A DNA stretch of 64,000 nt, taken from NCBI GenBank assembly GCA_016235665.1, contig JACRJI010000012.1, forward strand, positions 218,543-282,542. The letters run 5' to 3'. Source of the DNA: a candidate division TA06 bacterium (GTDB lineage Bacteria > Edwardsbacteria > AC1 > EtOH8). How positions within the stretch are numbered: the first letter of the stretch is position 1; each line of letters opens with the position of its first letter. A program made the position numbers and the translations under genes. This document shows positions 1 to 64,000 of this stretch, piece after piece. The notes below the pieces were generated by a model. The model saw only the letters and a program-made list of their open reading frames with translations, did not search any database and was not told the DNA's origin.

Positions 1-2
1 AG

Positions 3-1988
<1,986 letters not shown>

Positions 1989-2005
1989 GGAGGTATCAAC
2001 CCGGC

Positions 2006-2401
2006 ATGAACAAAAAAGACCTGCAAAAGTACGAGGCCATCCTGCTGGACGAAAGGAAGCGCTTTATCACCGAGCTGGCTCAGATCAAAAGCGAGGGGCT
2101 GATGGCCAGTCAGAAGGAATCGTCCGGGGATCTTTCCTCGGCTTCCTACCACCCGGCCGACCAGGGCTCCGACACCATGGAAAAAGAAAAGAGCGTGTTC
2201 CTGGCCTCCAGCAAGGGCAACGAGCTGTACGAGATCGACCAGGCCCTGATGAGGGCCAAGGACGGCAAGTTCGGGATCTGCGATAGCTGCGGCAAAGAGG
2301 TTGATCCGGCCAGGCTGGAGGCCATGCCCTACGCCCGGTACTGCATCAAATGCAGCCGTCAGGCCGAACAGATCGTCAAGAACGGCAACAAGGAACAGTA
2401 A
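2006..2401 (+). CDS. TraR/DksA family C4 zinc-finger protein
   Basis: Coiled coil with HPADQGSD tip, CxxC...CxxC zinc finger (CDSC/CIKC) and RLEAMPYA motif; SD AAGGAGG upstream. Confidence 0.92.
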   Translation: MNKKDLQKYEAILLDERKRFITELAQIKSEGLMASQKESSGDLSSASYHPADQGSDTMEKEKSVFLASSKGNELYEIDQALMRAKDGKFGICDSCGKEVDPARLEAMPYARYCIKCSRQAEQIVKNGNKEQ

Positions 2402-2410
2402 GGGGCTTTT

Positions 2411-2974
2411 GTGACTGAAATACGACTGCGCAACCGCATTGTCATAATCGCGGTGACATTGGGTGTGTTTGTGCTGGACCGCTGGACCAAGCTTTTGGTG
2501 GAATCCCGTCTGGCCCTGGGGGAAAGCCATGAAGTATTGGGCAAGGTTCTGCAATTCACCCACATTACCAACAGCAACGGAGTGATGGGCATTTCCTTTG
2601 GCCCATTCAGCCGCTACCTGATGCTGCCCCTGTCGCTTCTGGCCATCACTGCCATACTATATTTTTACCTTCGCAGCCAGAGCCGGAGCCTATTGGCGGC
2701 ACTAGCCACCGGTTCCATCCTGGGCGGGGCGGCCGGCAACATGCTGGACAGGTTCCGCACCGGGGCGGTGACCGACTTCATAGACTGCGACATGCCGGAC
2801 ATCATCATTCACCCGTTCCAGGCGGGGATCCTCAAATTCCCGGGCTTTTACCTGGACCGCTGGTACACCTTCAACATAGCCGACAGCGCGGTGATGGTGG
2901 GAGTGGCCCTGATGATCGTCATTACCATAAAAGAAGAATACCGGGCTGGTGCCGGCCCAGCCGCAGATAAATGA
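2411..2974 (+). CDS. lspA: Lipoprotein signal peptidase II
   Basis: GTG start; DRWTK, NxG, GAAGNMLDR, VTDFI and FNIADS motifs; transmembrane segments. Confidence 0.95.
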   Translation: MTEIRLRNRIVIIAVTLGVFVLDRWTKLLVESRLALGESHEVLGKVLQFTHITNSNGVMGISFGPFSRYLMLPLSLLAITAILYFYLRSQSRSLLAALATGSILGGAAGNMLDRFRTGAVTDFIDCDMPDIIIHPFQAGILKFPGFYLDRWYTFNIADSAVMVGVALMIVITIKEEYRAGAGPAADK

Positions 2975-3193
2975 TGTAATATTTTGACTGATTTTTAATC
3001 TCACTAAGCCACAGAGAACACTAAGAGGTTATCCATACATATTATTTTTTTAGTCTGAAGACAGTTGACGGGAGAATCTTTTTACATTATTAATGATTTA
3101 CTAAAAATCTTTGTGTGCTTTGTGGCTCTGTATGAATAAAAGGCCCACCAGGCTTAAGAATTTTAAAGCAACAGATAAAACGTTTTTTCTACG

Positions 3194-5644
3194 ATGATAA
3201 AACTCCGGCGACATAGGCGGCGGCCCTTGGGGTACTGGCCGCTGTTTTTGTTTTTGGCAGCCTTCAGTCTGACGGCCGTTCCGGAGCCGCTGTGTGGCCA
3301 GATATCAGCGCCGCCGGCGGAAACAGGGGCCGCCGATTCGCTGCCGGGGGTATCAGATGTTTCTGCCTGGCCTGATTCTTCAAAATCCAAGAAAGACAGC
3401 AACATCAAAACTGTTTCCAACGAATGGGACCTGGCCAATGACGACACCACCAAAACCGCCATTCGTTATCTGGCAGACAAGATAGACTACCGGCTGGACC
3501 TGAGCCTGATCAACCTGACCGGAAAGGCCGAGGTGCGATACAAGGAGATAAAAGTTACCGGGGACAGCATCAGCCTGGACACCAAGAACCAGATGCTGAC
3601 CGTGGACAAAAGTCCGGTGCTGTACGACGGCAAGGAGCCCATCAGGGGCGACCGGATGGTCTATGATTTCAAGACCCGGCTGGGCTGGATATACAACGGC
3701 AACACCGATTTCAACAAGGGCCGCTACTGGGGGCGCCGGGTCCGTCAGGTGGACGACCGGGTGCTTAACATCGACTACGGCCGCTACACCACCTGTGACT
3801 GCGATACACCGCACTTTTACTTCTGGTCGCGGCAGATGAAGATCTATCTTAATGACAAGATCGTGGCCCAGCCGGTGCTCTTATGCTTCAAAGGGATCCC
3901 GGTGCTGGCCATCCCCTTCTGGTTCTTTCCCATGCGCAAGGAAAGGCATTCCGGCTTTTTGATGCCCCGGTTCGGCAGCAACAACTACGAGGGGGCATTC
4001 GTCAAGAACCTGGCCTATTATCAGGTGTTCAACGACCGATCTGACGCCACAGCTTCGGCTGACTTCCTGGAAAACATCGGTTGGCGGGGAAATTTTGAGG
4101 CCCGCTACATGATGCCGCCCAGGTTTACTTCCACTTTGAATTTTTCCTACCAGAATGACCGGAACACAGGCTACCAGCGCTGGAGCCTGAACGGATTATA
4201 CAGCCAGGTGCTGGGCAAGAGGACCTATCTCAACGGCAACGCCAATTTCGTCAGCGACCGCAACTATTACACCGATTTTTCTGAAAACCGCGCCGTCCGG
4301 ATGGACCGCAACCTGCATTCCTACCTGGCAGTCAACACCCCCTTGTCCAACATCGCCAGCCTGACCGGGGCGGTGGACCACGACAACAACCTGGAAACTG
4401 AGACCAAAAGCAGCCGATTGCCGGAAGTCACCGTCAGCCTTTACCGCAAGGATATCATCAAGGGCTTGCTGGGATTCTCAGGAACCTCCCACTTTCTGGC
4501 TACGGACAAGAGGGATACGCTGATGACCGAAAAACACCAAGGCTGGGAGAATAACATCAATTTGGATGCCACCTTCAATGTTTTACGCTGGATAAACCTG
4601 AACCCCAACGCAAAAGTATCCGGCACCTGGTATGATCGTGACACCAGCCAGAACCGCAACTCCCTGCGCTGGCTTTACGGCGGCGGAATAGGCGCCAGTA
4701 CCACCATTTACGGCCTGCTGGAATTCGGGAACCGCAAGCTCAAGGCTCTGCGTCATGTGGTAAAACCCCAGGCCTCATTTTCCTACACCCCCAAGATAGA
4801 CCAGGGCAGGTTCTATGGCTTTTTGGGCAGTGGACAGAGTGAAAGCAGAAACATGGGTTATAGACTGGAACAGCAGTTCCAAGCCAAGATTAAAAAAGAC
4901 ACCACGGAACGGAAGATAGACCTGCTGATCATATACTCGAACACCAGTTATAATTTCCTGGCTACAGGTGAAAAGTGGAGCGAACTTTCCAGCGATGTTC
5001 AATTATTGCCCAATCTAAGCCCATTGAATTGCCGGTTTTCCTGGGTTTACAACTTTTATCAGAAGAGGAACCAATCCGCCAGGTTGGACATGAGTTACGG
5101 TATTTCCGGCAAATGGCTGGGCTGGCTGGAGCCCAAGGACTCGGCCCTGGTTTTAGCAGATTCAACGGATTCCATCGCCGCCGGAATGCAAACCGATACT
5201 TTGACCAAAGCTGCCGTCTTACCGGCTGATACCCTGTCTGCTGACAGTCTGACAATACAAGGCAGCGACAGTTTGGGGGCTAAGCCGGATACCACCGCCA
5301 TCCCAGTCCCGAAACCAGCCAAGGGACTGCCCTGGTCAATCAATTTTGGTTTCGGCCAGAACTGGCTTAAAAACATGGGGGTTACCGGTTCTGACTTGAA
5401 CGGTTCGGTCAATTTCAACCTGACCAGGAACTGGAACGTCAGTTACCACCGTTACTATAACATAAAAACCGGGGAGATGATCACCCAGGACTATTCATTG
5501 TTCCGGGATCTGCATTGCTGGGAGGCCAGGTTTTCCAGCAGCAAGAGCCGGGATAACTGGTCCTACGCCTTCATCATCAGGTTGAAGGCCATACCCGAGG
5601 TCAAGGTGGAGACCAAGTCGGGCCGAGTGGTGGGGTACCAATAA
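3194..5644 (+). CDS. lptD: LPS-assembly protein LptD-like outer-membrane protein
   Basis: Signal peptide, OstA-like N-domain, YTTCDCDTPHF motif, GFLMP motif, long aromatic beta-barrel and DLHCWE near the C-terminus. Confidence 0.85.
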   Translation: MIKLRRHRRRPLGYWPLFLFLAAFSLTAVPEPLCGQISAPPAETGAADSLPGVSDVSAWPDSSKSKKDSNIKTVSNEWDLANDDTTKTAIRYLADKIDYRLDLSLINLTGKAEVRYKEIKVTGDSISLDTKNQMLTVDKSPVLYDGKEPIRGDRMVYDFKTRLGWIYNGNTDFNKGRYWGRRVRQVDDRVLNIDYGRYTTCDCDTPHFYFWSRQMKIYLNDKIVAQPVLLCFKGIPVLAIPFWFFPMRKERHSGFLMPRFGSNNYEGAFVKNLAYYQVFNDRSDATASADFLENIGWRGNFEARYMMPPRFTSTLNFSYQNDRNTGYQRWSLNGLYSQVLGKRTYLNGNANFVSDRNYYTDFSENRAVRMDRNLHSYLAVNTPLSNIASLTGAVDHDNNLETETKSSRLPEVTVSLYRKDIIKGLLGFSGTSHFLATDKRDTLMTEKHQGWENNINLDATFNVLRWINLNPNAKVSGTWYDRDTSQNRNSLRWLYGGGIGASTTIYGLLEFGNRKLKALRHVVKPQASFSYTPKIDQGRFYGFLGSGQSESRNMGYRLEQQFQAKIKKDTTERKIDLLIIYSNTSYNFLATGEKWSELSSDVQLLPNLSPLNCRFSWVYNFYQKRNQSARLDMSYGISGKWLGWLEPKDSALVLADSTDSIAAGMQTDTLTKAAVLPADTLSADSLTIQGSDSLGAKPDTTAIPVPKPAKGLPWSINFGFGQNWLKNMGVTGSDLNGSVNFNLTRNWNVSYHRYYNIKTGEMITQDYSLFRDLHCWEARFSSSKSRDNWSYAFIIRLKAIPEVKVETKSGRVVGYQ

Positions 5645-5660
5645 ACACAGCAGATTTCGC

Positions 5661-5690
5661 TTGACAAACGTTACATTTTTATGTTATCTT
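5661..5690 (+). promoter_or_regulatory. sigma70-type promoter of the M23 gene
   Basis: TTGACA (5661-5666), 18 bp, TG-extended TATCTT (5685-5690). Confidence 0.55.
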
Positions 5691-5748
5691 TATACTGGGA
5701 CTGAAGCCTATTCAGGTTTTGGCAATCTTTTCTATTTAACAGATATTT

Positions 5749-6672
5749 ATGGCCATCAAGGACAAGACATATTTAACCCTGATAATAGTACCGCATCAAA
5801 GCGGCCGGACCGTCACTTTAAGGCTGCCCACCTGGGCCGCCAAGACACTGGCTGTTTTAGCCGTTTTCATCCTATTGGGCCTGGCGCTAGTGACCACCGG
5901 CTATGTCAACAAAGTAGTAGACGTCTCTATGCTGCAGACCCTGAAACTGGAGAACCGGATACTGCGTGATAAGGTTTCTGAATTCGGAAAAACCCTGGCC
6001 GGACTGCAGGGCCAGATCAATGATTTCGTCAGCTTCGATTCCAAGGTTCGGATGATGACAGGTCTGTCTCCCATTGACCCGGATGTCCGGAGGGTGGGTG
6101 TGGGCGGTTTGGCTCCGGCTCCATTGCCCGAGGGGATCACCCCCGGCACCGCCGCCAGCCTGCAGACAGTACAGCAGGACCTGGAGAAGCTGGACCGGGA
6201 AGCCCGCCTGCAGCTGGAAAGTTTTGAGGCCATTGTTTCCGCCTTAAGCGAAAAACAGGAGATGTGGAACCACCTTCCCTCGATCCAGCCTACTCCGGGA
6301 TGGATCATCAGCACCTTCGGCGTGCGGCGCGATCCGCTGGTGGGCGAGCTGCGGATGCACGAGGGGATAGACATCTCCGGTCCAGACGGAACCATCATTG
6401 CGGCCCCGGCCGCCGGGTCGGTCAAGTTCGTGGGCTACCGCAACAACTACGGCCTTTGTCTGGAACTGGACCACGGATACGGGATATCCACCAGGTATGC
6501 CCACTGCTCACTCATCAAAGTATCGGTGGGGCAGAATGTGAGCCGGGGCCAGGTAGTGGCTCTGGTGGGCCAGACCGGCCGGGTGACCGGGCCCCATCTG
6601 CATTACGAAGTGATGGTCAACGGACAGCCCAAAGATCCCGGCAGCTATATCCTGGCCGCCCGGATGTTTTGA
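5749..6672 (+). CDS. M23 family metallopeptidase with N-terminal TM and coiled coil
   Basis: HEGID and HLHYE zinc motifs. Confidence 0.93.
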   Translation: MAIKDKTYLTLIIVPHQSGRTVTLRLPTWAAKTLAVLAVFILLGLALVTTGYVNKVVDVSMLQTLKLENRILRDKVSEFGKTLAGLQGQINDFVSFDSKVRMMTGLSPIDPDVRRVGVGGLAPAPLPEGITPGTAASLQTVQQDLEKLDREARLQLESFEAIVSALSEKQEMWNHLPSIQPTPGWIISTFGVRRDPLVGELRMHEGIDISGPDGTIIAAPAAGSVKFVGYRNNYGLCLELDHGYGISTRYAHCSLIKVSVGQNVSRGQVVALVGQTGRVTGPHLHYEVMVNGQPKDPGSYILAARMF

Positions 6673-6794
6673 TACTGTTTGTCCCAGGTATTTTTTCCCA
6701 GTTCATTTTATGGTATAATGGACTGGGTTTTTTTATGGCCGGGACACCTTACCACTGAAACACGGAATAAAAGAAATAATTATCAGGTTATCAG

Positions 6795-7820
6795 ATGCGA
6801 GCATTAAAAACATTCATTCTTCTAACTTTCACCATATTCTTACCGGCATGGGCGCAGAGAGATTCTGGAACTGTTTCAATTTTGGCGGTGGGTGATGTGA
6901 TGACCGGCGGGAGCATGGCGCCCTGGGCCAACGATAGCGGGCCGGATTATCCCTTCGCCAACACCGGTTCCCTGATCCGCCAGGCAGACATCGCCGTCTG
7001 CAACCTGGAGGCGCCCTACGGCACCAAGGGAAAAGCTTTTAACAAGAAGTTCACCTTCCTGGTCCCGCCCCGGCTGGCCGCCGGCATAAAGGAAGCCGGT
7101 TTTGACGTGGTGGCCCTGGCCAACAACCATATGATGGACTATGGCCCGGAGCCGCTTAAAGCCACCATGGTCTTGTTGGATTCATTAGGCATAGCTCATA
7201 GCGGCGCGGGGATGACACTGGCCGAGGCTCGGAAACCCGCCATTGTGGAAAGAAACGGGATCAAAGTGGCTTTTCTTTCCTATTCCCGGGTGCACCCCAC
7301 CCAGTTTTGGGCTACAGCCAAGAGGGCCGGGACCGCTCCGGCTTATGAGAACCAGATAAAAGAGGACATCCAAAGTTCCCAGGAACTGGCGGACATCGTT
7401 GTCGTTTCCTTTCACTGGGGGGCGGAGTTGATGGACACAGCCAAGCTTTACCAAAGGACCCTGGCGCATTTTTGCATCGATAACGGGGCGGACCTGGTGC
7501 TGGGGCACCATCCCCATATCCTGCAGGGGCTGGAGCTATACAAGGGAAAGCTGATCGCCTACAGCTTGGGGAATTTCGCCTTTGGTTCCCGCAGCCGGAA
7601 ATGCACCGAGAGCGTGATCTTGAAAACAAACTTTTATCCCACCGGCCTGAAACGGATTGAGCTAATACCCTTGTGCGTGGACAACAATAAAGTGTTCTTT
7701 AAACCCACGCCGTTGAAGGGGCCGGAAGGATTGGCCGTGCTGTCAAACCTGTCCCGGCTTTCCAGGGATCTGGGGTTTGAGTTTGTGCCCAGTGACAGCA
7801 CTGCAGTGGTGGAGTTCTAA
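6795..7820 (+). CDS. CapA family (poly-gamma-glutamate synthesis-like) metallophosphatase-fold protein
   Basis: GDVM, NLE, ANNH, HWG, GHHPH and YSLGNF motifs; signal peptide. Confidence 0.92.
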   Translation: MRALKTFILLTFTIFLPAWAQRDSGTVSILAVGDVMTGGSMAPWANDSGPDYPFANTGSLIRQADIAVCNLEAPYGTKGKAFNKKFTFLVPPRLAAGIKEAGFDVVALANNHMMDYGPEPLKATMVLLDSLGIAHSGAGMTLAEARKPAIVERNGIKVAFLSYSRVHPTQFWATAKRAGTAPAYENQIKEDIQSSQELADIVVVSFHWGAELMDTAKLYQRTLAHFCIDNGADLVLGHHPHILQGLELYKGKLIAYSLGNFAFGSRSRKCTESVILKTNFYPTGLKRIELIPLCVDNNKVFFKPTPLKGPEGLAVLSNLSRLSRDLGFEFVPSDSTAVVEF

Positions 7821-7928
7821 GATCTTTTATCCTTGATTTTGGGGCTGTTTGATGCTAAAATGAAAATCCAATATCTGAAAAAACCAAAAAACCAAAATAA
7901 TCATATAAACCACACGAGGTCAAACCAA

Positions 7929-8312
7929 ATGAAGTATCTCAAGACCAGTCCGGCCAAATGCAAAGGGGTGCGGGCCTGCGAGAAGATATGCTCCAAGACC
8001 TTCTTCAAGACCGAGGATCCCGCCAAGTCGGCCATCCAGGTCAAGGAAGCGGACGGAAAGTTCGAGATCAATGTCTGCAACCAGTGCGGGGAGTGCATGC
8101 CGGTCTGCCCGGTGGTGGCCCTCAAGCGCAACAAGCAAGGGGTGGTGATGCTGGATAAAAAGCTTTGCGTGGGCTGCCTGATGTGTGTGGGCTACTGCCC
8201 CACCCTTTCTATGCGCACCCATCCCGAGCTGAGGGAGCCCTTCAAGTGCGTGGCCTGCGGGGCCTGTGTCAAGGCCTGCCCCGAGAAGGCGCTGGAGATA
8301 GCGGAGAAATAA
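7929..8312 (+). CDS. 4Fe-4S multicluster ferredoxin-like subunit, likely AOR partner
   Basis: Three complete CxxCxxCxxxC motifs plus one with a Cys to Val change. Start placed at ATG 7929 rather than the track's 7833. Confidence 0.88.
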   Translation: MKYLKTSPAKCKGVRACEKICSKTFFKTEDPAKSAIQVKEADGKFEINVCNQCGECMPVCPVVALKRNKQGVVMLDKKLCVGCLMCVGYCPTLSMRTHPELREPFKCVACGACVKACPEKALEIAEK

Positions 8313-8322
8313 TCTTATAAAC

Positions 8323-8384
8323 GTAAGGGCACGATGCATCGTGCCCCAACCGATAGTAAGGGCGGGTTTTAAACCCGCCCCAAT
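8323..8384. repeat. Pair of REP-like palindromes
   Basis: GTAA-GGGCACGATGCATCGTGCCC (20-bp perfect palindrome, 8327-8346) and GTAA-GGGCGGGTTT-T-AAACCCGCCC (8360-8380). Confidence 0.8.
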
Positions 8385-8395
8385 CAGGAGAAAAA

Positions 8396-10597
8396 ATGGA
8401 AGAGAACAAGGTCTTTGAATATACCAGGTACACCCAGGACATCGAGGCGATGAAGGCGGCCCATAAAGTGCTGGCCGAATATACTTTTACCCCCAGCCTG
8501 CCCCAAAGGGGCTACAACAACCGCTCCCTGCATGTCGATCTGAGCACTTTCAAGATCACCGAAAAGAAGATCGATGAAAAGATGAAAGAGGTGTTCACCG
8601 GCGGGAGGGGTTTTGGCCTGAAATACCTGTGGGACGCCATCAAGCCCGACACCAAGTGGAACGACCCGGAGAACGACATCATCATCTCCCCCGGTCCCAT
8701 CTGCGGCATCACCCAGTACCCGGGGGCCGGCAAGTCGCTGGTGGTCACCCTGTCGCCTATCACCAACATCCCCATCGATTCCAATGTGGGCGGATATTTC
8801 GGCCCGCTGATGAAGTTCTCAGGCTTCGACGCACTGGAGATCCAGGGCAAGGCCAAAGAGGACGTGATCGTGGTGCTGGATGGGGTCAAGGGCAAAGTGA
8901 CCATCGAGACCGCGCCCAAAGAGTCGCTGGATTCCCACATCGCGGCCGAGCAGTTCACCCACCAGTACGCCGCAGATGAGGCCGACCTGCGCAACGTCTC
9001 GGTGGTAAGCTCCGGGGCCGCCGCCGCCCACAGCCTGATCGGCTGCCTCAACTTCAGCTATTACGACGTGCGGCGCAAGGTGACCCGGCTTAAGCAGGCC
9101 GGCCGGGGCGGCATCGGCACGGTGTTTAGGGACAAGAAGATAAAGGCCCTGATCGTCCACGGGCCACAGGTGAAGGGCGACATGAACCATCCGGCCGACC
9201 TGGGACGGATCCAGCGGGCCGGGGTCCGCCTGCACAGGGAGATGCACGACTTCGACGACAAGATGTGCGGGATGCGCAAGGTGGGCACCACCAATATCGT
9301 CGGCGTGATGAACTCCTACGACCTGCTGCCGGTGATGAACTTCCAGTACGGCAGCCATGTGGACGCCCCCAAGATAGACAAGACCACCTGGATCAAGCAG
9401 TTCACCCAGGGCATCCCGGACGGCTGCTGGTACGGCTGTTCCATGGCCTGCGCCCACGGGGTGGACGAGTTCGCCCTGCGCACCGGACCCTATAAGGGTC
9501 ATAAAGTGGTGGTGGACGGGCCGGAATACGAGACCGCGGCCGGCTGCGGCTCCAACTGCGGGATCTTCGATCCGTTATGGGTGATAGAATGCAACTTCTA
9601 CTGCGACACCTACGGCATAGACACCATCAGCTTCGGCACCATCACCGGCTTCGTGATGGAGTGCTGGCAGAGGGGCATCCTTACGCCTGAGCGCACCGGG
9701 GGGCTGGACCTAAGCTGGGGCAACGGGGAATCGCAATTGGAACTGATGCACCAGATGGCCCGGGGCGAGGGTTTCGGCCTGATCGCCGGGCAGGGGGTGC
9801 AGCGGATGAAGCGGATATTCGCCGATAAGGGCTGGGGAGACTTCGCCTTTCTTACGGACATCGGGCTGGAGGGCAAGGGGCTGGAGCAGTCGGAATACAT
9901 GTCAAAAGAGTCGCTGGCCCAGCAGGGCGGCTACTATCTCACCAACAAGGGCCCCCAACACGACGAGGCCTGGGTGATCTTCATGGACATGGTCAACAAC
10001 CAGATCCCCAGCTTTGAGGACAAGGCAGAGGCCCTGTACTATTTCCCGATGTTCCGCACCTGGTTCGGGCTGAACGGCCTGTGCAAGCTGCCCTGGAACG
10101 ACATCGAGCCCGGGGACAACCGCACCAAGAACGCCCCCATGGACGCGGCCAAGGTGCCGGAACACGTCCAGAACTACGTTGACCTTTTCTCCGGGGTCAC
10201 CGGCCGCGAGATCACCAAGGAGGAGATCATCAAGATGTCGGAGCGGGTCTACCAGTTCCAGCGGGTTTTCGACCTGAGAATGGGCAAGGGGGTCAGAAAA
10301 TACGACCAGCCGCCCTACCGGGCCATGGGGCCGGTCACCAAAGAGGAATACGATTCCCGCCAGGAGCGCTATGACAAGCAGCTGAAGGACTGGATGCAGA
10401 TAGACCCGGCCGGAAAATCCACCGAGGAGAAGATGGCCCTGCACCGCAAGTACCGGGAGGACCGCTACCAGAAACTGGTGGAGGCGGTCTACAAGCGCCG
10501 GGGCTGGACCGCCGACGGGGTCCCCACCCTGGAGACCCTGAAGCGTAACGGGATAGATTTTCCCGATGTGGTGGAAGTGGTGGCCAAGCACCAGTAG
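8396..10597 (+). CDS. aor: Aldehyde:ferredoxin oxidoreductase (tungstopterin AOR family)
   Basis: GGRG, SPIT..DSNVGG, QAGRGGIGTVF, GCxxxCxxAC, GPEYET, YGIDTIS and C-terminal RGW...GVPT motifs. Confidence 0.92.
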   Translation: MEENKVFEYTRYTQDIEAMKAAHKVLAEYTFTPSLPQRGYNNRSLHVDLSTFKITEKKIDEKMKEVFTGGRGFGLKYLWDAIKPDTKWNDPENDIIISPGPICGITQYPGAGKSLVVTLSPITNIPIDSNVGGYFGPLMKFSGFDALEIQGKAKEDVIVVLDGVKGKVTIETAPKESLDSHIAAEQFTHQYAADEADLRNVSVVSSGAAAAHSLIGCLNFSYYDVRRKVTRLKQAGRGGIGTVFRDKKIKALIVHGPQVKGDMNHPADLGRIQRAGVRLHREMHDFDDKMCGMRKVGTTNIVGVMNSYDLLPVMNFQYGSHVDAPKIDKTTWIKQFTQGIPDGCWYGCSMACAHGVDEFALRTGPYKGHKVVVDGPEYETAAGCGSNCGIFDPLWVIECNFYCDTYGIDTISFGTITGFVMECWQRGILTPERTGGLDLSWGNGESQLELMHQMARGEGFGLIAGQGVQRMKRIFADKGWGDFAFLTDIGLEGKGLEQSEYMSKESLAQQGGYYLTNKGPQHDEAWVIFMDMVNNQIPSFEDKAEALYYFPMFRTWFGLNGLCKLPWNDIEPGDNRTKNAPMDAAKVPEHVQNYVDLFSGVTGREITKEEIIKMSERVYQFQRVFDLRMGKGVRKYDQPPYRAMGPVTKEEYDSRQERYDKQLKDWMQIDPAGKSTEEKMALHRKYREDRYQKLVEAVYKRRGWTADGVPTLETLKRNGIDFPDVVEVVAKHQ

Positions 10598-10598
10598 G

Positions 10599-10688
10599 CA
10601 AAATTCAAATTGCAAAATGTAAATTTAAAAATCAAAGGGCAACGAGCAATATTTTGCAATATGACATTTGCATTTAAAAATTTGCAAT
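10599..10688. repeat. Heptamer-periodic AT-rich inverted-repeat element
   Basis: CAAAATT CAAATTG CAAAATG TAAATTT AAAAATC followed by roughly complementary ATTTTGCAAT...CATTTGCATTT...TTTGCAAT. Confidence 0.6.
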
Positions 10689-10689
10689 C

Positions 10690-11142
10690 ATGCGGTTAGT
10701 CATCCAACGGGTCTCATCCGCCAGCGTGTCGGTCGATGGCGCAGTGATCGGGAAGATCGGCAAGGGCCTCTGTATCCTCTGCGGGTTCACCCACGGGGAC
10801 ACCGAGTCGACCGCGGAGCAGATGGCCGCCAAGTGCCTAAATCTGAGGATCTTCGAGGACGGCGAGGGCAAGATGAACCTGTCGCTGGCAGACATCAAGG
10901 GTGCGGTGCTGGTTGTCTCCCAGTTCACCCTGTACGCCGACTGCAAAAAGGGGAGGAGGCCGTCCTTCACCAACTCGGCTGACCCAGATAAAGCTGAAAA
11001 GCTTTATGAAAAATTCGTGGAAATACTCAAAAACTCAGGTACCGAGGTTCAGACCGGAAGCTTTGGGGCCAAGATGATGGTCGAGATCCAGAACGACGGG
11101 CCGGTGACCATTATGCTGGACTCAGACGATCTGGGCCTGTAA
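10690..11142 (+). CDS. dtd: D-aminoacyl-tRNA deacylase
   Basis: [19 protein letters not shown] and NDGPVT motifs. Confidence 0.97.
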
Positions 11143-11156
11143 GGTTCTATTTACAG

Positions 11157-11186
11157 TTGACTTACGGGTCATAAATAGGGTATAAT
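11157..11186 (+). promoter_or_regulatory. sigma70 promoter of rpsO
   Basis: TTGACT (11157-11162), 18 bp, TATAAT (11181-11186). Confidence 0.7.
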
Positions 11187-11272
11187 TACAGGTCATTTAA
11201 CCCTGCCCTGCCTGCCCCTCTTCGCAGGTTGCGGCGTATCAAAAACAACCCATTTTAGGAGACGGAAAGACC

Positions 11273-11542
11273 ATGCCTTTGCAAAAGGAAAAGAAGCAGG
11301 AAGTGATCACAGTCCACAAGAAGCACGAGAGCGACACCGGGAGCCCCGAGGTCCAGATCGCCCTGCTGACCGAGCGGATCAACCAGCTGACCGGGCACCT
11401 CAAGGCCAACAAGAAGGATCATGCCTCGCGGCGCGGGCTGCTGATGATGGTGGGCCGCCGGCGGAGACTTTTGGATTATCTTCTCAAACGTCATGCTGCA
11501 CGCTACCGGGCCATCGTGGAAAAATTAGACTTAAGGAAGTAA
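11273..11542 (+). CDS. rpsO: 30S ribosomal protein S15
   Basis: 89 aa; [23 protein letters not shown] motifs. Confidence 0.98.
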
Positions 11543-11603
11543 AATCCGCTTGCGCTTAATGATTGTCTTCTTCAAGCGCCATAGCTTCAGCGGAGGCACT
11601 TTG

Positions 11604-11633
11604 AGGGGCGATTTTACGGTTAAAATCGCCCCT
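11604..11633 (+). other. Perfect 13-bp hairpin in the rpsO-pnp spacer (terminator or RNase III-type processing stem)
   Basis: AGGGGCGATTTTA-CGGT-TAAAATCGCCCCT. Confidence 0.6.
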
Positions 11634-11723
11634 TGTCATTAACCTAACCGGAACAATTCCTCCCGGACAAAAAAGCCGGGAGAAGCCCAGACTCAAGGAG
11701 CCTGGGACAAAAAAGGAGGTTTT

Positions 11724-13802
11724 ATGGTTCATACCAAGGAAATGGAGATCGGCGGCCGCAAACTCATCATCGAGACCGGCAGGATCGCCAAACAGGCCCA
11801 CGGCTCGGTGACGGTGCGCTGCGGAGGGACCGTGGTGCTGGCGACAGCAGTAGGCTCCGATTCGCCCCGGGAGGGAATCGATTTCTTTCCCCTGTCGGTG
11901 GAATACCGGGAGCAGGCCTATGCCGCCGGAAGGATCCCCGGAGGATTCTTCAAGCGCGAGGGCAAGCCCCGGGACAAGGAGATTCTTTCGGCCCGGCTGA
12001 TAGACCGGCCCATCAGGCCGTTGTTCCCAGAAGGCTACCGGAACGAAGTGCAGATAGTCTGCCTGATCCTTTCGGCCGACCGGGAGAACGATGCCGACAT
12101 CCTGGGTCTGACCGGTGCCTCGGCCGCCCTGTCGCTGTCCGACATTCCCTTTAACGGGCCGATAGCCGCGGTGCGGGTGGGCAAGGTGGGGAACGATTTC
12201 ATCATCAATCCCACCTTTCAGCAACTGGAGCAGAGCCGGCTGGACATAGTGATCGCCGGCAGCAAGGATTCCATCACCATGGTGGAGGCCGGGGCCCGCG
12301 AGGTCTCGGAGATAGAGATCATCGAGGCCATCGAATTCGGGCATAATTACATCAAGCAAATCATCGCCCTGCAGGACGAACTGGTGGCCCTGTGCGGCAA
12401 ACCCAAACGCAAGGTGGAGATCGTCCCGGTCAACCAGGCACTGCTGGAAAAGGTCAAAGGTTTGACCATTGACAAGATCCAGGCGGCCAATGTCCTGCCC
12501 CACAAGGAAGAGCGGCAGGATGCCATCAAGAAGATCTGCCAGGATGCCGCCGAGGCTCTGAAGGAAGAATTCACCGAGACCGGCAAGCAGATCAACGCCA
12601 TGGTGGAGGAGATCCAAAGCCACGACCTGCGGGAGCGGATATTAAGCAAGGGCCAGCGGGCCGACGGCCGGAGCCTGACCCAGATCCGGCCCATCACCGG
12701 GGAGATTGGGTTTCTGCCCCGGACCCACGGTTCGGCAATCTTCACCCGGGGCGAGACCCAGAGCCTGGCGGTGACCACTCTGGGCACGGCCTCCGACGAA
12801 CAGCGGATCGAGGACCTGGAGGGTGAGTACTCCAAGAGCTACATGTTGCACTACAACTTTCCGCCATTCTCGGTGGGCGAGGTCAAGCCCATCCGGGGAC
12901 CGGGACGGCGGGAGATCGGGCACGGCGCCCTGGCCGAGCGGGCGGTGGCCCCGGTGATACCATCCGAAGATATTTTTCCCTATACGGTCCGGGTGGTCTC
13001 CGACATCCTGGAATCGAACGGCTCATCCTCCATGGCCTCGGTCTGCGGAGCCTCGCTTTCGCTGATGGACGCCGGGGTGCCCATCAAGGCGCCGGTGGCG
13101 GGCATCGCCATGGGTCTGGTGATGGAGCAGGGCCGGGTGGCCATCCTTTCCGACATCATGGGGCTGGAGGATCACCTGGGCGACATGGACTTTAAGGTGG
13201 CCGGCACCAGGGACGGCATTACCGCCCTGCAGCTGGACATCAAGGTGCAGGGATTGAACAAGGATATCCTGGAAAAGGCCCTGGCCCAGGCCCACCAGGG
13301 GCGGATGCACATCCTGGGCGAGATGGAGAAGATCATCTCCGCACCCAATGCCGAGATCTCGGTCTATGCACCCAGGATATTGGCGTTGAACATTCCAGTA
13401 GAGAAGATCGGGATGATCATCGGACCCGGCGGTAAGATGATCCGGGCTTTGCAGGAGGAATTTTCGGTCAAAATTGACATCAGCGACGAAGGCAAGGTCA
13501 CCATCGCTTCAGTCGATGTGGGCGGAGCCCAGGCCTGCTTTGAGAAGATCAAAGCCATGACGGTGGAAGCCGAGATGGGCCGGATCTACCAGGGCCGGGT
13601 GGTGAAGATCATGAACTTTGGGGCCTTTGTGGAATTCATGCCGGGCACCGAGGGGCTGGTCCATATCTCCGAGCTGGACAAGACCCGGGTCAACAAGGTG
13701 GAGGACATTGTCAAGGAGGGAGACTCCATTACGGTCAAGCTGATCAAAGTTGATCCCGATACCGGGAAGTACAGCCTTTCCCGCAAGCAGGCATTGGCTT
13801 AG
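11724..13802 (+). CDS. pnp: Polyribonucleotide nucleotidyltransferase
   Basis: DFFPL, RLIDRP, FTRGETQ, RREIGHG, SNGSSSMAS, DMDFKVAGT motifs; KH and S1 domains. Confidence 0.98.
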   Translation: MVHTKEMEIGGRKLIIETGRIAKQAHGSVTVRCGGTVVLATAVGSDSPREGIDFFPLSVEYREQAYAAGRIPGGFFKREGKPRDKEILSARLIDRPIRPLFPEGYRNEVQIVCLILSADRENDADILGLTGASAALSLSDIPFNGPIAAVRVGKVGNDFIINPTFQQLEQSRLDIVIAGSKDSITMVEAGAREVSEIEIIEAIEFGHNYIKQIIALQDELVALCGKPKRKVEIVPVNQALLEKVKGLTIDKIQAANVLPHKEERQDAIKKICQDAAEALKEEFTETGKQINAMVEEIQSHDLRERILSKGQRADGRSLTQIRPITGEIGFLPRTHGSAIFTRGETQSLAVTTLGTASDEQRIEDLEGEYSKSYMLHYNFPPFSVGEVKPIRGPGRREIGHGALAERAVAPVIPSEDIFPYTVRVVSDILESNGSSSMASVCGASLSLMDAGVPIKAPVAGIAMGLVMEQGRVAILSDIMGLEDHLGDMDFKVAGTRDGITALQLDIKVQGLNKDILEKALAQAHQGRMHILGEMEKIISAPNAEISVYAPRILALNIPVEKIGMIIGPGGKMIRALQEEFSVKIDISDEGKVTIASVDVGGAQACFEKIKAMTVEAEMGRIYQGRVVKIMNFGAFVEFMPGTEGLVHISELDKTRVNKVEDIVKEGDSITVKLIKVDPDTGKYSLSRKQALA

Positions 13803-13833
13803 TTTTCAGCCTAATACAAGTTTCAGGCCACGG

Positions 13834-13866
13834 AAAAAGCGCTCCGCATTTAGCGGAGCGCTTTTT
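13834..13866. terminator. Rho-independent terminator after pnp
   Basis: AAAAAGCGCTCCGC-ATTTA-GCGGAGCGCTTTTT. Confidence 0.9.
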
Positions 13867-13947
13867 CTCTTGCTTTTTCAAGCCGTTGGTGATATAAATA
13901 CAGTTTAGTTGGTTGGGGGATTGAACAGATAAAATTTAAGGTGAAAA

Positions 13948-15939
13948 ATGAAAAAAATATTATATGCCACGCTGGGCCTTATTATCACCTCTTCAATCTG
14001 CACCGGAGCTTTTGAAATCGAACGAAAGGTTTCCGGCCGTCTGTGGCAGTCGTATATCCGAAGCGCTGCCGGGGAACAGCTTGTTTGCTGGATAAAATTC
14101 AAGGATAAAGGCGGAGAGAAAAGATTCCCGGTTCTCTCTTCCGCCGCCGAAAAAAGAAGGGCCAAGGCAGGAAGATCTTTAAGCTACGGCGATCTGCCGG
14201 TAAATGCCGATTACCTCAGAATGGTTAAGGAAAGCGGAGGAAAGATCAGGGTTGTCAGTTCCTGGCTGAATTCGGTGAGCGGGCAGTTCACCAAACAGCA
14301 ATTGGATAAGGTTGCAGCATTGGATTGCGTAGAAAGGATTGACCTGGTTTCGGTTTTCACTGCTCCGTCGCCGGAAGTCACAGAAGCCGAGACAAAACCC
14401 AAAGCAGTTTCAGCCCTGGATTACGGCTATGCCGGCACCCAAATAAAACTGCTTCGCATCAACGAGCTTCACGATCTGGGTTACACCGGAGCAGGTATCC
14501 GTATTTTGATCATCGATACCGGTTTTGACAGGTTGCATCAGGCCCTTTTGAGTGTCAGCGTATTAGCCGAGCGGGATTTTCAAAGAATTGTGCATCCCCG
14601 GGATCAATATGGAGATGAAGATACTTTAGTTTGGCGGCCAGACAGCATTACCTCATTTGAGTATATTCAGGATACCACCAGACAACAGACCCAGCATGGT
14701 ACAGCCATGCTTTCCATTGTCGGGGCAAACATGCCTGGTACCCTGATCGGCAGCGCCTACAATGCCGATTTTGTGCTGGCCAAAACCGAAAAGTTATTCT
14801 CCTATAATGGGACTTATACGGATATTTACCAGGAAGAGGATTGGTGGGTGGCGGCTTTGCAGTGGGGCGATAGTATGGGTGTGGATATTGCTACCAGTTC
14901 CTTGGCCTATCGGCAGTGGGGGGATACCACGTTCAGGGCTTCCTATACTTACAGCCAGATGAACGGCGAGGTGGCATTTTGCAGCCAAGCCGCTGACAGT
15001 GCTGTTTCCCGCGGAATAGTTGTACTGAATGCCAATGGTAACGTCAGTAGCAACACCAGGCCCGACACCTGCATCGTGGCCCCGGCCGATGCTAAAAACG
15101 TTATTTCGGTGGGAGGGGTTTGGCCCACTACACAATTGTGGGCTAGTCCTGCGGCCGGCGGTGGAACTGCCACCGGTCCCACGGCGGACAGCATCAAGAT
15201 AAAACGTTTTGGCGGAAGCGATTCAGCATGGATCAGAAGGATCAAGCCGGACATAGCCTCCGCCTGGCTAAACGCATTTGCCAACAATATGGACACTGTC
15301 AGTTACAGCCAGATACTCAATGGAACCGGGACGTCTGGGGCTACTGCTCTGACCGCTGGTCTGTGCGCCCTGCTGCTGGAGGCTCATCCAACCTGGGGTC
15401 CCAAGCAGGTGATGGATGCCATAAAATACAGCGGTAGCAACCGCTATACCGTGGAAACTTACCTGGCGCACCCCGAAAGCATCGGTACCGGTCAAAGCAA
15501 TTTTGCCGCCATGACCTCAGGACACCGTTATTATATCGACAGCACCGGCACCGTACTAGATATGTTGGATGCTTACCGCATAGGCTGGGGCATACCCGAC
15601 GGGGTGGCGGCTTTGAACTACACCGGGGTGGAGCAACTTCCTCCGGACAATAATATATATATGGGGTTCCAATTGTATCCCAACGCTCCCAATCCTGTCA
15701 ACAATGAAACAATTATTTCCTACCGATTGCCTAAAGCATCCAGGGTTTCATTGGGCATATACAATATCCTGGGGCAACCGGTCCGGAGGATAGATCTGGG
15801 CATACGGCCGCAAGGGAGCCATAGTATAAAATGGGATGGCTGTGATGCTAACAGATCAAAAGTGTCATCCGGAGTGTATCTCTACCGCCTGGTAGCGGGT
15901 GAGTTCAAAGCAACCGGTAAGATGCTGATCGTCAGATAA
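13948..15939 (+). CDS. Secreted S8 (subtilisin-like) serine peptidase with C-terminal FlgD-Ig domain
   Basis: Catalytic IIDTG, HGT and GTSG motifs; signal peptide; C-terminal NAPNPV...IYNILGQ...WDG...GVYLYRL. Confidence 0.9.
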   Translation: MKKILYATLGLIITSSICTGAFEIERKVSGRLWQSYIRSAAGEQLVCWIKFKDKGGEKRFPVLSSAAEKRRAKAGRSLSYGDLPVNADYLRMVKESGGKIRVVSSWLNSVSGQFTKQQLDKVAALDCVERIDLVSVFTAPSPEVTEAETKPKAVSALDYGYAGTQIKLLRINELHDLGYTGAGIRILIIDTGFDRLHQALLSVSVLAERDFQRIVHPRDQYGDEDTLVWRPDSITSFEYIQDTTRQQTQHGTAMLSIVGANMPGTLIGSAYNADFVLAKTEKLFSYNGTYTDIYQEEDWWVAALQWGDSMGVDIATSSLAYRQWGDTTFRASYTYSQMNGEVAFCSQAADSAVSRGIVVLNANGNVSSNTRPDTCIVAPADAKNVISVGGVWPTTQLWASPAAGGGTATGPTADSIKIKRFGGSDSAWIRRIKPDIASAWLNAFANNMDTVSYSQILNGTGTSGATALTAGLCALLLEAHPTWGPKQVMDAIKYSGSNRYTVETYLAHPESIGTGQSNFAAMTSGHRYYIDSTGTVLDMLDAYRIGWGIPDGVAALNYTGVEQLPPDNNIYMGFQLYPNAPNPVNNETIISYRLPKASRVSLGIYNILGQPVRRIDLGIRPQGSHSIKWDGCDANRSKVSSGVYLYRLVAGEFKATGKMLIVR

Positions 15940-15959
15940 TATGGTTTTGAATGGTGAAC

Positions 15960-15991
15960 AAAAAAGCCCCGCTGTAAGCGGGGCTTTTTTT
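15960..15991. terminator. Bidirectional terminator between convergent S8 and Kelch genes
   Basis: AAAAAAGCCCCGC-TGTAA-GCGGGGCTTTTTT. Confidence 0.9.
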
Positions 15992-16009
15992 GCTGTCCCA
16001 AGGTAAATG

Positions 16010-19000
16010 TTATTTGATCAGGTTCATGGTCCGGGATGCCGAGGTTCCATTGACGGTCAACCGGTAGAAGTAAACGCCGGTGGCGGCCTGCCGTCCGGAT
16101 TCATCCCGCCCGTTCCAGGAAACGGTGTAGCGGCCTGCCATCTGGGGACGGTTCACTATTGTCTTCACCAGCTGTCCGGCCACGTTGTATATCGCCAGTT
16201 TCACCGGTCCGTCAGCCGACAGCTGATAGCTGATGGAGGTATTGTCTCTTAGCGGGTTGGGCCTGTTCTGCGCCAGCAAGGTTACGGAAGGTAAAGCGAA
16301 GGAGCTTCCCAGCACGTCCTTGGCATAATCGGTTTGGCCCGCGACGATCTTGAATTCCCTGACCGTTTCACCGGGTTCAGGAGTAAAGCTATAAGTGTTG
16401 TTGTCTTTGATGTTCACCGAAACCTGGCGGCTAAGGTCGGCCAGGTAACACTCCGTTCCGGCCGGGAATTCCACCGGCAGGGTGATGGTCAATTTGGTCT
16501 GGCCGTTGCATTCAACTGCAAAGTCCCAGGTCTGGCCGTCGCCCAGTTCCGGGCGGATATCGGTGCAGAACTGATCTTCTACCAGCCGGAAGTAACCGGA
16601 GGTCCCGGTCAACCCGGAGGGCGGTTCGGGGTAATCGTACTGATCTCGTTGAAGCGAAGCATCGGAGCTGAGCCCAAAGTGATTGTTGTCCGAACCGTTT
16701 CCATTTTCCACAGTCACCAGGGCCTGCCAGCCGTTAGGTTGCTTGTTGACCGGGGCCTTACCTGATTTATTTACTCCGTTGGGATAGATCACCAGATCGG
16801 TTCCAAAGCCATTGTCATTGCGGAAACTAAAGCCCCTGCCGGGTGTAAAATCAAGGTTGTTGGCGAACACCTCCGAAGGATACAGCCACTTGGTCCCGTC
16901 GTAGTAATAAGGCCCTGCCACCATGCCTGGTATCGTCACATTCATCCAGTCGATATTGAACATGAAGGGGCTGCCGATGTCGGCCCAGCCAGGTTCCAGG
17001 ATCAGGCTGCAGGGTTTGGACTGGTTAAAATTGCCGTAACTGCTGTCCGGTCCTTCAAAATTTATATTGGCTGTGCCGCCCAGCCTGTGCCGAAGCCAGT
17101 AAGCCTGTCCCAGCTTGTAGATGTTCCCGCTGCCAAAATTTGTTATTTCGCCGTAGTTTCCGCTACCCCAGATGAACAGGCGCCATTTGGTCTGGTCATA
17201 GTAGCCCAGTTCGTTTTCCAGCTGGCCGTAGATATTGGTCCCCCTGGCGTCGGCGGGGATGGATATCATGTGCCACTGGTCGTTGGGCACGGCTGTGCCG
17301 ATCGGGGTGGTGCCTGTCTGGAAATGGACAGAGTGGATGTAATAGTCACCCATGGCCGGGTAATAGCTGTAATTTCCGGCGGAGTCGCTGGCCACGATCT
17401 GGTACTGCAGGCCGCGGGGGAGTACAGATGTGCCAGGGATGGGACATTCGTAGTTGGCGTTACCGCTATTATAACTCATCACGCTGTTGCCGGTGTAACC
17501 GCTATAGCCTGCCGGGCCCCAGTACAGGGTCACCTGGCCCATTGCGGCGTTGTCGGTGATATTGACGGTGAAAGTGAGTCCCGATCCGGCGTACAGCGCT
17601 CCGTAGTTGGTATTGGGCACTGAGATGCTGGGCGGGGTGGTGTCATCAACCTTGGTGGTAAAATACCAGGGATTGACGTGCCCATTCAGCGCAAAGTTGT
17701 TGCCGGCCAGGTCCTGGGCAGTATTGATGGTTGCGGTTATGGTGCTGTTAGAGGGGAAAGCAGCATGACTAATGATCACCGTGTCACCGCTGGCGCTCCA
17801 GTTGTAAAACCAGCTACCGGGATCAGGGTTGCAGCTAAAGGAGAAAGTGCCGGGGTTAATAGTCTCCGAAAACCCTAGAATGATATCGGCATTGGGGTCT
17901 ATGTCTGTGTTGCCGTTGAAAGGGTAAGTTTGCACCAGTGAAGGCGCGGCCATGTCCAGGGTGAAGCTGGGATAGCTGTGATACCCGGACACGTTGCCGG
18001 CGGAGTCTATGGCCTCGACCCTCCAGAAGAAACGGGCATTGGTATAGCCATAGGCGCTTAGGTCTATAGTTGTGCCAGCTGACGTCAGGGTGGAATCATT
18101 GATTATCAAGTTGCTGAATGAATAGTCGCTGAGGGTGTCTACCTGGAACCGGTACCACTTGGCATCGGTTACGACAGACCATGAGAAATTAACGCTGGGA
18201 TTATTGGTGTGCCAGCCGTCAGATGGGGTGGCCGGGTAGGGGGTGGATGGCGGGGTCAGGTCCAGGGTCAGCCTCCGCACCGGGGACCAGGAGGAGCTAT
18301 CGGGGACTGCCCAGTCATAAGTTTTCACCCGCCAGTAAAAATCGCCTGCCGGAGAAAGAGTGACGCCGCCCAGGGAAGTGTCCGTGCCGGAATAGGATGT
18401 ATAGTCGGCGATATCAATCGTCATAAATGTGGGATCCGAGGAGACCTGAATCCTGTATCCATCGGCGGCGGGCACCTCTCCCCAATAAAAAACGGGACTT
18501 TGATTGTTGATCAGGGCGTTGTTAAGGGGCCTTATCAGCGGCGGAAAGTTGGGGGCCAGAGGATGATACTGCCAAACGCTGTCGCACTGGGCGTTCATGC
18601 CTTTATCGAATCCCCCGAAGAAGTAGATGACATTGTTCACCCCGTAAGCGCCCGCCCGGATGATGCTCAGGGGCAGGGAGTCGCCCGGGGCCCAGGTGTC
18701 AGTCTGGGGATCGTAGATGTCAACCCGGCGGGTGACATTGCCGGACAGGTCGATGGTCCCTCCCATCACGTAGATCTTGTTGTTCAGCACGGCTCCGGTG
18801 GCCATCCAGCGGCCCGGTCCTGGCATGGAGGTCTTACCGCTCCATGATCCGCCGGAAAATGAAGTGTCGTATTGGATCACCGAGTTTAGCAGTGCTCCGC
18901 TGTTGGTCCGGCCGCCTATGACGTAGATGTGGTTTTCGCCGTCCGAGCCCAAAGCCTTGACCACCACCGCCTCGGTGCGGCTCTGGGGCATGGGGGTGGC

Positions 19001-19549
19001 GGCTGAGACCGTGCCGCCGTTCAGGCGGAGAATCTCTACGGTTGAGTCTACCGCACCGCCAAAACGGGTTCCGCCCACCGCGTAAAGATCATGATCTATC
19101 ACCACCAGTCCGTGGTTCATCCGGGGGGTCTGCATCACCAGCCCGGGCACCGGATACCAGCCGGACATCCAGATGGGGTAATAGACGCTGTCGCCGTAAG
19201 CGCTCAGATCCTGAAGATAACCGCCGCAGGGGTATATAGTATCGTTGGTCCCGTTGGAGATGGTCACGGCCGCCAGGCCGTAAACCGGATGCGGATATTG
19301 GGGAATCCCCCAGGCCCCGTCGTGCCAGTTCTGGTTTCCGATCTCATAATAATAAACCCCGTTGATGGCGCTGCCGCCGCTGTTTCCCCCTATCACGGCT
19401 ATCATGGTGCCGCCGGCCAACTGCAGGCCGGTTACCGCCATGTCGTCAATCGGTCCTTGGGGGAGATGACTTTCCATTTGCCAGTATCCGGCCAGGGAGG
19501 TCCCGGCGAACAGGCTGAGCAATGCGATCGTTATAAATATTTTCTTCAT
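16010..19549 (-). CDS. Large secreted protein: Kelch beta-propeller, Ig/FN3-like repeats, Big_5-like domain, C-terminal FlgD-Ig domain
   Basis: Signal peptide; repeated YxxGG...YD...W Kelch motifs; YRIQVS/FYWRV repeats; C-terminal QNRPNP...YNVAGQLV...WNGRD...GVYFYRL. Confidence 0.85.
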   Translation of the reverse strand: MKKIFITIALLSLFAGTSLAGYWQMESHLPQGPIDDMAVTGLQLAGGTMIAVIGGNSGGSAINGVYYYEIGNQNWHDGAWGIPQYPHPVYGLAAVTISNGTNDTIYPCGGYLQDLSAYGDSVYYPIWMSGWYPVPGLVMQTPRMNHGLVVIDHDLYAVGGTRFGGAVDSTVEILRLNGGTVSAATPMPQSRTEAVVVKALGSDGENHIYVIGGRTNSGALLNSVIQYDTSFSGGSWSGKTSMPGPGRWMATGAVLNNKIYVMGGTIDLSGNVTRRVDIYDPQTDTWAPGDSLPLSIIRAGAYGVNNVIYFFGGFDKGMNAQCDSVWQYHPLAPNFPPLIRPLNNALINNQSPVFYWGEVPAADGYRIQVSSDPTFMTIDIADYTSYSGTDTSLGGVTLSPAGDFYWRVKTYDWAVPDSSSWSPVRRLTLDLTPPSTPYPATPSDGWHTNNPSVNFSWSVVTDAKWYRFQVDTLSDYSFSNLIINDSTLTSAGTTIDLSAYGYTNARFFWRVEAIDSAGNVSGYHSYPSFTLDMAAPSLVQTYPFNGNTDIDPNADIILGFSETINPGTFSFSCNPDPGSWFYNWSASGDTVIISHAAFPSNSTITATINTAQDLAGNNFALNGHVNPWYFTTKVDDTTPPSISVPNTNYGALYAGSGLTFTVNITDNAAMGQVTLYWGPAGYSGYTGNSVMSYNSGNANYECPIPGTSVLPRGLQYQIVASDSAGNYSYYPAMGDYYIHSVHFQTGTTPIGTAVPNDQWHMISIPADARGTNIYGQLENELGYYDQTKWRLFIWGSGNYGEITNFGSGNIYKLGQAYWLRHRLGGTANINFEGPDSSYGNFNQSKPCSLILEPGWADIGSPFMFNIDWMNVTIPGMVAGPYYYDGTKWLYPSEVFANNLDFTPGRGFSFRNDNGFGTDLVIYPNGVNKSGKAPVNKQPNGWQALVTVENGNGSDNNHFGLSSDASLQRDQYDYPEPPSGLTGTSGYFRLVEDQFCTDIRPELGDGQTWDFAVECNGQTKLTITLPVEFPAGTECYLADLSRQVSVNIKDNNTYSFTPEPGETVREFKIVAGQTDYAKDVLGSSFALPSVTLLAQNRPNPLRDNTSISYQLSADGPVKLAIYNVAGQLVKTIVNRPQMAGRYTVSWNGRDESGRQAATGVYFYRLTVNGTSASRTMNLIK

Positions 19550-19561
19550 CTTTGTCTCTCC

Positions 19562-20302
19562 TTATGGCCTGGCTGGGGGGATTGGAATGGTGTTGTCAAC
19601 CGGGGGTTCCTCGGTAGTTGGTGTGGTGGATGATCCGCCGGCCAGGGCCGCGGCCGCACCGCCGGCGCCCAGCAGTCCGATGCCTCCCCAGAACCACCAT
19701 TTTTTGTAGATCGGTTTTCCGCTGGAGGCCGGTTCGGGCATAGCCTGGGCCACCGGCTTTTTCCCGGCCTTCTGATCCTGTTTGTTATCGGATTTCTGGG
19801 CCTTCTGGTCAGTGGCCACCGAGTTAGCCAGGGTATAGGCTACGGTCTTCATGGTGCTGGTCAAAAGCTTGTCGATCTCGCCGGTGTAGTCCTCGGTGAC
19901 GCTGCGTTCTATCCGGCCGGTCTTGACGTCTATCATCCGCAGGTTTACCGTATAGGTCTTCCCCACCTTGCCCAAAGAGCCGCCGATGATCTTCTGTACC
20001 CCGATCAGCTGGCCGATCTCCACTGCGCAGGCATCGGTGTTGCAGGCGCCGCTCTGCTGAAAGCCCTGTTCCTTTAACACGTCCTGCATCTTGCCCCGCT
20101 CCATCACGTCGAAAGCCCCGGTGCGGAACAGCTCGGTGCGCAGCCGGTCGGAAAGGGCCGAGACCTCGTTCTCGGGCACGCCCTTGGGTTCCATGTCCAT
20201 CACCGCCACGCTGGCCCGGGTCTGGCTCTGGGCCAGCGCCAGGGAGGCCGTGAGCGGTGAAAGCAGGATATTAAGCGCCAAAAAAACGGATATCCACTTC
20301 AT
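19562..20302 (-). CDS. CsgG/HfaB/TolB-N-like exported protein with C-terminal hydrophobic segment
   Basis: Signal peptide; VAVMD...FDVMER..MQDVLKEQ...C...C..EIGQLIGVQKIIGGS...VNLRMIDVKTG pattern; KKWWFW followed by a Gly/Ala-rich TM. Confidence 0.7.
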   Translation of the reverse strand: MKWISVFLALNILLSPLTASLALAQSQTRASVAVMDMEPKGVPENEVSALSDRLRTELFRTGAFDVMERGKMQDVLKEQGFQQSGACNTDACAVEIGQLIGVQKIIGGSLGKVGKTYTVNLRMIDVKTGRIERSVTEDYTGEIDKLLTSTMKTVAYTLANSVATDQKAQKSDNKQDQKAGKKPVAQAMPEPASSGKPIYKKWWFWGGIGLLGAGGAAAALAGGSSTTPTTEEPPVDNTIPIPPARP

Positions 20303-20358
20303 TTTTGAGTTCGCTCCATTATGTTTTTTGTTTTATAACATTAGAAATATATCCAATT

Positions 20359-20387
20359 ATGATACTATGAAAGGGGATTAAAGTCAA
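20359..20387 (-). promoter_or_regulatory. sigma70 promoter of the CsgG-like/Kelch operon
   Basis: Minus strand TTGACT (20387-20382), 17 bp, TATCAT (20364-20359). Confidence 0.6.
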
Positions 20388-20434
20388 CAATATTTGAGAT
20401 TAATTTTGACTTAAAATCCGCCTCCGTATCAAAT

Positions 20435-20465
20435 AAAAATCCCGGCATGATATGCCGGGATTTTT
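20435..20465. terminator. Terminator after secF
   Basis: AAAAATCCCGGCAT-GAT-ATGCCGGGATTTTT. Confidence 0.88.
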
Positions 20466-20478
20466 ATGTAATGAAAAA

Positions 20479-21411
20479 CTATTTCTTGCGCTTGATGGGG
20501 GATTTTATTTCCCAGTCCACCACCAGGCTGGCCACGATGAAGATGGAAGAGTAGGTGCCGATGATCAGTCCGAACAGCATGGGCTTGGTGAAATCGGACA
20601 GCACCCGTCCCGAGAAAAGCTGCAAGGCGATCAGCACCAGGAAGACCGACACTGCGGTGACCAGGGTCCGGGACAGGGTCTCATTGATGGACCGGTTCAC
20701 CAGTTCGCCGTAGGTCTCCTTGTGGGGCTTCTTGACGTTCTCCCGGATCCGGTCGGCCACCACGATGGAATCGTTGATGGAATATCCGAGGATGGTCAGC
20801 AGCACCGCCATCGACTGCATGTTGAATTCCATGCCGGTCAGGGAGATGAAACCGATGGTGCAGGCCACGTCATGGAACAGGGAGATGATGGCCGCCACCC
20901 CGAACCGGAAGTCGAACCGGAAGTTGACATAGATCAGGATGAACAACAGGCCCACCAGGACCGCCCAAAGCGCCTTCAGCTGGAGTTCCTTGCCAATCTT
21001 GGGCCCCACGGTCTCGTCGCTGTCGACGGTCACCGCATTCTGCGGCAGCTTTTGGGTCAAAGCCTCGGCCATCTGCTGGCCCATGGACTGGTCCTTTCCC
21101 GCTGCGTCATTCTGAAGGCCGGTCCGGATCAGGAAGGCGTTCTTTATCTTGTCGGTGTCCTTGATCTTCTGGATCTCGGTGATGCTGAACCCGGCATCGG
21201 ATAAAGCGGTCCGGACCTGATCTGTATTGACGGGCGCTTGGAAATGCACCTGAAGCAGGGTTCCTCCTGTAAAATCAACCCCCAGCTTCAGGCCCCCGTG
21301 GGCCAGCACCGAAACTATGGCCACCACGGTGATGGCGATGGAAAATATATAGGCTTTATACCGGTTGGGTATAAAGGCGAACTTGGGAATGCTTTTGAAA
21401 ATTGAAATCAT
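20479..21411 (-). CDS. secF: Protein translocase subunit SecF
   Basis: LGVDFTGG, VGPKIG, FHDV, GYSINDSIVVADRIRE and GTYSSIF motifs. Confidence 0.97.
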   Translation of the reverse strand: MISIFKSIPKFAFIPNRYKAYIFSIAITVVAIVSVLAHGGLKLGVDFTGGTLLQVHFQAPVNTDQVRTALSDAGFSITEIQKIKDTDKIKNAFLIRTGLQNDAAGKDQSMGQQMAEALTQKLPQNAVTVDSDETVGPKIGKELQLKALWAVLVGLLFILIYVNFRFDFRFGVAAIISLFHDVACTIGFISLTGMEFNMQSMAVLLTILGYSINDSIVVADRIRENVKKPHKETYGELVNRSINETLSRTLVTAVSVFLVLIALQLFSGRVLSDFTKPMLFGLIIGTYSSIFIVASLVVDWEIKSPIKRKK

Positions 21412-21423
21412 GCTGCTGTCTCC

Positions 21424-23028
21424 TTAAATGTATAGTTTGGACGTGTTCCACCTGACGGTGATCCAGTCAAAGATCAATCTGGTGACCACTACGGCGGTGA
21501 ACATAGACACCAACAGGCCGATGATCAGCGAAACGGCGAATCCTTTGACCGGACCGGTCCCGAACCACAGCAGGGCCACCGAAGAGAAGAAGACCGTGGC
21601 GTTGGAATCCAAAATGGTGGTGAAGGCCTTGTCGTATCCGGCCTCGATGGCCGCCCGGACCGTTTTACCGGCCAGGATCTCCTCGCGGATGCGCTCGAAT
21701 ATCAGCACGTAGGTGTCAACCGCCATGCCGATGGTCAACGCCACGCCGGCGATGCCGGGCAGGGTCAGGGTGAAGCGGAAGGCGGCCATCACCGCCAGCA
21801 GTAGCACTGCATTCAGGCCCAGGGCCATCACGGCTATCAGCCCGCTCAGGCTGTAATAGGCGATCAGGAACAGGATCACGGCCGCGCCGCCGATCAGGGT
21901 GGCCTTCATGCCGTTGGAGATGGAATCCAGTCCCAGGGTCGGGCCCACCGAACGTTCTTCGATGATCTCCACCGGGGCTGGCAGGGCGCCGGCCCGCAGG
22001 ATGATGGCCAGGTCTTTGGCCTGGTCGGGATTGGAGGAGGTGCCCAAGGTGATCTGCCCCCGCCCGTTGGGGATCCGCTCCTGGATGACCGGGGCCGACT
22101 TGACCACGCCGTCCAGCACGATGGCCAGCCGCCGTTTGACGTTGGCCGCGGTGACCCGGGAGAAGAGGGTGGCCGCCTGGCGCACCAGCACAAAGTCCAC
22201 ATAAAGCCCGCCGGGATTGTCGGCCGTGCCCACGCCCATCCTGGCCTCGGCCAGGGAGGCCCCGGTGATCTCGGGCTGTTTCTTCATCATATATAGCGGA
22301 TAGCCCCGGAAGTTCTCGCCGCTGCTCTTCTCTCCCCACAGGAACTGGTAGTCCGGGGGGATGGCCGCTATCACCAGGGGATCGGCCAGCAGTTTTTCCA
22401 CCAGGGGCTTGTCCTGCTCCATCACCATCAGTTCGCTGCCGGTGGGGGCCAAAAGCGCGCTGAATGGCTTGTCCTCAAGTCCCAGCATGGCGCTGTCGGA
22501 GACGGTCTTCCGGGTCTTGTCGGACAGCAGGGCCTTGTCTATCCTATCCAGCACCTCCATGGTCACCTTGTCCTCCTGGACCAGCTTGAATTCCAGCAGG
22601 GCGGTGGTCCCGATCAGGCCCCGGGCCCGGTCCTTGTCCACCCCCGGCAGCTGGACCACTATCCGGTCGCTGCCCTGTTTCTGAATGGAGGGCTCGGCCA
22701 CGCCGAACTGGTCAACCCGGTTGTTGATGATCTCCAGCGCCCGGTCGGTGGCGTCGGACATCTCCTTTTCGGTAACATCGGCCGGTTCCTTGCCCATGGC
22801 CTTGGCCAGGCCCTTGCGGTTGATCTCCATCACCAGGTGCATGCCGCCCTTAAGGTCCAGGCCCAGGTGGATGGCCTTGGTGTAAAGCCGGTTCAGCTCC
22901 TCGCGGGGCATTTCGGCCTTCTGGGTCTCGGTCAAACCCTGCAGCTTGAATGTGGGGATCAGCTGCCAGACGGCCGCCGCCAAAAGTACCACAGTAAGCA
23001 AGGCTTTCCAAAGATTGGCTTTTCTCAT
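21424..23028 (-). CDS. secD: Protein translocase subunit SecD
   Basis: LGLDLKGG, RVDQFGVAEP, RIVVQLPG, AIVLDG, GALPAP, VGPTLG and GMAVD motifs. Confidence 0.97.
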   Translation of the reverse strand: MRKANLWKALLTVVLLAAAVWQLIPTFKLQGLTETQKAEMPREELNRLYTKAIHLGLDLKGGMHLVMEINRKGLAKAMGKEPADVTEKEMSDATDRALEIINNRVDQFGVAEPSIQKQGSDRIVVQLPGVDKDRARGLIGTTALLEFKLVQEDKVTMEVLDRIDKALLSDKTRKTVSDSAMLGLEDKPFSALLAPTGSELMVMEQDKPLVEKLLADPLVIAAIPPDYQFLWGEKSSGENFRGYPLYMMKKQPEITGASLAEARMGVGTADNPGGLYVDFVLVRQAATLFSRVTAANVKRRLAIVLDGVVKSAPVIQERIPNGRGQITLGTSSNPDQAKDLAIILRAGALPAPVEIIEERSVGPTLGLDSISNGMKATLIGGAAVILFLIAYYSLSGLIAVMALGLNAVLLLAVMAAFRFTLTLPGIAGVALTIGMAVDTYVLIFERIREEILAGKTVRAAIEAGYDKAFTTILDSNATVFFSSVALLWFGTGPVKGFAVSLIIGLLVSMFTAVVVTRLIFDWITVRWNTSKLYI

Positions 23029-23089
23029 CGCCTTAAACTAAGCTCCTATCCTTAAGTGATAATGATTGTATTTTTGACAGTAAACCATT

Positions 23090-23119
23090 ATTTTAGCCTA
23101 AATTACAAGGTCTTGTCAA
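23090..23119 (-). promoter_or_regulatory. sigma70 promoter of secDF
   Basis: Minus strand TTGACA (23119-23114), 18 bp, TAAAAT (23095-23090). Confidence 0.55.
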
Positions 23120-23146
23120 GTATAATCGGACATTTCCATTTTACCA

Positions 23147-23175
23147 TTGACATCCCAAATTTATCGTGATATTCT
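23147..23175 (+). promoter_or_regulatory. sigma70 promoter about 500 bp upstream of tdh
   Basis: TTGACA (23147-23152), 17 bp, TG-extended TATTCT (23170-23175). Confidence 0.6.
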
Positions 23176-23256
23176 TAGGCCGGATCCGGGATATAAGGGT
23201 TGACCGGACCGCAACCTGCCGGGCAAAAATTGAAAATACTTACAAATGCCTACATA

Positions 23257-23520
23257 TTCTTTTTCTTTTTTGTGCCGCCAACTAAGAAAAAGAACCAAAA
23301 AGCCACGCCTTTGGCGGGCCCCGCATTATTAATGCCATTGTGGCGGGGAAAAAGCTCGTCGCTTAAAACTCTCCGGGCCACGCTTACGCCCTGCCTACGT
23401 ATAGCTTCGGCGGGCAAGCAGGGCTTCAGCGGGCCCGCGCTGCGCTTCTCGTTGCCGGCGGGCTTGTCTGAACTCGGGTTTTGGCTAAGCCCTCAAACAT
23501 GCAGACAAGCTTTTTCCGCC
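23257..23520. mobile_element. MITE/REP-like multi-hairpin element in the tdh leader
   Basis: Inverted repeats TTCTTTTTCTT/AAGAAAAAGAA (23257-23294), GGCGGGGAAAAAGCT/AGCTTTTTCCGCC (23342-23520) and GCTTGTCTG/CAGACAAGC (23462-23510); internal ATAGCTTCGGCGG motif. Confidence 0.55.
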
Positions 23521-23681
23521 ATCAACTGCGATGCTCGCTGATCGTGATTCGATAAACTCATCACAAGTTTTTAACGCGACAACCGGGGTTGGTAAGTATT
23601 GTTCCCCGTGTGTCCTGAGCTGATTGGATAAGCATTTACTTACAATATCATAAAATCATTTAAAATTTGAGGAGGGATCAA

Positions 23682-24713
23682 ATGCGCGCCCTGGTAAAAA
23701 ACGAGCGGGCACCGGGCCTGACGATGATGGACGTACCCCTGCCGGAGATGGGACCCAACGATGTGCTTATCCGCATTCACAAATCCGCTATTTGCGGCAC
23801 CGACATGCATATCTGGAACTGGGACCCATGGGCCCAGAAGACCATTCCCGTTCCGATGCATGTGGGGCACGAATACGTGGGGGTCATTGAAAAAGTAGGC
23901 AGCGCCGTCACCGGGTACAAGGGGGGCGAGCGGGTGACGGGCGAGGGCCATCTGGTTTGCGGCCATTGCCGCAATTGCCGGGCGGGCAAGCGCCATCTCT
24001 GCCCCAACACCACCGGCGTCGGCGTCAACCGGCCGGGATCGTTCGCTGAATATCTGGCCATCCCGGCGGAGAACGTCTTTCCGGTGCCGGACAGCATCCC
24101 CGACGAGGTGGTCTCGATCTTCGATCCTTACGGCAACGCGGCCCATACCGCGCTCTCCTTCGACATGGTGGGGGAGGACGTGCTGATCACCGGGGCCGGC
24201 CCCATCGGCATCATGGCCGTGGCCATCGCCCGGCATGTGGGGGCCTGCAATGTGGTGATCACAGACGTCAATGATTACCGCCTGGACCTGGCCAAGAAGC
24301 TGGGGGCCACCCGGGCCGTGAATGTGGCCAGGGAAGACCTGAAGACGGTGATGCGCGACCTGGGGATGACCGAGGGATTTGACGTGGGACTGGAGATGTC
24401 GGGCAACGGAGCCGCCTTCCGCAGCATGCTTGATGCCATGCTCAACGGAGGGCGCATAGCGATGCTGGGGATCATGGGCGAGAACGAGGCCATCGACTGG
24501 GGCAAGGTCATATTCAAAGGCCTGTTCCTGAAGGGCATCTACGGCCGGGAGATGTACGAGACCTGGTACAAGATGACCGCTATGATCCGCTCGGGGCTGG
24601 ATATCAGCCCGGTCATCACCCACCGTTTTCCCATAGAGGAGTTCAAATCGGGGTTCGAGGTCATGGGCAGCGGCAGATCAGGCAAGGTTGTTTTGGACTG
24701 GGGGGTGAAATAA
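23682..24713 (+). CDS. tdh: L-threonine 3-dehydrogenase
   Basis: [14 protein letters not shown], structural Zn CxxCxxC...[18 protein letters not shown] motifs. Start at ATG 23682 with GGAGG SD. Confidence 0.96.
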
Positions 24714-24822
24714 GCACCCGCCTGTTAGAGCCAAAGGACTAAGCCAAGGGCTTTGACGCGGACAAGAAGAGGATGAAATCATAACAGCTCTTCTTGATAA
24801 GATAGAAATGGTCGAAGTTGGA

Positions 24823-24860
24823 ACATTCAAACGCCCCGGCTTTCCGGGGCGTTTGAATGT
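24823..24860. terminator. Perfect 17-bp hairpin between tdh and satP
   Basis: ACATTCAAACGCCCCGG-CTTT-CCGGGGCGTTTGAATGT. Confidence 0.7.
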
Positions 24861-24979
24861 CTTATATTATTGCATTAAAGCCGATATTTTGGTATCATTA
24901 AGAATTATATCCTTTCAATTATCCCGGCATTAAAACAAAACAAATATAACCATTAATCTAATCATTCAGGAGACGCTGC

Positions 24980-25567
24980 ATGGACAACGCCACCAGGATC
25001 CAGGACACCACCGCCAATCCCGCCCCCCTCGGACTGATGGGTTTCGGCATGACCACCATATTGCTAAACCTTCACAATGCCGGGTTCTTCGGCCTGGACA
25101 GCGCCATTCTGGCCATGGGCCTGTTCTACGGCGGCATCACCCAGCTGATAGTCGGCATCATGGAATGGAAGAAGGGCAACACTTTCGGCACGGTAGCCTT
25201 CACCTCTTACGGAGCCTTCTGGATCACCCTGGTGGGCCTGATGGTGATGCCCAAGCTGGGCTGGACCGAGGCCCCGTCAGCGGCCTCCATGGCCAGCTAT
25301 CTCTCGGTCTGGGGTTTCTTCTCGTTCCTATTGTTCATCGGCACCCTCAGGCTGAACAAGGCCCTGCAGCTGGTGTTCGGGACCCTGGTGGTCCTGTTCT
25401 TCCTGCTGGCGGCGGGCAAGGCCACCGGGAATGCCGCCATCCTTACCTTTGCCGGGTACGAGGGCATCGTCTGCGGTCTGTTGGCCATGTACGCCGCCGC
25501 CGCCCAGGTCTTCAACGAGATGCACGGGAAAGTGGTGCTGCCGCTGGGCCCTGTCAAGGTTTCCTAA
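24980..25567 (+). CDS. satP: Acetate uptake transporter, SatP/GPR1/FUN34/YaaH family
   Basis: Signature [23 protein letters not shown] and SYGAFW motifs; six hydrophobic segments. Confidence 0.95.
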
Positions 25568-25580
25568 CTGGTTCCTGCCT

Positions 25581-25683
25581 GGCTTCGACTGAACCGGTGG
25601 TTGAGTGCCCCGCCGGGCTTCGATATGGCCTCCAATCACTCAGCCATCGGCGGGGTGTATCGAAACCACCGGTGCTCAGCCAA
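25581..25683. repeat. Nested (three-layer) palindromic element
   Basis: GGCTTCGACTG...GCTCAGCC enclosing ACCGGTGGTT/AACCACCGGT enclosing CCCCGCCG/CGGCGGGG. Confidence 0.7.
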
Positions 25684-25709
25684 CGGCAGGAAGTATCTAG
25701 TGACATCAG

Positions 25710-25738
25710 TTGACTTTGAAATTCACAGATGCTATAAT
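25710..25738 (+). promoter_or_regulatory. sigma70 promoter of acpS (and probably acs-carrier-kbl)
   Basis: TTGACT (25710-25715), 17 bp, TG-extended TATAAT (25733-25738). Confidence 0.8.
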
Positions 25739-25756
25739 TTTTTACTGGTAACCAAG

Positions 25757-26125
25757 ATGGTGATCGGCATCGGGGCAGATATCGTGGCGGTGGACCGGTT
25801 CAGAACGCTTAAGGACAAGGAGGAATTCCTGGCCCAGGTCTTTTTGCCCGAGGAACTGTCCCGCGCACCCAAGGCAAACCGGGACCGGTTCTACGCCTCG
25901 CTGTTCGCCGTCAAGGAGTCGGTCTTAAAGGCCCTGGGATGCGGCCTGAGCCGGGGGTCTTTCTGGCACGATATACGGATCTCCAAGGACATGCGGGCAG
26001 TCATCACCGGACCCCTGATGAGGTTTGTACCGGATGGTTCAAACCCGGACATCATGGTCAGCCATTCCAGCACCCGGGAATACGCCACGGCCTATGTAAT
26101 AATTGAAACTAAAACCAATAAATGA
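25757..26125 (+). CDS. acpS: Holo-[acyl-carrier-protein] synthase (4'-phosphopantetheinyl transferase)
   Basis: IGIGADIV, FAVKESVLKALG and VSHSS..YATAYV motifs. Start at ATG 25757 because the track's upstream start runs through the promoter. Confidence 0.9.
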   Translation: MVIGIGADIVAVDRFRTLKDKEEFLAQVFLPEELSRAPKANRDRFYASLFAVKESVLKALGCGLSRGSFWHDIRISKDMRAVITGPLMRFVPDGSNPDIMVSHSSTREYATAYVIIETKTNK

Positions 26126-26129
26126 CTCT

Positions 26130-26226
26130 TACCACGGAAACACTGAATTTACGGAATAATTATGCAGGTGCATTTTAATGTATTGCATTTTTCCGGTTTT
26201 TCTTTTCTTTCCGTGGTTCTGTGGTA
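26130..26226. repeat. CCAC(A/G)GA-type inverted-repeat element
   Basis: TACCACGGAAACACTGAA versus the reverse complement of TTCCGTGGTTCTGTGGTA (15/18 match). Confidence 0.65.
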
Positions 26227-26277
26227 GGTTTCCTAAATAATCCAAAGGAATAAAAATATTAACTTGGGAGAAACGGC

Positions 26278-27978
26278 ATGAGCAACATCGGTTCCTACGA
26301 GGATCGTTACAAGAGCTTCGACTGGAAACTTTCGGAACAGGAGCTGGAGTACGGAAAGAACGGGCAGTACAACATAGGTTATTACTGCAGCGACCGGATC
26401 TGCGAAAAGGGTTTTGGCTCAAAGCTGGCCCTGATCTGGGAGGGGTTCACCGGCGAGATCAAGAAATACACCTACGACGACATCCGGGCTTACAGCAACA
26501 CCACCGCCAAATTCCTGCAGGACCAGGGGGTCAAGCCGGGCGACCGGGTCTGCCTGTTCATGGACAAGATCCCCGAGCTCTACATCTGCTTCCTGGGCAT
26601 CTTAAAGATGGGGGCCATAGCCCAGCCGCTGTTCTCGGCCTTCGGCGAAGAGTCCCTGATCACCAGGCTGGACGACGCCAAGACCAAGGCGGTGCTGACC
26701 ACTCGTAAACACGTGGGCAAGGTCCGCCGGATCCGCAAGGACCTGCCGGAGCTGGCCACCATCATCATCGTGGACGCCGACGACAAGCCGCTGAACGCCG
26801 GGGAGGCCGCCTTTGCCATGGAAAAACTTCCCCGGGTGGAAAAGTTCGACATCGTAAAAGTTGAGCCCGAGACCCCCTCGGTGCTGCACTACACCTCGGG
26901 CACCACCGGAAAGCCCAAGGGGGCCCAGCACGTCCACAATTCTTTGGTGGCCCAGTACATCACCGCCAAGTGGGTGCTGGATCTGAAACCGGAGGACATC
27001 TACTGGTGCACCGCCGATCCCGGCTGGGTCACCGGCACCTCCTACGGCATCATCGGGCCCTGGGCCAACGGGGTCACCCAGGTGGTGCTGGACGCCGGTT
27101 TCAGCGCCCAGAACTGGTACACCTTCATCGAGAAGATGAAGGTCACCATGTGGTACTCGGCCCCCACCGCCATCCGGATGCTGATGAAGGAGGGGGTGGA
27201 GGCGGTCAAGAAGCACAACCTCTCCACTCTCCGCCACCTGTGCAGCGTGGGCGAGCCGCTGAACGCCGAGGCCGTGATCTGGTCGGAGAAGGCCTTCGGC
27301 CAGCCGTTCTACGACACCTTCTGGCAGACCGAGACCGGGGCCATGATGATCTGCAACTATCCCGGGATGAAGGTCAAGCCCGGCTCCATGGGCAAGCCCT
27401 TCCCCGGCATCACCGCCACCGTGGTCAACCCCAAGACCTTCGAGCCGGTGAACCATCCCGGCACCGTGGGGCTGATAGCCTTCAAGCCCGGCTGGCCCTC
27501 CATGATGCGGGCCTACTGGAACAACAAGGAGACCTACGACGGCAAGTTCAAGAACGGCTGGTACCTTTCGGGCGACCGCTCCAGCATCGACGCCGACGGC
27601 TACTACTGGTTCGTGGGACGGGATGACGATGTCATCAACACCGCCGGCCACCTGGTGGGGCCGTTCGAGATCGAGTCCGCATTGCTGGAACACCCGGCGG
27701 TGGCCGAGTCGGCCGCGGTGGGCAAGCCAGACCCCCTGAACATGGAGGTGGTCAAGGCCTTCATCGCCCTCAAGCCGGGCTTCAAGGCCGACAGCGACCT
27801 GGAGATGGACATCATGAACTTCATCCGCAAGAAGCTGTCGCCTTTAGCCATGCCCCAGGAGATAGAGTTCATGGCCTCGATGCCCAAGACCCGGAGCGGA
27901 AAGATTATGCGCCGGATGCTGCGGGCCAAGGAGTGGGGCGAGGAGATCGGAGACATAAGCACCCTGGAAAACGACTAG
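26278..27978 (+). CDS. acsA: AMP-forming acetate ligase (short AcsA-type acetate--CoA ligase; possibly acetate--carrier-protein ligase)
   Basis: YTSGTTGKPKG P-loop, DPGWVTG, SVGEPLN, DTFWQTETG, GRDDD and KTRSGKIMRR motifs. Confidence 0.9.
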   Translation: MSNIGSYEDRYKSFDWKLSEQELEYGKNGQYNIGYYCSDRICEKGFGSKLALIWEGFTGEIKKYTYDDIRAYSNTTAKFLQDQGVKPGDRVCLFMDKIPELYICFLGILKMGAIAQPLFSAFGEESLITRLDDAKTKAVLTTRKHVGKVRRIRKDLPELATIIIVDADDKPLNAGEAAFAMEKLPRVEKFDIVKVEPETPSVLHYTSGTTGKPKGAQHVHNSLVAQYITAKWVLDLKPEDIYWCTADPGWVTGTSYGIIGPWANGVTQVVLDAGFSAQNWYTFIEKMKVTMWYSAPTAIRMLMKEGVEAVKKHNLSTLRHLCSVGEPLNAEAVIWSEKAFGQPFYDTFWQTETGAMMICNYPGMKVKPGSMGKPFPGITATVVNPKTFEPVNHPGTVGLIAFKPGWPSMMRAYWNNKETYDGKFKNGWYLSGDRSSIDADGYYWFVGRDDDVINTAGHLVGPFEIESALLEHPAVAESAAVGKPDPLNMEVVKAFIALKPGFKADSDLEMDIMNFIRKKLSPLAMPQEIEFMASMPKTRSGKIMRRMLRAKEWGEEIGDISTLEND

Positions 27979-27989
27979 GAACGTGAACC

Positions 27990-28167
27990 ATCCGCAGATT
28001 ACGCAGATTGCCGCAGATAACTCTTATTTAAAAGCGGATGTATCTGTGAAGCTGGGATAGGCCGGAAAACATCGCTAAATAAAACGATCCACGGATTATG
28101 GCAGTGAGTCACGGATGGCAGTTAAATTTGAAAAATAAATCTGTGTTAATCTGTAAAATCTGCGGAT
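27990..28167. repeat. CAGATT decamer-periodic inverted-repeat element
   Basis: ATCCGCAGATTACGCAGATTGCCGCAGAT ... AATCTGTGTTAATCTGTAAAATCTGCGGAT. Confidence 0.8.
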
Positions 28168-28202
28168 AAAGATAACAATCGCCCAAAACTAAGGAGACTA
28201 CA

Positions 28203-28460
28203 ATGTCAGACGAAATCAAGAAAATGATCATCGAATACGTCAAAAAAGAGTACCTGGACGAGGATTCAGACACGGAGATCAAGGAAGACACCAAGTTGAT
28301 CTCCAGCGGCATCGTGGACTCGTTCTCCATGGTCTCTTTGAAGACCTACCTGGAAAAGAAGTTCCAGATCAAGCTGCCGGACGAGGACGCCACCCCCGAG
28401 GCCTTCGACTCGGTCAACAACATCATCGAGCTGATCAGGAAATTCGGAGCCAAGGTCTAA
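28203..28460 (+). CDS. Stand-alone acyl/aminoacyl carrier protein (DltC-like, not FAS AcpP-like)
   Basis: 85 aa, acidic; GIVDSFSM phosphopantetheine site; F.SV..I C-terminal motif; SD AAGGAG. Confidence 0.9.
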   Translation: MSDEIKKMIIEYVKKEYLDEDSDTEIKEDTKLISSGIVDSFSMVSLKTYLEKKFQIKLPDEDATPEAFDSVNNIIELIRKFGAKV

Positions 28461-28471
28461 ACTTAATTACT

Positions 28472-28506
28472 AATTCAAAATTCTGAATTCGAAATTCAGT
28501 ATTCAG
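28472..28506. repeat. Heptamer tandem repeat
   Basis: AATTCAA AATTCTG AATTCGA AATTCAG TATTCAG. Confidence 0.7.
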
Positions 28507-28523
28507 ATTATAAGGGAGGTAAG

Positions 28524-29771
28524 ATGGCCTACAGTTCCAAAGCCAGGGATTTCTATTCCGGAGAACTCCAGGGGATGAAGGACAAGGGGATCTTCAAGGA
28601 AGAACGATACATCCAGTCGCCCCAAGCCGCCAGTATCAAGGTGGAATACCCCAAGGGGGCCGAGCCCAAGCAGGTGCTGAACTTCTGCGCCAACAACTAC
28701 CTGGGGCTTTCCAGCCACCCCGACGTGGTCAAGGCGGCCCACGAGGCCCTGGATTCCCGGGGCTACGGGCTGTCCTCGGTCCGCTTCATCTGCGGCACCC
28801 AGGACATCCACAACGAGCTGGAGATCAAGATGAGCGAGTTCCTGGGCATGGAGGGCACCTGCCTGTTCCCCTCCTGCATGGAAGCCAACGCCGGGCTGTT
28901 CGACGTGGTGCTCTCGCCCGAGGACGCCATGATCTCGGACCGGCTGGTCCACGCCTCCATCGTCGACGGGCTGAAGCTGTGCAAGGCCCAGATGTTCAAC
29001 TACAAGCACAACAGCATGTCCCACCTGGAGGAGAAACTGCAGGAGGCCCAGAGCTGCCGCCTGCGGATGATCATCACCGACGGGGTGTTCTCCATGGACG
29101 GCGACATCGCGCCCCTGGATAAGATCTGCGACCTGGCCGACAAGTATGATGCCATGGTGATGGTGGACGACTCCCACGCCACCGGATTCATCGGCAAGAC
29201 CGGCCGGGGCACCCACGAGTACCACAATGTGATGAAGCGGGTGGACATCATCACCACCACCTTCGGCAAGGGTTTGGGCGGCGCCACCGGCGGCTCGGTC
29301 AGCGGACCGAAGGAGATCGCCGAGATGTGCCGGCAGCGGGCCCGTCCCTACCTGTTCTCCAACACCATGCCCCCGGCGGTGGTGGCCGGATCGCTGAAGG
29401 TGCTGGAGATCCTCTCCAAATCCACCGACCGCAGGGACAAGCTGGAGAAGAACACCGCCTACTGGAGGGCAGGCCTGACCAAGGCCGGTTTCGACCTGAA
29501 GCAGGGCGACACCCCCATCGTCCCGGTGATGCTGTACAACGCCAAGCTGGCCCAGGACATCGCCCGCGACCTGTACCACGAGGGGATCTACGTGACGGGC
29601 TTCTTCTTCCCGGTGGTGGCCCAGGGCCAGGCCCGGATAAGGACCCAGATCTCGGCCGGACATGAGATGGAGCATTTGGACAAGGCCCTGGCGGCCTTTA
29701 CCAAGATCGGCCAGAAGTACGGGATCCTGGGGCTGAAGAAGGACGAGATCATAGCCAAGTACGGGCTGTAG
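28524..29771 (+). CDS. kbl: Glycine C-acetyltransferase (2-amino-3-ketobutyrate ligase) paralog 1, divergent
   Basis: NFCANNYLGLS, SVRFICGTQ, TDGVFSMDG, DDSHA, TFGKGLGG (PLP Lys) and ARIRTQIS motifs. Confidence 0.9.
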   Translation: MAYSSKARDFYSGELQGMKDKGIFKEERYIQSPQAASIKVEYPKGAEPKQVLNFCANNYLGLSSHPDVVKAAHEALDSRGYGLSSVRFICGTQDIHNELEIKMSEFLGMEGTCLFPSCMEANAGLFDVVLSPEDAMISDRLVHASIVDGLKLCKAQMFNYKHNSMSHLEEKLQEAQSCRLRMIITDGVFSMDGDIAPLDKICDLADKYDAMVMVDDSHATGFIGKTGRGTHEYHNVMKRVDIITTTFGKGLGGATGGSVSGPKEIAEMCRQRARPYLFSNTMPPAVVAGSLKVLEILSKSTDRRDKLEKNTAYWRAGLTKAGFDLKQGDTPIVPVMLYNAKLAQDIARDLYHEGIYVTGFFFPVVAQGQARIRTQISAGHEMEHLDKALAAFTKIGQKYGILGLKKDEIIAKYGL

Positions 29772-29779
29772 GATTCCCC

Positions 29780-30003
29780 ATCCGCAGATGACGCAGATCA
29801 TCGCAGATTATACAATTATATTGGCTTACGTGTCATTGCGAGAAGGCCCAGTAGTTGACGAGTGAAGCAATCTAGACTATAATACAAGCCGTAATTTAGA
29901 GAGTTAATCCGCCGAAGCTGCCTAGGCCTATGCGTAGGAGGATAACAATGCGGCGGGAAGGGATTTAACTCCCGTCCCGCCGTTTGTGCTTACTTATGTT
30001 GGC
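29780..30003. repeat. Stack of four different palindromic/repeat motifs
   Basis: CCGCAGAT triplet (29780-29810); GTCATTGCGAG...GAAGCAATCT (29832-29873); ATCCGCCGAAGC...GCGTAGGAGGAT (29907-29943); GGCGGGA/TCCCGCC hairpin ending in GTTGGC (29952-30003). Confidence 0.7.
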
Positions 30004-30098
30004 AATCTTTAGTATTAATGGTTACTATCCTATGATGAGCTTAAACAATAATGTTGTTAATATTACATTTACAACAGATATTGAGGTTAGGAGACAGT

Positions 30099-30770
30099 AT
30101 GAGTCTTAAAAATATTATTCCGAAAAATGTTGTTCCGAACGTTTGGGATAAAACATTAGTTATTGCTAATATTGTTCTTGTTGTTGTCACCGCTGCTTAT
30201 ATGCTGTTGACCGGTTGCATGGTTGATGAAATGAAAAGGCAGAATACAATGCAACGTCAAGCGTATTTAACATCGTTGTGTCCGTATCTGTTTTATGATG
30301 CGGATTCCATTAATGTTACTAAAACAAAGATAGAAGGCAAAGAGATTATAACGTTTTTTAGTGCGTGCCATCTTAATAATGAGGGCAACACACCGGCCGA
30401 GATTGTTTTAAAATCAGAAAGTTTATATAAGTACGGTATGGATAGCCTCAATTTAAGAGATACAATACTAATAAATTTTTCAAAAATTGAGGAAGCGAAA
30501 GAGTCTTTTTTCCCCAACTATATAGCACCACATAAATCTTTTCATTATTATATTCAGAAAAAAATTAACAATAACGATTACAGCATAGATAAAAATGGAA
30601 TAACATTTTTGCACATTCTAATTATTTACCGTGATAATTTCAATTCCTATCATGATATATATTTCATATCAAAAATATCGTTAACCAATAAGGTACAATA
30701 TATGCCAACTACTGATTTGCATGATTACACAGAAAGTGAAATAAAGTATATATTGAAACGCTTGCATTAA
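30099..30770 (+). CDS. AT-rich hypothetical membrane-anchored protein, probably horizontally acquired
   Basis: N-terminal TM then a beta-rich domain; composition is visibly far more AT-rich than the flanks; SD AGGAG before ATG 30099. Confidence 0.7.
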   Translation: MSLKNIIPKNVVPNVWDKTLVIANIVLVVVTAAYMLLTGCMVDEMKRQNTMQRQAYLTSLCPYLFYDADSINVTKTKIEGKEIITFFSACHLNNEGNTPAEIVLKSESLYKYGMDSLNLRDTILINFSKIEEAKESFFPNYIAPHKSFHYYIQKKINNNDYSIDKNGITFLHILIIYRDNFNSYHDIYFISKISLTNKVQYMPTTDLHDYTESEIKYILKRLH

Positions 30771-30890
30771 AATTGATAAAATAATGTAAACGCATATCTT
30801 TATATTTTACAAAATCAATAGGCAGAACCGATTCCATTTGTTTAACTTTTTTCTTTCACATATAACACAAGGGGTAATCACCGACTCATC

Positions 30891-32108
30891 ATGGCACTTC
30901 ACATCAAGGTAAAGGAATTTTACCGCAAGGAACTGGTGGAGCTGCAGGACGCCGATCTCTTCAAGGAGGAGCGCTATATCCACACGCCGCAGGCGGCCAG
31001 CATCAAGGTAGAGTACCCGCCCAACTCGCCCCATAAGGAGGTCATCAATTTCTGCGCCAACAACTATCTGGGCCTCTCCAGCCACCCGGCCATCGTGGCC
31101 GCGGCCAAGCAAGGCCTGGAGGAACGGGGCTTCGGGCTGTCCTCGGTCAGGTTCATCTGCGGCACCCAGGACAAGCACAAGGAACTGGAACGGAAGATCT
31201 CCAAATTTTTGGGCATGGAGGACGCCATCCTGTATTCCTCCTGCTTTGACGCCAACCTGGGCGTGTTCGAGGCTCTTTTAGGCGAGGAGGACGCCCTGAT
31301 CTCGGACGAGCTGAACCACGCCTCCATCATCGACGGCATCCGGCTGTGCAAGGCCGAGCGGCGCCGCTTCAAGCACATGGACATGCACGACCTGGAAAAC
31401 CATTTAAAGCAGACCATGAACAAGCGCTTCCGGATGATCGTCACCGACGGGGTCTTTTCCATGGACGGCGACCTGGCACCTTTAGAACAGATCTGCAACC
31501 TGGCCGAGGAGTACGAGGCCATGGTGCTGGTGGACGAGAGCCATGCCAGTGGGTTCGTGGGTCCCACCGGCCGCGGCACCCACGAGCATTTCGACGTGAT
31601 GGGCCGGGTGGACATCATCACCACTACCTTCGGCAAGGCTTTGGGCGGGGCCTCGGGCGGCTGCGTCAGCTCCAGCAAGGAGATCATCGATCTTTTAAGA
31701 CAGCGCTCCCGGCCCTACCTGTTCTCCAACACCATCAGCCCCTCAGTAGTGGCCGCCACCATCAAGGCTATTGAGATGATGCAGGGCTCCACCGCCCTGC
31801 GCGATAAGGTGATGGAGAACGCCAAATACTTCCGGCAGAAGATGGCGGAGGCCGGCTTTGCAATCCGGGAGGGGATTCACCCCATAGTGCCCATCATTTT
31901 GCACGAGGCGGAGATCGTCCAGCAGATGTCCCGGATGCTATACGACGAGGGCATCTACGTGATAGGGTTCTTCTACCCGGTGGTGCCGCGGGGCCGGGCC
32001 AGGATCCGGGTGCAGATCTCGGCGGCGCACGAGCGGGAGCATTTAGACAAGGCCATCGCGGCTTTTACCAAGGTGGGGAAGAAACTGGGGGTACTGAAAC
32101 CTAATTAA
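30891..32108 (+). CDS. kbl: Glycine C-acetyltransferase paralog 2, canonical motifs
   Basis: NFCANNYLGLS, SVRFICGTQ, YSSCFDAN, LNHASIIDG, TFGKALGGA and ARIRVQIS motifs. Confidence 0.93.
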   Translation: MALHIKVKEFYRKELVELQDADLFKEERYIHTPQAASIKVEYPPNSPHKEVINFCANNYLGLSSHPAIVAAAKQGLEERGFGLSSVRFICGTQDKHKELERKISKFLGMEDAILYSSCFDANLGVFEALLGEEDALISDELNHASIIDGIRLCKAERRRFKHMDMHDLENHLKQTMNKRFRMIVTDGVFSMDGDLAPLEQICNLAEEYEAMVLVDESHASGFVGPTGRGTHEHFDVMGRVDIITTTFGKALGGASGGCVSSSKEIIDLLRQRSRPYLFSNTISPSVVAATIKAIEMMQGSTALRDKVMENAKYFRQKMAEAGFAIREGIHPIVPIILHEAEIVQQMSRMLYDEGIYVIGFFYPVVPRGRARIRVQISAAHEREHLDKAIAAFTKVGKKLGVLKPN

Positions 32109-32210
32109 CCACAAAAGGCACAAAAGACACAAAAAATAGTGAATGGTAAATCGTAAATTGTGATCTGTGTCTTGGTGGCACTTCGACAAGCTCAGTGCAC
32201 CGCTTAGTGG
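32107..32210. repeat. Composite CCACAAAAG element with heptamer run and CTTCGACAAGCTCAG motif
   Basis: AACCACAAAAGGCACAAAAGACACAAAA; TAGTGAA TGGTAAA TCGTAAA TTGTGAT; TGTGTCTTGGTGGC-ACTTCGACAAGCTCAGTGCAC-...TTAGTGGC. Confidence 0.65.
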
Positions 32211-32223
32211 CGAAAGGTAAACT

Positions 32224-33216
32224 ATGATCTTCAAAAAGTCTTATTCCTTCATCATCTTGCCGCACCACGGCGAGCAGGGAAAATCCGTGTTCTTCCACTC
32301 GCAGTGGTTGAACGCCATCCTGCTCATCACCGTGGCGGGGCTGGGTGTTTCCGTCTTTTTCATCGCCCGGCATCTGCTTTATCACCACAAGCTCAAGACG
32401 GCCTTCGAGCCCACCTTCAAGGAGAACGAGGTCCTTAGGGAGGAGCGCAAGGGCTACGGCCAGGTAAAGGATTCCCTGTCCCACGACATCTCCACGCTGC
32501 AGGCCCAGCTTAAAAAGGAGCGCTCGGTCTACCTGTCCTCGGTCAACGGTCTGGCCCGGGAACTGGACAACCTTAAAAAACTGGCCATCAAGGTCAAGAT
32601 CCAATCCGGTTTCAAGTCCTCCAACATTGTGGACGAGAACGAGGCGGCCGGCGGCCCGGCCGGCGAGAGGACGTACATCGGCTGGCAAGACGTCAACCAG
32701 CCGATAGATCCCGGCCCGCTGGAACAAAAAGTCCGACCGGGGATAGGGGAACAGAGCGTAGAACTCAAGGCGATCGACGCCTACCTTTCCACCAAGGAAT
32801 CCCTGGTCTCAGACACCCCGGAACTGGCCCCGCTGTTCGGCCGGATGACCTCCAACTTCGGGGTCAGGCGCTGGCGGCGCAGCGGCCACACCGAGAACCA
32901 TGCCGGGCTGGATATTGCAGTTCCCAAAGGTACGCCGGTCTATTCCCCGGCCGAGGCGGTGGTGATCTATGCCGGCCGCAAGGGGGATTACGGTAACCTG
33001 ATAGAGTTGGACCACGGGAACGGCTATACAACTCGTTTTGGTCATCTCTCTTTGATAGAAGTGGAAATAGGGGACAGGGTGATCAAGGGGCAGATCATCG
33101 GGGCGGTGGGCTCCACCGGCCGGTCAACCGGTCCTCATCTTCATTACGAGGTCAGGTTTCAGGGGAAGGCCATAGATCCGATAGGCTATTTAGGGTCGGT
33201 AGGACAAAAGCAATAA
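32224..33216 (+). CDS. M23 family metallopeptidase with N-terminal TM and coiled coil
   Basis: HAGLD and HLHYE motifs; same architecture as 5749-6672. Confidence 0.93.
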   Translation: MIFKKSYSFIILPHHGEQGKSVFFHSQWLNAILLITVAGLGVSVFFIARHLLYHHKLKTAFEPTFKENEVLREERKGYGQVKDSLSHDISTLQAQLKKERSVYLSSVNGLARELDNLKKLAIKVKIQSGFKSSNIVDENEAAGGPAGERTYIGWQDVNQPIDPGPLEQKVRPGIGEQSVELKAIDAYLSTKESLVSDTPELAPLFGRMTSNFGVRRWRRSGHTENHAGLDIAVPKGTPVYSPAEAVVIYAGRKGDYGNLIELDHGNGYTTRFGHLSLIEVEIGDRVIKGQIIGAVGSTGRSTGPHLHYEVRFQGKAIDPIGYLGSVGQKQ

Positions 33217-33232
33217 AACTCTAATTTCCTGC

Positions 33233-33261
33233 TTGACTTTAAGAGCATAATTTGTTATAGT
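33233..33261 (+). promoter_or_regulatory. sigma70 promoter upstream of tRNA-Val
   Basis: TTGACT (33233-33238), 17 bp, TG-extended TATAGT (33256-33261). Confidence 0.7.
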
Positions 33262-33457
33262 TTAAACTGATAGACTGTCCAGTACATCAAAAACACCCAT
33301 TTACCGAAAATCGGAACTACCACAAGATTCGTGTTTATAAAAGTTGCTTAAGAGACCCATATAGTCATTTGTAACGCATTCATAACATTGGCATTGGGCG
33401 TTCTTCGCTGGCACAACAAGATGACAAATTCAGGATTAGGGTGAAATATTATTCTAC

Positions 33458-33534
33458 GGGCGATTAGCTCAGTTGGTTAGAGCGTCTGCTTTACACGCAG
33501 AAGGCCGGGGGTTCGAGCCCCTCATTGCCCACCA
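33458..33534 (+). tRNA. tRNA-Val (anticodon TAC), CCA encoded
   Basis: Cloverleaf with acceptor GGGCGAT/ATTGCCC, D-arm GCTC/GAGC, anticodon stem TCTGC/GCAGA around loop TTTACAC, T-loop TTCGAGC and 3' ACCA. Confidence 0.97.
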
Positions 33535-33831
33535 CATTTGTGCAAAAATATTTGCACAATGCAAAGATTGCAGAAAGCCTAAAAATGGTCGGCCCGGAAG
33601 CATTATTATCAATGATAAATTATTTATCAGATATGATCACACTCCTGGTTATATAAATAATTTGATGTAACTATAAAACTAATTCCAGTTACGCCTTCTA
33701 TCGGGCAAATAGGAGCAATGTAATATAAGAGATAAGAAAACAAGGGTTTGCACCTGATATTCTCAATGATCCGCCTAGTTCTTTTCAAAAAGATTATGGT
33801 AAAAGTTTTATCATAATCTAAGCTATGTTTA

Positions 33832-33848
33832 TTGGCATAGATTATGCA
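33832..33848 (+). promoter_or_regulatory. Candidate sigma54 (-24/-12) promoter
   Basis: TTGGCATAGATTATGCA: GG(33834-35)-N10-GC(33846-47), placed so transcription would start just before SD GGAGG (33862) and ATG 33873. Confidence 0.6.
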
Positions 33849-33872
33849 AATATAGTTAAGTGGAGGTTTGAG

Positions 33873-34073
33873 ATGGATATTGCGGAGATTGGCGGAAATG
33901 CGGGATTGGTTTGGAAAGCACTGAATCAAAAAGGTTCCCAAACCGCAACCACACTTAAGAAACTTACCGGACTTGATGACAAGAATTTATGTCTTGCCTT
34001 GGGATGGCTGGCCAGGGAGGGGAAGATAATTTTTCACTCCGAAAAACGCAGCATCATGATAGTTCTCAAATAG
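33873..34073 (+). CDS. Small winged-helix protein (DUF2582-like)
   Basis: 66 aa; IGGNAGLVWKAL...LALGWLAREGKI signature; GGAGG SD. Confidence 0.85.
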   Translation: MDIAEIGGNAGLVWKALNQKGSQTATTLKKLTGLDDKNLCLALGWLAREGKIIFHSEKRSIMIVLK

Positions 34074-34085
34074 GCCTTGGATCAT

Positions 34086-34143
34086 TCCCGCCATCCTGAT
34101 CAATGTACTTTAATACATTGGGCAACACTAAGGCGGGATTTTT
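34086..34143 (+). promoter_or_regulatory. Nested inverted repeats (operator-like core inside a terminator-like stem)
   Basis: CAATGTA-N6-TACATTG (34101-34120) inside TCCCGCC/GGCGGGA (34086-34138), followed by TTTTT. Confidence 0.5.
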
Positions 34144-34260
34144 GTCTAAAAATGGAAAATGCAGGTTGGCTGCAAACTTTAGAAAAATATTTTTCCGGAA
34201 GCCGGTCAATATAAAAACTATCCCAGGCCATTATTAAAACCATATAAAGCGCGGGTAATC

Positions 34261-34779
34261 ATGAAGAGAAATATTTTTATCATTGTATTTATCCTGATGT
34301 GTCGCGGAGTTTCCCCGGCCCAGGTGAATTCTTCGCTGACGATAGATTTTAAAAACCCGGCTCTGATGAGCATGGAAATAGACCGGGCGCAGATATCGGT
34401 TCAGCTTACCAAAAACTTTGCTTCGGGACCGGTGGCATTGAGCAGTCCGGTGTTGGTCACCATAAAAAGCAATGTGCAGTGGGCGTTGACCGCTACTGCC
34501 AACACCGATTTCCTATGCATTGATAATGCCTTGAATACCATTCCCTGCAGCCAGCTGGAATTCAAGTCGCGGCTAAGCGGCAGTACCGAGAATGTCCGGG
34601 AACAGCAGGAAGAATACCTGAGTTTTGCCAAGGGCCAGGCCATGACCATCGCCCGGGGCGATGCCACGCCCAATGAGGGGCTGCATATCCTGGTGGAATA
34701 CCGGCTGGTGACCAATCTTAAAAATCCGGCCGGGAATTACAGCCTGCCGCTGATATTCTCCTTGAGCCCATCCCAATAG
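34261..34779 (+). CDS. Putative minor pilin-like secreted Ig-fold subunit
   Basis: Signal peptide; VTIKSNVQW and C-terminal PAGNYSLPLIFSL, typical of chaperone-usher/SCPU/WxL-like subunits. Confidence 0.6.
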   Translation: MKRNIFIIVFILMCRGVSPAQVNSSLTIDFKNPALMSMEIDRAQISVQLTKNFASGPVALSSPVLVTIKSNVQWALTATANTDFLCIDNALNTIPCSQLEFKSRLSGSTENVREQQEEYLSFAKGQAMTIARGDATPNEGLHILVEYRLVTNLKNPAGNYSLPLIFSLSPSQ

Positions 34780-34781
34780 TA

Positions 34782-37706
34782 ATGATGATCGTTCGGTTAT
34801 ACATAATGCTGATGCTGTCGGCTGGCATTTTAGCTCCGCTGACAGGCTGGGCTGTTCCCTTAACCGGCCAGTGGTCCGCCGGCATGTCCGGCAGAAAGGG
34901 CAGCGGGGGCCCCGACGCCTACGGCTACAGCTACATCGACAATAATCCGGTGCAGGCCGGCAGCCCCGCCTATGCTTGGATCGACACCACCGGGGCGGGC
35001 TGGACCACGGTTACCGGTCTGGGCGACGACAATTTTTCGGGGCCGTTCAGCATAGGCTTCACTTCTCCATTCCCATATTACTGGAATAACGCCACTCAGT
35101 TTTGGGTGCATGCCAACGGCGGCATCTCCCTGTCCCAGCCGTTAAGGGGCTGGACGCCTTACGTAACCGGAGAGAACGGCTTTCCCAACCTGGCCAAGCC
35201 CCAGGACCTGGTGGGCGGGTTGGGCATTGATCTTGATTTTACCAACGCCGGAAAATGCAAATACCGCTCCCGCAACGATTCACTGGTGGTAAGCTGGAAC
35301 GGGGTGCGGGGCTGGAACACCACGGCCTGGTACAATTTCCAGATACTGCTGACCAGGGCCGACAGCTCCATCAAACTGCAATACAACCGCATCGACCCGG
35401 CCTTTCCCTCGGCCAATGCCAGCATCGGCATAGAAAACAACAACGGCACGGTGGGGCTAAGTTACTATGACAATGGCGCTCCGGCTGACAATCTTCCGGC
35501 GGCGGGGCGGGCGGTCAGAATCTATCCGCCGGCCAGTTCTTCATACACTTCCATCGATGCCGGCGTGGCCTGGGCGCTTAATTCTCAAAGCGGGGCGGTG
35601 GTGGTGCATACGCTGGATATGTTCCAGCCCCAGGCGTCAGTGGCAAATTTCGGGACCGGACCGGCGGTCATTCCCAGAACCATCTGCCGGATAAGGAACG
35701 CGGCCGGAACGGTGGTCTACGCCGATACCATCCTGAACATAGCTTTGGCAAAGGGCCAGCAACAAGACACGGCCTTCGTCAAAATCTTCAACCCCACAAC
35801 GGCTGGAACCTATACCCTGGTGGTGCGGACCGAAGGCCTGGCCGAAAGCCCGGCCAACCCGGCCAACGATTCTGTCACCGTGGAACTGCCGGTGGTGGCT
35901 TACCAGTCGTGGCTGCGCTACGACGACAACACTGCCGAAACTTTTTGGGCCTGGAGCGGAGCCAGCGCCACCGCCCTCAAGGGCTTCGCCAACTATTTCG
36001 AGCTGAGCCGCTATCCGGTGATGCTGGACAGCGCCCAGGTCTACATCAATTACCGCAACAAGGACAACCTCTACATCCAGATCTACGATGCCACCGGACC
36101 CGGGGGAAGCCCTGGGGCCCTGCTGGCCACCGACACCTTGAAGCTCTCCGGCAATAACCAGTACCGGTGGATGTCGGTTTCCTACACCACCCGCAACGTG
36201 ACAGTGCCCACCGGGAAATTTTTCGTCTGCGCCAGGACTCCAAACCCCACAGTGCGCTTCGGTATGGATCAGGCCGCACCCGTTTCCCGCCGGAGCTGGG
36301 AGTTCACCGGCAGTTGGACGCCCTACCGGGGGCTGGAGGGCCAGGAAGTGATGATCCGGGCCAATGTTCACAAACCAAACAACTCAGCAATCTACGTTGA
36401 CGCAGCTTTCGGCAGTGATCTTAACCCCGGCACCAGCGCATTGCCATTGAAGACCATGACCCACGCAGTGGAGGTGATCAGCAGCACCGATACCTGCTAT
36501 GCCCGCAGCGGCAGTTACACCGGACGGCTGACATTCACCCCGCGGCATTCCGGCACCGCCGCCAACCGGACTGTGATCACCGCCCAAGCCGGGCATACTC
36601 CCCTGCTTTACGCCGGCGGGGCGGACGGCTCCGTCATCGACAGCGCAGCTTCCTACATTACCTTCAGCGGATTCACGGTTTATCCCGGCAGCGTGGTCTC
36701 GGCCTATTTTCAGGATGCCAATAACGTGCTTTTCACGAAAAACCGGGTTTACGTTCCCACCATGGGCTACGGCCTTTTGGCGGTGGGCTTGACCGCATCT
36801 CAGATCAAGGGCAACACCGTGGGGCCCTCCGCCGACAACATCAATCCAGCCGAAGGAGTCTATCTATGGGGAACGGACCAGGTCAGGATCGACAGCAACC
36901 GTATCTCGGGGATGATCGATGCCGGCATAGTGTTGGACTCGGACACCCGCACCACGGTCAGCCGCAACCTTTCTGATCACTGCTTTTTTGGGATAGACCT
37001 GTGGGGCAGCAGCGGCGACTCGCTCTACAACAACACCTTTGACGGCAACCTTAATTCCGGCATCCATGTTCAGGGCATCAGCGGGACGTTGGTCATCCGC
37101 AATACCAACAGTACCAACAATATTTATGGCATCTGCTGGGACAGCTCCGGGTCGGTTTCCAGCGACTACAATAATATCTGGAACAACACCTACAACTACA
37201 AAAACCCGCAAGCTCCGGGAGACACCAACGTTGTCCCGGCCGGCGTTCACGACATCTCGGCCGACCCCCAGTATACTGCCGCTTATCACCTGCTGTCCGC
37301 CAGCCCCTGCCGCAACGCCGGGATCCCGGTGGGCCTGCCCTACCTGGGAACCGCTCCCGACATTGGCGCCTACGAGGACTGGGCCAAACTCATGGACGCT
37401 GACGGAGCATACCCCGGAGGCTTGAGCCCGCAATTCGGCTTAAAGCAGAACCGGCCCAATCCGTTCGTCCGGGCCACCACCATCACCTATCAACTGCCGG
37501 CCGCGGGGGCGGTGAGCCTCAGGGTCTACAACATCACCGGACAGCTGGTGAGGAGCCTGGTAAGTGAAGTTCAGAATCCCGGGGAGCACAGCGTAAACTG
37601 GGACGGGAGGGACGCCGGCGGACGGACGGTAAGCGCGGGCGTCTACCATTACCGGCTGGTAAGCGGCGGCCAGACGCAGACGCGGTCGCTGCTGTACATC
37701 AAGTGA
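34782..37706 (+). CDS. Large secreted adhesin-like protein: beta-sandwich domains, right-handed beta-helix, C-terminal FlgD-Ig domain
   Basis: Signal peptide; GGPDAYGYSYID; YVDAAFGSDLNPG...PLKTM beta-helix cap with Asn-rich coils; QNRPNPF...GQLVRSL...WDGRD...GVYHYRL. Confidence 0.75.
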   Translation: MMIVRLYIMLMLSAGILAPLTGWAVPLTGQWSAGMSGRKGSGGPDAYGYSYIDNNPVQAGSPAYAWIDTTGAGWTTVTGLGDDNFSGPFSIGFTSPFPYYWNNATQFWVHANGGISLSQPLRGWTPYVTGENGFPNLAKPQDLVGGLGIDLDFTNAGKCKYRSRNDSLVVSWNGVRGWNTTAWYNFQILLTRADSSIKLQYNRIDPAFPSANASIGIENNNGTVGLSYYDNGAPADNLPAAGRAVRIYPPASSSYTSIDAGVAWALNSQSGAVVVHTLDMFQPQASVANFGTGPAVIPRTICRIRNAAGTVVYADTILNIALAKGQQQDTAFVKIFNPTTAGTYTLVVRTEGLAESPANPANDSVTVELPVVAYQSWLRYDDNTAETFWAWSGASATALKGFANYFELSRYPVMLDSAQVYINYRNKDNLYIQIYDATGPGGSPGALLATDTLKLSGNNQYRWMSVSYTTRNVTVPTGKFFVCARTPNPTVRFGMDQAAPVSRRSWEFTGSWTPYRGLEGQEVMIRANVHKPNNSAIYVDAAFGSDLNPGTSALPLKTMTHAVEVISSTDTCYARSGSYTGRLTFTPRHSGTAANRTVITAQAGHTPLLYAGGADGSVIDSAASYITFSGFTVYPGSVVSAYFQDANNVLFTKNRVYVPTMGYGLLAVGLTASQIKGNTVGPSADNINPAEGVYLWGTDQVRIDSNRISGMIDAGIVLDSDTRTTVSRNLSDHCFFGIDLWGSSGDSLYNNTFDGNLNSGIHVQGISGTLVIRNTNSTNNIYGICWDSSGSVSSDYNNIWNNTYNYKNPQAPGDTNVVPAGVHDISADPQYTAAYHLLSASPCRNAGIPVGLPYLGTAPDIGAYEDWAKLMDADGAYPGGLSPQFGLKQNRPNPFVRATTITYQLPAAGAVSLRVYNITGQLVRSLVSEVQNPGEHSVNWDGRDAGGRTVSAGVYHYRLVSGGQTQTRSLLYIK

Positions 37707-37793
37707 TCCAAAACTTGTTATTTAGGGAACAACATAAACATTAATTAATAACCAAAAAGAAAGGAAACGCATCTTTGGGAAAAGCATTCCTTA

Positions 37794-37811
37794 TCAGCAA
37801 GGCCTTGCTGA
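37794..37811. promoter_or_regulatory. Perfect 18-bp palindrome upstream of major pilin 1
   Basis: TCAGCAAGG-CCTTGCTGA. Confidence 0.5.
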
Positions 37812-37853
37812 AGGCAACTAAAAAAACAATAGAATAGAAAGGAAACTAAAACC

Positions 37854-38372
37854 ATGAGGAAATCATTACTGATCATAGCGGCGTTGATGCTGGCAACCAG
37901 CATGGTATGGGCCGATGCGATCACCGGACCTTCACCGGTATCCCACAACGTTACGGTAACCGTGATAGTTCCGGGACGGCTGGGTATCAACATTCCAGCT
38001 ATCGAGCATAACTGGACGCTTGACCTGGCATTAGATCCGACCTATCCGCCGGCCGCCCTGACCCCGTACCTGATCACCAACAATGCGACCGTGCAGATCA
38101 TCTCCAACAATGCCTACACTTACGGCTACACCGCTTCCATGACAACGACATTGACCAATCTGACAGTGGGCGACTTCCAGTATGACGCCACCGGCTGGAT
38201 CCCTGGCTGGGTAGGCTGGCAGAACTTCGGCGCGGCCGGCACCTTTGAGACCAGTCTGGCTGCGACCGCTGGCTGGGTCAACCGCAACATGATGTACCGG
38301 GTCAACCTTGACGGCACCGAGGCCGTGGGCACTGGCGTAATGACCCTGGTGCACACCATTACCCAGCCATAA
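37854..38372 (+). CDS. Putative major pilin subunit, copy 1
   Basis: Signal peptide (VWA-DA); N-terminal alternating HNVTVTVIV donor-strand-like segment; all-beta; strong SD AAAGGA. Confidence 0.65.
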   Translation: MRKSLLIIAALMLATSMVWADAITGPSPVSHNVTVTVIVPGRLGINIPAIEHNWTLDLALDPTYPPAALTPYLITNNATVQIISNNAYTYGYTASMTTTLTNLTVGDFQYDATGWIPGWVGWQNFGAAGTFETSLAATAGWVNRNMMYRVNLDGTEAVGTGVMTLVHTITQP

Positions 38373-38708
38373 TTATCACTACAGGCAAATGACAATTGGG
38401 GGGGCGCCATCTAAAAAAGCGCATTGGAAATTCTCATCCCGGCCCGGATCGAGGAATCGGGCCGGGGTGATGGGCTTTATGGTGGCGTTCCCCTCAGTGC
38501 ATGATAATTGATGCAGAGCACGTTGATCAGAGAGAACCAACGGGACAGCACCGGGTGACCTGGGATGGGCGGGATGCCCAAGGCTTGCCGGTCAGACCCG
38601 GCACTTGTTATTTTCGCATGCAGGTTTGAAATCAGCAACAGATGCGGTGGCTGCTGTTTAATCTATAGCGGCACAAGTTAAACTTTAAACTGAAAAAGGT
38701 AGCAGGAA

Positions 38709-39227
38709 ATGAAGAAACTACTAATTCTTCTTGCCATGTTGGCAGCAGCCACCGGCACGGTATGGGCCGATGCAGTCACTGGCACGTCGCCGGTATCCCA
38801 CAATGTAACCTTCACCGTGATCATCCCGGGGCGGCTGGGCATCAACATTCCTGCGGTCGAACATAATTGGACGCTTGACCTGTCACTTAATCCGTTATAC
38901 CCGCCGGCTGTGACCACCCCTTTTGTGATCACGAACAACGCAACCGTGCAGATCCTATCCAACAATCCGTACACTTATGGCTACACGGCCTCCATGACCA
39001 CCTCCCTGGCCAATCTGACCGTGAGCGATTTCCAGTATGATGCCACAGGCTGGATCCCCGGTTGGGCCGGCTGGCAGAGCTTCGGGGCGGGCGGCACATT
39101 CCAGACCGGGCTGACAGCAACGGCAGGCTGGGAGAACCGCAACATGATGTACCGGGTGAATCTTGACGGCACCGAAGATATCGGCACTGGAGTAATGACC
39201 CTGGTCCACATTATTACCCAACCGTAA
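38709..39227 (+). CDS. Putative major pilin subunit, copy 2
   Basis: Same length as copy 1; 27 differences over 152 mature residues by my count (about 82% identical). Confidence 0.65.
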   Translation: MKKLLILLAMLAAATGTVWADAVTGTSPVSHNVTFTVIIPGRLGINIPAVEHNWTLDLSLNPLYPPAVTTPFVITNNATVQILSNNPYTYGYTASMTTSLANLTVSDFQYDATGWIPGWAGWQSFGAGGTFQTGLTATAGWENRNMMYRVNLDGTEDIGTGVMTLVHIITQP

Positions 39228-39249
39228 TTACAACTATAGGTACAGGTAT

Positions 39250-40059
39250 ATGAAGACGAGCGGGCATCATCTGAAAAAGATCATATTGACAATCTTTATC
39301 CTGACCATGGTTGTGGGATCCGGCCGGGGGCTGGGCTTTTTGGTGACCCCACCCCGCTGTGAATTGACGATGTCTTCGGGTCAAAGCCAAACCGTGATCA
39401 TAAACATAATCAATAAAGACAGCACTGCACCGCTGAGGTTAAAGGTTTCGGTCAAAGGCTGGGAGAAAGAAAAAAACGGCCAAATCACCTACTATGATCC
39501 CGCCGGCAAGAACCGTTCCTGCGGAAACTGGCTGGAGGTCAATCCCTCCGAATTCGAGATGCCGGCTGGCGGTCTTGAGGCAGCGAGGTTTACCGTTACC
39601 GTACCGGAAACGGTAAACGGTTCATATTGGGCAATAATTTTCTTTGAGAGCCAGCCAGACACAATGGTAAAAACCACCGTGGGGGTTAGGTTTGTAGGCC
39701 GGGTGGGCGTTTCGGTGTATGTCAACATCGACGGCACCCTGCAATATCAGTCGGAAATGACGGGATTATCCTATAAAAGAGGGGGATATAAAAAGCACGA
39801 GTTTAAAGTGGGAATCAAGAACGGCGGCAATGCATATTTCAGGCCCAAGGGCACAGTGGAGATCAAAGATGCCGCGGGCAAAAAGATAAATACCACACCT
39901 TTTCCCGATGACCTGGTAGTCCTTCCCGGTGCGCAGAACGACATAAAAATAATCATCAATGAAGTGATCCCACCGGGACACTACACAGCCAATATCACCA
40001 TCGACTGCGGGCAACCGGAGCTGCTGGAGGGCGAGACCTCTTTTGAGGTTGTGCCTTGA
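39250..40059 (+). CDS. Putative pilus-assembly chaperone (PapD/CooB-like two-Ig-domain protein)
   Basis: Signal peptide; VTPPRCEL, WLEVNPSEFEM, GSYWAIIFFES, RVGVSVYV and KNGGNAYFRPKG patterns. Confidence 0.7.
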   Translation: MKTSGHHLKKIILTIFILTMVVGSGRGLGFLVTPPRCELTMSSGQSQTVIINIINKDSTAPLRLKVSVKGWEKEKNGQITYYDPAGKNRSCGNWLEVNPSEFEMPAGGLEAARFTVTVPETVNGSYWAIIFFESQPDTMVKTTVGVRFVGRVGVSVYVNIDGTLQYQSEMTGLSYKRGGYKKHEFKVGIKNGGNAYFRPKGTVEIKDAAGKKINTTPFPDDLVVLPGAQNDIKIIINEVIPPGHYTANITIDCGQPELLEGETSFEVVP

Positions 40060-40129
40060 TAAGGCATTTGCTTTCAACCCGGCCCGGCCGCCTGCATCTG
40101 CCGGGCTTCCTTATTTATAAGGACTAAGC

Positions 40130-42550
40130 ATGGTCCGCTCAGTCTACATAGCGGCCTGGCTGTCGGTCCTTTTGGTGTTGGCCGGGTTTAACCAGGCCCG
40201 GGCTTATAATTTCATGAATCTGGAATACCGCGACTACCTTTATCAACCCAGCGGGCAGAGGTATTATCAGGCTTATTATCGCATTGGTTCCGACCAGACT
40301 GCCGGGGATTTTCGCACCCGGTATTTTTTGGAATTCAACGACAATGCAATCAGGGATCCGGCCTTGAACCGGATCGAGATGCAGTTCTCGGGATGGAAAT
40401 TCCTGGGGGGAAGGTGGGACGCCAGTCTGGGCGATATCACCATGTCCCCGGTCTCCCCGGGCCAGAGTTCGGTTTCCCTGCGAGGGGCCAAACTGGTGAC
40501 CGGATGGGGGCAGAAGATTTCCGCCGAAACATTCGCCGGAAGGATACCGGACCTTTATCGCCGGGCCAATTTTCCCACCTTCAATAACAATAATATCTTA
40601 ATTTCCCAAGGGATCAAGGGGATATTATCCAAACAATTTAATTTCAGGTCCAGATTTTCCTACCGCTGGGATAAAAAGGCCGAGCTGTATTACAGTTATC
40701 TTAAGGTCAGGGACCTTTACGAATGGGCCAACCGGGTGGAATGGGATCTCCGCCCAAACTTAAGGGGGCAGCACCAGCTGGCTTTAAGCCATAACCGGGA
40801 TTTTAACGGCATCCGGCATACCGATATCAGCGGAAGCAGCAATTGGGAATATTTCAACCCCTGGTTCCGCAGCTCGGCCGATTACCAATACCGGGGCCCG
40901 GGCTACATCAGTTCCGCCAACGACGGCAGCGGTTGCGGAGAAAACCAGCTGGCGTTTTCCTCCAGCTGGGTGCTGCTGAAAAAGGCCACTCTTTTAGGCA
41001 ACTACAGCCAAAAATGGGTAAAGGCTCCGGAGGACACCACCCTGTTCTGGAACCAGTTTCAGAAGTGGGGCACCGGCATTCAAACGGCGATCCCCCGATG
41101 GCCCTTGTTCAGCTATAAATTCGACCGTTATACCTGGGGATACCACCGGGGCCGGAAGACCTTTCAGGATATGGTGCAGTATACCAACAGCTTTGAACTG
41201 CAGTACAACTGGCGGCTCTATCTTTGGCGGCTGGGTTATCAGCTGCAGGAGTCCCGGGATCTCATTGCCGGAAGCCAGAGGCTCTGGCACCAGGGATCGT
41301 TGACCGGAGGTTACCGCATGGGGAGCTTTGGGCTGAACCTGGATCAAAGGGTCAGCCGTTATAACAGCCCCAAGCAATTGCAATGGTCACAGAATTTCGG
41401 TTTTGACCAGCGCTGGGGCCGGCTGCTCAACACCTCCTTCTCGGCTAACTGGTGCCAGGGCAACTCCGAAACCTACCACTGGAAGACCGAGAACTGGGGC
41501 TGGAGCCTTAAGGCTGGGACGGACCGGACCAGCGGATGGAACCTGTCGGCCGACCTCGGCCAGAACTATTATTATTATTCCGGTATGGGCCCGGTGGTCA
41601 GGAACACTAACTGGGGGTTCAAGCTTGAGCGGCGCTTTGACGGCTGGGGCCAGCTGGTGAGCCTGGGCCAGATAAACGGGCGGGTTTACGAGGACGCCAA
41701 CGGAAACATGACCTATGACAACGGCGACAAGGGTATTCCCGGAATACCGATAATGATAGACGGGAAACAGGCCGCCAAGACCGGCCGCAGCGGAGAGTAC
41801 CGGGTATTGGGGGTGGCCGCCGGCAGCCATTCGGTGAAAATGGACATTTCCCAGCTGGACGCCGGGATGGATCCCAGCATCGGGGGCCAGCGCCGGTTCA
41901 CCACCTTCGGGGTCTGGGGCCCCAGAGTGGATTTTCCCCTGGCCCCTCTCAACGAGATATATGGCAACGTTTTTTTGGATGAAAACCGCAACGGCATCCG
42001 CGATGAGGAAGATGCCGGACTGCCAGGGGTATTTGTGCTGATGGGAGACAACCGCCGGTTTACCGCCAGCGACAATGAAGGGGATTTTATCTTCCATAAT
42101 GTCCAGCCGGGAAGATACCGGGTCTTTATCGATCCCCGCTTCCTGCCCGACACACTGGCCGTGACTGGGGAGCAACAGCGTTTCATTGAAGTAGAGAACA
42201 AGAACGATGTAGGCGGCCTTTACTTCGGGATCGGCAAAAAGGTAAGGCCGGTAAGAAAGATGGTCTTCGCTCCATCCCAAGTGACGGAACCCAGTCCAAA
42301 AACCGTTCCGGTAAGACCGGGCCGGTCTAAAACCGGCCAGCCGGCCAAACAAATCTCCAAGGCTTCGGCGGAAGAGATTAAAAGGCTGTATGACCAGGGA
42401 ATCAAACAATATTCAACCGGAGATTACCAGCGCGCCATGACCACCTGGAACCAACTGCTTAGGATTGATCCCGGAAACGGCGAAGCCAGAAAAAACAGGG
42501 ACAGGACCAAAGGGAAGTTGGATGCCCTGCAGAAGATCAAAGGCCAATAG
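40130..42550 (+). CDS. Putative usher-like outer-membrane beta-barrel with two SdrD-B/prealbumin-like domains and a C-terminal TPR
   Basis: Signal peptide; about 480 aa of Y/W/F/Q/N-rich amphipathic strands; GRVYEDANGN and GNVFLDENRNG repeats; Pro/Lys linker; TPR-like helices. Confidence 0.65.
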   Translation: MVRSVYIAAWLSVLLVLAGFNQARAYNFMNLEYRDYLYQPSGQRYYQAYYRIGSDQTAGDFRTRYFLEFNDNAIRDPALNRIEMQFSGWKFLGGRWDASLGDITMSPVSPGQSSVSLRGAKLVTGWGQKISAETFAGRIPDLYRRANFPTFNNNNILISQGIKGILSKQFNFRSRFSYRWDKKAELYYSYLKVRDLYEWANRVEWDLRPNLRGQHQLALSHNRDFNGIRHTDISGSSNWEYFNPWFRSSADYQYRGPGYISSANDGSGCGENQLAFSSSWVLLKKATLLGNYSQKWVKAPEDTTLFWNQFQKWGTGIQTAIPRWPLFSYKFDRYTWGYHRGRKTFQDMVQYTNSFELQYNWRLYLWRLGYQLQESRDLIAGSQRLWHQGSLTGGYRMGSFGLNLDQRVSRYNSPKQLQWSQNFGFDQRWGRLLNTSFSANWCQGNSETYHWKTENWGWSLKAGTDRTSGWNLSADLGQNYYYYSGMGPVVRNTNWGFKLERRFDGWGQLVSLGQINGRVYEDANGNMTYDNGDKGIPGIPIMIDGKQAAKTGRSGEYRVLGVAAGSHSVKMDISQLDAGMDPSIGGQRRFTTFGVWGPRVDFPLAPLNEIYGNVFLDENRNGIRDEEDAGLPGVFVLMGDNRRFTASDNEGDFIFHNVQPGRYRVFIDPRFLPDTLAVTGEQQRFIEVENKNDVGGLYFGIGKKVRPVRKMVFAPSQVTEPSPKTVPVRPGRSKTGQPAKQISKASAEEIKRLYDQGIKQYSTGDYQRAMTTWNQLLRIDPGNGEARKNRDRTKGKLDALQKIKGQ

Positions 42551-42575
42551 CATGAATAGAACATCAAGAAAAAGT

Positions 42576-43661
42576 ATGAACCGCATTTTATTTGCCATAG
42601 TATTTTCAGCCATGATGATCCAACTGGCCGCCGAGGTTCCGGCTCAGGCCACGCCCGGCCTGATGGCCTGGCCCAGTAAGATCGATCTATCGGTCAAGGC
42701 TGGCGGTGCCAAGACCGGTTATGTAAATGTGCAGAACCAGGGTTTGAACAAAGTGCGGCTAAAGGTTAACATAATGAACTGCCGGATGTCCGAGGATGGG
42801 GCGATAATTTACACCAACAAGAACGTCTCATTCGGCTGCAGCCAATGGCTGAAGGTTGAGCCGGCGGAATTCAGCCTTTCACCCCGGGCCAGCCAGCAGG
42901 TACTATACTCCATAGAAGTCCCCCAGAGCGCCCAGGGCACCTATATGGCGGTGATTCTTTTTGAGACCAATGTTTCAAACGGCGACTATCAGAACCTGCC
43001 TGGTGCGCTGGTAGTTGAGAATGTGCCGGGAACGGGCCAGAAAAGGGCAGACCTGACGGAGCTTTCCTTTCAAAAAGGCATTGACGGGGGAAACGCCAAT
43101 GCAGTGCTGGGGATCAGCAACTCCGGGTCTATGATATGCAATCCCACCGGCACACTGGAGGTCACCGATCTCAAACGGGGCGGTAAGACGAACTTTGCCA
43201 TCAACCGGGAAAATGAACCAGTGCTGCCAGCCTCTATGCGACGCTTCCGTATCCCGCTGGAAGGGCTGTATAACGGCCAGTATAAAGTGCTGGCGGTGGT
43301 GGACTATCAGGGCAGCGAGATACTGCAGGGCGAGGCCACGGTGACCATCAATGCCGGAGAGCTTATATCCCAAAGCAACCGGATGGCCACCGGCCGGGCC
43401 AAGGGAGGAGACCCGGCATCGTCCGAAGGACAAAAGAAGACTGCCGGGCCGGCCGAGCCGAAATCCTCTTCTTCGCTTTCTTCCGCCGAGATCGAGTCCC
43501 TGAACCGGGAGGCGGTGAAATTATATTCCGATGGGGATTATGAAAAAGCTTTAGCCCAGTGGCAGAAAGTGCTGCGGGCCGATCCAGGTCACAACGGAGC
43601 AAAGAACGGGGCCGAACGCGCCCGGAAGAAAATTGAAGCCTTGAAGAAGGCCAGGGGATAA
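42576..43661 (+). CDS. Second chaperone-like protein with C-terminal TPR
   Basis: Paralog of 39250-40059 (WPSKIDL, WLKVEPAEF, GTYMAVILFET, ISNSGS..CNPTG) plus a TPR tail. Start is ATG 42576 or 42552. Confidence 0.65.
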   Translation: MNRILFAIVFSAMMIQLAAEVPAQATPGLMAWPSKIDLSVKAGGAKTGYVNVQNQGLNKVRLKVNIMNCRMSEDGAIIYTNKNVSFGCSQWLKVEPAEFSLSPRASQQVLYSIEVPQSAQGTYMAVILFETNVSNGDYQNLPGALVVENVPGTGQKRADLTELSFQKGIDGGNANAVLGISNSGSMICNPTGTLEVTDLKRGGKTNFAINRENEPVLPASMRRFRIPLEGLYNGQYKVLAVVDYQGSEILQGEATVTINAGELISQSNRMATGRAKGGDPASSEGQKKTAGPAEPKSSSSLSSAEIESLNREAVKLYSDGDYEKALAQWQKVLRADPGHNGAKNGAERARKKIEALKKARG

Positions 43662-43686
43662 CAGATACTGAGGGCTAATGGTAGAA

Positions 43687-43717
43687 AAAAACCGGTTTGC
43701 AATGCAAACCGGTTTTT
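43687..43717. terminator. Bidirectional terminator closing the pilus locus
   Basis: AAAAACCGGTTTGC-AAT-GCAAACCGGTTTTT. Confidence 0.88.
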
Positions 43718-43732
43718 CATATTGGCAGCGAA

Positions 43733-45796
43733 TTACCGCAACAAAAGCACTTTATGCACCAATCGTTCATCTTTGGTTTGCAGCCGCAAAAAATAAACGC
43801 CATTGGGCAGTCTCCTTCCGCCGTCGCCGGTTCCATTCCAAAGGAAAGGATGTATGCCGCTGGTCATCCGGCTGACAGGCATAATCGATCTGACCTGCTG
43901 CCCTGAGATGTTGTAGACCGAGAGGCTGGCCGGACCTGGTTTAGTCAACTGTATATTGATCATTGTTCGTTGGCTGAACGGATTGGGGGCGGTACTGAGA
44001 GACATTCTGCCGGTCAAAATATCACCGGATATATCATTGCCTTCAACCCCGGTAGGGGAGTTAAGGATTGCCGTGACCGAATCACGGACAGTGCCCGTTT
44101 GATCGAACACTTTCACCAACGCCCGGTAGGTTAGGCTGCTGTCCAATCCGGCGTTATTAAAGATCAACCGGATGCTGTCGCTGTCCGGCGGGGTAAAACT
44201 GCCGCTGGTTTTGGATAAGGTCAGCCAGGGCGCATTGTGGGGGCGGATATCATACCCTACCAGCCGGTCGGTTGCATCCTGCAGCAGGCCCAGCAGGATG
44301 CCCCGCCCCGGCACCAAACCGGTGCTGAAGGTGGCGCCTCCAGCGCAGGCGTTGGCCGGGTCGGCGGCCTGGCACTGGAACGAAACTCCGGTATAACTGC
44401 CGGAGGAAGGGTCTAACTGGCTGGCTTGAACCTGGGGAAATCCATCCTGGCTGAAGACCCAGAGCCAGGGGCCGTCGGGAGCGGTGGCATCCAGGGCCAG
44501 GCCGAAGATGTTCTTGCTGTTGGGCCAGGAGTTTGCCAGGCTTCCGTCGCGGTTTACCAGGCGGATATCATCGGAATAATTGGCGGTATAAAAACAGTCG
44601 GCCGCCGGATCATAAGCAAGTCCCCGGCAGGGGCTGGTATGGGCGTATATCTTCAATCCGGTGGGCGCACCGCTGGCAGTGTCTATCTGTTCTATCGAAT
44701 CGCCGGAAGCTGCGTAAAGGTAAGAGCCGTCAAAACACAGATCGCGCCAGCCCCAGCCGTTTCCGGAAGGCTGGGGATAGCTGGCCAGCAGGGAGCCGCT
44801 TTTATCAAGCTTGTAAAGATAATTGGGATCGGAGGCGGGATCGCTGGCCGCTCCAGACACCCACAAATTAGTGCCGTCGTATTCCACCCCCAGGCAAAGG
44901 TTGTCGCCGGTGAGGCCGCTTACCTCCAGACCCCAAAGGGAATCGGAGAACGATTTGCTTTTAGCCGTCTGCTCCGGCCATTCCACAGTATATTGCAGGT
45001 CCCTGGTTCCGCCTATCTCCAAATGAAGGTATTGGGTGGAATCGATCGAATTCGGGGACAGGAGAACGCTGACCGATTCCGCCGGGTTCAAAACTACCGC
45101 GGGGTAGCCGAGGGAAAAGTTCACCGCTATTGTCGCACCTACCGTGAGGCTGACGGCGGTCACCACGGAGTCAAAGTAACCCGCCTTGCCGGCCGTAATG
45201 GTATAGCTGCCGACGGGGGCCGAGGGGAAAGCGTAATTGCCGGAAACAGAAGTATCTGACAGAAATACACCCGCGCTGGCGGCGGTGATGACCGCCCCGT
45301 CCAGGGGGATGCCCCCGGCGTTGTCATCAGTGACAAAACCCTCGATCCGGCCGGTATATTCAAAGGTGGTGAACTCCTGCTGCAGGGTGTCGTTGAAAGG
45401 GACTTCGTCCCCGGCCAGGACCAGGCAAGCCGTGGCGGTATACTTCATCAGCGATTCCGGAGCGAAGGAGGTCCCTAAAACAAGCTGCTTTCCAGAACCC
45501 GGGGCCAGGCTGTCGGTCATCATCAGGGAATCGAAATAGACCCTTTGGGCCAGGCTGTCCTCTATGGCAAAGTAAGCCCAAACGCTGTCCTCGTAATAAA
45601 TGCCAAAATTCTCCAAAGTGAAGGCCGGGTAAAAGGGCATTCCCGGCGGCACCAAAAGGTCGGCCGGAGTATCGATGGAAACGACTGCCAGGTCGTGTTC
45701 CACCCCCGGCCCGTAATTGTCCTGCCGGATTACTGCGGCCGGAGATAGTGATGAGGCTGCGGCCGCCAGCATAATAAGGATAAGAAAGTTTCTCAT
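43733..45796 (-). CDS. Secreted protein: CARDB-like, carboxypeptidase-regulatory-like and beta-propeller-like regions, C-terminal FlgD-Ig domain
   Basis: Signal peptide from ATG 45796 (MRNFLILIML); GRIEGFVTD...GSYTITAGKAGY; APNPFS...YNISGQQV...WNG...NGVYFLRL. Confidence 0.75.
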   Translation of the reverse strand: MRNFLILIMLAAAASSLSPAAVIRQDNYGPGVEHDLAVVSIDTPADLLVPPGMPFYPAFTLENFGIYYEDSVWAYFAIEDSLAQRVYFDSLMMTDSLAPGSGKQLVLGTSFAPESLMKYTATACLVLAGDEVPFNDTLQQEFTTFEYTGRIEGFVTDDNAGGIPLDGAVITAASAGVFLSDTSVSGNYAFPSAPVGSYTITAGKAGYFDSVVTAVSLTVGATIAVNFSLGYPAVVLNPAESVSVLLSPNSIDSTQYLHLEIGGTRDLQYTVEWPEQTAKSKSFSDSLWGLEVSGLTGDNLCLGVEYDGTNLWVSGAASDPASDPNYLYKLDKSGSLLASYPQPSGNGWGWRDLCFDGSYLYAASGDSIEQIDTASGAPTGLKIYAHTSPCRGLAYDPAADCFYTANYSDDIRLVNRDGSLANSWPNSKNIFGLALDATAPDGPWLWVFSQDGFPQVQASQLDPSSGSYTGVSFQCQAADPANACAGGATFSTGLVPGRGILLGLLQDATDRLVGYDIRPHNAPWLTLSKTSGSFTPPDSDSIRLIFNNAGLDSSLTYRALVKVFDQTGTVRDSVTAILNSPTGVEGNDISGDILTGRMSLSTAPNPFSQRTMINIQLTKPGPASLSVYNISGQQVRSIMPVSRMTSGIHPFLWNGTGDGGRRLPNGVYFLRLQTKDERLVHKVLLLR

Positions 45797-45834
45797 TTTT
45801 CTAATGGTAAAATTAAAGGGAATCATTGGAAACC

Positions 45835-45863
45835 AATATACAATACAAATAACACTTTGTCAA
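45835..45863 (-). promoter_or_regulatory. sigma70 promoter of the 43733-45796 gene
   Basis: Minus strand TTGACA (45863-45858), 17 bp, TATATT (45840-45835). Confidence 0.65.
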
Positions 45864-45906
45864 TCGTGAATAGTGTTGCGGTGGTGATCACCCAGCCATG
45901 TCAGTT

Positions 45907-47670
45907 TTAACTGAGGCTGGCCAGGGGGATATTGATCCAGAAACGGCTGCCTTTTCCCAAAACGCTTTCGGCTCCGGCACTTCCCCCGTGAAGCTCGGCG
46001 ATGTGTTTGACGATGGCCAGTCCCAGGCCGGTACCGCCCATTTCCCTGGACCGGGCCCGGTCCACCCGGTAGAACCGCTCGAACAGGCGGGGCAGGTTTT
46101 CCCGGCTGATGCCGGGGCCGTCGTCGGATACCGTCAGTATCAGGGCATTTTCCCGGATCTCGGCCGCCAGGTCTATCCGGCTGTTTGGGGGCGAGTACTT
46201 GACGGCATTGTCCAACAGGTTGCCCAGGGCCGAGAACATCTTATCGGGATCTATCTGGACTGGCTGCTGACCGGTCCGGTCATCGGTATGAACCAGATGG
46301 CTCTTTTCGGCGATCCGGGGTTTTAGATTATCAACGGTCCGTTCCAGCAGGGGGCCTACAATAGAGGGGATCTTATTGAGGGTGTAATTACCCGACTCAA
46401 TGGCTGAGAGTTCCAGCAGGTCGTTAACCAATTTGCTCATCCGCAGTGATTGGGTGTGGATCCGGTTAAGAAAATCCTCCAGCTGTTCCCGGTTGTTCAG
46501 GGCGCCGTCCAGCAGGGCTTCGGAAAAACCATTGATGGCCGAAAGCGGGGTCTTGAGCTCATGGGAAACGTTGGCCACGAAATCCTTGCGGATCCGTTCC
46601 AGCATCTTCAGCCGGGTGATGTCAGAAGACACCAACACCCAGCCCCGGGGGCCGTCCTGGTTCCTGATGGCGGCTATCCGGACGATGTAATATCTTTTTT
46701 CCCACTCCAACTCGATCCATTCCCGCTGTTCCTTTATCAGCTGCTCCATGATGGGGCTGCGGATGGCCTCCAAAAGCAAGCGGCCTAAAGCCTGCCGTGG
46801 GTCCAGCCCAAACATTTCGGCGGCGGCATGGTTCACCATCCTGATCACCTGACGCTGGTCCAGGGTTATCACCCCTTCGCTCATTCCCTCCAGCACCGCG
46901 GCCAGGTTGCTTTTTTGCTCGGACAGGTCGTTGACCGTGCCTTCCCAGGACTGGGCTAGCTGGTTAAGGGTCCGGGCTACCAGGGCCGTCTCCCGGCTGC
47001 CTCTGGTCATGGGCGCCCGGGCTTTCAGATCGCCGGATGAAAGCCGGCAGGCGGTCTGTTCAACATCCCTGATGGCCTCGATCTCGGGGTGCCAGGCCAG
47101 GCTGACCAGCAGCCAAAGCAGGGCCGCGCTCAGAACCAGCCCGATGATTACCCCCGCCAGCAGGTGTCTCTGGTAATTTATCAAACCCTCCCAGGGCCAG
47201 GCTATCCGGCAATAACCCCACAGAGTGTTTCCCCGTATGATCGGAACGGCAAAATAGATCATCTCCACTTTAAGGCTCCGGCTGTACCGCACCGTATGGC
47301 CCTGGCCTTTTTGTCTGGCCTGGGCGACCTCCGGCCGCCCCAGATGGTTGTCCATGGCCTTTAGCCCGGCAGCATCCTCATCCGAATCGCCCAGCACCCG
47401 GCCCAGGCTGTCGATGACGGTCACCCGTTTGGCCAGGGCTGCGGCCTGGACCTGGGCCAGGGAATCAATGTTGGCTCCCGGGTCATCCGCCAGCTTTTGG
47501 GAGATCACGGAACTTATCAGCTGGGCCTGTCCCTGCAGCCCGTCCAGGGCCAGGCTCAGCAGGTGCTGCCGGGTGTTGAAATAAAGGTAAAGGGAGAATC
47601 CGCTCAACACCACCAGGACCGAGACCAGTCCGGCCGAGGCCAGTTTTATTTTAAGGCTGGGGTGCTTCAT
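45907..47670 (-). CDS. phoR: PhoR-like sensor histidine kinase (TM-HAMP-PAS-HisKA-HATPase)
   Basis: DNHLGRPEV periplasmic motif, FVANVSHELKTPL, NLLDNAVKYS, FERFYRVDRARSR and GTGLGL motifs. Confidence 0.92.
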   Translation of the reverse strand: MKHPSLKIKLASAGLVSVLVVLSGFSLYLYFNTRQHLLSLALDGLQGQAQLISSVISQKLADDPGANIDSLAQVQAAALAKRVTVIDSLGRVLGDSDEDAAGLKAMDNHLGRPEVAQARQKGQGHTVRYSRSLKVEMIYFAVPIIRGNTLWGYCRIAWPWEGLINYQRHLLAGVIIGLVLSAALLWLLVSLAWHPEIEAIRDVEQTACRLSSGDLKARAPMTRGSRETALVARTLNQLAQSWEGTVNDLSEQKSNLAAVLEGMSEGVITLDQRQVIRMVNHAAAEMFGLDPRQALGRLLLEAIRSPIMEQLIKEQREWIELEWEKRYYIVRIAAIRNQDGPRGWVLVSSDITRLKMLERIRKDFVANVSHELKTPLSAINGFSEALLDGALNNREQLEDFLNRIHTQSLRMSKLVNDLLELSAIESGNYTLNKIPSIVGPLLERTVDNLKPRIAEKSHLVHTDDRTGQQPVQIDPDKMFSALGNLLDNAVKYSPPNSRIDLAAEIRENALILTVSDDGPGISRENLPRLFERFYRVDRARSREMGGTGLGLAIVKHIAELHGGSAGAESVLGKGSRFWINIPLASLS

Positions 47671-48353
47671 TCTTCCTCTTTAAGTTTGTATCCGAAGGAT
47701 TTGACCGTCAGGATGGCCGCGTCCAGCAGGGGGATCTTTTTCCTCAGATGCCGGATATGGACGTCCACCGTCCGGTTGCCGCCGTAGTAGTCCTGGCCCC
47801 AGACGGCATTGAGGATCTGGTCCCGGGAGAGCACCCGGCCGGGGCGCTTTAGCAGGTACTCCAGCAGGCCGAATTCCTTGGCGGTCAGTTCCACTGCCTT
47901 TTTGCTGACGCTGACCAGGTGGCGTTCTCCGTCCAGGATTATCTTTCCGTAATTCAATACTGCCTTGGCTTCCTCCGGGGGCTGGTTGCGGCGGAAGACG
48001 GCCCGGATCCGGGCCATCAGTTCCTTGGGGCTGAAAGGCTTGGTCAGGTAGTCGTCGGCCCCCATCTCCAGGCCCACAATCTTGTCTGTCTCCTCTGCTT
48101 TGGCGGTCAGCATGATGATGGGCAGCCTTTTGGTGGCCGGCTCGGAACGGAGGATCCGGCAAAGTTCCAGGCCGTCCATCCCGGGCAGCATCAGGTCCAG
48201 CACCAGCAGGTCCGGGGGCTGGCGGTGGATGCGCTCCAGGGCCCGTTGGCCGTCGGAAATGGACTCGGACCTGAAGCCGTCCTTTTTCAGATAATGCTCC
48301 ACCAGGTCGGCGATGTCCCGCTCGTCCTCCACTATATAAATAAGCTTGCTCAT
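47667..48353 (-). CDS. phoB: PhoB/PhoP-like OmpR-family response regulator
   Basis: VEDE, LDLMLP, MLTAK, DYLTKPF and RTVDVHIR motifs; overlaps phoR by 4 bp. Confidence 0.92.
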   Translation of the reverse strand: MSKLIYIVEDERDIADLVEHYLKKDGFRSESISDGQRALERIHRQPPDLLVLDLMLPGMDGLELCRILRSEPATKRLPIIMLTAKAEETDKIVGLEMGADDYLTKPFSPKELMARIRAVFRRNQPPEEAKAVLNYGKIILDGERHLVSVSKKAVELTAKEFGLLEYLLKRPGRVLSRDQILNAVWGQDYYGGNRTVDVHIRHLRKKIPLLDAAILTVKSFGYKLKEEE

Positions 48354-48425
48354 ATTCCCCCCGGTTAAAATTGTTTTTTGAAAACCGCTATATGATAATG
48401 ATAATAAAAAACAGGGCCATTGTAA

Positions 48426-48453
48426 AGTGAAAAAGAGGTGAAGGCAATGTTAA
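48426..48453 (-). promoter_or_regulatory. Candidate Pho box array for phoBR
   Basis: Minus-strand TTAACA, TTCACC, TTCACT at exactly 11-bp spacing (48453, 48442, 48431). Confidence 0.5.
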
Positions 48454-48480
48454 GGGGTGGTTAATTTCCCGCCAAACCAT

Positions 48481-48497
48481 TTTACATTAAATTAACA
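48481..48497 (+). promoter_or_regulatory. Candidate Pho box upstream of the small ORF and PHP gene
   Basis: TTTACA (48481) and TTAACA (48492), 11 bp apart. Confidence 0.6.
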
Positions 48498-48564
48498 TAA
48501 GCCATACGGGGAAGAAACGCAGCCGGGTTATATTTGCTCCGTAAACTTAAAAGGGATGGTCGGG

Positions 48565-48729
48565 ATGAAAAGTGAAGCGACATTTTTGGTACGTTATGGT
48601 GTGGTCATAGTAGGAGTGTTTTATCTTTTGTTGCTGGCCGGCCTACTTATTCTTAGCGGAATTTGCGGACCGGAGCCCGTCAGACAAAACCGGCTGCCAA
48701 GCCGAAGCCCGAAAACAGGAGGCAATTAA
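48565..48729 (+). CDS. 54-aa single-pass membrane protein (absent from ORF track)
   Basis: MKSEATFLVRYGVVIVGVFYLLLLAGLLILSGICGPEPVRQNRLPSRSPKTGGN; AAGGGA SD; stop 1 bp before the PHP start codon. Confidence 0.55.
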   Translation: MKSEATFLVRYGVVIVGVFYLLLLAGLLILSGICGPEPVRQNRLPSRSPKTGGN

Positions 48730-48730
48730 T

Positions 48731-49444
48731 ATGGGTAAAGCCGATCTTCACATTCACACCAACTATTCGGACGGTTCCGCCACCGTGATGCAGGTGCTGC
48801 GCCGGGCGGTGGAAACGGGACTGGACACCATAGCTATCACCGACCACAATGAGATCGCAGGGGCCGTAAAGGCCCGGGAACTGGCGGAGCGGTGGGGCCT
48901 GAAAGTAGATGTGATCGTCGGGGAAGAGATCACCACCTCGGACGGGCATGTGGTGGGACTTTACCTGAAAGAAAGGATCAGGCCCCTGATGACCGCCCGG
49001 GCCACGGTGGACGAGATCCACCGCCAGGGCGGGTTGGCGGTAGCGGTGCACCCGTTCTCGCTCTGGCTCAAGCTTTTCAAATGCGGCGGAGTGGGGCGGC
49101 TGGCGGAGCAGCTCCAATTCGATGCCATAGAGGTGGCCAACGGAGCCTTGACTGAAACCTTCAGCAACCGGTACACCAAGGCCTATAACAGCAAGGTGGC
49201 AAAGCTGGCCGGGGTAGGAGGCTCAGATGCCCATACCATAGAGGCTTTGGGGCAGGCTTATACGGTGTTTCCCGGCCGGGGAGCCGCCTGGCTGAGGGAA
49301 GCGATAACTCACAAAGCCACCAAAGATGTGATAACCGGTTCCCAGTTTAAAGCCCTGTTGGATTTCATCGGAGATCATTTAAAGGGCAAGCTCGCCCTGT
49401 ATGGTTCGCAGGGCGGGGCCCTGGGGCAGGTCGATCCGGCTTAA
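48731..49444 (+). CDS. PHP-domain phosphoesterase
   Basis: DLHIHT..SDG, AITDHN, GEEITT..GH, HPF and GGSDAH motifs. Confidence 0.9.
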   Translation: MGKADLHIHTNYSDGSATVMQVLRRAVETGLDTIAITDHNEIAGAVKARELAERWGLKVDVIVGEEITTSDGHVVGLYLKERIRPLMTARATVDEIHRQGGLAVAVHPFSLWLKLFKCGGVGRLAEQLQFDAIEVANGALTETFSNRYTKAYNSKVAKLAGVGGSDAHTIEALGQAYTVFPGRGAAWLREAITHKATKDVITGSQFKALLDFIGDHLKGKLALYGSQGGALGQVDPA

Positions 49445-49457
49445 CACGCTTTTAATC
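49441..49457 (+). promoter_or_regulatory. Candidate Pho box upstream of porin-pst operon 1
   Basis: TTAACA (49441) and TTAATC (49452), 11 bp apart, followed by an AT-rich -10-like region. Confidence 0.5.
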
Positions 49458-49559
49458 TGGCGGGAAAGCGGACGAAATATTATAAATATATAATTACGGC
49501 ATTGAACTGCAAAAAGGAAAATAAAAATGAAAAAGAAAAAGAAAAAGAAAGGAACCACC

Positions 49560-50897
49560 ATGGGATTCAACAAGGTCGTTTTAACTGGATTGGCGGTGCT
49601 GGCAGCCGCCAGCCTGGCCTCGGCCCAGACGGCCAGGAAGGCCAAACCGGACTCCACAGTGGTGGAGCTAAAGAAACAGGTGGAGTATCTCAGTTCAACG
49701 GTCAATGTCTTGAACCAGCAGTTGAGCGCGACCAAGTTGCAGATGGAACAGATTTCTTCCACTGCCGGGCAGAACACCAACACCGAAGAGCAGGTGTCTG
49801 TGGTCTCCGACCGGGTGAACGGGCTGGATGAAAGGCTGTTGACCGCCGAGAGTTCCATCGCGGGACTGAGCAAACTTAAAGTATCGGGCTATCTCCAGAC
49901 CAGGGCTGAATACTTCAAGAACATCAAGATAGACACCCTGCCCAACGCCGTGGACAAAGGAGCAGACTCCAGCTGGTTCTACGTCCGCCGGGGCCGGATC
50001 AAATTTGTTTATACACCCAGCACCACCTCCCAGTATTGCATCTACCCCGACTTCTCCAAGAATACTGTTTCCCTGAAAGAGGCCTGGGTAACCCTGTCCG
50101 AACCCTGGACCCCGATGGGCTTCAAACTGACCATGGGCCAGATGAACTGGCCGTTCGGGGTGGAGATAGAAAGGTCATCCTCGGTGCGGGAGCTGCCGGA
50201 ACGCTCCACCGCCTCCGGTAAATTGTTCAAAGGCGAGCGCGACCGCGGCGTAAAATTGTCGTTCACTCCGCTGACCAAAATGGGACCGCTGGCATCGCTG
50301 GTAGTGGACCTGGGGGTTTACAACGGCTACGGCATTGACAACAGCACCTTTACCTGGAACGACCCCACCAAGCCCAAGGATTTCATCGCCCGGGCCAAGG
50401 CCGACCTGGGGGTGGTGGCCCTGACAGCTTCCTATTATGACGGCAGCGAGAAGACCTCGGCTACCTCCACCAATTACTACAAGGGCCGGCTGGGCGGTTC
50501 GCTGGAAGCCTATTACCAGTTCCTGCCCATCGGCGGAACGGCTTTGCTGGCCGAAGGCGTCCAGGGCATTCAGACCGGCAAAAAGGTGCTGGGCGGATAT
50601 GTGATGCTGGTTCAGAACATCGGGAAAAAGTTCGGTCTGGCTTTCCGGGCCGACACCTACGATCCCAACACCTCTTCCGACACCACTTTGTACGGCGGGA
50701 CCGCCAACGACCTGAAGTACGACCAGACCTCGAATCTCTCGGCGGCCTTGAATTACTGGTGGGATGACGCGGTTCGCTTTACCCTGTCGGCCGACCGCAC
50801 CCTTTACAACACCGGCATGATGATCCTGGACCAGCACCCCAAGTACAAGACCTACCAGACCGACCGGCTGATCGCCCAAATGCAGATCAAGTTCTAA
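49560..50897 (+). CDS. Phosphate-selective porin (OprO/OprP-like) with N-terminal coiled coil
   Basis: Signal peptide from ATG 49560; KVSGYLQ, FYVRRGRIK, ERDRGV motifs; C-terminal Phe (QMQIKF). Confidence 0.8.
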   Translation: MGFNKVVLTGLAVLAAASLASAQTARKAKPDSTVVELKKQVEYLSSTVNVLNQQLSATKLQMEQISSTAGQNTNTEEQVSVVSDRVNGLDERLLTAESSIAGLSKLKVSGYLQTRAEYFKNIKIDTLPNAVDKGADSSWFYVRRGRIKFVYTPSTTSQYCIYPDFSKNTVSLKEAWVTLSEPWTPMGFKLTMGQMNWPFGVEIERSSSVRELPERSTASGKLFKGERDRGVKLSFTPLTKMGPLASLVVDLGVYNGYGIDNSTFTWNDPTKPKDFIARAKADLGVVALTASYYDGSEKTSATSTNYYKGRLGGSLEAYYQFLPIGGTALLAEGVQGIQTGKKVLGGYVMLVQNIGKKFGLAFRADTYDPNTSSDTTLYGGTANDLKYDQTSNLSAALNYWWDDAVRFTLSADRTLYNTGMMILDQHPKYKTYQTDRLIAQMQIKF

Positions 50898-50926
50898 GAA
50901 TAAAAAAACATTAAGGAGAAATTAAA

Positions 50927-51754
50927 ATGACCAAAAAAATAATCATAATCGCGATGGTGGCATTGATCGCAGTAATGGGCGGGGTGTCTTTGGCCGGGAA
51001 GGCCATAACCCTGAAGGGATCGGACACCATGCTGCTGCTGGGCCAGCGCTGGGCTGAGATTTACATGGAAAAGCATCCGGGGGTGGTGATCCAGGTCACC
51101 GGCGGCGGGTCGGGGGTGGGCATCGCCGCCCTGATCAACGGCGCCACCAACATCTGCCAGGCCTCCCGCAGCATGAAGGATTCGGAAAAACAGAAACTGC
51201 GGGACCGGTATTTCAGCCTGGGATACGAGATCCCAGTGGCCAAGGACGGGGTGACCCTGTATCTTAACGAAAAAAATCCCATCAACGAGCTGACCCTGGA
51301 CCAGATCAAGGATATCTACACCGGGTACACCACCAACTGGTCGCAGCTGGGAGGGCCGGACGCCAAGATCATCGTCTACGGCCGCGAGAACAGCTCGGGC
51401 ACCTATGTATTCTTTAGGGAAGCGGCCATGAAGAACGCCGATTACACATCCAGCATGCAGTCCCTGCCGGGCACCGCGGCGGTGGTCAATGCCGTGGGTA
51501 AGGATGTCTACGGGATAGGTTACGGCGGAGCCGCCTATGCCAAGGGCGTCAAGGAAGTGGCCATCAAGACCGCCAAGGGCAGCTTTAAGCCCACCACCGA
51601 AACCGTCAAGAGCGGACAGTATCCACTGGCCCGGAACCTTTACTGGTACCTGCAGGGCAAGCCTTCCGGTGAGATGAAAAAAATGGTGGACTGGGTCCTC
51701 TCTCCCGAAGGACAGGAGATAGTGAAAAAAGTCGGGTATTTTACGATAAAATAA
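50927..51754 (+). CDS. pstS: Phosphate ABC transporter substrate-binding protein 1
   Basis: KGSDT, GGGSGVG, ASR, RENSSGT and YPLAR motifs. Confidence 0.95.
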   Translation: MTKKIIIIAMVALIAVMGGVSLAGKAITLKGSDTMLLLGQRWAEIYMEKHPGVVIQVTGGGSGVGIAALINGATNICQASRSMKDSEKQKLRDRYFSLGYEIPVAKDGVTLYLNEKNPINELTLDQIKDIYTGYTTNWSQLGGPDAKIIVYGRENSSGTYVFFREAAMKNADYTSSMQSLPGTAAVVNAVGKDVYGIGYGGAAYAKGVKEVAIKTAKGSFKPTTETVKSGQYPLARNLYWYLQGKPSGEMKKMVDWVLSPEGQEIVKKVGYFTIK

Positions 51755-51841
51755 ACCGGTCAATGTTATGAATAAGCAATCCAGGGGACTTTGGCTATTC
51801 CATTGTTCCCTGGATTTGGGCATTATCAAAGGGAAATATTT

Positions 51842-52768
51842 ATGAGCCTCCAGAAAAAAAGATTCAAATACCTTGGAGAATCGCTGATAGAGGGCAACAT
51901 CAAGTTCACCGCCATACTGGCCATCATAGCGGTGTTCCTGATATTCCTGTTCATCCTGCGGGAGTCATTGCCGATCTTCTTCAGCCGGGAAGTGATGAAG
52001 GAGATAACCTTTGGGAAGTTCTTCAATGGAATTGAATGGCAGCCGGTGTCGGACAACCCCCGGTTCTCGCTGTGGCCGATAATATTGGGCAGTTTAAAAG
52101 TGACCCTGATAGCCCTGGTTTTTGCGGTACCAACCGCTGTCGGAGCGGCACTGTACAGCTCGGAGTTCGCCGGGCGCCGGCTCAAGGAGTTCATCAAACC
52201 GGTGGTGGAACTGCTGGCCGGGATCCCCTCGGTGGTGCTGGGTTTCTTTGCCCTGATAATAATGGCCTCTTTCCTGAAAAACATCTTCGGCTGGACCTAC
52301 CGTCTGAACGCGGTCAATGCCGGCATCGCCCTGGGATTTGCCGTTATCCCGGCCATCTATTCGCTGGCCGAGGATGCCATCAATGCCGTGCCCAGATCTT
52401 TCCGGGAGGCGGCCCTGGGGCTGGGCGCCACCCCCTGGCAGACCGCGGTAAAAGTGGTGCTGCCGGCGGCCCTGCCCGGGGTCTCGGCGGCGGTGCTGTT
52501 CGGCATGGGCCGGGCGGTGGGCGAGACCATGGTGGTGCTGATGGCCGCCGGCAACGCCCCGCTGTTCTCCTTCAACCCGCTGGAATCCACCCGGACCATG
52601 ACAGCCACCATCGCGGCCGAGCTGGGAGAGGTGGTATTCGGAGGCGGCCACTATCATGCCCTGTTCTTTATAGGCCTGACCTTGTTCCTGGTCACGTTTG
52701 TGATCAACACCGCTTCCTGGGTCTTGTTCGACAGTCTGATGAACAAACTGTATGGAGCAAAGAAATAG
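51842..52768 (+). CDS. pstC: Phosphate ABC permease PstC 1
   Basis: ELLAGIPSVV and RAVGETM motifs; start at ATG 51842. Confidence 0.95.
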   Translation: MSLQKKRFKYLGESLIEGNIKFTAILAIIAVFLIFLFILRESLPIFFSREVMKEITFGKFFNGIEWQPVSDNPRFSLWPIILGSLKVTLIALVFAVPTAVGAALYSSEFAGRRLKEFIKPVVELLAGIPSVVLGFFALIIMASFLKNIFGWTYRLNAVNAGIALGFAVIPAIYSLAEDAINAVPRSFREAALGLGATPWQTAVKVVLPAALPGVSAAVLFGMGRAVGETMVVLMAAGNAPLFSFNPLESTRTMTATIAAELGEVVFGGGHYHALFFIGLTLFLVTFVINTASWVLFDSLMNKLYGAKK

Positions 52769-52775
52769 GCGGCAT

Positions 52776-53690
52776 ATGAATTATCAGACAAAATTAAGAA
52801 AAATCGGCGACAAGGTAAAGATCGGCCTGACCGGAACGGCGGTCCTGTTGATATTGGCCATCCTGGCAATCATCCTTGCGGCTGTGATAGCCGGCGGTTA
52901 TAAAAGCCTGAGCTGGGAGTTCCTGAGCCAGCCGCCCCGCGACGGCATGACCAAGGGCGGGATCTTCCCGGCCATATTCGGGATGGTGTTCTCATTGATC
53001 CTGATGCTGATCGCGGTGGTGCCGGTGGGCGTGGCCACGGCCGTTTACCTGCACGAGTACGCCCGGCCAGATTTTATATTGACCAGGTTGATCCGGGGGG
53101 CGGTCAACAACCTGGCCGGGGTTCCTTCCATCGTTTTCGGCCTGTTCGGGCTGGGTTTCTTCATCCAGTTCATCGGCAACGGGATCGACCGGTCTTTGGG
53201 ACAGAGCGGACTGTTCGGCCAGCCCTGCATCCTTTGGGCCTCGCTGACCCTGGCCCTGATGAACCTTCCGATCATCATCGTGGCCACCGAGGAGGCCCTG
53301 AGAGCCATTCCCCAGGCGGAGCGGGCCGGGGCCCTGGCCCTGGGGGCCACAAAATGGCAGACCATCCGGCATGTGGTGCTGCCCCAGGCCATTCCCGGCA
53401 TACTGACCGGCGTGGTGCTGACCATCAGCCGGGGAGCCGGCGAGGTGGCGCCCATCATGTTCACCGGGGCGGCCTATTACCTGCCTTACCTGCCCAAACT
53501 GCCCACCGACCAGTTCATGACCCTGGGCTATCACATCTTTGTGATGACCACCCAGTCACCGGACATAGACGCCACCGTGCCCATAGCCATGGGCGCCACC
53601 CTGGTCCTGCTGGCATTGACCTTTTCACTGAACATCATCGCCATCATCATCAGATCCCGCACCAGAAGACAGCTTAGCAAAGGAAGATAG
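52776..53690 (+). CDS. pstA: Phosphate ABC permease PstA 1
   Basis: [23 protein letters not shown] and RGAGEVAP motifs; start at ATG 52776. Confidence 0.95.
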
Positions 53691-53691
53691 A

Positions 53692-54459
53692 ATGGAAACA
53701 AGGGAAAACCGCTTGGAAATAATTGATTTCAGCCTCTTCTACCACCGCACCAAGGCCCTGGAGGAGATCTCCATGGACATTCCCGAAAAAAAGGTGACCG
53801 CCATCATCGGGCCGTCGGGCTGCGGAAAATCCACCCTGCTGCGGTCCATCAACCGGATGAACGAGCTGATAGAGGGAGTGACCACCGAGGGGGAGATATT
53901 GCTGGACGGGGAGGACATCTATCACAAAAACATAGATGTGGTGGAACTGCGGCGCAAGGTGGGGATGGTCTTTCAGAGGCCCAATCCTTTTCCCAAGTCC
54001 ATTTACGAAAACGTGGCCTTTGGGCTGAGGATGGGCGAGAAAGCATATTCCAAGGGCAGACTGGAGGAAGTGGTGGAGCAATCGCTTAAGGAGGCGGCCA
54101 TCTGGGACGAAGTCAAGGACCGGCTGCAGCGCTCGGCCATGGAGCTTTCGGGCGGGCAGCAGCAGAGGGTCTGCATCGCCCGGGCCCTGGCGGTGGAGCC
54201 GGAAGTCATCCTGATGGACGAACCGGCCTCGGCCCTGGATCCTATAGCCACCGCCAAGATCGAGGAACTGATCTTCAAACTGAAGGAAAAATACACCATC
54301 GTCATCGTGACCCACAACATGCAGCAGGCGGCCCGGGTCTCGGACCAGACGGCATTTTTGATGCTGGGCAAGCTGATAGAATACGGGGATACTTCGACCA
54401 TATTCACCAAGCCTCGGAACAAGACCACCGAGGAATATATAACTGGAAGATTTGGTTAA
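53692..54459 (+). CDS. pstB: Phosphate ABC ATPase PstB 1, all motifs canonical
   Basis: [36 protein letters not shown] and ITGRFG motifs. Confidence 0.97.
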
Positions 54460-54481
54460 TATATAGAAAGGAGAACGGAAA

Positions 54482-54958
54482 ATGAATATTCTTATAATAC
54501 ACTATGGTCTGGACCAAAAACAACTTATCATAGTGGATGAAATAAGAAAAGACCTGGATTGCCAGGTGGAGGAACTTAAGGCTGGGAAAAGCTTTGCTTT
54601 ATGGAGGATAATCAAGTATTTTCTAAAACTTCCGTCCAAAGCCGATACTTTGAAAAATGAAACTTTGTGGTATGAATCCATAATCCTATGTTTTACTACT
54701 GGAGGCATAGAACTGCCACCAGAGATAAGGGCTTTATTAAAGGAATACCGTTACAGCCTACGGAACTTGGCTTGTCTAATTTTCACCTCAAGATCCCAAG
54801 GGGTCAAGGACACTTTATTGGAATCAGTGATACAGCTGGCTGGTGGCAGGCCGTTGGCTTGGTGCGAAGTCATCGGGGATAGTTCTGCAAACACCCAGGA
54901 AATTAGAGCCTTTGTTCGAAAAATTCAAAATCTCGGGCATTACAACCAGAAAAGATAG
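54482..54958 (+). CDS. AT-rich flavodoxin-fold-like hypothetical protein
   Basis: beta-alpha pattern (NILIIHYG, YESIILCF, LACLIFTS) resembling short flavodoxins but without the phosphate-binding loop; SD AAGGAG. Confidence 0.55.
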   Translation: MNILIIHYGLDQKQLIIVDEIRKDLDCQVEELKAGKSFALWRIIKYFLKLPSKADTLKNETLWYESIILCFTTGGIELPPEIRALLKEYRYSLRNLACLIFTSRSQGVKDTLLESVIQLAGGRPLAWCEVIGDSSANTQEIRAFVRKIQNLGHYNQKR

Positions 54959-54987
54959 CTTCAACTATCCTGCGAGGAAAAAGATTA

Positions 54988-55023
54988 CAAGGACGGCAAC
55001 CAAAACCGTCCTTGATTTTTTTT
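54988..55023 (+). terminator. Terminator of pst operon 1
   Basis: CAAGGACGG/CCGTCCTTG stem followed by a T-tract. Confidence 0.85.
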
Positions 55024-55156
55024 GATATTCAATCGAACAAAATATCGTCTCATGTATTTCATTGATAAATTCGTTAATAGTATAGAAATTAAACCGGAAA
55101 TATGATACAATGATCTTAACGAATCAATCAGCTATCAAACAATTCTGGAGGCAAAC

Positions 55157-55783
55157 ATGGGTTTCTCCCTGATCCCCAAGGAAGTGCAGTTTTTCGATCT
55201 TTTTGACAAACAAGCCGCTGTGATCAACATCGCCGCCAAAAGTTTCAAGGAGCTGGCTGTCAGTGGGACCTTCGATGATGCCGGCATCGAGCGGATGAAG
55301 GACATCGAGCACCAGTGCGACGAGATCACCCACGACATCATCGACAAGCTCAACCGCTGTTTCATCACTCCCTTTGACCGTGAGGATATCTACAAACTGG
55401 CCCTCGAACTTGACGACTTGGTGGACATGCTGTACAGCGTGGCCAAGAGGATGCGGCTATACAAGATAAACGGGGTCCACCCGGACATGATCAAGTTTTC
55501 CGAGCTGATAGAACAGGCGGTCGGCTGTCTGGGCAAGGCCCTGAATAGTCTTCGCAACAGCAAGCACCACAAACCCATTTTAGTCTGCTGTATCGAGATC
55601 AACCGGCTGGAGAACGAGGGCGACCACCTGCGGGATCATGTGATAGGCGATCTTTTCGAGAATGAAAGTGATGCCATGGCGGTCATGAAATGGAAAGAGA
55701 TCTTTGAAGGTGTGGAAACCTGCCTGGACATAAGCGAGGATATCAGTAACATCATAGAATCCATACTGGTGAAGAACGCCTGA
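55157..55783 (+). CDS. DUF47 (PhoU-like Pit accessory) protein
   Basis: EHQCDEITH, FITPFDREDI, LENEGD and WKEI motifs; stop overlaps the pit start. Confidence 0.92.
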   Translation: MGFSLIPKEVQFFDLFDKQAAVINIAAKSFKELAVSGTFDDAGIERMKDIEHQCDEITHDIIDKLNRCFITPFDREDIYKLALELDDLVDMLYSVAKRMRLYKINGVHPDMIKFSELIEQAVGCLGKALNSLRNSKHHKPILVCCIEINRLENEGDHLRDHVIGDLFENESDAMAVMKWKEIFEGVETCLDISEDISNIIESILVKNA

Positions 55784-56778
55784 TGCTGCCGCTTATAATA
55801 TTTTTGATATTGTTGGCCTTGTTCTTTGATTTTTTGAACGGTTTCCACGACTCGGCCAACTCGATCGCCACCATTGTTTCCACCAGAGTGCTTTCGCCGC
55901 GCCATGCGGTGCTCTGGGCAGCTTTTTTCAATTTTGTCGCTTTCCTGATATTCAAGACCCATGTAGCCAGCACCATCAGCAAGGGGATCGTGAGCCTGGG
56001 GACCATAGATTCCGCAGTGATCTTTGCCACTTTGGTGGGGGCCTGCCTGTGGGACCTGATTACCTGGTATTTTGGCCTGCCCACCAGTTCCTCCCACGCT
56101 TTGATGGGCGGCCTGATAGGAGCTGCCCTCCTTAAGACCGGCGCGGAGTCGCTGATTTGGTCTGGCATATTAAAAACAGTGGCTTTCATCTTTATTTCGC
56201 CATTATTGGGTATGGCCCTGGGGCTATTGAACGGAGTGGCTGTACACTGGTTATTCCGCCGGGCGGTGCCCAGCAAGGTGGACCAATTTTTCCGAAAAGG
56301 GCAGCTGGTTTCAGCCGCATTCTATAGCCTGGGCCACGGCGGCAACGATGCCCAGAAAACCATGGGCATCATTGCCGGGTTAATGGTCAGCGCAGGCTAC
56401 ATGGCGAAGGATTTTAATGAAATACCGCTTTGGATAGTGCTGGCCTGTCATTCGGCCATCGCCATAGGCACCATGTTCGGCGGCTGGCGGATAGTGAAGA
56501 CCATGGGGCAGAAGGTGGCCAAGTTGCGCCCGGTGGACGGTTTCTGCGCCGAGTTTGGCGCCGCCACATCGTTGTTCATCTCCTCGGCCCTGGGCGTTCC
56601 GGTCAGCACCACCCACACCATCACCGGAGCCATAATGGGAGTGGGCTCGCTTAAACGTATGTCGGCGGTACGTTGGGGAGTAGCCGGCCAAATAGTATGG
56701 GCTTGGGTTCTGACCATTCCCTGTTCGGCCCTGATCTCTGGGGTGGTATACTTCATAATCAAAAAGGCGGGAATCTAA
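55783..56778 (+). CDS. pit: PiT family inorganic phosphate transporter
   Basis: GFHDSANSIAT, PTSSSHA, HGGNDAQK and PVSTTH motifs. Confidence 0.95.
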   Translation: MLPLIIFLILLALFFDFLNGFHDSANSIATIVSTRVLSPRHAVLWAAFFNFVAFLIFKTHVASTISKGIVSLGTIDSAVIFATLVGACLWDLITWYFGLPTSSSHALMGGLIGAALLKTGAESLIWSGILKTVAFIFISPLLGMALGLLNGVAVHWLFRRAVPSKVDQFFRKGQLVSAAFYSLGHGGNDAQKTMGIIAGLMVSAGYMAKDFNEIPLWIVLACHSAIAIGTMFGGWRIVKTMGQKVAKLRPVDGFCAEFGAATSLFISSALGVPVSTTHTITGAIMGVGSLKRMSAVRWGVAGQIVWAWVLTIPCSALISGVVYFIIKKAGI

Positions 56779-56803
56779 AAAGATCGTCATTTTTGCCTTA
56801 ATC

Positions 56804-56833
56804 AAAAGAGGGTGCAGGTGCCCCTCTTTTTTT
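56804..56833 (+). terminator. Terminator after pit
   Basis: AAAAGAGGG...CCCTCTTTTTTT. Confidence 0.75.
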
Positions 56834-56835
56834 GT

Positions 56836-56852
56836 TTAACACGGATTTAACA
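56836..56852 (+). promoter_or_regulatory. Pho box upstream of pst operon 2
   Basis: Two perfect TTAACA at 56836 and 56847 (11-bp spacing). Confidence 0.7.
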
Positions 56853-56933
56853 TTGTGCTAATGCCCTTAAAATATTGGAGTAATATACTCATCATGCAAA
56901 GGATCAACCAATTCCAAACCAAGAGGAGGCAAG

Positions 56934-57728
56934 ATGATTAAACTGCTTAGGTCACCATTGATGGTGCTGGTAACTGCAGTCCTGATATTAGGCTGCGGCA
57001 AGAATAAACAATCCATCACCCTGGCCGGCTCCACCGCTTTCCAGCCCTTCGCCGAGAAACTGGCCGAGCAGTACATGGCGGCCAATCCCGGGGCTTCGAT
57101 CACGGTCCAGGGCGGCGGCTCGGCAGTTGGCATCCAGTCGGCCCTTTCCGGGGCGGCCCAGATAGGGATGGCCGACCTGGTGAACCTGCCCCCGGAAGCC
57201 AGGGAACTCAACGCCACCATAGTGGCCAGGGACGGCATAGCGGTGGTGATAAACCCGGCCAATAAAGTGAAAGATCTTACCCTCGACCAGCTTCGGGACA
57301 TCTTCAACGGAAAGATCAAGAACTGGAAGGCAGTCGGAGGGGCGGACAAGGACATCACCGTGGTCTCGCGCGAGGCCGGCTCCGGCACCAGGACATCGTT
57401 TGAAGAGATAGTGACCGGGATAGACCTAAGCGGGAACGCCCTGATCCAGGACTCCAACGGGACCATCCGGGAAACAGTGGCCAACGACGCCGGAGCCATA
57501 GGCTACCTTTCCCACGGGCTGTTGAACGAGAAGATCAAAGCAGTTCTTTTGGATGGACAGGAATGCACAACAGAAAAGATCATGGCTCAGAAATATAAGC
57601 TGGTGCGGCCGATATTCCTCTTGACCAAGGCTCAGCCCGGAGCCGAGGTTCAAAGCGTGATAGATTACATCCTTTCTGCCGAGGGACAGCAGACCATCCA
57701 GCAGAACGGACTGATCCCGGCCAAGTGA
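56934..57728 (+). CDS. pstS: Phosphate ABC substrate-binding lipoprotein 2
   Basis: Lipobox ILGC; AGSTA, GGGSAVG, DGIAV, REAGSGTR motifs. Confidence 0.93.
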   Translation: MIKLLRSPLMVLVTAVLILGCGKNKQSITLAGSTAFQPFAEKLAEQYMAANPGASITVQGGGSAVGIQSALSGAAQIGMADLVNLPPEARELNATIVARDGIAVVINPANKVKDLTLDQLRDIFNGKIKNWKAVGGADKDITVVSREAGSGTRTSFEEIVTGIDLSGNALIQDSNGTIRETVANDAGAIGYLSHGLLNEKIKAVLLDGQECTTEKIMAQKYKLVRPIFLLTKAQPGAEVQSVIDYILSAEGQQTIQQNGLIPAK

Positions 57729-57733
57729 AACTA

Positions 57734-57768
57734 ATTCCTGAATACGGAATACTGAATTTTGAATACTG
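57734..57768. repeat. Heptamer tandem repeat
   Basis: ATTCCTG AATACGG AATACTG AATTTTG AATACTG. Confidence 0.65.
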
Positions 57769-57811
57769 TAGTTAGTAACATTGTTGACAGTACTGAAACG
57801 CAAAATAAAAA

Positions 57812-58669
57812 ATGCCGGTTAACAGCGAAAAAATAATGCAGCAACTGCTGCTGGCCGTGGCCTTCTCGGCCCTTTCGGCCCTGCTGCTGATCGCCGTTTT
57901 TATCATCAGCCAGGGGCTTCCCTTCATTTTCAGGTACGGGTTAGGGGAATTCCTGTTCTCTTCCCAGTGGAATCCCCAGGCCGGAAAATTTGGCATCTTT
58001 CCCATGGTGGTTTCCACCCTGTGGGTCACTTTGGGGGCCATGGCCATTGGGGCGCCGCTGGGGGTGGCCGGGGCGGTGTTCCTGACCGAGTTCGTGCCCC
58101 GGACGGTGATGCGGATAATAAAGCCGGCCATAGAACTGCTGGCCGGGATACCATCGGTGGTCTACGGCTTCATCGGGGTGATGGTGCTGGCCCCGCTGAT
58201 CCGGGACCATCTGGGCGGCCCGGGCCTTTCGCTTTTGGCTGGCTCCATCATCCTGGGAATAATGATCCTGCCCACCATCATCAGCATCTCCATCGATTCC
58301 ATCATGGCGGTGCCCAAAAGCTACCGGGAAGGGTCCCTGGCCCTGGGGGCTACGGTCTGGCAGACGGTGCGGATGGTGACCCTGCCGGCCGCCCGGTCCG
58401 GCATCGCGGCCAGCATCATCCTGGCCATGGGGCGGGCCATCGGCGAGACCATGGCGGTGATCATGGTCACCGGCAACTCCGTCAAGATCCCGGGCTCGGC
58501 CCTGGAGCCGGTGCGGACCCTGACCGCCAACATCGCCCTGGAGATGGGCTATGCCACCGGAATGCACCGCCAGGCCCTGTTCGCCACCGGGGTGGTGCTG
58601 TTTGTGGTGATCATGATCCTCAATTTCAGCGCCAGTTATGTGATGAGGCAGAGAAAGGCCCGCCGATGA
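57812..58669 (+). CDS. pstC: Phosphate ABC permease PstC 2
   Basis: ELLAGIPSVVYG and RAIGETMAV motifs. Confidence 0.94.
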   Translation: MPVNSEKIMQQLLLAVAFSALSALLLIAVFIISQGLPFIFRYGLGEFLFSSQWNPQAGKFGIFPMVVSTLWVTLGAMAIGAPLGVAGAVFLTEFVPRTVMRIIKPAIELLAGIPSVVYGFIGVMVLAPLIRDHLGGPGLSLLAGSIILGIMILPTIISISIDSIMAVPKSYREGSLALGATVWQTVRMVTLPAARSGIAASIILAMGRAIGETMAVIMVTGNSVKIPGSALEPVRTLTANIALEMGYATGMHRQALFATGVVLFVVIMILNFSASYVMRQRKARR

Positions 58670-59502
58670 AACTTGATCCCAAACATACCCAGAAGGCGGC
58701 GGTGGCGGTGCTGGGATCGGCCACCTTGCTGACCCTGACCGCCCTGGTCTTCATCATCGTCTTCGTGCTTCAGAAAGGCCTGCCGGTGCTGAGCTGGGCC
58801 TTTCTGACCGGTTCGCCCCAGGACATGGGCCGGGCCGGTGGGATCTTCCCGGCCATAGTGGGCTCGGTATCCCTGACCGTGCTGGCGGTGCTGCTGGCCG
58901 CGCCCCTGGGGGTGGGTACGGCGGTCTACCTGACCGAATACACCCGGGAATCACGCCTGACCGTCCTGATCCGGTTCGGGGCCGACTGCCTGGCCGGAAT
59001 ACCGTCCATCATCTTCGGCCTGTTCGGCTTCATACTGTTCGTGACCATCATGAAGATGGGCTGGTCGCTTCTGGCCGGCTCGCTGACCCTGGCCCTGATG
59101 ATCCTGCCCACTATCATCCGGACCACCGAGGAGGCCATCAAGGCGGTGCCGCTTTCCTACCGCGAGGTCAGCTATTCGCTGGGGGCCACCCGCTGGCAGA
59201 CTGTGCACAAGGTGATCCTGCCCAATGCCCTGCCCGGGATCCTGACCGGCGTGATGCTGGGTGTGGGCAGGGCTTTGGGTGAGACGGCGGCCGTCATCTT
59301 CACCGCCGGGTCATCTCTCAGGATGCCGGCCTCTGTCTTCGATTCGGTTCGGACCATGGCGGTGCACTTCTACCTGCTGGCCCGGGAGGGCATCTCGCCC
59401 GAGAATGCCTACGGGACGGCGGCGGCCCTGATCATCGCAGTACTCTCGGTGAACCTGCTGGCCTATTGGATGATGAACCGGATGGTAGCCAAAAGAGCAT
59501 AA
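58666..59502 (+). CDS. pstA: Phosphate ABC permease PstA 2
   Basis: ATGA overlap with the pstC stop at 58666; GGIFPAIVG, LAGIPSIIFGLFG and RALGETA motifs. Confidence 0.93.
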   Translation: MKLDPKHTQKAAVAVLGSATLLTLTALVFIIVFVLQKGLPVLSWAFLTGSPQDMGRAGGIFPAIVGSVSLTVLAVLLAAPLGVGTAVYLTEYTRESRLTVLIRFGADCLAGIPSIIFGLFGFILFVTIMKMGWSLLAGSLTLALMILPTIIRTTEEAIKAVPLSYREVSYSLGATRWQTVHKVILPNALPGILTGVMLGVGRALGETAAVIFTAGSSLRMPASVFDSVRTMAVHFYLLAREGISPENAYGTAAALIIAVLSVNLLAYWMMNRMVAKRA

Positions 59503-59512
59503 AGATGAACAA

Positions 59513-60268
59513 ATGCCAGTCAAAATAGCACTGAATAAATTTTCGGTCCATTACGGTCCGGACCCGCTTCTCCAGGAGATCGACCTGGTGATCCAGAGCA
59601 ATCAGATACTGGGCGTAATCGGGCCGTCCGGCTCCGGCAAGACCACCTTTCTCCGGGCCCTGAACCGGATGAACGAACTGCAGCCCGGCTTTACCACCGA
59701 GGGCCAGGTCCTACTGGACGGGGAGGACATCTACGGCCGGGATTATGACGCGGTCAGCCTGCGCAAAAAAGTGGGAATGGTGTTTGCCATGCCGGTGCCC
59801 CTGCCCATGAGCATCCACGAGAACATAATCTACGGCCCCAAACTTTCGGCCGGCCGGGGATGGAAGCATGACGAGGCAGTGGTGGAGAGCTCCTTAAAGG
59901 CGGCTTTCTTATGGGACGAGGTTAAGGACCGTTTGAAGACTTCGGCCCTAAGGCTTTCCGGCGGCCAGCAGCAGCGGCTGTGCCTGGCCCGGATCCTGGC
60001 CCTGAAGCCGGAGGTGATCCTGCTGGACGAGCCCTGCTCCGGGCTGGACCCGGTCTCCACCGCCAAGATCGAGGAGGCCTTGACCATCTTAAAGGAAAGA
60101 TATACCGTGATCCTGGTCACCAACAACACCAAGCAGGCGGCCCGGGTGGCCGACCGCACGGCCTTCTTCCTGATGGGGAAACTGGTGGAGGAGGGAGCCA
60201 CCCAGCAGATGTTCACCGCTCCGAAGGACAAGCGGACCAGCGACTACATCACCGGAAGGTTCGGCTGA
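59513..60268 (+). CDS. pstB: Phosphate ABC ATPase PstB 2 (Q-loop and H-loop degenerate)
   Basis: GPSGSGKT, VFAMP (Q to A), [17 protein letters not shown] (H to N). Confidence 0.93.
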   Translation: MPVKIALNKFSVHYGPDPLLQEIDLVIQSNQILGVIGPSGSGKTTFLRALNRMNELQPGFTTEGQVLLDGEDIYGRDYDAVSLRKKVGMVFAMPVPLPMSIHENIIYGPKLSAGRGWKHDEAVVESSLKAAFLWDEVKDRLKTSALRLSGGQQQRLCLARILALKPEVILLDEPCSGLDPVSTAKIEEALTILKERYTVILVTNNTKQAARVADRTAFFLMGKLVEEGATQQMFTAPKDKRTSDYITGRFG

Positions 60269-60285
60269 TACCGGGAAACCTTCTT

Positions 60286-60382
60286 ATCCGCAGATTAACG
60301 CAGATTATGACCACTCTTTTTTTTATATAAAACGATTTAAAGTCGAATAGATAATCTGTGTAAATCTGATAAATCTGCGGAT
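60286..60382. repeat. CAGATT decamer-periodic inverted-repeat element
   Basis: ATCCGCAGATTAACGCAGATT ... AATCTGTGTAAATCTGATAAATCTGCGGAT; same family as 27990-28167. Confidence 0.8.
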
Positions 60383-60442
60383 GAAAAAAGTGGTAAGTTT
60401 GGAGTTGGTTTTGTAAACAAAGGTCATAATATAGCATTTGCA

Positions 60443-61198
60443 ATGGATCTAAAAATTGAAATAAAGGACCTGGACCTTTTCTACGGCAGTTTCCAGGCGC
60501 TGAAGGCAGTTTCCATGCCGGTCTATGACCGGCAGATCACCGCTTTGATCGGCCCTTCCGGCTGCGGGAAGTCCACCCTGCTCCGTTCCCTGAACCGGAT
60601 GAACGACCTGATCTCCGAGGTCAGGATCAAGGGCCTGGCCCTGCTGGACGGGGTCAACATCTATGACCGGAACACCGATGTGGAACTTCTCCGGAAGAGG
60701 GTGGGAATGGTCTTTCAGCGGCCCAACCCCTTCCCGCTGTCGATCTACGAGAACGTGGTCTACGGCTTAAAGGTGGCCGGAACGAACGATAAAAGTACCC
60801 TGGACCAGACGGCGGAAAAAAGCCTGAAGGCCGCCTGGCTTTGGGACCAGCTCAAGGACAAACTACATCAGCCGGCGATCTCCCTTCCCCTGGACCAGCA
60901 GCAGCGGCTGTGCCTGGCCCGGTTGCTGGCGGTGGAGCCGGAGGTGATCCTGATGGACGAGCCCTGCTCCTCCCTGGACCCAATCGCCACCGCCAAGGTG
61001 GAGGAGCTGATGCTGGAACTGAAAAAGGATTACACCATCGTCATTGTCACCCATAACATGCAGCAGGCGGCCCGGGTCTCGGATTTCTCGGGATACATGC
61101 TGCTGGGGCAGATGATTGAGTTCGGGGAGACCAAGACGCTGTTCACCAATCCAGCGCAGAAGCTGACAGAGGATTACATCACCGGAAGGTTCGGATAA
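60443..61198 (+). CDS. pstB: Phosphate ABC ATPase PstB 3 (signature motif degenerate)
   Basis: [13 protein letters not shown], signature LPLDQQQR in place of LSGGQ, LMDEP, VTHN. Confidence 0.93.
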
Positions 61199-61211
61199 CG
61201 AAGCAATCAGG

Positions 61212-61282
61212 TATCCTCTATCCAGTATCCTGTATTCAGTAAAACAACATAGTGAATAACGGCTACTGGCCACTGACCACTA
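61212..61282. repeat. Two short heptamer runs
   Basis: TATCCTC TATCCAG TATCCTG TATTCAG; GCTACTG GCCACTG ACCACTA. Confidence 0.55.
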
Positions 61283-61317
61283 AATTATAAACAGCAAACT
61301 TACGCTGAGGTAGAAAG

Positions 61318-61986
61318 ATGGAACAAAGACATTTTGACCGGGAGCTTTTGGAGCTTAAGGAAAAGCTGTTGTTGATGGCGGCCAAGGTGGAGCAGCTGAT
61401 CAAGCAGTCCATAGAGTCCCTGATGAAGAAGGATGCGGTGCTGGCCCAGTCGCTTTTTGACCTGGACAAGGAAGTGGACAGGCTGGAGATCGAGATAGAA
61501 GAGGACGCCATCGCACTTATCGCCCGGCACCAGCCGGCGGCCGGGGACCTTCGCTTTTTGATCGGGGCCATCAAGATCAACAACGACCTGGAGCGGATCA
61601 GCGACCACGGGGTGAACATCGCCCAGAGCGCCATCCGGCTGGCGGCCCAGCCGGAGTTGAAGCCCCTGATCGACATCCCGCGGATGGCCGAGCTTTCCAT
61701 CGGCATGCTCAAGGACAGCCTGGACAGCTTCGTCAACAACGACCCGGACAAGGCCCGGGCGGTCTGCAAAAGCGACGACCAGGTGGACGACCTGAAGGAC
61801 CAGATATTCAGGGAACTGCTGACATATATGATGGAGAAGCAGGACTCCATCGGCCGGGCCATGGACCTGATCCTGGTCAGCCGGAACCTGGAACGGGTGG
61901 CCGATCTTTCCACCAACATCAGCGAGGAGGAGATCTACATCTCCGAGGCCAAGATCGTAAAGCATAATGTTCAGAAGGGGAAATGA
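61318..61986 (+). CDS. phoU: Phosphate signalling protein PhoU
   Basis: HQPAAGDLR, DLERISDH, DDQVD and LERVAD..TNI.E motifs. Confidence 0.96.
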   Translation: MEQRHFDRELLELKEKLLLMAAKVEQLIKQSIESLMKKDAVLAQSLFDLDKEVDRLEIEIEEDAIALIARHQPAAGDLRFLIGAIKINNDLERISDHGVNIAQSAIRLAAQPELKPLIDIPRMAELSIGMLKDSLDSFVNNDPDKARAVCKSDDQVDDLKDQIFRELLTYMMEKQDSIGRAMDLILVSRNLERVADLSTNISEEEIYISEAKIVKHNVQKGK

Positions 61987-62037
61987 ACGGAAGAACAGTT
62001 CACTGAATAAAAACAATCCACTGCATCAGATTGCTTA

Positions 62038-62065
62038 AAAAGGCTGGACTTTGGTCCGGCCTTTT
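62038..62065. terminator. Terminator after phoU
   Basis: AAAAGGCTGGAC-TTTG-GTCCGGCCTTTT. Confidence 0.75.
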
Positions 62066-62175
62066 ATTATAATACCGAAGTCCGGAACTATTTATGTAAC
62101 CAATGAATCCATGAACAAGGGAAATATTCCTGAATTCATGGTTTCCTTATAAATAAATCTATCTCGAAAGAAAAC

Positions 62176-64000
62176 ATGCTTAGCGAACTTCAAATAACCC
62201 AGGTCATCACCAAGGAATTGGGCCTGCAGCCTTTCCAGGTCAGCAACACTCTGGAACTTTTCGGGGAAGGGGCCACCATCCCCTTCATCGCCCGGTACCG
62301 CAAGGAGAAGACCGGCCTGCTGGACGAGGTCCAGATCCGGGATATCCGCGACCGGTTCGATTACATCAAGGAACTGGACGAGCGCAAGGCAGCCATCCTG
62401 AAAAGCATAGAGGAGCAGGGCAAACTGACCGACGAACTGAAGGCCAAGATAGAGGCCTGCCTGGTGAAGCAGGAGCTGGAGGACCTTTACCTGCCCTACA
62501 AACAGAAGCGGAAGACCAAGGGCATGGTGGCCAAGGAAAAAGGTTTGGAGCCTCTGGCCCTGTCGCTGTGGCTGCAGGAGGGAAGTTTTGACCCGCAGGC
62601 TGAGGCCGAAAGATACCTCAACCCGGAACTGGGGATCAACAGCGCCAAGGATGCCCTGGACGGGGCCCGGTACATCATAGCCGAGCTGATCTCCGACGAC
62701 GCCGAGGTCCGCAAATATCTGCGGGAGACCACTATGGCCAAGGGGATCCTGGTCTCCCAGGTCAGGGACGAGTTCAAGGAACAGAAGACCAAGTTCAACC
62801 AGTACTACGAATTCAAGGAGCCGCTTAAGCTGATCCCCTCCCACCGCTATCTGGCCATCATGCGGGGGGAGAACGAGGAAGTGCTGACCGCCAAGGTGGA
62901 TCCCCCGGTGGAAGAGATCAACCAGTATCTGCTCAACAAATTCATCAAGGACAGATCCTTTGCCCAGTACCAGTATTTGAGCGAGGTGATAGGCTTTGCC
63001 TACCGGGTTTACCTGAACACCTCCATCGAGGTGGAACTGCGGTCGGAGATCAAGGAAAAGTCCGACGCCGAGGCCATCCGGGTGTTCGCCGAGAATCTCA
63101 GGAACCTGCTGCTGGCCCCGCCGGCCGGCTCCAAGGCCATCATGGGGATAGACCCCGGACTGCGCACCGGCTGCAAGGTCGCAGTGGTGGACGAGACCGG
63201 AAAATTCATGGAATACGCCACCATCTTCCCCCACAGTTCGGCCTCCCAAAAACAGGAAGCGGCCAAGACCCTGGCGGCCCTGGCCAAGAAATACAAGCTG
63301 GAGCTGGCTTCCATCGGCAACGGCACCGCCTCCCGGGAGACCGACCAGTTCGTACGGGAGGTGATCGCGGAGCACAAGGGGATCAAGCTGCAGCCGGTGG
63401 TGGTCAGCGAATCCGGGGCCTCGGTCTACTCGGCCTCGGACCTGGCCCGGGAGGAGTTCCCGGACCTGGATGTCTCGGTCCGCGGCGCCATCTCCATCGC
63501 CCGGAGGCTGCAAGACCCGCTGGCCGAGCTTGTGAAGATAGACCCAAAATCCATCGGAGTGGGCCAGTACCAGCACGACGTCAACCAGCCCAAGCTCCGG
63601 CAGGCTCTGCACGAGACGGTGGAATCCTGCGTCAACTTCGTTGGCGTAGACCTGAACACAGCCTCCTATTCGCTGCTGTCCTACGTTTCCGGCCTAAGCG
63701 AGGCCATGGCCAAGAACATCGTCAAATACCGGGACGAGCAGGGCGCCTTCAAGAACCGGAAGGAACTTCTCAGAGTGACTAGGCTGGGGCCAAAAGCCTT
63801 TGAGCAGGCGGCGGGATTTTTAAGGATCCGGGACGGGGCCGACCCGCTGGACAATTCGGCCGTCCATCCCGAAAGCTATCCCATCGTCAAGCAGATGGCC
63901 AAGGATCTTAAAACCAAGACCGGACTGCTGGTGGGCGATCCCCTGCTGGCCGGGCAGATCGACCTGAAAAAATACGTCACTCCGGAGGTCGGACTGCCCA
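62176..64000 (+). CDS. tex: Tex family (S1/YqgF-domain) transcription accessory protein, 3' end outside window
   Basis: My translation from ATG 62176 gives GATIPFIARYRKEKTG, DLYLPYK, GIDPGLRTGCK, ESGASVYSAS, RRLQDPLAEL and IGVGQYQHDV. Missing from the track because it has no stop in the window. Confidence 0.95.
   Translation, partial: MLSELQITQVITKELGLQPFQVSNTLELFGEGATIPFIARYRKEKTGLLDEVQIRDIRDRFDYIKELDERKAAILKSIEEQGKLTDELKAKIEACLVKQELEDLYLPYKQKRKTKGMVAKEKGLEPLALSLWLQEGSFDPQAEAERYLNPELGINSAKDALDGARYIIAELISDDAEVRKYLRETTMAKGILVSQVRDEFKEQKTKFNQYYEFKEPLKLIPSHRYLAIMRGENEEVLTAKVDPPVEEINQYLLNKFIKDRSFAQYQYLSEVIGFAYRVYLNTSIEVELRSEIKEKSDAEAIRVFAENLRNLLLAPPAGSKAIMGIDPGLRTGCKVAVVDETGKFMEYATIFPHSSASQKQEAAKTLAALAKKYKLELASIGNGTASRETDQFVREVIAEHKGIKLQPVVVSESGASVYSASDLAREEFPDLDVSVRGAISIARRLQDPLAELVKIDPKSIGVGQYQHDVNQPKLRQALHETVESCVNFVGVDLNTASYSLLSYVSGLSEAMAKNIVKYRDEQGAFKNRKELLRVTRLGPKAFEQAAGFLRIRDGADPLDNSAVHPESYPIVKQMAKDLKTKTGLLVGDPLLAGQIDLKKYVTPEVGLP

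What the first reader, a model, noticed from the sequence alone, without database searches (positions are those of the whole stretch)
23682..32108. Candidate carrier-protein-dependent acetate-glycine-threonine pathway (tdh-satP-acpS-acs-carrier-kbl-kbl)
Seen: seven same-strand genes for Tdh, a SatP acetate channel, a dedicated phosphopantetheinyl transferase, an AMP-forming ligase, a DltC-like carrier protein (GIVDSFSM) and two Kbl paralogs. The ligase keeps the acetate-pocket motifs WVTG, SVGEP and DTFW. It has HL where Salmonella Acs has HR (R526 equivalent, mapped by motif). Established: Tdh plus Kbl interconvert threonine with glycine and acetyl-CoA and need no ACP or AcpS. The related alpha-oxoamine synthase Spt uses a dedicated ACP and acyl-ACP synthetase in Caulobacter-type sphingolipid synthesis. 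Syntrophus aciditrophicus runs an AMP-forming Acs toward acetate and ATP. Inference: acetyl groups travel on a private carrier protein. Either threonine is fermented to glycine, acetate and ATP with acetate export through SatP, or acetate and glycine are assimilated into threonine or an aminoketone product. I know of no described pathway with this gene set.
Basis: partly seen in the sequence, partly recalled or inferred. Interest (0 to 1): 0.85.

Follow-up and report, generated by a model that had tools for sequence, protein, structure and literature searches.

The report
Carrier-protein-linked acetate–glycine–threonine gene cassette
An undescribed gene cassette found in hundreds of sediment bacteria joins an acetate-activating enzyme and a threonine/glycine enzyme (Kbl) to their own small carrier protein, which suggests that these bacteria move two-carbon units between acetate, glycine and threonine on a private protein handle rather than on coenzyme A.

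Summary
The genes are real and sit at the stated coordinates: Tdh, SatP, an AcpS-type transferase, a 566-aa AcsA-like ligase, an 85-aa carrier protein (CP) and two Kbl paralogs. An eighth ORF of unknown function lies between the two Kbl genes.

The seven-gene set is not the conserved unit. The conserved unit is ligase–CP–Kbl1, usually preceded by AcpS. In 80 species-representative genomes from more than 12 phyla:
- Kbl1 follows CP in 71/72 loci.
- The ligase precedes CP in 69/73.
- AcpS precedes the ligase in 47/71.
- A Tdh-family gene lies upstream in 22/65.
- A second, canonical Kbl follows in 23/59.
- SatP is present in 3/80.

The ligase keeps the acetate pocket in 52/52 sequences. Kbl1 keeps every Kbl catalytic residue but forms its own clade, with an FPSCM motif and a conserved lysine-rich C-terminal tail. 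The R526→Leu change is invariant in the cassette. It also occurs in a sister clade that has no carrier, so it is not diagnostic.

My best reading is a short-chain analogue of the AasR–AcpR–SPT system. Acetyl-S-CP would link the ligase to Kbl1 and to 2-amino-3-ketobutyrate and threonine. The direction of flux is unresolved. I found no paper that describes this cassette.

The parts
23682..24713 (+). tdh: canonical Zn-dependent L-threonine 3-dehydrogenase (343 aa from ATG 23682; the ORF opens at TTG 23667).
   Evidence: NCBIfam NF003808 585 bits against cut-off 380, and TIGR00692 512 against 458. The catalytic Zn ligands, the structural Cys4 and the NAD-specifying Asp are all present.
24823..24860 (+). 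Terminator-like hairpin (17-bp stem followed by a T-rich tail) between tdh and satP.
   Evidence: Consensus scan only; sequence read.
24980..25567 (+). satP: AceTr-family acetate/succinate channel. It is an accessory gene, present next to the cassette in only a few lineages.
   Evidence: NF038013 267 bits against cut-off 50, and Pfam Gpr1_Fun34_YaaH. Present in 3/80 genome loci, and also in L002 and L117.
25757..26125 (+). acpS: AcpS-type 4'-phosphopantetheinyl transferase (122 aa), presumed to convert apo-CP to holo-CP.
   Evidence: Pfam ACPS 52.7 bits against 25; TIGR00556 58.5 against 45; TIGR00516 58.3 against 59.8. It lies directly upstream of the ligase in 47/71 loci. A promoter-like site is at 25710-25738.
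26278..27978 (+). AcsA-like AMP-forming acetate ligase (566 aa), proposed to be an acetate:[carrier protein] ligase.
   Evidence: NF003313 779 bits against 729. The best solved match is the 572-aa Acs 9g79. The acetate pocket V/T/V/W and the catalytic Lys are invariant in 52/52; R526->L is invariant; R191 is not conserved. There are 15 clade-specific invariant residues. It is adjacent to CP in 61/73 loci and within 4 kb in 69/73.
27979..28202 (+). 224-nt spacer between the ligase and CP, built from CCGCAGAT-type inverted repeats. In most other genomes this gap is under 100 nt, so the spacer is probably an inserted palindromic element and not part of the mechanism.
   Evidence: RNA fold z-score -3.6. 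The motif occurs 12 times in the window against 2.75 expected.
28203..28460 (+). CP: stand-alone 85-aa acidic carrier protein. Ser40 in the invariant GIVDSFSM motif is the presumed phosphopantetheine attachment site.
   Evidence: PF00550 24.2 bits against 20.8; no NCBIfam family reaches its cut-off, the best being the OlsHI ACP at 57 against 130. 46 invariant columns in 16 sequences. AF2 pLDDT 83, with Foldseek top hits PigG, PltL, the CcbZ carrier, the Gly:CP-ligase carrier and DltC. More than 5000 homologues at 90% clustering.
28524..29771 (+). kbl1: the carrier-associated glycine C-acetyltransferase paralog (415 aa).
   Evidence: TIGR01822 593 bits against 493. All Kbl catalytic residues are kept. 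The FPSCM motif and the conserved C-terminal tail ILGkKKdEIIakYG are specific to the clade. The clade is separate in 100/100 resamplings. It lies within 700 bp downstream of CP in 71/72 loci.
30891..32108 (+). kbl2: canonical glycine C-acetyltransferase (405 aa). It is an accessory neighbour, present downstream of Kbl1 in 23/59 loci.
   Evidence: TIGR01822 627 bits against 493. It has the YSSCF motif and no tail, like E. coli Kbl. Frequency.

Best explanation
This is a carrier-protein-dependent version of the Tdh/Kbl pathway.

Proposed steps:
1. AcpS converts the 85-aa CP to its holo form.
2. The AcsA-like ligase adenylates acetate and transfers the acetyl group to the phosphopantetheine thiol of CP instead of (or in preference to) CoA.
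3. Kbl1 uses acetyl-S-CP and glycine to interconvert with 2-amino-3-ketobutyrate.
4. A Tdh-family dehydrogenase links 2-amino-3-ketobutyrate to L-threonine.

I commit to the loading/condensing direction as the more likely one: acetate + ATP + glycine + NAD(P)H -> threonine + AMP + PPi. In this picture the private CP pool is kept almost fully acetylated by the ATP-driven ligase, and that pushes Kbl's non-decarboxylative, otherwise unfavourable condensation.

What is shown: gene identities, conserved linkage, the pocket and catalytic residues, and the clade-specific features. What is inferred: acetyl-CP as the intermediate, the preference of Kbl1 for CP, and the direction.

Confidence breakdown: about 0.7 that ligase, CP and Kbl1 work together through a short-chain acyl-S-CP; about 0.55 of that for the condensing direction. 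The stated confidence (0.42) is for the whole statement, direction included.
For: Linkage:
- In the 80 best-matching of at least 579 CP loci in species-representative genomes, from more than 12 phyla, Kbl1 follows CP in 71/72, the ligase precedes it in 69/73, and AcpS precedes the ligase in 47/71.
- The same order appears in unrelated flanking contexts.
- In other genomes the genes abut or overlap, for example L004.
- Negative control: sister-clade ligases at 44-52% identity have no CP or Kbl nearby.

Substrate size:
- The acetate-pocket residues and catalytic Lys are invariant in 52/52 ligases, and the protein scores above the acetate-ligase cut-off.
- Kbl1 scores above the Kbl cut-off and well below the SPT and BioF cut-offs, and it keeps all catalytic and glycine-site residues.

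Remodelling consistent with a new thiol partner:
- Two of the three Arg residues important for CoA binding and thioester formation in Acs are absent (R191, R526, with PMC10455477 read).
- There are 15 cassette-specific invariant ligase residues, several next to CoA-contact positions.
- Kbl1 has a clade-specific FPSCM motif and a lysine-rich tail, while the CP is acidic with pI 4.6.

CP itself:
- It has a carrier fold closest to carriers that are loaded by stand-alone adenylating enzymes.

Precedents:
- AasR acylates AcpR but not CoA, and SPT prefers acyl-AcpR (PMC9386255).

Direction:
- Every characterised ligase-carrier-AOS system runs in the loading/condensing direction.
- satP next to the ligase parallels the E. 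coli acs-yjcH-actP acetate-uptake operon.
Against: - There is no biochemical evidence. Acetyl-CP, the ligase's acceptor and Kbl1's thioester preference are all inferred.
- Leu at the R526 position also occurs in carrier-less relatives, including one that scores 889 bits on the acetate--CoA ligase model. R584 is retained. The ligase may therefore still use CoA.
- Against the condensing direction: Tdh/Kbl is catabolic wherever it has been studied (general knowledge).
- A canonical Kbl2 lies in tandem with Kbl1 in 39% of loci, which would create a futile cycle if the two ran in opposite directions.
- WOR-3 loci carry a SoxB/ThiO-like FAD oxidoreductase right after Kbl1, which fits glycine as a product.
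- No threonine- or glycine-responsive RNA leader was found that could settle the direction.
- Whether AcpS is dedicated or is the housekeeping enzyme is unknown.
Confidence: 0.42

Rival explanations
1. Same enzymes and the same acetyl-S-CP intermediate, but run catabolically for energy. Tdh oxidises threonine. Kbl1 cleaves 2-amino-3-ketobutyrate with holo-CP to give glycine and acetyl-CP. The ligase then runs backwards (acetyl-CP + AMP + PPi -> acetate + ATP + holo-CP), and acetate leaves the cell, through SatP where it is present.
For: - Tdh/Kbl is catabolic in characterised organisms (general knowledge).
- The Kbl1-Kbl2 tandem in 23/59 loci suggests both run in the same direction.
- A glycine-oxidase-like FAD enzyme lies downstream of Kbl1 in 7 WOR-3 loci.
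- The hosts look like anaerobic heterotrophs. An aldehyde:ferredoxin oxidoreductase is in the window, and the related sequences come from sediment metagenomes and metatranscriptomes.
- The very high conservation of the triad (ligase 63-98%, Kbl1 about 73%, CP 60-99% identity across phyla) fits a heavily used core enzyme set.
Against: - There is no precedent for ATP synthesis from a carrier-protein thioester.
- A carrier offers no obvious gain over CoA for this purpose.
- Tdh is linked in only about one third of loci and SatP in under 5%.
- All known ligase-carrier pairs work in the loading direction.
Confidence: 0.25
2. The enzymes are ordinary CoA-dependent Acs and Kbl. The carrier protein is not the acetyl acceptor. 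It would be a structural or regulatory subunit (as ACP is for some PLP enzymes and complexes), or it would serve an unrelated reaction.
For: - Both enzymes pass the NCBIfam equivalog cut-offs for the CoA-dependent activities.
- R584 and F163 of the CoA site are retained.
- Leu526 occurs in carrier-less relatives too.
- ACP appears as a non-substrate subunit in Nfs1/ISD11 and complex I structures among the fold matches.
Against: - It does not explain why a CP sits between the ligase and Kbl1 in about 70 of 80 species with AcpS upstream.
- It does not explain why Kbl1 is a separate clade next to a canonical Kbl2.
- It does not explain why the closest characterised architecture (AasR-AcpR-SPT) uses the carrier as a substrate.
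Confidence: 0.12
3. The module makes a small amino-ketone product rather than threonine. Acetyl- (or propionyl-) CP plus glycine would give 2-amino-3-ketobutyrate, which decarboxylates to aminoacetone. Aminoacetone would then feed 1-amino-2-propanol, pyrazine- or pyrazinone-type signals, or another metabolite.
For: - Two thirds of loci have no linked Tdh.
- Aminoacetone-derived signals such as DPO arise from Tdh chemistry plus adenylate-forming enzymes (PMC12930378).
- AOS enzymes with ACP-bound short acyl groups do occur in natural-product pathways, as predicted for SxtA.
Against: - When a dehydrogenase is linked, it is always of the Tdh family, in four different subfamilies.
- Sequence conservation across phyla is much higher than is usual for secondary metabolism.
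- No tailoring, export or receptor genes recur nearby.
- Kbl1 keeps the residues of a non-decarboxylating Kbl.
Confidence: 0.12
4. This is a sphingolipid- or sulfonolipid-like long-chain pathway, that is, a true orthologue of the ACS-ACP-SPT system.
For: Same three-gene architecture. Some loci lie next to envelope genes, such as a lipid A acyltransferase and a glycosyltransferase in L001.
Against: - The ligase has the closed acetate pocket (W414 and partners) in 52/52 sequences.
- Kbl1 scores 327 bits on the best SPT model against a cut-off of 640, but 593 on Kbl against 493.
- The flanking genes are not conserved.
Confidence: 0.03

Closest known systems
AasR-AcpR-SPT of Rhodobacteria (Caulobacter CC_1165/CC_1163/CC_1162; PMC9386255)
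   Same: An ANL-family ligase, a specialised stand-alone carrier protein and an alpha-oxoamine synthase are encoded together. In that system the ligase acylates only its own carrier and not CoA, and the AOS prefers the acyl-carrier.
   Different: That system uses long-chain fatty acids and serine, makes 3-oxo-sphinganine with decarboxylation, and belongs to lipid synthesis in Proteobacteria. Here the ligase has an acetate pocket and the AOS is a Kbl (glycine, no decarboxylation). A Tdh-family dehydrogenase and AcpS are linked, and the hosts are FCB-group, Acidobacteriota and other phyla. The CP does not reach the cut-off of any NCBIfam carrier model.
Canonical Tdh-Kbl threonine degradation (E. 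coli tdh-kbl operon; Kbl structures 1FC4, 3TQX)
   Same: Tdh and Kbl2 in the window are orthodox members. Kbl1 is about 55% identical to E. coli Kbl and keeps N50, H136, S185, D210, H213, T241, K244 and R368.
   Different: The canonical pathway uses free CoA and needs no carrier, PPTase or ligase. Kbl1 is a separate clade, with FPSCM in place of YSSCF and a conserved 12-residue basic tail.
Short-form AMP-forming acetyl-CoA synthetase (NF003313/PRK04319; solved 572-aa Acs, PDB 9g79)
   Same: About 47-55% identity over the full length. Same acetate pocket, ATP motifs and catalytic or acetylatable Lys in PKTRSGKIMRR.
   Different: Cassette ligases invariably have Leu for R526, Ala/Gly for S523 and no Arg at position 191, plus 15 clade-specific invariant residues. 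They are always next to a carrier protein. The thiol acceptor is untested.
SxtA (saxitoxin) ACP-AONS didomain (PMC2679770)
   Same: In the predicted reaction sequence, an alpha-oxoamine synthase condenses a C2/C3 acyl group carried on an ACP with an amino acid.
   Different: The ACP is predicted to be loaded from acetyl-CoA by a GNAT domain and not by a ligase. The amino acid is arginine and the reaction decarboxylates. It is a multidomain secondary-metabolite enzyme.
Citrate lyase acetate:SH-ACP ligase CitC with ACP CitD (from my own knowledge, not re-read here)
   Same: An ATP-dependent ligase puts acetate onto the thiol of a dedicated carrier protein.
   Different: The ligase family and prosthetic group are unrelated. 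The acetyl group there is a catalytic primer and not a substrate that is consumed.

Membership tests
L-threonine 3-dehydrogenase (Zn-dependent MDR type) | Score above the curated equivalog cut-offs | tested here: met
   NF003808 585 bits against 380, and TIGR00692 512 against 458.
L-threonine 3-dehydrogenase (Zn-dependent MDR type) | Catalytic Zn ligands (C38, H63, E64), structural Cys4 and the acidic NAD-specifying residue | tested here: met
   All are present in the window protein. In other loci, the cassette-linked 368-375-aa Tdh-like proteins lack the Cys4 and the acidic residue.
AceTr/SatP acetate channel | Score above the NCBIfam/Pfam cut-offs over the full length | tested here: met
   NF038013 267 bits against 50; PF01184 138.6 against 25. 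The direction of transport cannot be tested here.
AcpS-type phosphopantetheinyl transferase | ACPS domain above cut-off | tested here: met
   PF01648 52.7 bits against 25; TIGR00556 58.5 against 45.35. The acpS equivalog_domain model is just missed, 58.3 against 59.8.
AcpS-type phosphopantetheinyl transferase | Dedicated to this carrier (a separate housekeeping PPTase exists in the genome) | not testable with these tools
   Only 64 kb of the genome is available, and no second PPTase was found in it. Linkage to the ligase in 47/71 loci is suggestive only.
AMP-forming acetate--CoA ligase (Acs) | Equivalog score, acetate-pocket residues (V310, T311, V386, W414) and catalytic Lys609 | tested here: met
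   NF003313 779 bits against 729. The residues are invariant in 52/52 cassette ligases.
AMP-forming acetate--CoA ligase (Acs) | The three Arg residues important for CoA binding and the thioester step (R191, R526, R584; PMC10455477) | tested here: not met
   R191 is G/P/S/A, although the alignment is less certain there. R526 is Leu in 52/52. R584 is kept. Caveat: Leu526 is also found in carrier-less relatives.
AMP-forming acetate--CoA ligase (Acs) | The product is acetyl-CoA | not testable with these tools
   Needs an enzyme assay with CoA against holo-CP.
Phosphopantetheine carrier protein (ACP/PCP/DltC superfamily) | PP-binding domain with a conserved Ser in a D-S-x motif, and a helical-bundle carrier fold | tested here: met
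   PF00550 24.2 bits against 20.8. VDSFS is invariant in 16/16 sequences. The AF2 model has pLDDT 83, with TM-score 0.8-0.85 to PigG and PltL. No NCBIfam carrier subfamily cut-off is reached.
Glycine C-acetyltransferase (Kbl) | Equivalog score and catalytic residues (N50, H136, S185, D210, H213, T241, K244, R368) | tested here: met
   Kbl1 593 bits and Kbl2 627 bits against 493. The residues are invariant in 51 Kbl1 and 20 Kbl2-type sequences.
Glycine C-acetyltransferase (Kbl) | Uses acetyl-CoA/CoA as the thioester partner | not testable with these tools
   Kbl1 differs from canonical Kbl at FPSCM and at the C-terminal tail, but partner preference needs an assay.
Carrier-dependent alpha-oxoamine synthase system (AasR-AcpR-SPT type) | Conserved linkage of ligase, specialised carrier and AOS genes | tested here: met
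   71/72 and 69/73 loci.
Carrier-dependent alpha-oxoamine synthase system (AasR-AcpR-SPT type) | The ligase acylates its carrier and not CoA, and the AOS prefers the acyl-carrier | not testable with these tools
   Biochemical property; see the next steps.
Carrier-dependent alpha-oxoamine synthase system (AasR-AcpR-SPT type) | Long-chain acyl substrate and a serine palmitoyltransferase | tested here: not met
   The SPT models score 236-327 bits against cut-offs of 500-670, and the ligase has the acetate pocket. It works like this system but is not a member of it.

The most novel reading that the evidence does not exclude
The cassette is an energy-conserving threonine fermentation module. The acetyl group released from threonine is captured on a private carrier protein and converted to acetate plus ATP by an AMP-forming ligase running in reverse. 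That would be substrate-level phosphorylation from a protein-bound thioester, for which no precedent is known.
Probability: 0.25. Interest if true: 0.9.

Novelty: new variant of a known kind. Interest (0 to 1): 0.72.

Why it matters
If acetyl-S-CP is the intermediate, several consequences follow:
- A textbook two-enzyme, CoA-dependent pathway (Tdh/Kbl) has a widespread carrier-protein-dependent form that has gone unnoticed.
- Thousands of database entries named 'acetate--CoA ligase', 'glycine C-acetyltransferase' and 'acyl carrier protein' describe a different reaction set.
- Metabolic reconstructions of abundant uncultured sediment lineages would need revising for acetate, glycine and threonine fluxes. 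These lineages include Edwardsbacteria, Ignavibacteria, WOR-3, Zixibacteria, Aminicenantes/Acidobacteriota, Calditrichota and Fibrobacterota.

It would also extend the idea of a private acyl carrier feeding an alpha-oxoamine synthase from lipid and natural-product synthesis to C2 central metabolism. It would offer a test case for why cells insulate a thioester pool from CoA. And it would supply enzymes, an acetate:carrier ligase and a carrier-dependent Kbl, of use for biocatalytic C-C bond formation.

Tried and rejected
- **R526->Leu as a signature of carrier loading: rejected.** A representative search showed GHL in 17 of 74 short relatives. One of these clades (P0122 type, 889 bits on NF003313) has no CP or Kbl in its loci, even with an HMM search at E<=10.
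- **Riboswitch or leader as a clue to direction: nothing found.** Rfam at gathering threshold gave no hit in the window or in 17 cassette loci.
- **Other conserved partner genes in loci without Tdh: none.** The neighbours are unrelated housekeeping genes.
- **Gene fusions of CP with the ligase or Kbl1: none.** Apparent long ORFs in high-GC loci are frame overlaps (inspection).
- **Cofactor preference of the Tdh-like enzymes as a clue to direction: inconsistent.** The types carry D, E or G at the specifying position.
- **Metatranscriptome contigs.** Related sequences at 90-95% identity cover tdh, satP, the ligase and kbl1, which shows that relatives are expressed. Contig depth is not quantitative, and conserved motifs attract unrelated contigs. 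One read-laying run failed on a filter.
- **Literature.** Searches on Tdh/Kbl with ACP, acetyl-ACP, AOS with acyl-ACP synthetase, and Ignavibacterium found no description of the cassette. The OlsHI ACP hit is only a distant, sub-threshold resemblance. The SatP direction paper (Qiu 2018) is not held.
- **Sigma-70 promoter scan.** It is of limited value for this lineage.
- **A Biopython NJ bootstrap timed out**. I replaced it with UPGMA resampling.

Full report
**Observation.** The region 23682-32108 carries, all on the + strand: tdh (23682-24713), satP (24980-25567), an AcpS-type phosphopantetheinyl transferase (25757-26125), a 566-aa AMP-forming ligase (26278-27978), an 85-aa carrier protein here called CP (28203-28460), a 415-aa Kbl paralog, Kbl1 (28524-29771), an unannotatable 239-aa low-GC ORF (30051-30770), and a 405-aa Kbl, Kbl2 (30891-32108). 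The curated models agree. Tdh scores 585 bits (cut-off 380), SatP/AceTr 267 (50), the ligase 779 on the short-form acetate--CoA ligase model NF003313 (729), Kbl1 593 and Kbl2 627 on glycine C-acetyltransferase (493). CP passes Pfam PP-binding (24.2 against 20.8) but no NCBIfam carrier subfamily. Ribosome-binding sites precede satP, the ligase, CP and kbl1. So is the His-Leu where Salmonella and E. coli Acs have His-Arg526. In this genome the set is probably several transcription units.

**Organism and distribution.** The closest CP homologues come from Candidatus Edwardsbacteria MAGs. The CP family is large, with more than 5000 clusters at 90% identity. It is very well conserved, with 46 invariant columns among 16 diverse members. 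The best 80 come from Ignavibacteria (including a MAG assigned to Ignavibacterium album), Bacteroidota, WOR-3, Zixibacteria, Fermentibacteria, Calditrichota, KSB1, Fibrobacterota, Eisenbacteria, Krumholzibacteria, Aminicenantes and other Acidobacteriota, Polyangia, Planctomycetota, Chrysiogenota, Riflebacteria and Coatesbacteria.

**What is conserved.** I searched the window proteins with tblastn against these loci and ran an AcpS HMM.
- Kbl1 lies within 700 bp downstream of CP in 71/72 loci with enough flank.
- The ligase lies within 4 kb upstream in 69/73, and is adjacent in 61/73.
- AcpS lies directly upstream of the ligase in 47/71.
- A Tdh-family gene lies upstream in 22/65.
- A second Kbl lies downstream in 23/59.
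- SatP is present in 3/80.

The flanking genes differ completely between lineages. In compact genomes the genes abut or overlap, for example in L004. As a negative control, sister-clade ligases at 44-52% identity have no CP or Kbl in their loci, even by HMM search at E<=10. The conserved unit is therefore AcpS-ligase-CP-Kbl1. Tdh, Kbl2 and SatP are frequent or occasional accessories. The window's seven-gene arrangement is the version found in its own lineage.

**The dehydrogenase.** Where a dehydrogenase is linked, it always belongs to the Tdh family, but to different subfamilies:
- the canonical type (the window);
- a 345-aa WOR-3 type that passes the Tdh cut-off (473 against 458);
- a 368-375-aa type (372 bits) that lacks the structural-zinc cysteines and the acidic NAD-specifying residue;
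- a 408-aa type with an N-terminal insertion (290 bits).

All four keep the catalytic zinc ligands. Repeated recruitment of different Tdh relatives ties the module to the threonine/2-amino-3-ketobutyrate couple.

**The ligase.** Its best solved relative is a 572-aa acetyl-CoA synthetase, PDB 9g79. In 52 cassette ligases the acetate-pocket residues (E. coli V310, T311, V386, W414), the hinge Asp, G524 and the catalytic Lys are invariant. So the acyl substrate should be acetate, or at most propionate. Three arginines matter for CoA binding and the thioester step in Acs (R191, R526, R584; PMC10455477). Of these, R526 is Leu in 52/52 and R191 is G/P/S/A, while R584 is kept. However, a search of 1.8 billion representatives showed Leu at this position in 17 of 74 short relatives. 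One such clade, a core member of NF003313 at 889 bits, has no carrier nearby. More specific are 15 residues that are invariant in the cassette clade and rare outside it. Several lie next to CoA-contact positions (E. coli 160, 180, 580, 581, 592).

**Kbl1 and Kbl2.** Both keep N50, H136, S185, D210, H213, T241, K244 and R368 of E. coli Kbl. The closest solved structures are Kbl enzymes. Kbl2 looks canonical, with YSSCF and no extension. Kbl1 is a separate clade. Its mean identity is 73% across phyla against 57% to Kbl2 and E. coli Kbl, and it forms a single cluster in 100/100 resamplings. It has FPSCM in place of YSSCF, L264C and S268A. It also carries a conserved 12-residue basic tail, ILGkKKdEIIakYG. 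CP is acidic, with pI 4.6.

**The carrier.** The AF2 model (pLDDT 83) matches stand-alone carriers that are loaded by separate adenylating enzymes: PigG, PltL, the CcbZ carrier, the carrier of the Bradyrhizobium glycine:carrier ligase, and DltC. An AcpS-DltC complex is among the fold matches, so an AcpS-type enzyme modifying such a carrier has precedent.

**Mechanism.** The simplest account is a short-chain analogue of the AasR-AcpR-SPT system. There the ligase acylates only its own carrier and the alpha-oxoamine synthase prefers the acyl-carrier (PMC9386255). Here AcpS would make holo-CP, the ligase would make acetyl-S-CP from acetate and ATP, and Kbl1 would interconvert acetyl-S-CP plus glycine with 2-amino-3-ketobutyrate. 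A Tdh-family enzyme would link that product to threonine. [quoted passage not shown] The gene identities, the linkage and the residue patterns are shown. The acetyl-CP intermediate and partner preferences are inferred.

**Direction.** For the condensing direction (acetate + glycine to threonine):
- Every characterised ligase-carrier-AOS system loads and condenses.
- satP next to the ligase parallels acs-yjcH-actP in E. coli.
- A private carrier pool that an ATP-driven ligase can keep fully acetylated would push Kbl's non-decarboxylative condensation. This gives the carrier a purpose.

For the catabolic direction (threonine to glycine + acetate + ATP through ligase reversal):
- Tdh/Kbl is catabolic where it has been studied.
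- Kbl1 and canonical Kbl2 are tandem in 39% of loci.
- A SoxB/ThiO-like FAD enzyme follows Kbl1 in WOR-3 loci.
- The hosts look like anaerobic heterotrophs.

No riboswitch or leader settles it. I lean to the condensing direction, at roughly 55:45 given the shared core.

**Comparison with what is known, and novelty.** The parts are members of known families (Tdh, AceTr, AcpS, short Acs, PP-binding carrier, Kbl). The system works like AasR-AcpR-SPT but fails that family's substrate-defining features. Public annotation calls the proteins 'glycine C-acetyltransferase', 'acetate--CoA ligase' and 'acyl carrier protein' or 'hypothetical'. Full-text searches found no paper that describes the cassette. 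I therefore class it as a new variant of a known kind, a carrier-dependent alpha-oxoamine synthase system. It is unusual for operating on C2 units of central metabolism and for its breadth. If the catabolic, ATP-yielding reading were true, it would be categorically new.

**Limits.** Only 64 kb of the genome is available. I could not test whether AcpS is dedicated, or whether the hosts lack thrC, glyA or other acetate-forming routes. Metatranscriptome contigs show that relatives are expressed in sediments and ice but give no quantitative or operon information.

Noticed in passing
window 30051-30770; L006 9640-14200; L007 9590-11620: The spacer between kbl1 and kbl2 is variable cargo. The window has a 239-aa low-GC ORF with no family hit and no metatranscriptome coverage. 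A near-identical genome (L006) instead has 4.5 kb with four further ORFs, which I read from their sequences (no family scan) as an ATPase-like ORF, a methyltransferase, a GNAT and a HepT/DUF86-like ORF. In Ignavibacteria the two kbl genes are only about 75 bp apart. The spacer looks like an insertion hot spot.
   Followed up: partly
window 27979-28202 (also 29782, 60288/60373, 2961, 8699/8970): The 224-nt gap between the ligase and CP is built from CCGCAGAT/ATCTGCGG inverted repeats and folds into a long hairpin (z = -3.6). The octamer occurs 12 times in the window against 2.75 expected, partly in intergenic spacers. It may be a REP- or MITE-like palindromic element.
   Followed up: partly
window 24823-24860: A 17-bp-stem G+C-rich hairpin with a T-rich tail lies directly after tdh. 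It suggests that tdh is transcribed separately from satP and the acpS-ligase-CP-kbl1 block in this genome.
   Followed up: no
L026, L028, L029, L031, L034, L035, L036 (for example L034 9657-10787): In seven WOR-3 genomes a 376-aa FAD-dependent SoxB/ThiO-like oxidoreductase follows Kbl1 directly. It could be a glycine- or aminoacetone-oxidising partner.
   Followed up: partly
L002 4950-6062, L009, L039, L055, L057; L010-L013, L016-L018, L023, L024, L030, L032, L001: Two divergent Tdh-like subfamilies are linked to the cassette. A 368-375-aa form lacks the structural-zinc cysteines and the NAD-specifying acidic residue. A 408-aa form has an N-terminal insertion. Neither reaches the Tdh equivalog cut-off.
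   Followed up: partly
P0122-type ligases, loci L089-L103, L106, L116: A carrier-less clade of short 'acetate--CoA ligases' also has Leu at the conserved R526 position, yet scores 889 bits on NF003313. That equivalog model therefore spans enzymes that differ at a residue reported as important for the CoA step.
   Followed up: partly
L046, L073, L082 (Aminicenantes/Chrysiogenota): In these loci the ligase is separated from CP by about 2-3 kb of other sequence, while CP-Kbl1 stays adjacent. In L070, L079 and L084 no ligase was found within the 8-kb upstream flank.
   Followed up: no
window 8396-10597; 13948-19549, 34782-37706, 43733-45826; 45907-60268; 33458-33531: Context genes are housekeeping or environmental. 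They include an aldehyde:ferredoxin oxidoreductase (an anaerobe marker), several large secreted proteins of which three carry FlgD-Ig-type C-terminal domains, a phosphate cluster (sensor histidine kinase, porin O/P, ABC-type permeases, PHO4), and one tRNA. SecDF lies upstream on the - strand, as in relative L002.
   Followed up: partly

Follow-up and report, generated by a model that had tools for sequence, protein, structure and literature searches.

The locus lies at positions 34261-43661 of the window, by which we mean the whole stretch of 64,000 nucleotides that was analysed, and consists of seven confirmed open reading frames on the plus strand, O1 to O7. They encode three small pilin-like subunits (O1, O3 and O4), two chaperone-like proteins (O5 and O7), a large protein that is a candidate for outer-membrane assembly (O6) and a secreted beta-helix protein (O2), each with a single N-terminal hydrophobic segment and no further membrane helix. 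The start of O7 had been called mechanically at 42465; it was moved to 42576 because the relatives all begin at MNRILF, which gives a gene of 361 aa (42576-43661) that does not overlap O6. Downstream, a hairpin resembling an intrinsic terminator (43687..43717, assigned to neither strand) has arms at 43687-43701 and 43703-43717 that form a perfect 15-nt inverted repeat, 100% complementary, with an A-run upstream and a T-run downstream; a scan for consensus terminators missed it. We consider this hairpin bidirectional, since it is placed between O7 and the convergent minus-strand gene O8. The order O1-O2-O3(-O4)-O5-O6-O7, with O8 convergent, recurs in relatives on independent contigs at 35-93% O6 identity, and this conservation argues that the group is a real operon. 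The first-pass annotation, which had described seven same-strand genes with signal peptides and a closing terminator, is upheld by the reading frames, the hydrophobic segments and the 15-nt repeat, and the SdrD_B domains, TPR tails and FlgD_ig tail that it had named were recovered with Pfam and NCBIfam. Its expectation that such genes would be annotated only as hypothetical holds for most relatives, which are unnamed or hypothetical, but not for a 93%-identical O6 homologue, named as an SdrD B-like domain-containing protein. The window originates from a groundwater metagenome, the bacterium being uncultured, and the sequencing runs that contain the locus are DNA runs only. The host is a diderm, because LptD is encoded in the window at 3194-5644.

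The three small proteins, all of 172 aa and encoded on the plus strand, are Sec-exported members of one family. In O1 (34261..34779), identified as a pilin-like subunit from its AlphaFold model, Foldseek and its homology to O3 and O4, the signal peptide is followed by an N-terminal strand, SSLTIDF. O3 (37854..38372) and its tandem paralog O4 (38709..39227) are 78% identical to each other, and the N-terminal strand of O3, SHNVTVTVIV, is a candidate donor strand. No relationship of O1 to O3 and O4 was apparent by BLAST; profiles of the O1-like and O3-like families, aligned after removal of the signal peptides, gave an hhalign value of 99.3% (E 3.7e-20) and placed SHNVTVTVIV of O3 over QVNSSLTIDF of O1. 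None of 111 O1/O3-type relatives matched a Pfam family, nor did any of the 111 match WxL (PF13731) at E up to 1. The C-terminus of O1 (Y-x3-L-x-F-x-L-x-P) was likened to the WxL motif, a candidate rejected for want of Pfam support.

The AlphaFold model of mature O1, built on the 111-sequence alignment (pLDDT 89.6, pTM 0.82), leaves the first 15 mature residues outside any sheet, with no strand formed. When this model was compared with the PDB by Foldseek, the leading matches were TLP-1a (E 3e-5), TLP-1b (2.4e-4) and CfaB (1e-3), followed among others by TasA, the FimH pilin domain, CS17, FimG, CsuE, FimA, PapA and the Csu pilus, so that nearly all of the bacterial matches are strand-exchange pilins. 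The TM scores between O1 and TLP-1a are moderate, 0.51 by query length (0.51/0.35), and the entries with WxLIP1 chains (9i25, 9i1y) do not occur among the 50 matches listed. The fold predicted for O1 is thus that of a strand-exchange pilin, which supports the earlier proposal that the small proteins have a donor-strand-exchange fold, and the comparison with CfaB made at that time agrees with its third place among the structural matches.

O5 (39250..40059, plus strand, 269 aa) is a two-Ig-domain, chaperone-like protein, and O7 (42576..43661, plus strand) is its paralog (26% identity, E 5e-26), extended by a linker and a TPR-like tail. O7 matches TPR_2 and, at 23 bits, WxLIP_PGBD, and its HMM recognises the tail of O6 at E 2e-14, the TPR-like tails of the two proteins being homologous. 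The WxLIP Pfam scores (17.7-23 bits) lie below the gathering value of 27.3 bits, and no PapD_N match was obtained for either O5 or O7. A C-terminal membrane helix, present in two Bacillota relatives (L028 and L029), is absent from both proteins. A word-based search recovered only 11 close relatives of the chaperone-like protein; a HMMER scan of 1.84 billion representatives yielded 13,015 clusters of the family at E up to 1e-3 and 5,890 at 1e-10. Lengths group around 265, 365 and 520-590 aa, and tandem double modules account for the longest proteins. The family has no Pfam model of its own, and most members are unnamed in public data. Within a set of 62 diverse members, WxLIP_PGBD (DUF916) was matched in 24, WxLIP_HBD in three and PapD_N in three. 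The best matches of the 62-sequence profile in the PDB were the EfmWxLIP1 chains (9i25_C, 9i1y_A; E 6e-10), aligned over both domains, and EcpB, a chaperone of E. coli, came next (E 5e-4). The hhalign comparison with six pilus chaperones from the same species (FimC, EcpB, EcpE, SfmC, YadV and YehC) gave 95.9%, or 90.4% (E 1.4e-6) once the signal peptides were trimmed, in both cases over the N-domain only; Arg36 of O5 was aligned to the arginine of the FimC ATRVIY motif only in the run that included the signal peptides.

On the strength of the WxLIP1 and EcpB profile matches, the hhalign values and the single hydrophobic segment, the sequences identify O5 and O7 as putative soluble periplasmic proteins, unanchored, homologous to WxLIP and remotely related to PapD-type chaperones. 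The two-Ig-domain proteins had been called chaperone-like in the first-pass annotation, and this stands in the sense of a remote PapD-type relationship (90-96% by hhalign, N-domain). Their nearest kin are not PapD, since the Gram-positive WxLIP proteins (DUF916-DUF3324) are closer, and the lineage is no unique carrier, the chaperone family comprising 13,015 representative clusters.

O6 (40130..42550, plus strand, 806 aa) carries a signal peptide and is, from its Pfam domains and its context, a candidate outer-membrane assembly or secretion protein. Residues 26-505 (40205-41644) are all-beta and aromatic-rich, residues from about 506 to 700 form two SdrD_B/CarboxypepD_reg beta-sandwich domains, and residues 745-806 constitute the TPR-like tail. 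The segment 26-505 found no match in Pfam (E up to 10) or in the PDB profile search. Its composition is 18% aromatic and its beta-amphipathic alternation reaches z = 4.0, for comparison with 2.4 in FimD, 3.0 in EcpC and 2.5 in LptD, a statistic that does not separate a barrel from a sandwich, because the Ig-fold protein O5 scores 3.8. An AlphaFold run with seven sequences gave a pLDDT of 33 and no usable fold. Aligned with FimD, EcpC, SfmD, HtrE and YehB, the O6 family reached an hhalign probability of 0.6%; no Usher, PapC_N or PapC_C match was found in O6 and 12 homologues, lax thresholds included, and the PDB profile search with O6 returned no usher. The earlier identification of O6 as an usher homologue is therefore abandoned, and for the same reason the locus is not counted in the chaperone-usher family. 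Among the large proteins of four sublineages, hhalign found no alignable N-terminal region. The candidate role of O6 in the outer membrane is thus suggested by its context.

Two further proteins accompany this set. O2 (34782..37706, plus strand, 974 aa) was recognised with Pfam and NCBIfam as a secreted protein that combines a beta-helix with a C-terminal sorting domain of the T9SS type: Beta_helix/NosD at residues 649-804 and FlgD_ig/TIGR04183 at 892-969. O8 (43733..45826, minus strand, 697 aa), the convergent secreted protein, has a CarboxypepD_reg domain and a T9SS-type tail and keeps its place beside the operon in every close relative. Both proteins exceed the cutoff of 23 for the type A C-terminal sorting domain TIGR04183, O2 with 37.4 and O8 with 39.3 bits. 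Conservation of O2 is limited to the close lineage (L001, L004, L006 and L007), and the protein is absent from the distant loci. No pilin domain was found in it (hhalign at most 1.4%), and the possibility of a two-domain pilus adhesin was rejected on this ground. Moreover, other parts of the window encode an S8 peptidase and a Kelch protein with this tail, which indicates a general sorting tag; the adhesin role that had been read into the FlgD-Ig domain consequently finds no support. O2, a candidate accessory, and O8 are better described as surface proteins of the T9SS type whose genes are co-located with the locus. The O3-O4 spacer contains a decayed remnant of a T9SS-type C-terminal domain (38519..38665, plus strand) in one reading frame, which reads GQHRVTWDGRDAQGLPVRPGTCYFRMQV*NQQQMRWLLF and is to be compared with the tail of O2, GEHSVNWDGRDAGGRTVSAGVYHYRLVSGGQTQTRSLLY. 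This decayed copy between O3 and O4 suggests that their duplication once took in the 3' end of an O2-like gene.

The gene context was followed across phyla by means of our own ORF predictions and HMMs. When species-representative genomes were scanned, 23 loci were identified, in Ca. Eisenbacteria, Omnitrophota, Cloacimonadota, Bacillota and unclassified MAGs. At 12 diderm loci the chaperone-like gene is directly followed by a gene for a protein of 610-936 aa that shares the two domains at the C-terminus. Upstream of the chaperone gene, in the group L008-L018 and in the window's own lineage, lie O1-like and O3-like pilin genes; O3-like genes also precede it in distant loci. A core of pilin, pilin, chaperone and large protein is kept in Eisenbacteria, Omnitrophota and unclassified MAGs ('uncultured bacterium'), and one protein of the pilin family is named as candidate division WOR-3. 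The conserved order, which spans 93% to about 25% identity, extends to several phyla the arrangement of subunit, chaperone and large protein first noticed in the window. The large proteins of Omnitrophota have an extra N-terminal domain, PF13629, termed 'pilus formation protein N-terminal'. In the Bacillota loci examined, the chaperone-like protein has a membrane helix at its C-terminus and is not followed by a large protein; such a distribution would be expected of a large protein that serves the outer membrane.

The best structural match of the O1 model leads to orphan fibrils. TLP-1a and TLP-1b, both 8-nm tubular fibrils, were seen by cryo-EM in filtered pond water, and they polymerise by N-terminal donor-strand exchange (PMC11494351). 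The papers on TLP-1 that were consulted do not describe the surrounding genes. A metagenome scan with 66 residues of TLP-1b as the query retrieved 23 loci with TLP-1-like genes, 49-75% identical. An O5-family gene is situated just upstream of the TLP-1-like gene in five of the six contigs with upstream sequence (E 1e-38 to 1e-40), and in all four contigs with downstream sequence a TLP paralog (hhalign 98.5%) and a large protein of 1171-1185 aa with SdrD_B/CarboxypepD_reg domains come after the TLP-1-like pilin. Upstream, these loci also encode very large proteins with T9SS tails. An O5-family chaperone together with a large SdrD_B protein, the gene context as defined in this analysis, is found in the TLP-1-like loci as in the window. 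The hhalign values of 77-79% between TLP-1 and O1/O3 were rejected as sequence evidence, since they fall to 1-10% once the signal peptides are removed, and the PDB profile comparison of TLP-1 with the O1/O3 family was not significant (E 0.15-1.7). In the absence of significant sequence similarity outside the signal peptides, the link between TLP-1 and the window rests on the fold and on the shared gene context. The likeness of TLP-1a and TLP-1b (PDB 9ikj, 9ikk; CryoSeek) to the window subunits includes a similar N-terminal motif, EQNVTVTMDLQPVLQL versus SHNVTVTVIVPGRLGI, as well as the neighbouring genes, which encode a member of the same chaperone family, another pilin-like paralog and a large protein with SdrD_B domains. 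However, the TLP-1 protomers are about 90 residues longer than the window subunits, and in their loci the chaperone precedes the pilin, there is one chaperone gene only and the large protein is of a different size.

In Proteobacteria, chaperone-assisted strand-exchange pili are textbook knowledge, and there they depend on a single outer-membrane machine, the usher (PF00577), which is a plugged 24-strand barrel and has PapC_N and PapC_C domains. The window resembles the chaperone-usher pili (CFA/I with CfaB, ECP with EcpB and EcpE, Csu) in the predicted subunit fold, in the remote homology of the chaperone N-domain and in the gene order of subunit, chaperone and large outer-membrane candidate; ECP likewise has two chaperones, as O5 and O7 here, and the two beta-sandwich domains at the C-terminus of O6 recall CTD1 and CTD2 of ushers. 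It differs from them in the absence of usher homology and of a detectable usher N-terminal domain or plug, in its TPR tails and in the second domain of its chaperones, which is DUF3324-like and not PapD_C, to which the O5/O7 family exhibits no similarity. The WxL/WxLIP clusters of Enterococcus, Lactobacillus and Listeria (DUF916-DUF3324; 9i25, 9i1y) share homology with O5 and O7 over both Ig domains, and they share the combination of small proteins, a large protein and WxLIP, whereas the window has no WxL domain, no C-terminal membrane helix, Pfam scores under the gathering value, a diderm host and an additional large beta-rich protein. WxLIP itself has been proposed as a surface anchor and binder, not proven to be a chaperone, and in the same study AlphaFold predicted the insertion of a WxLIP strand into the partner protein (PMC10599100). 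The Pam pili of the candidate phyla radiation (bioRxiv 10.64898/2026.03.03.709456) also represent strand exchange outside Proteobacteria with two PapD-like chaperones in the operon; by description only, they differ in that the chaperones are membrane-anchored, there is no outer-membrane component and the pilins have two domains. TasA of Bacillus subtilis (PDB 8aur), the seventh-best fold match of O1 (E 3.8e-3), forms a strand-exchange fibre as well, but polymerises without a periplasmic chaperone or an outer-membrane partner. No description of the present gene set was found in the literature consulted.

Building on what is established here, namely the predicted fold of the subunits, the homology of the chaperones and a gene set that is conserved, we propose as the reasonably probable reading that the product of the locus is a non-canonical kind of surface fibre, assembled by donor-strand exchange with the help of chaperones. 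It probably works like a chaperone-usher system, though it is not a member of that family. The binding, the polymerisation and the role of O6 as a pore, which we infer, can be envisaged as follows. O5 and O7 would cap the presumed open groove of newly exported subunits and hand them to O6, which would be seated in the outer membrane. The C-terminal beta-sandwich domains and TPR tail of O6 would face the periplasm and serve as docking sites for subunits bound to chaperones. The arriving subunit would then use its N-terminal strand (SHNVTVTVIV in O3/O4, SSLTIDF in O1) to displace the chaperone, and the growing fibre may exit through or alongside O6. The bulk of the fibre probably consists of O3 and O4, with O1 as a minor subunit.

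It could be argued instead that no fibre is formed and that the locus specifies a non-polymerising surface complex, the diderm counterpart of the WxL/Csc systems, in which the WxLIP-like proteins hold the small proteins and O2 while O6 acts as an anchor. EfmWxLIP1 is indeed the closest solved relative of O5 and O7, WxL clusters pair small proteins and one large protein with WxLIP in the same manner (PMC10599100), and O2 contains a pectate-lyase-like beta-helix. We nevertheless consider such a complex unlikely: the complete lack of WxL matches among the 111 small-protein relatives, the resemblance of the predicted O1 fold to fibre-forming pilins and not to other Ig folds, the occurrence of the same chaperone family beside the genes for TLP-1, which is a fibre, and the absence of O2 from distant loci all oppose it. 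A different objection concerns only the exit. The strand-exchange fibre might be exported by the T9SS or another route, O6 being a periplasmic or outer-membrane scaffold or anchor, and it is true that proteins with T9SS tails adjoin both the window locus and the TLP-1 loci and that the barrel of O6 is a putative one. The pilin-like proteins have no T9SS tail, however, and no conserved partner other than the large protein is present in the diderm loci yet missing from the Bacillota loci examined, which renders an export outside O6 rather improbable.

That the locus might be a true, highly divergent member of the classical or alternate chaperone-usher systems, with O6 as an usher homologue, is a suggestion drawn from the gene order, from the two C-terminal beta-sandwich domains reminiscent of CTD1/CTD2 and from the presence of CfaB and EcpB among the best matches. 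The comparison of O6 with five E. coli ushers, the 13 large proteins devoid of usher domains and the PDB profile search make this very improbable. Finally, the genes might encode functionally unrelated secreted proteins that are merely adjacent, a notion scarcely credible for an order retained down to about 25% identity in different phyla. We therefore maintain the proposal of a chaperone-assisted strand-exchange fibre.

In a wider perspective, it can be tentatively hypothesised, as a possibility that we hold rather less firmly than the reading of the locus itself, that the window exemplifies a widespread, undescribed strand-exchange pilus pathway of the FCB group, Omnitrophota and other uncultured diderms, employing WxLIP-type chaperones and a new, non-usher outer-membrane assembly protein and building the TLP-1 fibrils; the Gram-positive WxL clusters, the Pam pili of the candidate phyla radiation and the chaperone-usher pili would then all draw on one ancient chaperone superfamily. 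The familiar logic of subunit and chaperone is paired here with a different, unclassified large partner instead of an usher. The locus offers a testable genetic origin for the pond-water fibrils TLP-1a and TLP-1b, and it would connect the WxLIP proteins of Gram-positive bacteria, which are poorly understood, with a function as chaperones. If it is true that the large protein is the pore through which the fibre is secreted, it would constitute a new type of outer-membrane assembly platform.

The upstream flank of the O1-O7 operon contains a tRNA-Val gene (TAC; window 33458-33534) and an 82-aa small ORF (window 33825-34073), both lying just 5' of the operon. Since the counterpart of this ORF in the related locus L006 bears PF10771/DUF2582, its sequence may correspond to a small DNA-binding regulator. 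On the other side, a histidine kinase/response regulator pair (window 45907-48353, - strand) adjoins the locus and is followed further downstream by putative phosphate-type genes (window 55157-58669, + strand). We infer that the latter are PhoU_div, PHO4 and phosphate-ABC-type genes from ORF lengths matching those at the related loci L001, L004 and L006, where the arrangement of histidine kinase/response regulator, PhoU_div, PHO4 and phosphate-ABC-type genes is annotated. Two further long ORFs of the window, both on the - strand, match no Pfam family at E up to 1e-5, namely one of 506 aa (62092-63612) and one of 432 aa (28503-29801), the latter overlapped by an opposite-strand ORF of equal length.

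Within the operon, the 336-nt spacer between the pilin-like genes O3 and O4 holds a decayed frame (window 38519-38665), broken by a stop, of a T9SS-type/FlgD_ig C-terminal domain. About half of its residues are identical to the tail of the beta-helix protein O2, and this frame is probably the relic of a duplication that took in the 3'-terminal part of a gene like O2. An FlgD_ig-type sorting domain also ends an S8 peptidase (window 13948-15939, +) and a 1179-aa Kelch/Big_5 protein (window 16010-19549, -), so the genome uses tails of this type widely as a tag for surface sorting. Another shared tail, TPR-like and of around 60 residues, ends both the large protein O6 (window 42362-42550) and the chaperone-like O7 (window 43470-43661); the two are homologous, that of O6 being matched by the O7 HMM at E 2e-14. 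The TPR lies at the N-terminus of the Omnitrophota large protein, and at the TLP-1-like loci on a separate 781-aa protein encoded downstream.

In the chaperone family, many representatives matched in the profile scan are tandem fusions of two complete two-domain modules, with 507-619 aa and two matched stretches (for example P0022, P0024, P0026 and P0027). The Bacillota relatives of O5 (L028:9809-10912; L029:8692-9693) come after an O1-like gene without a large partner, and they have a C-terminal membrane helix, as do WxLIP and the CPR PamC/D chaperones. L013 and L018 are second pilin, pilin, chaperone sets without a large protein downstream, in genomes that have a complete set elsewhere (L012 and L017, respectively), and may be orphan subunit/chaperone cassettes.

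At L035-L057, genes with 49-75% identity to TLP-1, the orphan fibril protein seen by cryo-EM, adjoin a chaperone gene of the O5 family, a TLP paralog without the NVTVT N-terminus and a gene for a ~1180-aa protein with SdrD_B-type domains. The L045 contig, and only this one, carries a Uma2-family endonuclease gene between its chaperone and TLP-1-like pilin genes (L045:8112-8711). Notable examples of the gene set are L045:6663-14319, L051:8080-15119 and L041:9929-15106, and we propose this set as a candidate assembly locus for TLP-1.

Follow-up and report, generated by a model that had tools for sequence, protein, structure and literature searches.

The window, that is, the whole 64,000-nucleotide stretch of DNA analysed here, carries two adjacent pstB genes, pstB2 and pstB3, whose products probably form an obligate heterodimer that drives a type I phosphate importer from a single catalytic site. 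Each ATP site of an ABC protein combines the Walker A/B, Q- and H-loops of one nucleotide-binding domain (NBD) with the signature of the other (PMC7756269). By this sequence logic, the deviations of PstB2 and PstB3 are confined to a single composite site, in which the degenerate signature of one NBD faces the altered catalytic half of the other. Such complementary defects with one consensus site left had been proposed in an earlier note on this DNA, and the pattern turned out to be conserved in 87 orthologous pairs.

Both genes are encoded in a pstS-pstC-pstA-pstB operon, operon 2 (Table 1), where pstA2 ends 10 nt upstream of pstB2. The position of pstS relative to the pair is conserved in loci L001–L006 and L127–L129, and pstC2 has a dN/dS of 0.056 (versus L001). 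No terminator-like site was seen in the spacer between pstB2 and pstB3. The close relatives L001 and L003 lack a conserved counterpart of this spacer, and in other lineages the two pstB genes of the pair abut or overlap. The two genes of the window share one reading frame.

Table 1. Features of the pst region, in positions of the window
Feature	Coordinates	Strand	Basis or remark
pstB1 of operon 1, comparison copy	53692..54459	+	motifs; TIGR00972, 411 bits
pstS2, phosphate-binding protein of operon 2	56934..57728	+	TIGR02136 PstS family, E = 4e-63
pstC2, membrane subunit	57812..58669	+	Pfam BPD_transp_1
pstA2, membrane subunit	58666..59502	+	Pfam BPD_transp_1
pstB2, N1-type NBD	59513..60268	+	motifs, TIGR00972 match, model, dN/dS
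PstB2 Q-loop VFAMP, residues 90–94	59780..59794	+	Ala92 instead of the catalytic/sensor Gln
PstB2 signature LSGGQ, residues 148–152	59954..59968	+	canonical; ORF translation
PstB2 H-loop VTNN, residues 202–205	60116..60127	+	Asn204 instead of the switch His
pstB2-pstB3 spacer, 174 nt	60269..60442	.	AT-rich; small palindromic dispersed repeat inside
pstB3, N2-type NBD	60443..61198	+	motifs, TIGR00972, dN/dS
PstB3 signature LPLDQ, residues 148–152	60884..60898	+	Ser to Pro, Gly to Leu, Gly to Asp
phoU	61318..61986	+	TIGR02135, E = 2e-62

By ORF translation, PstB2 and PstB3 are 251 aa each and PstB1 is 255 aa, and the three are 50–60% identical to one another. PstB2 departs from the canonical set of ABC motifs in two residues, lacking the Gln of the Q-loop and the His of the H-loop. 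Its Walker A is GPSGSGKTT (residues 37–45), its Walker B is ILLDEP (residues 169–174) with Glu173 retained, and its D-loop is SGLD. The catalytic half of PstB3 is fully canonical in Walker A/B, Q-loop, H-loop and A-loop Tyr (Walker B ILMDEP, D-loop SSLD, H-loop VTHN), and its Asp151 in the signature takes the position of CFTR Gly551. Every ABC motif of PstB1 is canonical. The translations thus bear out to the residue the motifs that the earlier note had given for PstB2 and PstB3, and its description of PstB1 as fully canonical.

All three proteins match the NCBIfam family TIGR00972 (PstB), with E = 1e-101 to 1e-123. The curated cut-off is 343.2 bits, which PstB3 exceeds with 376.7 bits, while PstB2 stays under it with 339.3 bits (E = 1e-101), TIGR00972 being its best family by far. 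Both genes of the pair are annotated plainly as 'phosphate ABC transporter ATP-binding protein', and PstB2 lies under this equivalog cut-off. In the predicted AF2 model, which is confident (pLDDT 88.4), the NBD fold of PstB2 is intact and its best Foldseek match is E. coli PstB (9k3x_C, TM-score 0.95, rmsd 1.3 Å). The alignment to E. coli PstB (PDB 9k3x) is gapless with an offset of +6, as checked by Glu173 against E179. The E. coli equivalents are Gln98 for Ala92, His210 for Asn204 and Gly157 for PstB3 Asp151.

The substitutions recur far beyond this genome. We scanned the GTDB species-representative genomes for the coding pattern LP(L/M)(D/E)QQQRLC and found at least 120 loci, so that at least 120 bacterial species of more than a dozen phyla carry the pair. 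Among the matches listed, the carriers are labelled Verrucomicrobiota, Lentisphaerota, Kiritimatiellota, Ignavibacteriota, Bacteroidota, Spirochaetota, Omnitrophota, Acidobacteriota, Gemmatimonadota, Campylobacterota, Hydrogenedentota, Bacillota, Elusimicrobiota and several candidate phyla. One of them, L115, is labelled Akkermansia muciniphila, which is doubtful because it is a MAG from a lake. The best 120 homologs of PstB2 all have VFA[LM]P or LFALP together with VTNN and LSGGQ (120/120), and the best 120 of PstB3 all have LP[LM][DE]Q, VFQRP and VTHN (120/120).

The arrangement of the genes is just as regular. Wherever at least 900 nt of upstream sequence made the tandem order testable, the N1-type gene lies directly upstream of the N2-type one on the same strand (98 of 98 loci among the matches listed). 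A PstA homolog is found immediately 5′ of the pair in 81 of the 82 testable loci among the matches listed. The gene order pstS-pstC-pstA-N1-N2(-phoU) recurs in distant lineages.

In the 87 paired orthologs, the N1-type proteins have the Q-loop Ala in 86, the H-loop Asn in all 87 and SGGQ in all 87, and the N2-type signatures invariably have Pro, Leu/Met and Asp/Glu (87/87 each). The earlier note had named a lack of conservation in orthologs as a sign of drift toward pseudogenes; these counts show the reverse. The rule, as read from the alignments, is that subunit 1 has Gln changed to Ala and His to Asn, and that subunit 2 has the second signature Gly changed to Asp or Glu. A second subgroup, in Planctomycetota and others, has LSPEQ or LSAEQ as the N2 signature, and its partner is also of the N1 type. 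The signature variants LSAEQ, LTEEQ and LSLGQ occur in a diverse PstB set.

Other parts of the altered catalytic half are retained to different degrees. The N1 type keeps the Walker A Lys and the Walker B Asp in 87/87 and the catalytic Glu in 84/87, the other three having Asp. Its second Walker A Gly is relaxed (69 Gly, 14 Ser and 2 Asn), and its A-loop residue is aromatic or His in 70 of the 87 (40 Phe, 16 His, 14 Tyr; 7 Gln), compared with an A-loop Tyr in 86/87 for the N2 type.

From one genome alone, three changes would fall into the same composite site by chance about 1 time in 4. The weight of the complementary pattern therefore comes from its conservation, in all of the best 240 homologs and in 98/98 loci among the matches listed. 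Both genes of the pair are under purifying selection, with dN/dS of 0.12 for pstB2 and 0.098 for pstB3, next to 0.095 for the canonical PstB1. The two types are equally constrained, with mean pairwise identities of 0.68 (N1) and 0.69 (N2) and 43 invariant columns each. Reading frames are intact in 97 of 98 loci among the matches listed.

The diverse tree set was made of 50%-identity clusters, which pool PstB2-type, PstB3-type and canonical proteins. In NJ trees the N1 and N2 types each form a monophyletic group (bootstrap 87 and 80), and the bootstrap of the N1 type drops to 34 when the motif columns are masked. When an origin of the N2 type from canonical tandem pairs was considered, its nearest canonical relatives among those checked proved to be single-copy pstB genes (L130 and L131).

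These data lend themselves to a simple assembly. In E. coli PstSCAB, the NBDs lie one each under PstA and PstC, and two ATPs glue the PstB dimer (PMC12976172). PstB2 and PstB3 would be two distinct nucleotide-binding subunits of one PstS2-PstC2-PstA2 importer, one beneath each membrane subunit like the two PstB copies of E. coli. Since each ABC site is built from both subunits, a complete site would come only with the heterodimer, from the catalytic half of PstB3 and the LSGGQ of PstB2, and both sites would be defective in either homodimer. We infer the physical heterodimer and its stoichiometry from this motif logic, and the obligate pairing already suggested in the earlier note gains from the invariant substitutions, the fixed order of the 98 pairs among the matches listed, the purifying selection and the equal constraint.

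Among known Pst systems, that of E. coli (PDB 9k3x and 9k3s; PMC12976172) shares with the pair the TIGR00972 family, the operon logic, the fold at the above TM-score and 50% identity. It has two identical PstB and two canonical sites, whereas the window has two different subunits and one consensus site. The pstB1/pstB2 of E. faecalis and other Firmicutes (PMC12096839) and the PstBA/PstBB of B. subtilis (PMC11466899) are likewise adjacent paralogs, about 50–60% identical, in a pst-phoU operon. The E. faecalis copies, however, are both canonical in their motifs (PMC12096839), unlike the complementary-degenerate pair of the window.

The closest likeness in site layout is found outside the importers. 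TM287/288, TAP1/2, MRP1 and CFTR also have non-identical NBDs with the deviations gathered in one composite site and one consensus site left (PMC7756269, PMC3971661). As in the pair, the H-loop is changed in one NBD and the signature is degenerate in the other. They are type IV exporters or channels, whereas the pair serves a type I importer. Moreover, what has been called the hallmark of degenerate sites is a missing Walker B Glu (PMC7544095); the pair keeps this Glu, loses the Q-loop Gln instead and has an acidic signature. The analogy to TAP, CFTR and TM287/288 drawn in the earlier note thus extends to the topology only.

The acidic signature has parallels of its own. The fungal PDR transporters Pdr5/Cdr1 (PMC7756269) have Glu at signature position 4 (LNVEQ) and an altered H-loop in the other NBD, but Pdr5 is a full-length eukaryotic exporter in which the Walker A Lys and the Walker B Glu are changed too. 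The disease mutations G551D/G551E and G1349D of CFTR (PMC4178940, PMC2151620) put an acidic residue in place of the second Gly of LSGGQ. In CFTR this is a loss-of-function mutation, whereas in the PstB3 clade it is the invariant wild-type state and would stand in an already non-catalytic site.

What the degenerate site does is the point on which the readings diverge most. Site 2 would set the Walker A/B of PstB2, along with its Ala92 and Asn204, against the LPLDQ of PstB3, and would be conserved and non-catalytic. The backbone of the second signature Gly normally contacts the γ-phosphate of ATP. An acidic side chain there, as in CFTR G551D/E, repels the γ-phosphate and blocks the ATP-driven dimerisation (PMC4178940). 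Because Asp or Glu is obligatory at this position in the PstB3 clade and the replacement residues are invariant, site 2 is probably not a classical ATP-clamping 'glue' site. We infer its inactivity and nucleotide state from these residues: it would more likely be open, ADP-bound or empty, with protein contacts holding that side of the dimer. Against its inactivity, PstB2 keeps the Walker A Lys, the Walker B Asp-Glu and, in most orthologs, an A-loop residue that is aromatic or His, and nucleotide binding with slow hydrolysis at site 2 is possible on such motifs. In MRP1, transport is kept when the active-site H-loop His is changed to Asn or Gln (PMC7756269).

The same heterodimer may instead use site 2 for tight ATP binding with hardly any hydrolysis, as a long-lived glue or allosteric site like those of TM287/288, TAP, MRP1 and CFTR site 1, which would hold the NBDs together during the cycling of the consensus site. 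Here the analogy of the earlier note is taken at its word. No role of degenerate sites is better documented (PMC7756269, PMC3971661), and in Pdr5, whose signature is similar, the degenerate site still binds ATP (PMC7756269; bioRxiv 10.1101/2021.02.09.430491). The conserved LSGGQ-independent pocket parts of PstB2, with its Lys, its Asp-Glu and a mostly aromatic or His A-loop, would suit such a role. The relaxed Walker A Gly and A-loop, though, suggest a weaker nucleotide-binding constraint on PstB2 than on PstB3. Position 4 of the signature is acidic without exception, in the LSPEQ/LSAEQ subgroup as well, and in CFTR an Asp or Glu there prevents the ATP-induced closure and G1349D makes the degenerate-site ATP binding inhibitory (PMC4178940, PMC2151620). 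We hold ATP glue at site 2 to be doubtful, if a serious candidate.

PstB2 may also be mainly a signalling module, docking PhoU/PhoR or sensing cytoplasmic adenylate or phosphate and so informing the Pho regulon of the state of the transporter, which is compatible with the heterodimer. Its invariant replacement residues do suggest a positive function and not a mere loss. In work cited in PMC12976172, E. coli PhoU binds PstB and alternate PstSCAB conformations were proposed as the Pho signal. In the window, as in many relatives, a phoU gene lies 3′ of the pair; it also lies 3′ of canonical single pstB genes (L130 and L131), and among the matches listed it is downstream on the same strand in 70 of 98 loci and lacking there in 28. 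The comparison of phoU adjacency across loci gave no specific support for the nucleotide sensing with the adjacent PhoU that the earlier note had envisaged, and a mainly signalling PstB2 seems unlikely.

Still less probable are mixed complexes, in which PstB2, PstB3 or both would pair also with PstB1. The three proteins are similar enough to invite the idea, and PstB1 is encoded only 5 kb upstream within one Pho island. Yet the pair has a complete operon of its own, as does PstB1 in operon 1. A canonical pstB lies within the same 8-kb stretch in only 4 of 119 other-species loci among the matches listed.

Separate homodimers, in which for example PstB3 would drive the transport and PstB2 would be a regulatory or alternative ATPase, are very unlikely. 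They would leave PstB3 with LPLDQ in both sites and PstB2 without Gln and His in both, and neither the strict complementarity nor the fixed order in 98/98 loci among the matches listed nor the equal constraint would be expected. The partnership of tandem pstB genes is not obligate in every case: in E. faecalis the two paralogs differ in importance and can partly stand in for each other, and overexpressed PstB2 alone restores the uptake in a pstB1 mutant (PMC12096839). That case concerns two copies which are both canonical.

Neutral decay of redundant paralogs toward pseudogenes is refuted by the conservation data and has next to no probability, for the substitutions are invariant across phyla, dN/dS is about 0.1, the constraint is equal, the frames are intact in 97/98 loci among the matches listed and the fold is confident, set against a single case, in the MAG L092, of an N1-type gene that has lost about 100 aa internally.

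The obligate PstB2/PstB3 heterodimer would be a variant of the known one-consensus-site kind, now in a type I phosphate importer. The earlier note called such asymmetry unusual for an importer, which agrees with the reviews (PMC3971661, PMC7756269), yet the sugar/nucleoside transporters RbsA and NupO are known bacterial importers with one of two ATP sites degenerate (PMC11466899). These differ from the pair in having fused NBDs, belonging to another importer class outside the Pst family and having lost the Walker A Lys. HisP2MQJ (Nikaido and Ames 1999, as cited in PMC3971661) is a type I importer working with a single intact site, but its heterodimer was engineered from an NBD that is homodimeric in nature and is not a natural fixed state. 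One dead site is tolerated by HisP and not by MalK (PMC3971661).

In the literature searched, with most subscription journals outside reach, we found no description of a PstB2/PstB3-type pair. No natural PstB-PstB fusion was found among the long matches (430–570 aa), which have one NBD each. The window sequence is contained in DNA metagenomes only, best in groundwater, and in no RNA run. For the carrier locus L115, the only RNA matches were freshwater metatranscriptome contigs with at most 8% of words.

To our knowledge, work on naturally asymmetric ATP sites has dealt almost exclusively with exporters. The pair offers a well-understood type I importer in a natural form, fixed in evolution, that has a single consensus site. 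Structures have become available for the symmetric counterpart in E. coli (PMC12976172), so the two homologous systems can be compared. This addresses the open point of how many ATP an ABC importer uses per cycle and whether it needs both functional sites. The degeneration pattern is itself unusual, with the catalytic Glu kept, Gln and His lost and the position of CFTR G551 taken by an acidic residue.

Tentatively, and with rather less than even confidence, site 2 may be built never to sandwich ATP, through the invariant Asp/Glu of the PstB3-type signature and the Ala and Asn of its partner. The carboxylate would occupy or repel the γ-phosphate position, the interface would close with ADP or empty, and the full alternating-access cycle would run on one ATP sandwich. 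Pst has a high uncoupled basal ATPase, so a natural 'half-price' type I importer spanning many phyla was possibly selected in energy-limited anaerobes. If the cycle does run on a single ATP sandwich, the pair would answer whether type I importers mechanistically require two ATP sites, and would be a natural and benign counterpart of the CFTR G551D state.

The Pho island spans 45.9–62 kb of the window. TIGR00972 is by far the best family among the NCBIfam profiles, over other ABC families, for its three PstB proteins, which share 50–60% pairwise identity. Their translated sequences match exactly the motif readings of the earlier note. E. coli PstB (PDB 9k3x) aligns without gaps at an offset of +6, which is valid because Glu173 aligns with E179, the site of the E179Q mutation in a published structure (PMC12976172). 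By this alignment, PstB2 Ala92, PstB2 Asn204 and PstB3 Asp151 are equivalent to E. coli Gln98, His210 and Gly157, respectively. AlphaFold2 models PstB2 with confidence (pLDDT 88.4), and the model superposes on E. coli PstB with a TM-score of 0.95 and an rmsd of 1.3 Å.

Features of the Pho island and of other parts of the window (window positions)
Feature	Position	Strand	Remarks
tRNA gene	33458-33531		single; only Rfam match within the 64-kb window
phoR/phoB	45907-48353	minus	
PHP-domain gene, then phosphate-selective porin		plus	between phoR/phoB and operon 1
pstS1-pstC1-pstA1-pstB1	50927-54459	plus	complete operon 1
pstB1	53692-54459	plus	Walker A GPSGCGKST, Q-loop VFQRP, signature LSGGQ, Walker B ILMDEP, D-loop SALD, H-loop VTHN
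Inter-operon segment	54460-56930		
Variable insert	54482-56778	plus	158-aa ORF, DUF47/TIGR00153 protein, PiT/PHO4 transporter
158-aa ORF	54482-54958		no family assignment
pstS2-pstC2-pstA2-pstB2-pstB3-phoU	56934-61986	plus	operon 2
pstB2	59513-60268	plus	Walker A GPSGSGKTT, Q-loop VFAMP, signature LSGGQ, Walker B ILLDEP, D-loop SGLD, H-loop VTNN
PstB2 residue 14	59552-59554		A-loop aromatic
PstB2 residue 40	59630-59632		second Walker A Gly
pstB2-pstB3 spacer	60269-60442		174 nt, AT-rich
Inverted arms in spacer	60291-60308, 60351-60368		18 nt each
Other head-motif copies	28002-28020, 29792-29810		
pstB3	60443-61198	plus	Walker A GPSGCGKST, Q-loop VFQRP, signature LPLDQ, Walker B ILMDEP, D-loop SSLD, H-loop VTHN
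tex-like ORF	start ~62134		directly after phoU in 61986-64000; runs off window end
506-aa ORF	62092-63612	minus	probably an antisense artefact

The inter-operon segment differs between near-identical relatives. It is empty of genes in the closest one (L001, 7298-7422), and in another (L002, 6060-7425) it holds a 154-aa ORF, a PhoU fragment and a low-molecular-weight phosphatase/ArsC-like gene. In L001–L003, an AbiEi/AbiEii toxin-antitoxin/abortive-infection pair separates phoU from the tex-like gene (L001 12714-14239). The pstB2-pstB3 spacer lacks conservation in the closest relatives and holds a nested palindromic element with CGCAGATTA and TAAATCTG twice each. Its head motif ATCCGCAGAT-ACGCAGAT has three matches in the window against 0.02 expected, and the element resembles small REP/MITE-like repeats of the dispersed kind. 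The sequencing runs best matching the window are DNA metagenomes, a groundwater one at the top, and no RNA run is among the matching runs.

In E. coli PstSCAB, one PstB lies below PstA and one below PstC, and two ATPs glue both (PMC12976172). Two PstB3 copies paired as a homodimer would place LPLDQ in both sites, and two PstB2 copies would leave both sites without Gln and His. A PstB2/PstB3 heterodimer would combine the PstB3 catalytic half with the PstB2 LSGGQ in one complete site, and the other site would gather all deviations. The proposal that all defects fall in one composite site, leaving one consensus site, holds for this heterodimer.

Both proteins are types, N1 (PstB2) and N2 (PstB3). 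All of the best 120 PstB2 homologs (67–95% identity) have the Q-loop Ala, VTNN and LSGGQ, and all of the best 120 PstB3 homologs have LP(L/M)(D/E)Q with canonical Q- and H-loops. A DNA-pattern scan for LP(L/M/I/F)(D/E)QQQRLC coding sequence, with one genome per GTDB species, found at least 120 loci, a lower bound on the family size, with about 1–2 chance matches expected from the pattern information content. By record titles, the carriers listed are Verrucomicrobiota (Akkermansia-labelled MAGs included), Lentisphaerota/Victivallales, Kiritimatiellota, Ignavibacteria/Melioribacter, Bacteroidota, Spirochaetota (Treponemataceae, Leptospirales), Omnitrophota, Acidobacteriota, Gemmatimonadota, Campylobacterota, Hydrogenedentota, Bacillota (Syntrophomonadaceae), Endomicrobiales and several candidate phyla. 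One title, Akkermansia muciniphila for the MAG contig CAMBQV010000009.1 (L115), is probably wrong as a species label; that sequence occurs only in freshwater metatranscriptomes, with a low word share.

Among the matches listed, an automatic search placed a PstB2-type gene immediately upstream on the same strand in 95 loci, after 21 whose sequence ends too near the gene were left out. Inspection resolved three apparent exceptions as an ISGGQ signature (L117), a divergent pair (L101) and an N1 internal deletion (L092), so the ordered N1-N2 pair is present in 98/98 testable species. Among the same matches, the gene before the pair encodes a PstA homolog in 81/82 loci and phoU lies downstream on the same strand in 70/98. 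Independent look-ups of a 958-kb ENA contig, a Syntrophomonadaceae contig and a Kiritimatiellia contig repeated the operon and the motifs.

The deletion, in an Ignavibacteriaceae MAG (DAISZW010000043.1, ~1342-1889), removes N1 residues ~75-178 between two matching fragments. This N1 is the sole non-intact one among the 98, its downstream N2-type gene is intact, and the deletion reflects either misassembly or a genuine loss. The strongly divergent pair, in an Acidobacteriota MAG (JANODS010001059.1, 592-2102), yet obeys the rule with GPAQSGKSS, VAPLP, Walker B LDEF and H-loop VTNL in N1, and LPLEQ and VTHS in N2. It may belong to a branch of the N1/N2 family that is deeper or evolves faster.

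In 87 complete pairs, N1 keeps Q-loop Ala (86/87), H-loop Asn, Walker A Lys, Walker B Asp and signature SGGQ (87/87 each), Walker B Glu (84/87, Asp in 3) and D-loop SGLD (86/87). N2 keeps signature Pro (87/87), followed by Leu (79) or Met (8) and Asp (83) or Glu (4), with Q-loop Gln (87/87), H-loop His (84/87), A-loop Tyr (86/87) and Walker A GPSGCGKS (87/87). Thus, the replacement residues are as conserved as the canonical ones that they supplant. The second Walker A Gly (G69 S14 N2 R1 Q1) and the A-loop aromatic (F40 H16 Y14 Q7 and others) are relaxed in N1 and not in N2, which may point to weaker selection for binding nucleotide in the degenerate site. Both types are equally constrained, with mean pairwise identities of 0.68 and 0.69 and 43 invariant columns each, and dN/dS against L001 (GCA_002412795.1) is 0.12 for pstB2, 0.10 for pstB3, 0.095 for canonical pstB1 and 0.12 for phoU.

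Because complementarity, obligatory fixed-order co-occurrence and equal constraint come together, an obligate PstB2/PstB3 heterodimer with a single catalytic site, as the earlier note had proposed, is the best explanation and a likely one. For HisP, a single site has been shown to power a type I importer (cited in PMC3971661). In this genome, PstB1 could conceivably take part in mixed dimers, but a canonical pstB lies within 8 kb in only 4/119 other loci among the matches listed. Independent homodimers have a precedent in E. faecalis, but there both copies are canonical (PMC12096839), and the same three observations make them unlikely here. Pseudogenisation by drift is refuted by the conserved substitutions and the dN/dS of about 0.1.

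The exhaustive representative search gave further PstB signatures (LSAEQ, LTEEQ, LSLGQ) and N1-like proteins with FSVP, FATP or FAVP plus VTNN. A homolog search seeded with LSAEQ gave a large second subgroup of 43 LSPEQ, 36 LSAEQ and few LSSEQ, LTPEQ, LAAEQ and others, all with canonical Q- and H-loops and labelled Planctomycetes, Phycisphaerae, Brocadiia, Elusimicrobia, Acidobacteriota and Bacillota. In three contexts, the upstream gene is N1-type (Q-loop Ala, VTNN) in a pstS-pstC-pstA-N1-N2-phoU operon, so the rule is broader than LPLDQ. As read from the motifs, subunit 1 has neither the Q-loop Gln nor the H-loop His, and subunit 2 has Asp or Glu in place of the second signature Gly.

In simple NJ trees with 87 canonical PstB sequences, and with the Firmicutes and cyanobacterial tandem pairs outside the alignment, the N1 and N2 proteins each form a clade with bootstraps of 87/100 and 80/100. 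These fall to 34 and 67 with the motif columns masked. Thus, each type probably arose once and long ago, although this is not firm. The nearest canonical relatives of N2 among those looked up are single-copy pstB genes.

In TM287/288, TAP, MRP1 and CFTR, the usual lesion is the loss of the Walker B Glu and the site keeps ATP as a long-lived glue (PMC7544095, PMC7756269). The suggested analogy with TAP, CFTR and TM287/288 stands for the one consensus and one degenerate site, but PstB2 retains this Glu and N2 is invariably acidic at the CFTR Gly551 position. In electrophysiology, CFTR G551D and G551E block ATP-driven NBD dimerisation by γ-phosphate repulsion, whereas G551S and G551K do not, and ATP binding turns inhibitory at the degenerate site with G1349D (PMC4178940, PMC2151620). 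By the retained Glu, the acidic residue and this CFTR behaviour, the second site appears more likely built not to sandwich ATP, being open, ADP-bound or empty. A classical ATP glue site is less likely, although Pdr5 with its degenerate LNVEQ still binds ATP there (PMC7756269; bioRxiv 10.1101/2021.02.09.430491). Residual hydrolysis at the second site is conceivable, since this site still has its Lys, Asp and Glu and since MRP1 transports even when the His of its active site is changed to Asn (PMC7756269).

The non-catalytic subunit may act in signalling with PhoU, but neither this nor nucleotide sensing with PhoU gains specific support: canonical single pstB genes are likewise followed by phoU, and some of the pairs have no phoU next to them. 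E. coli PstCAB has a robust basal ATPase independent of PstS (PMC12976172), and a selective rationale built on this and on the many carriers that are sediment or groundwater anaerobes is speculative.

A 2025 E. faecalis paper states that there was no prior study of tandem pstB paralogs (PMC12096839). We found no account of PstB pairs whose degenerate motifs complement each other in the literature searched, outside which most subscription journals lie, and an earlier mention may exist. Calling such a site unusual for an importer agrees with the reviews that describe it as an exporter feature (PMC3971661, PMC7756269), but not with the fused-NBD importers RbsA and NupO, each having one (PMC11466899). 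The predicted asymmetric NBD dimer with one consensus site is of a known kind, here in a type I importer. Its degeneration pattern is distinct, and its taxonomic spread is very wide, over at least 120 loci.
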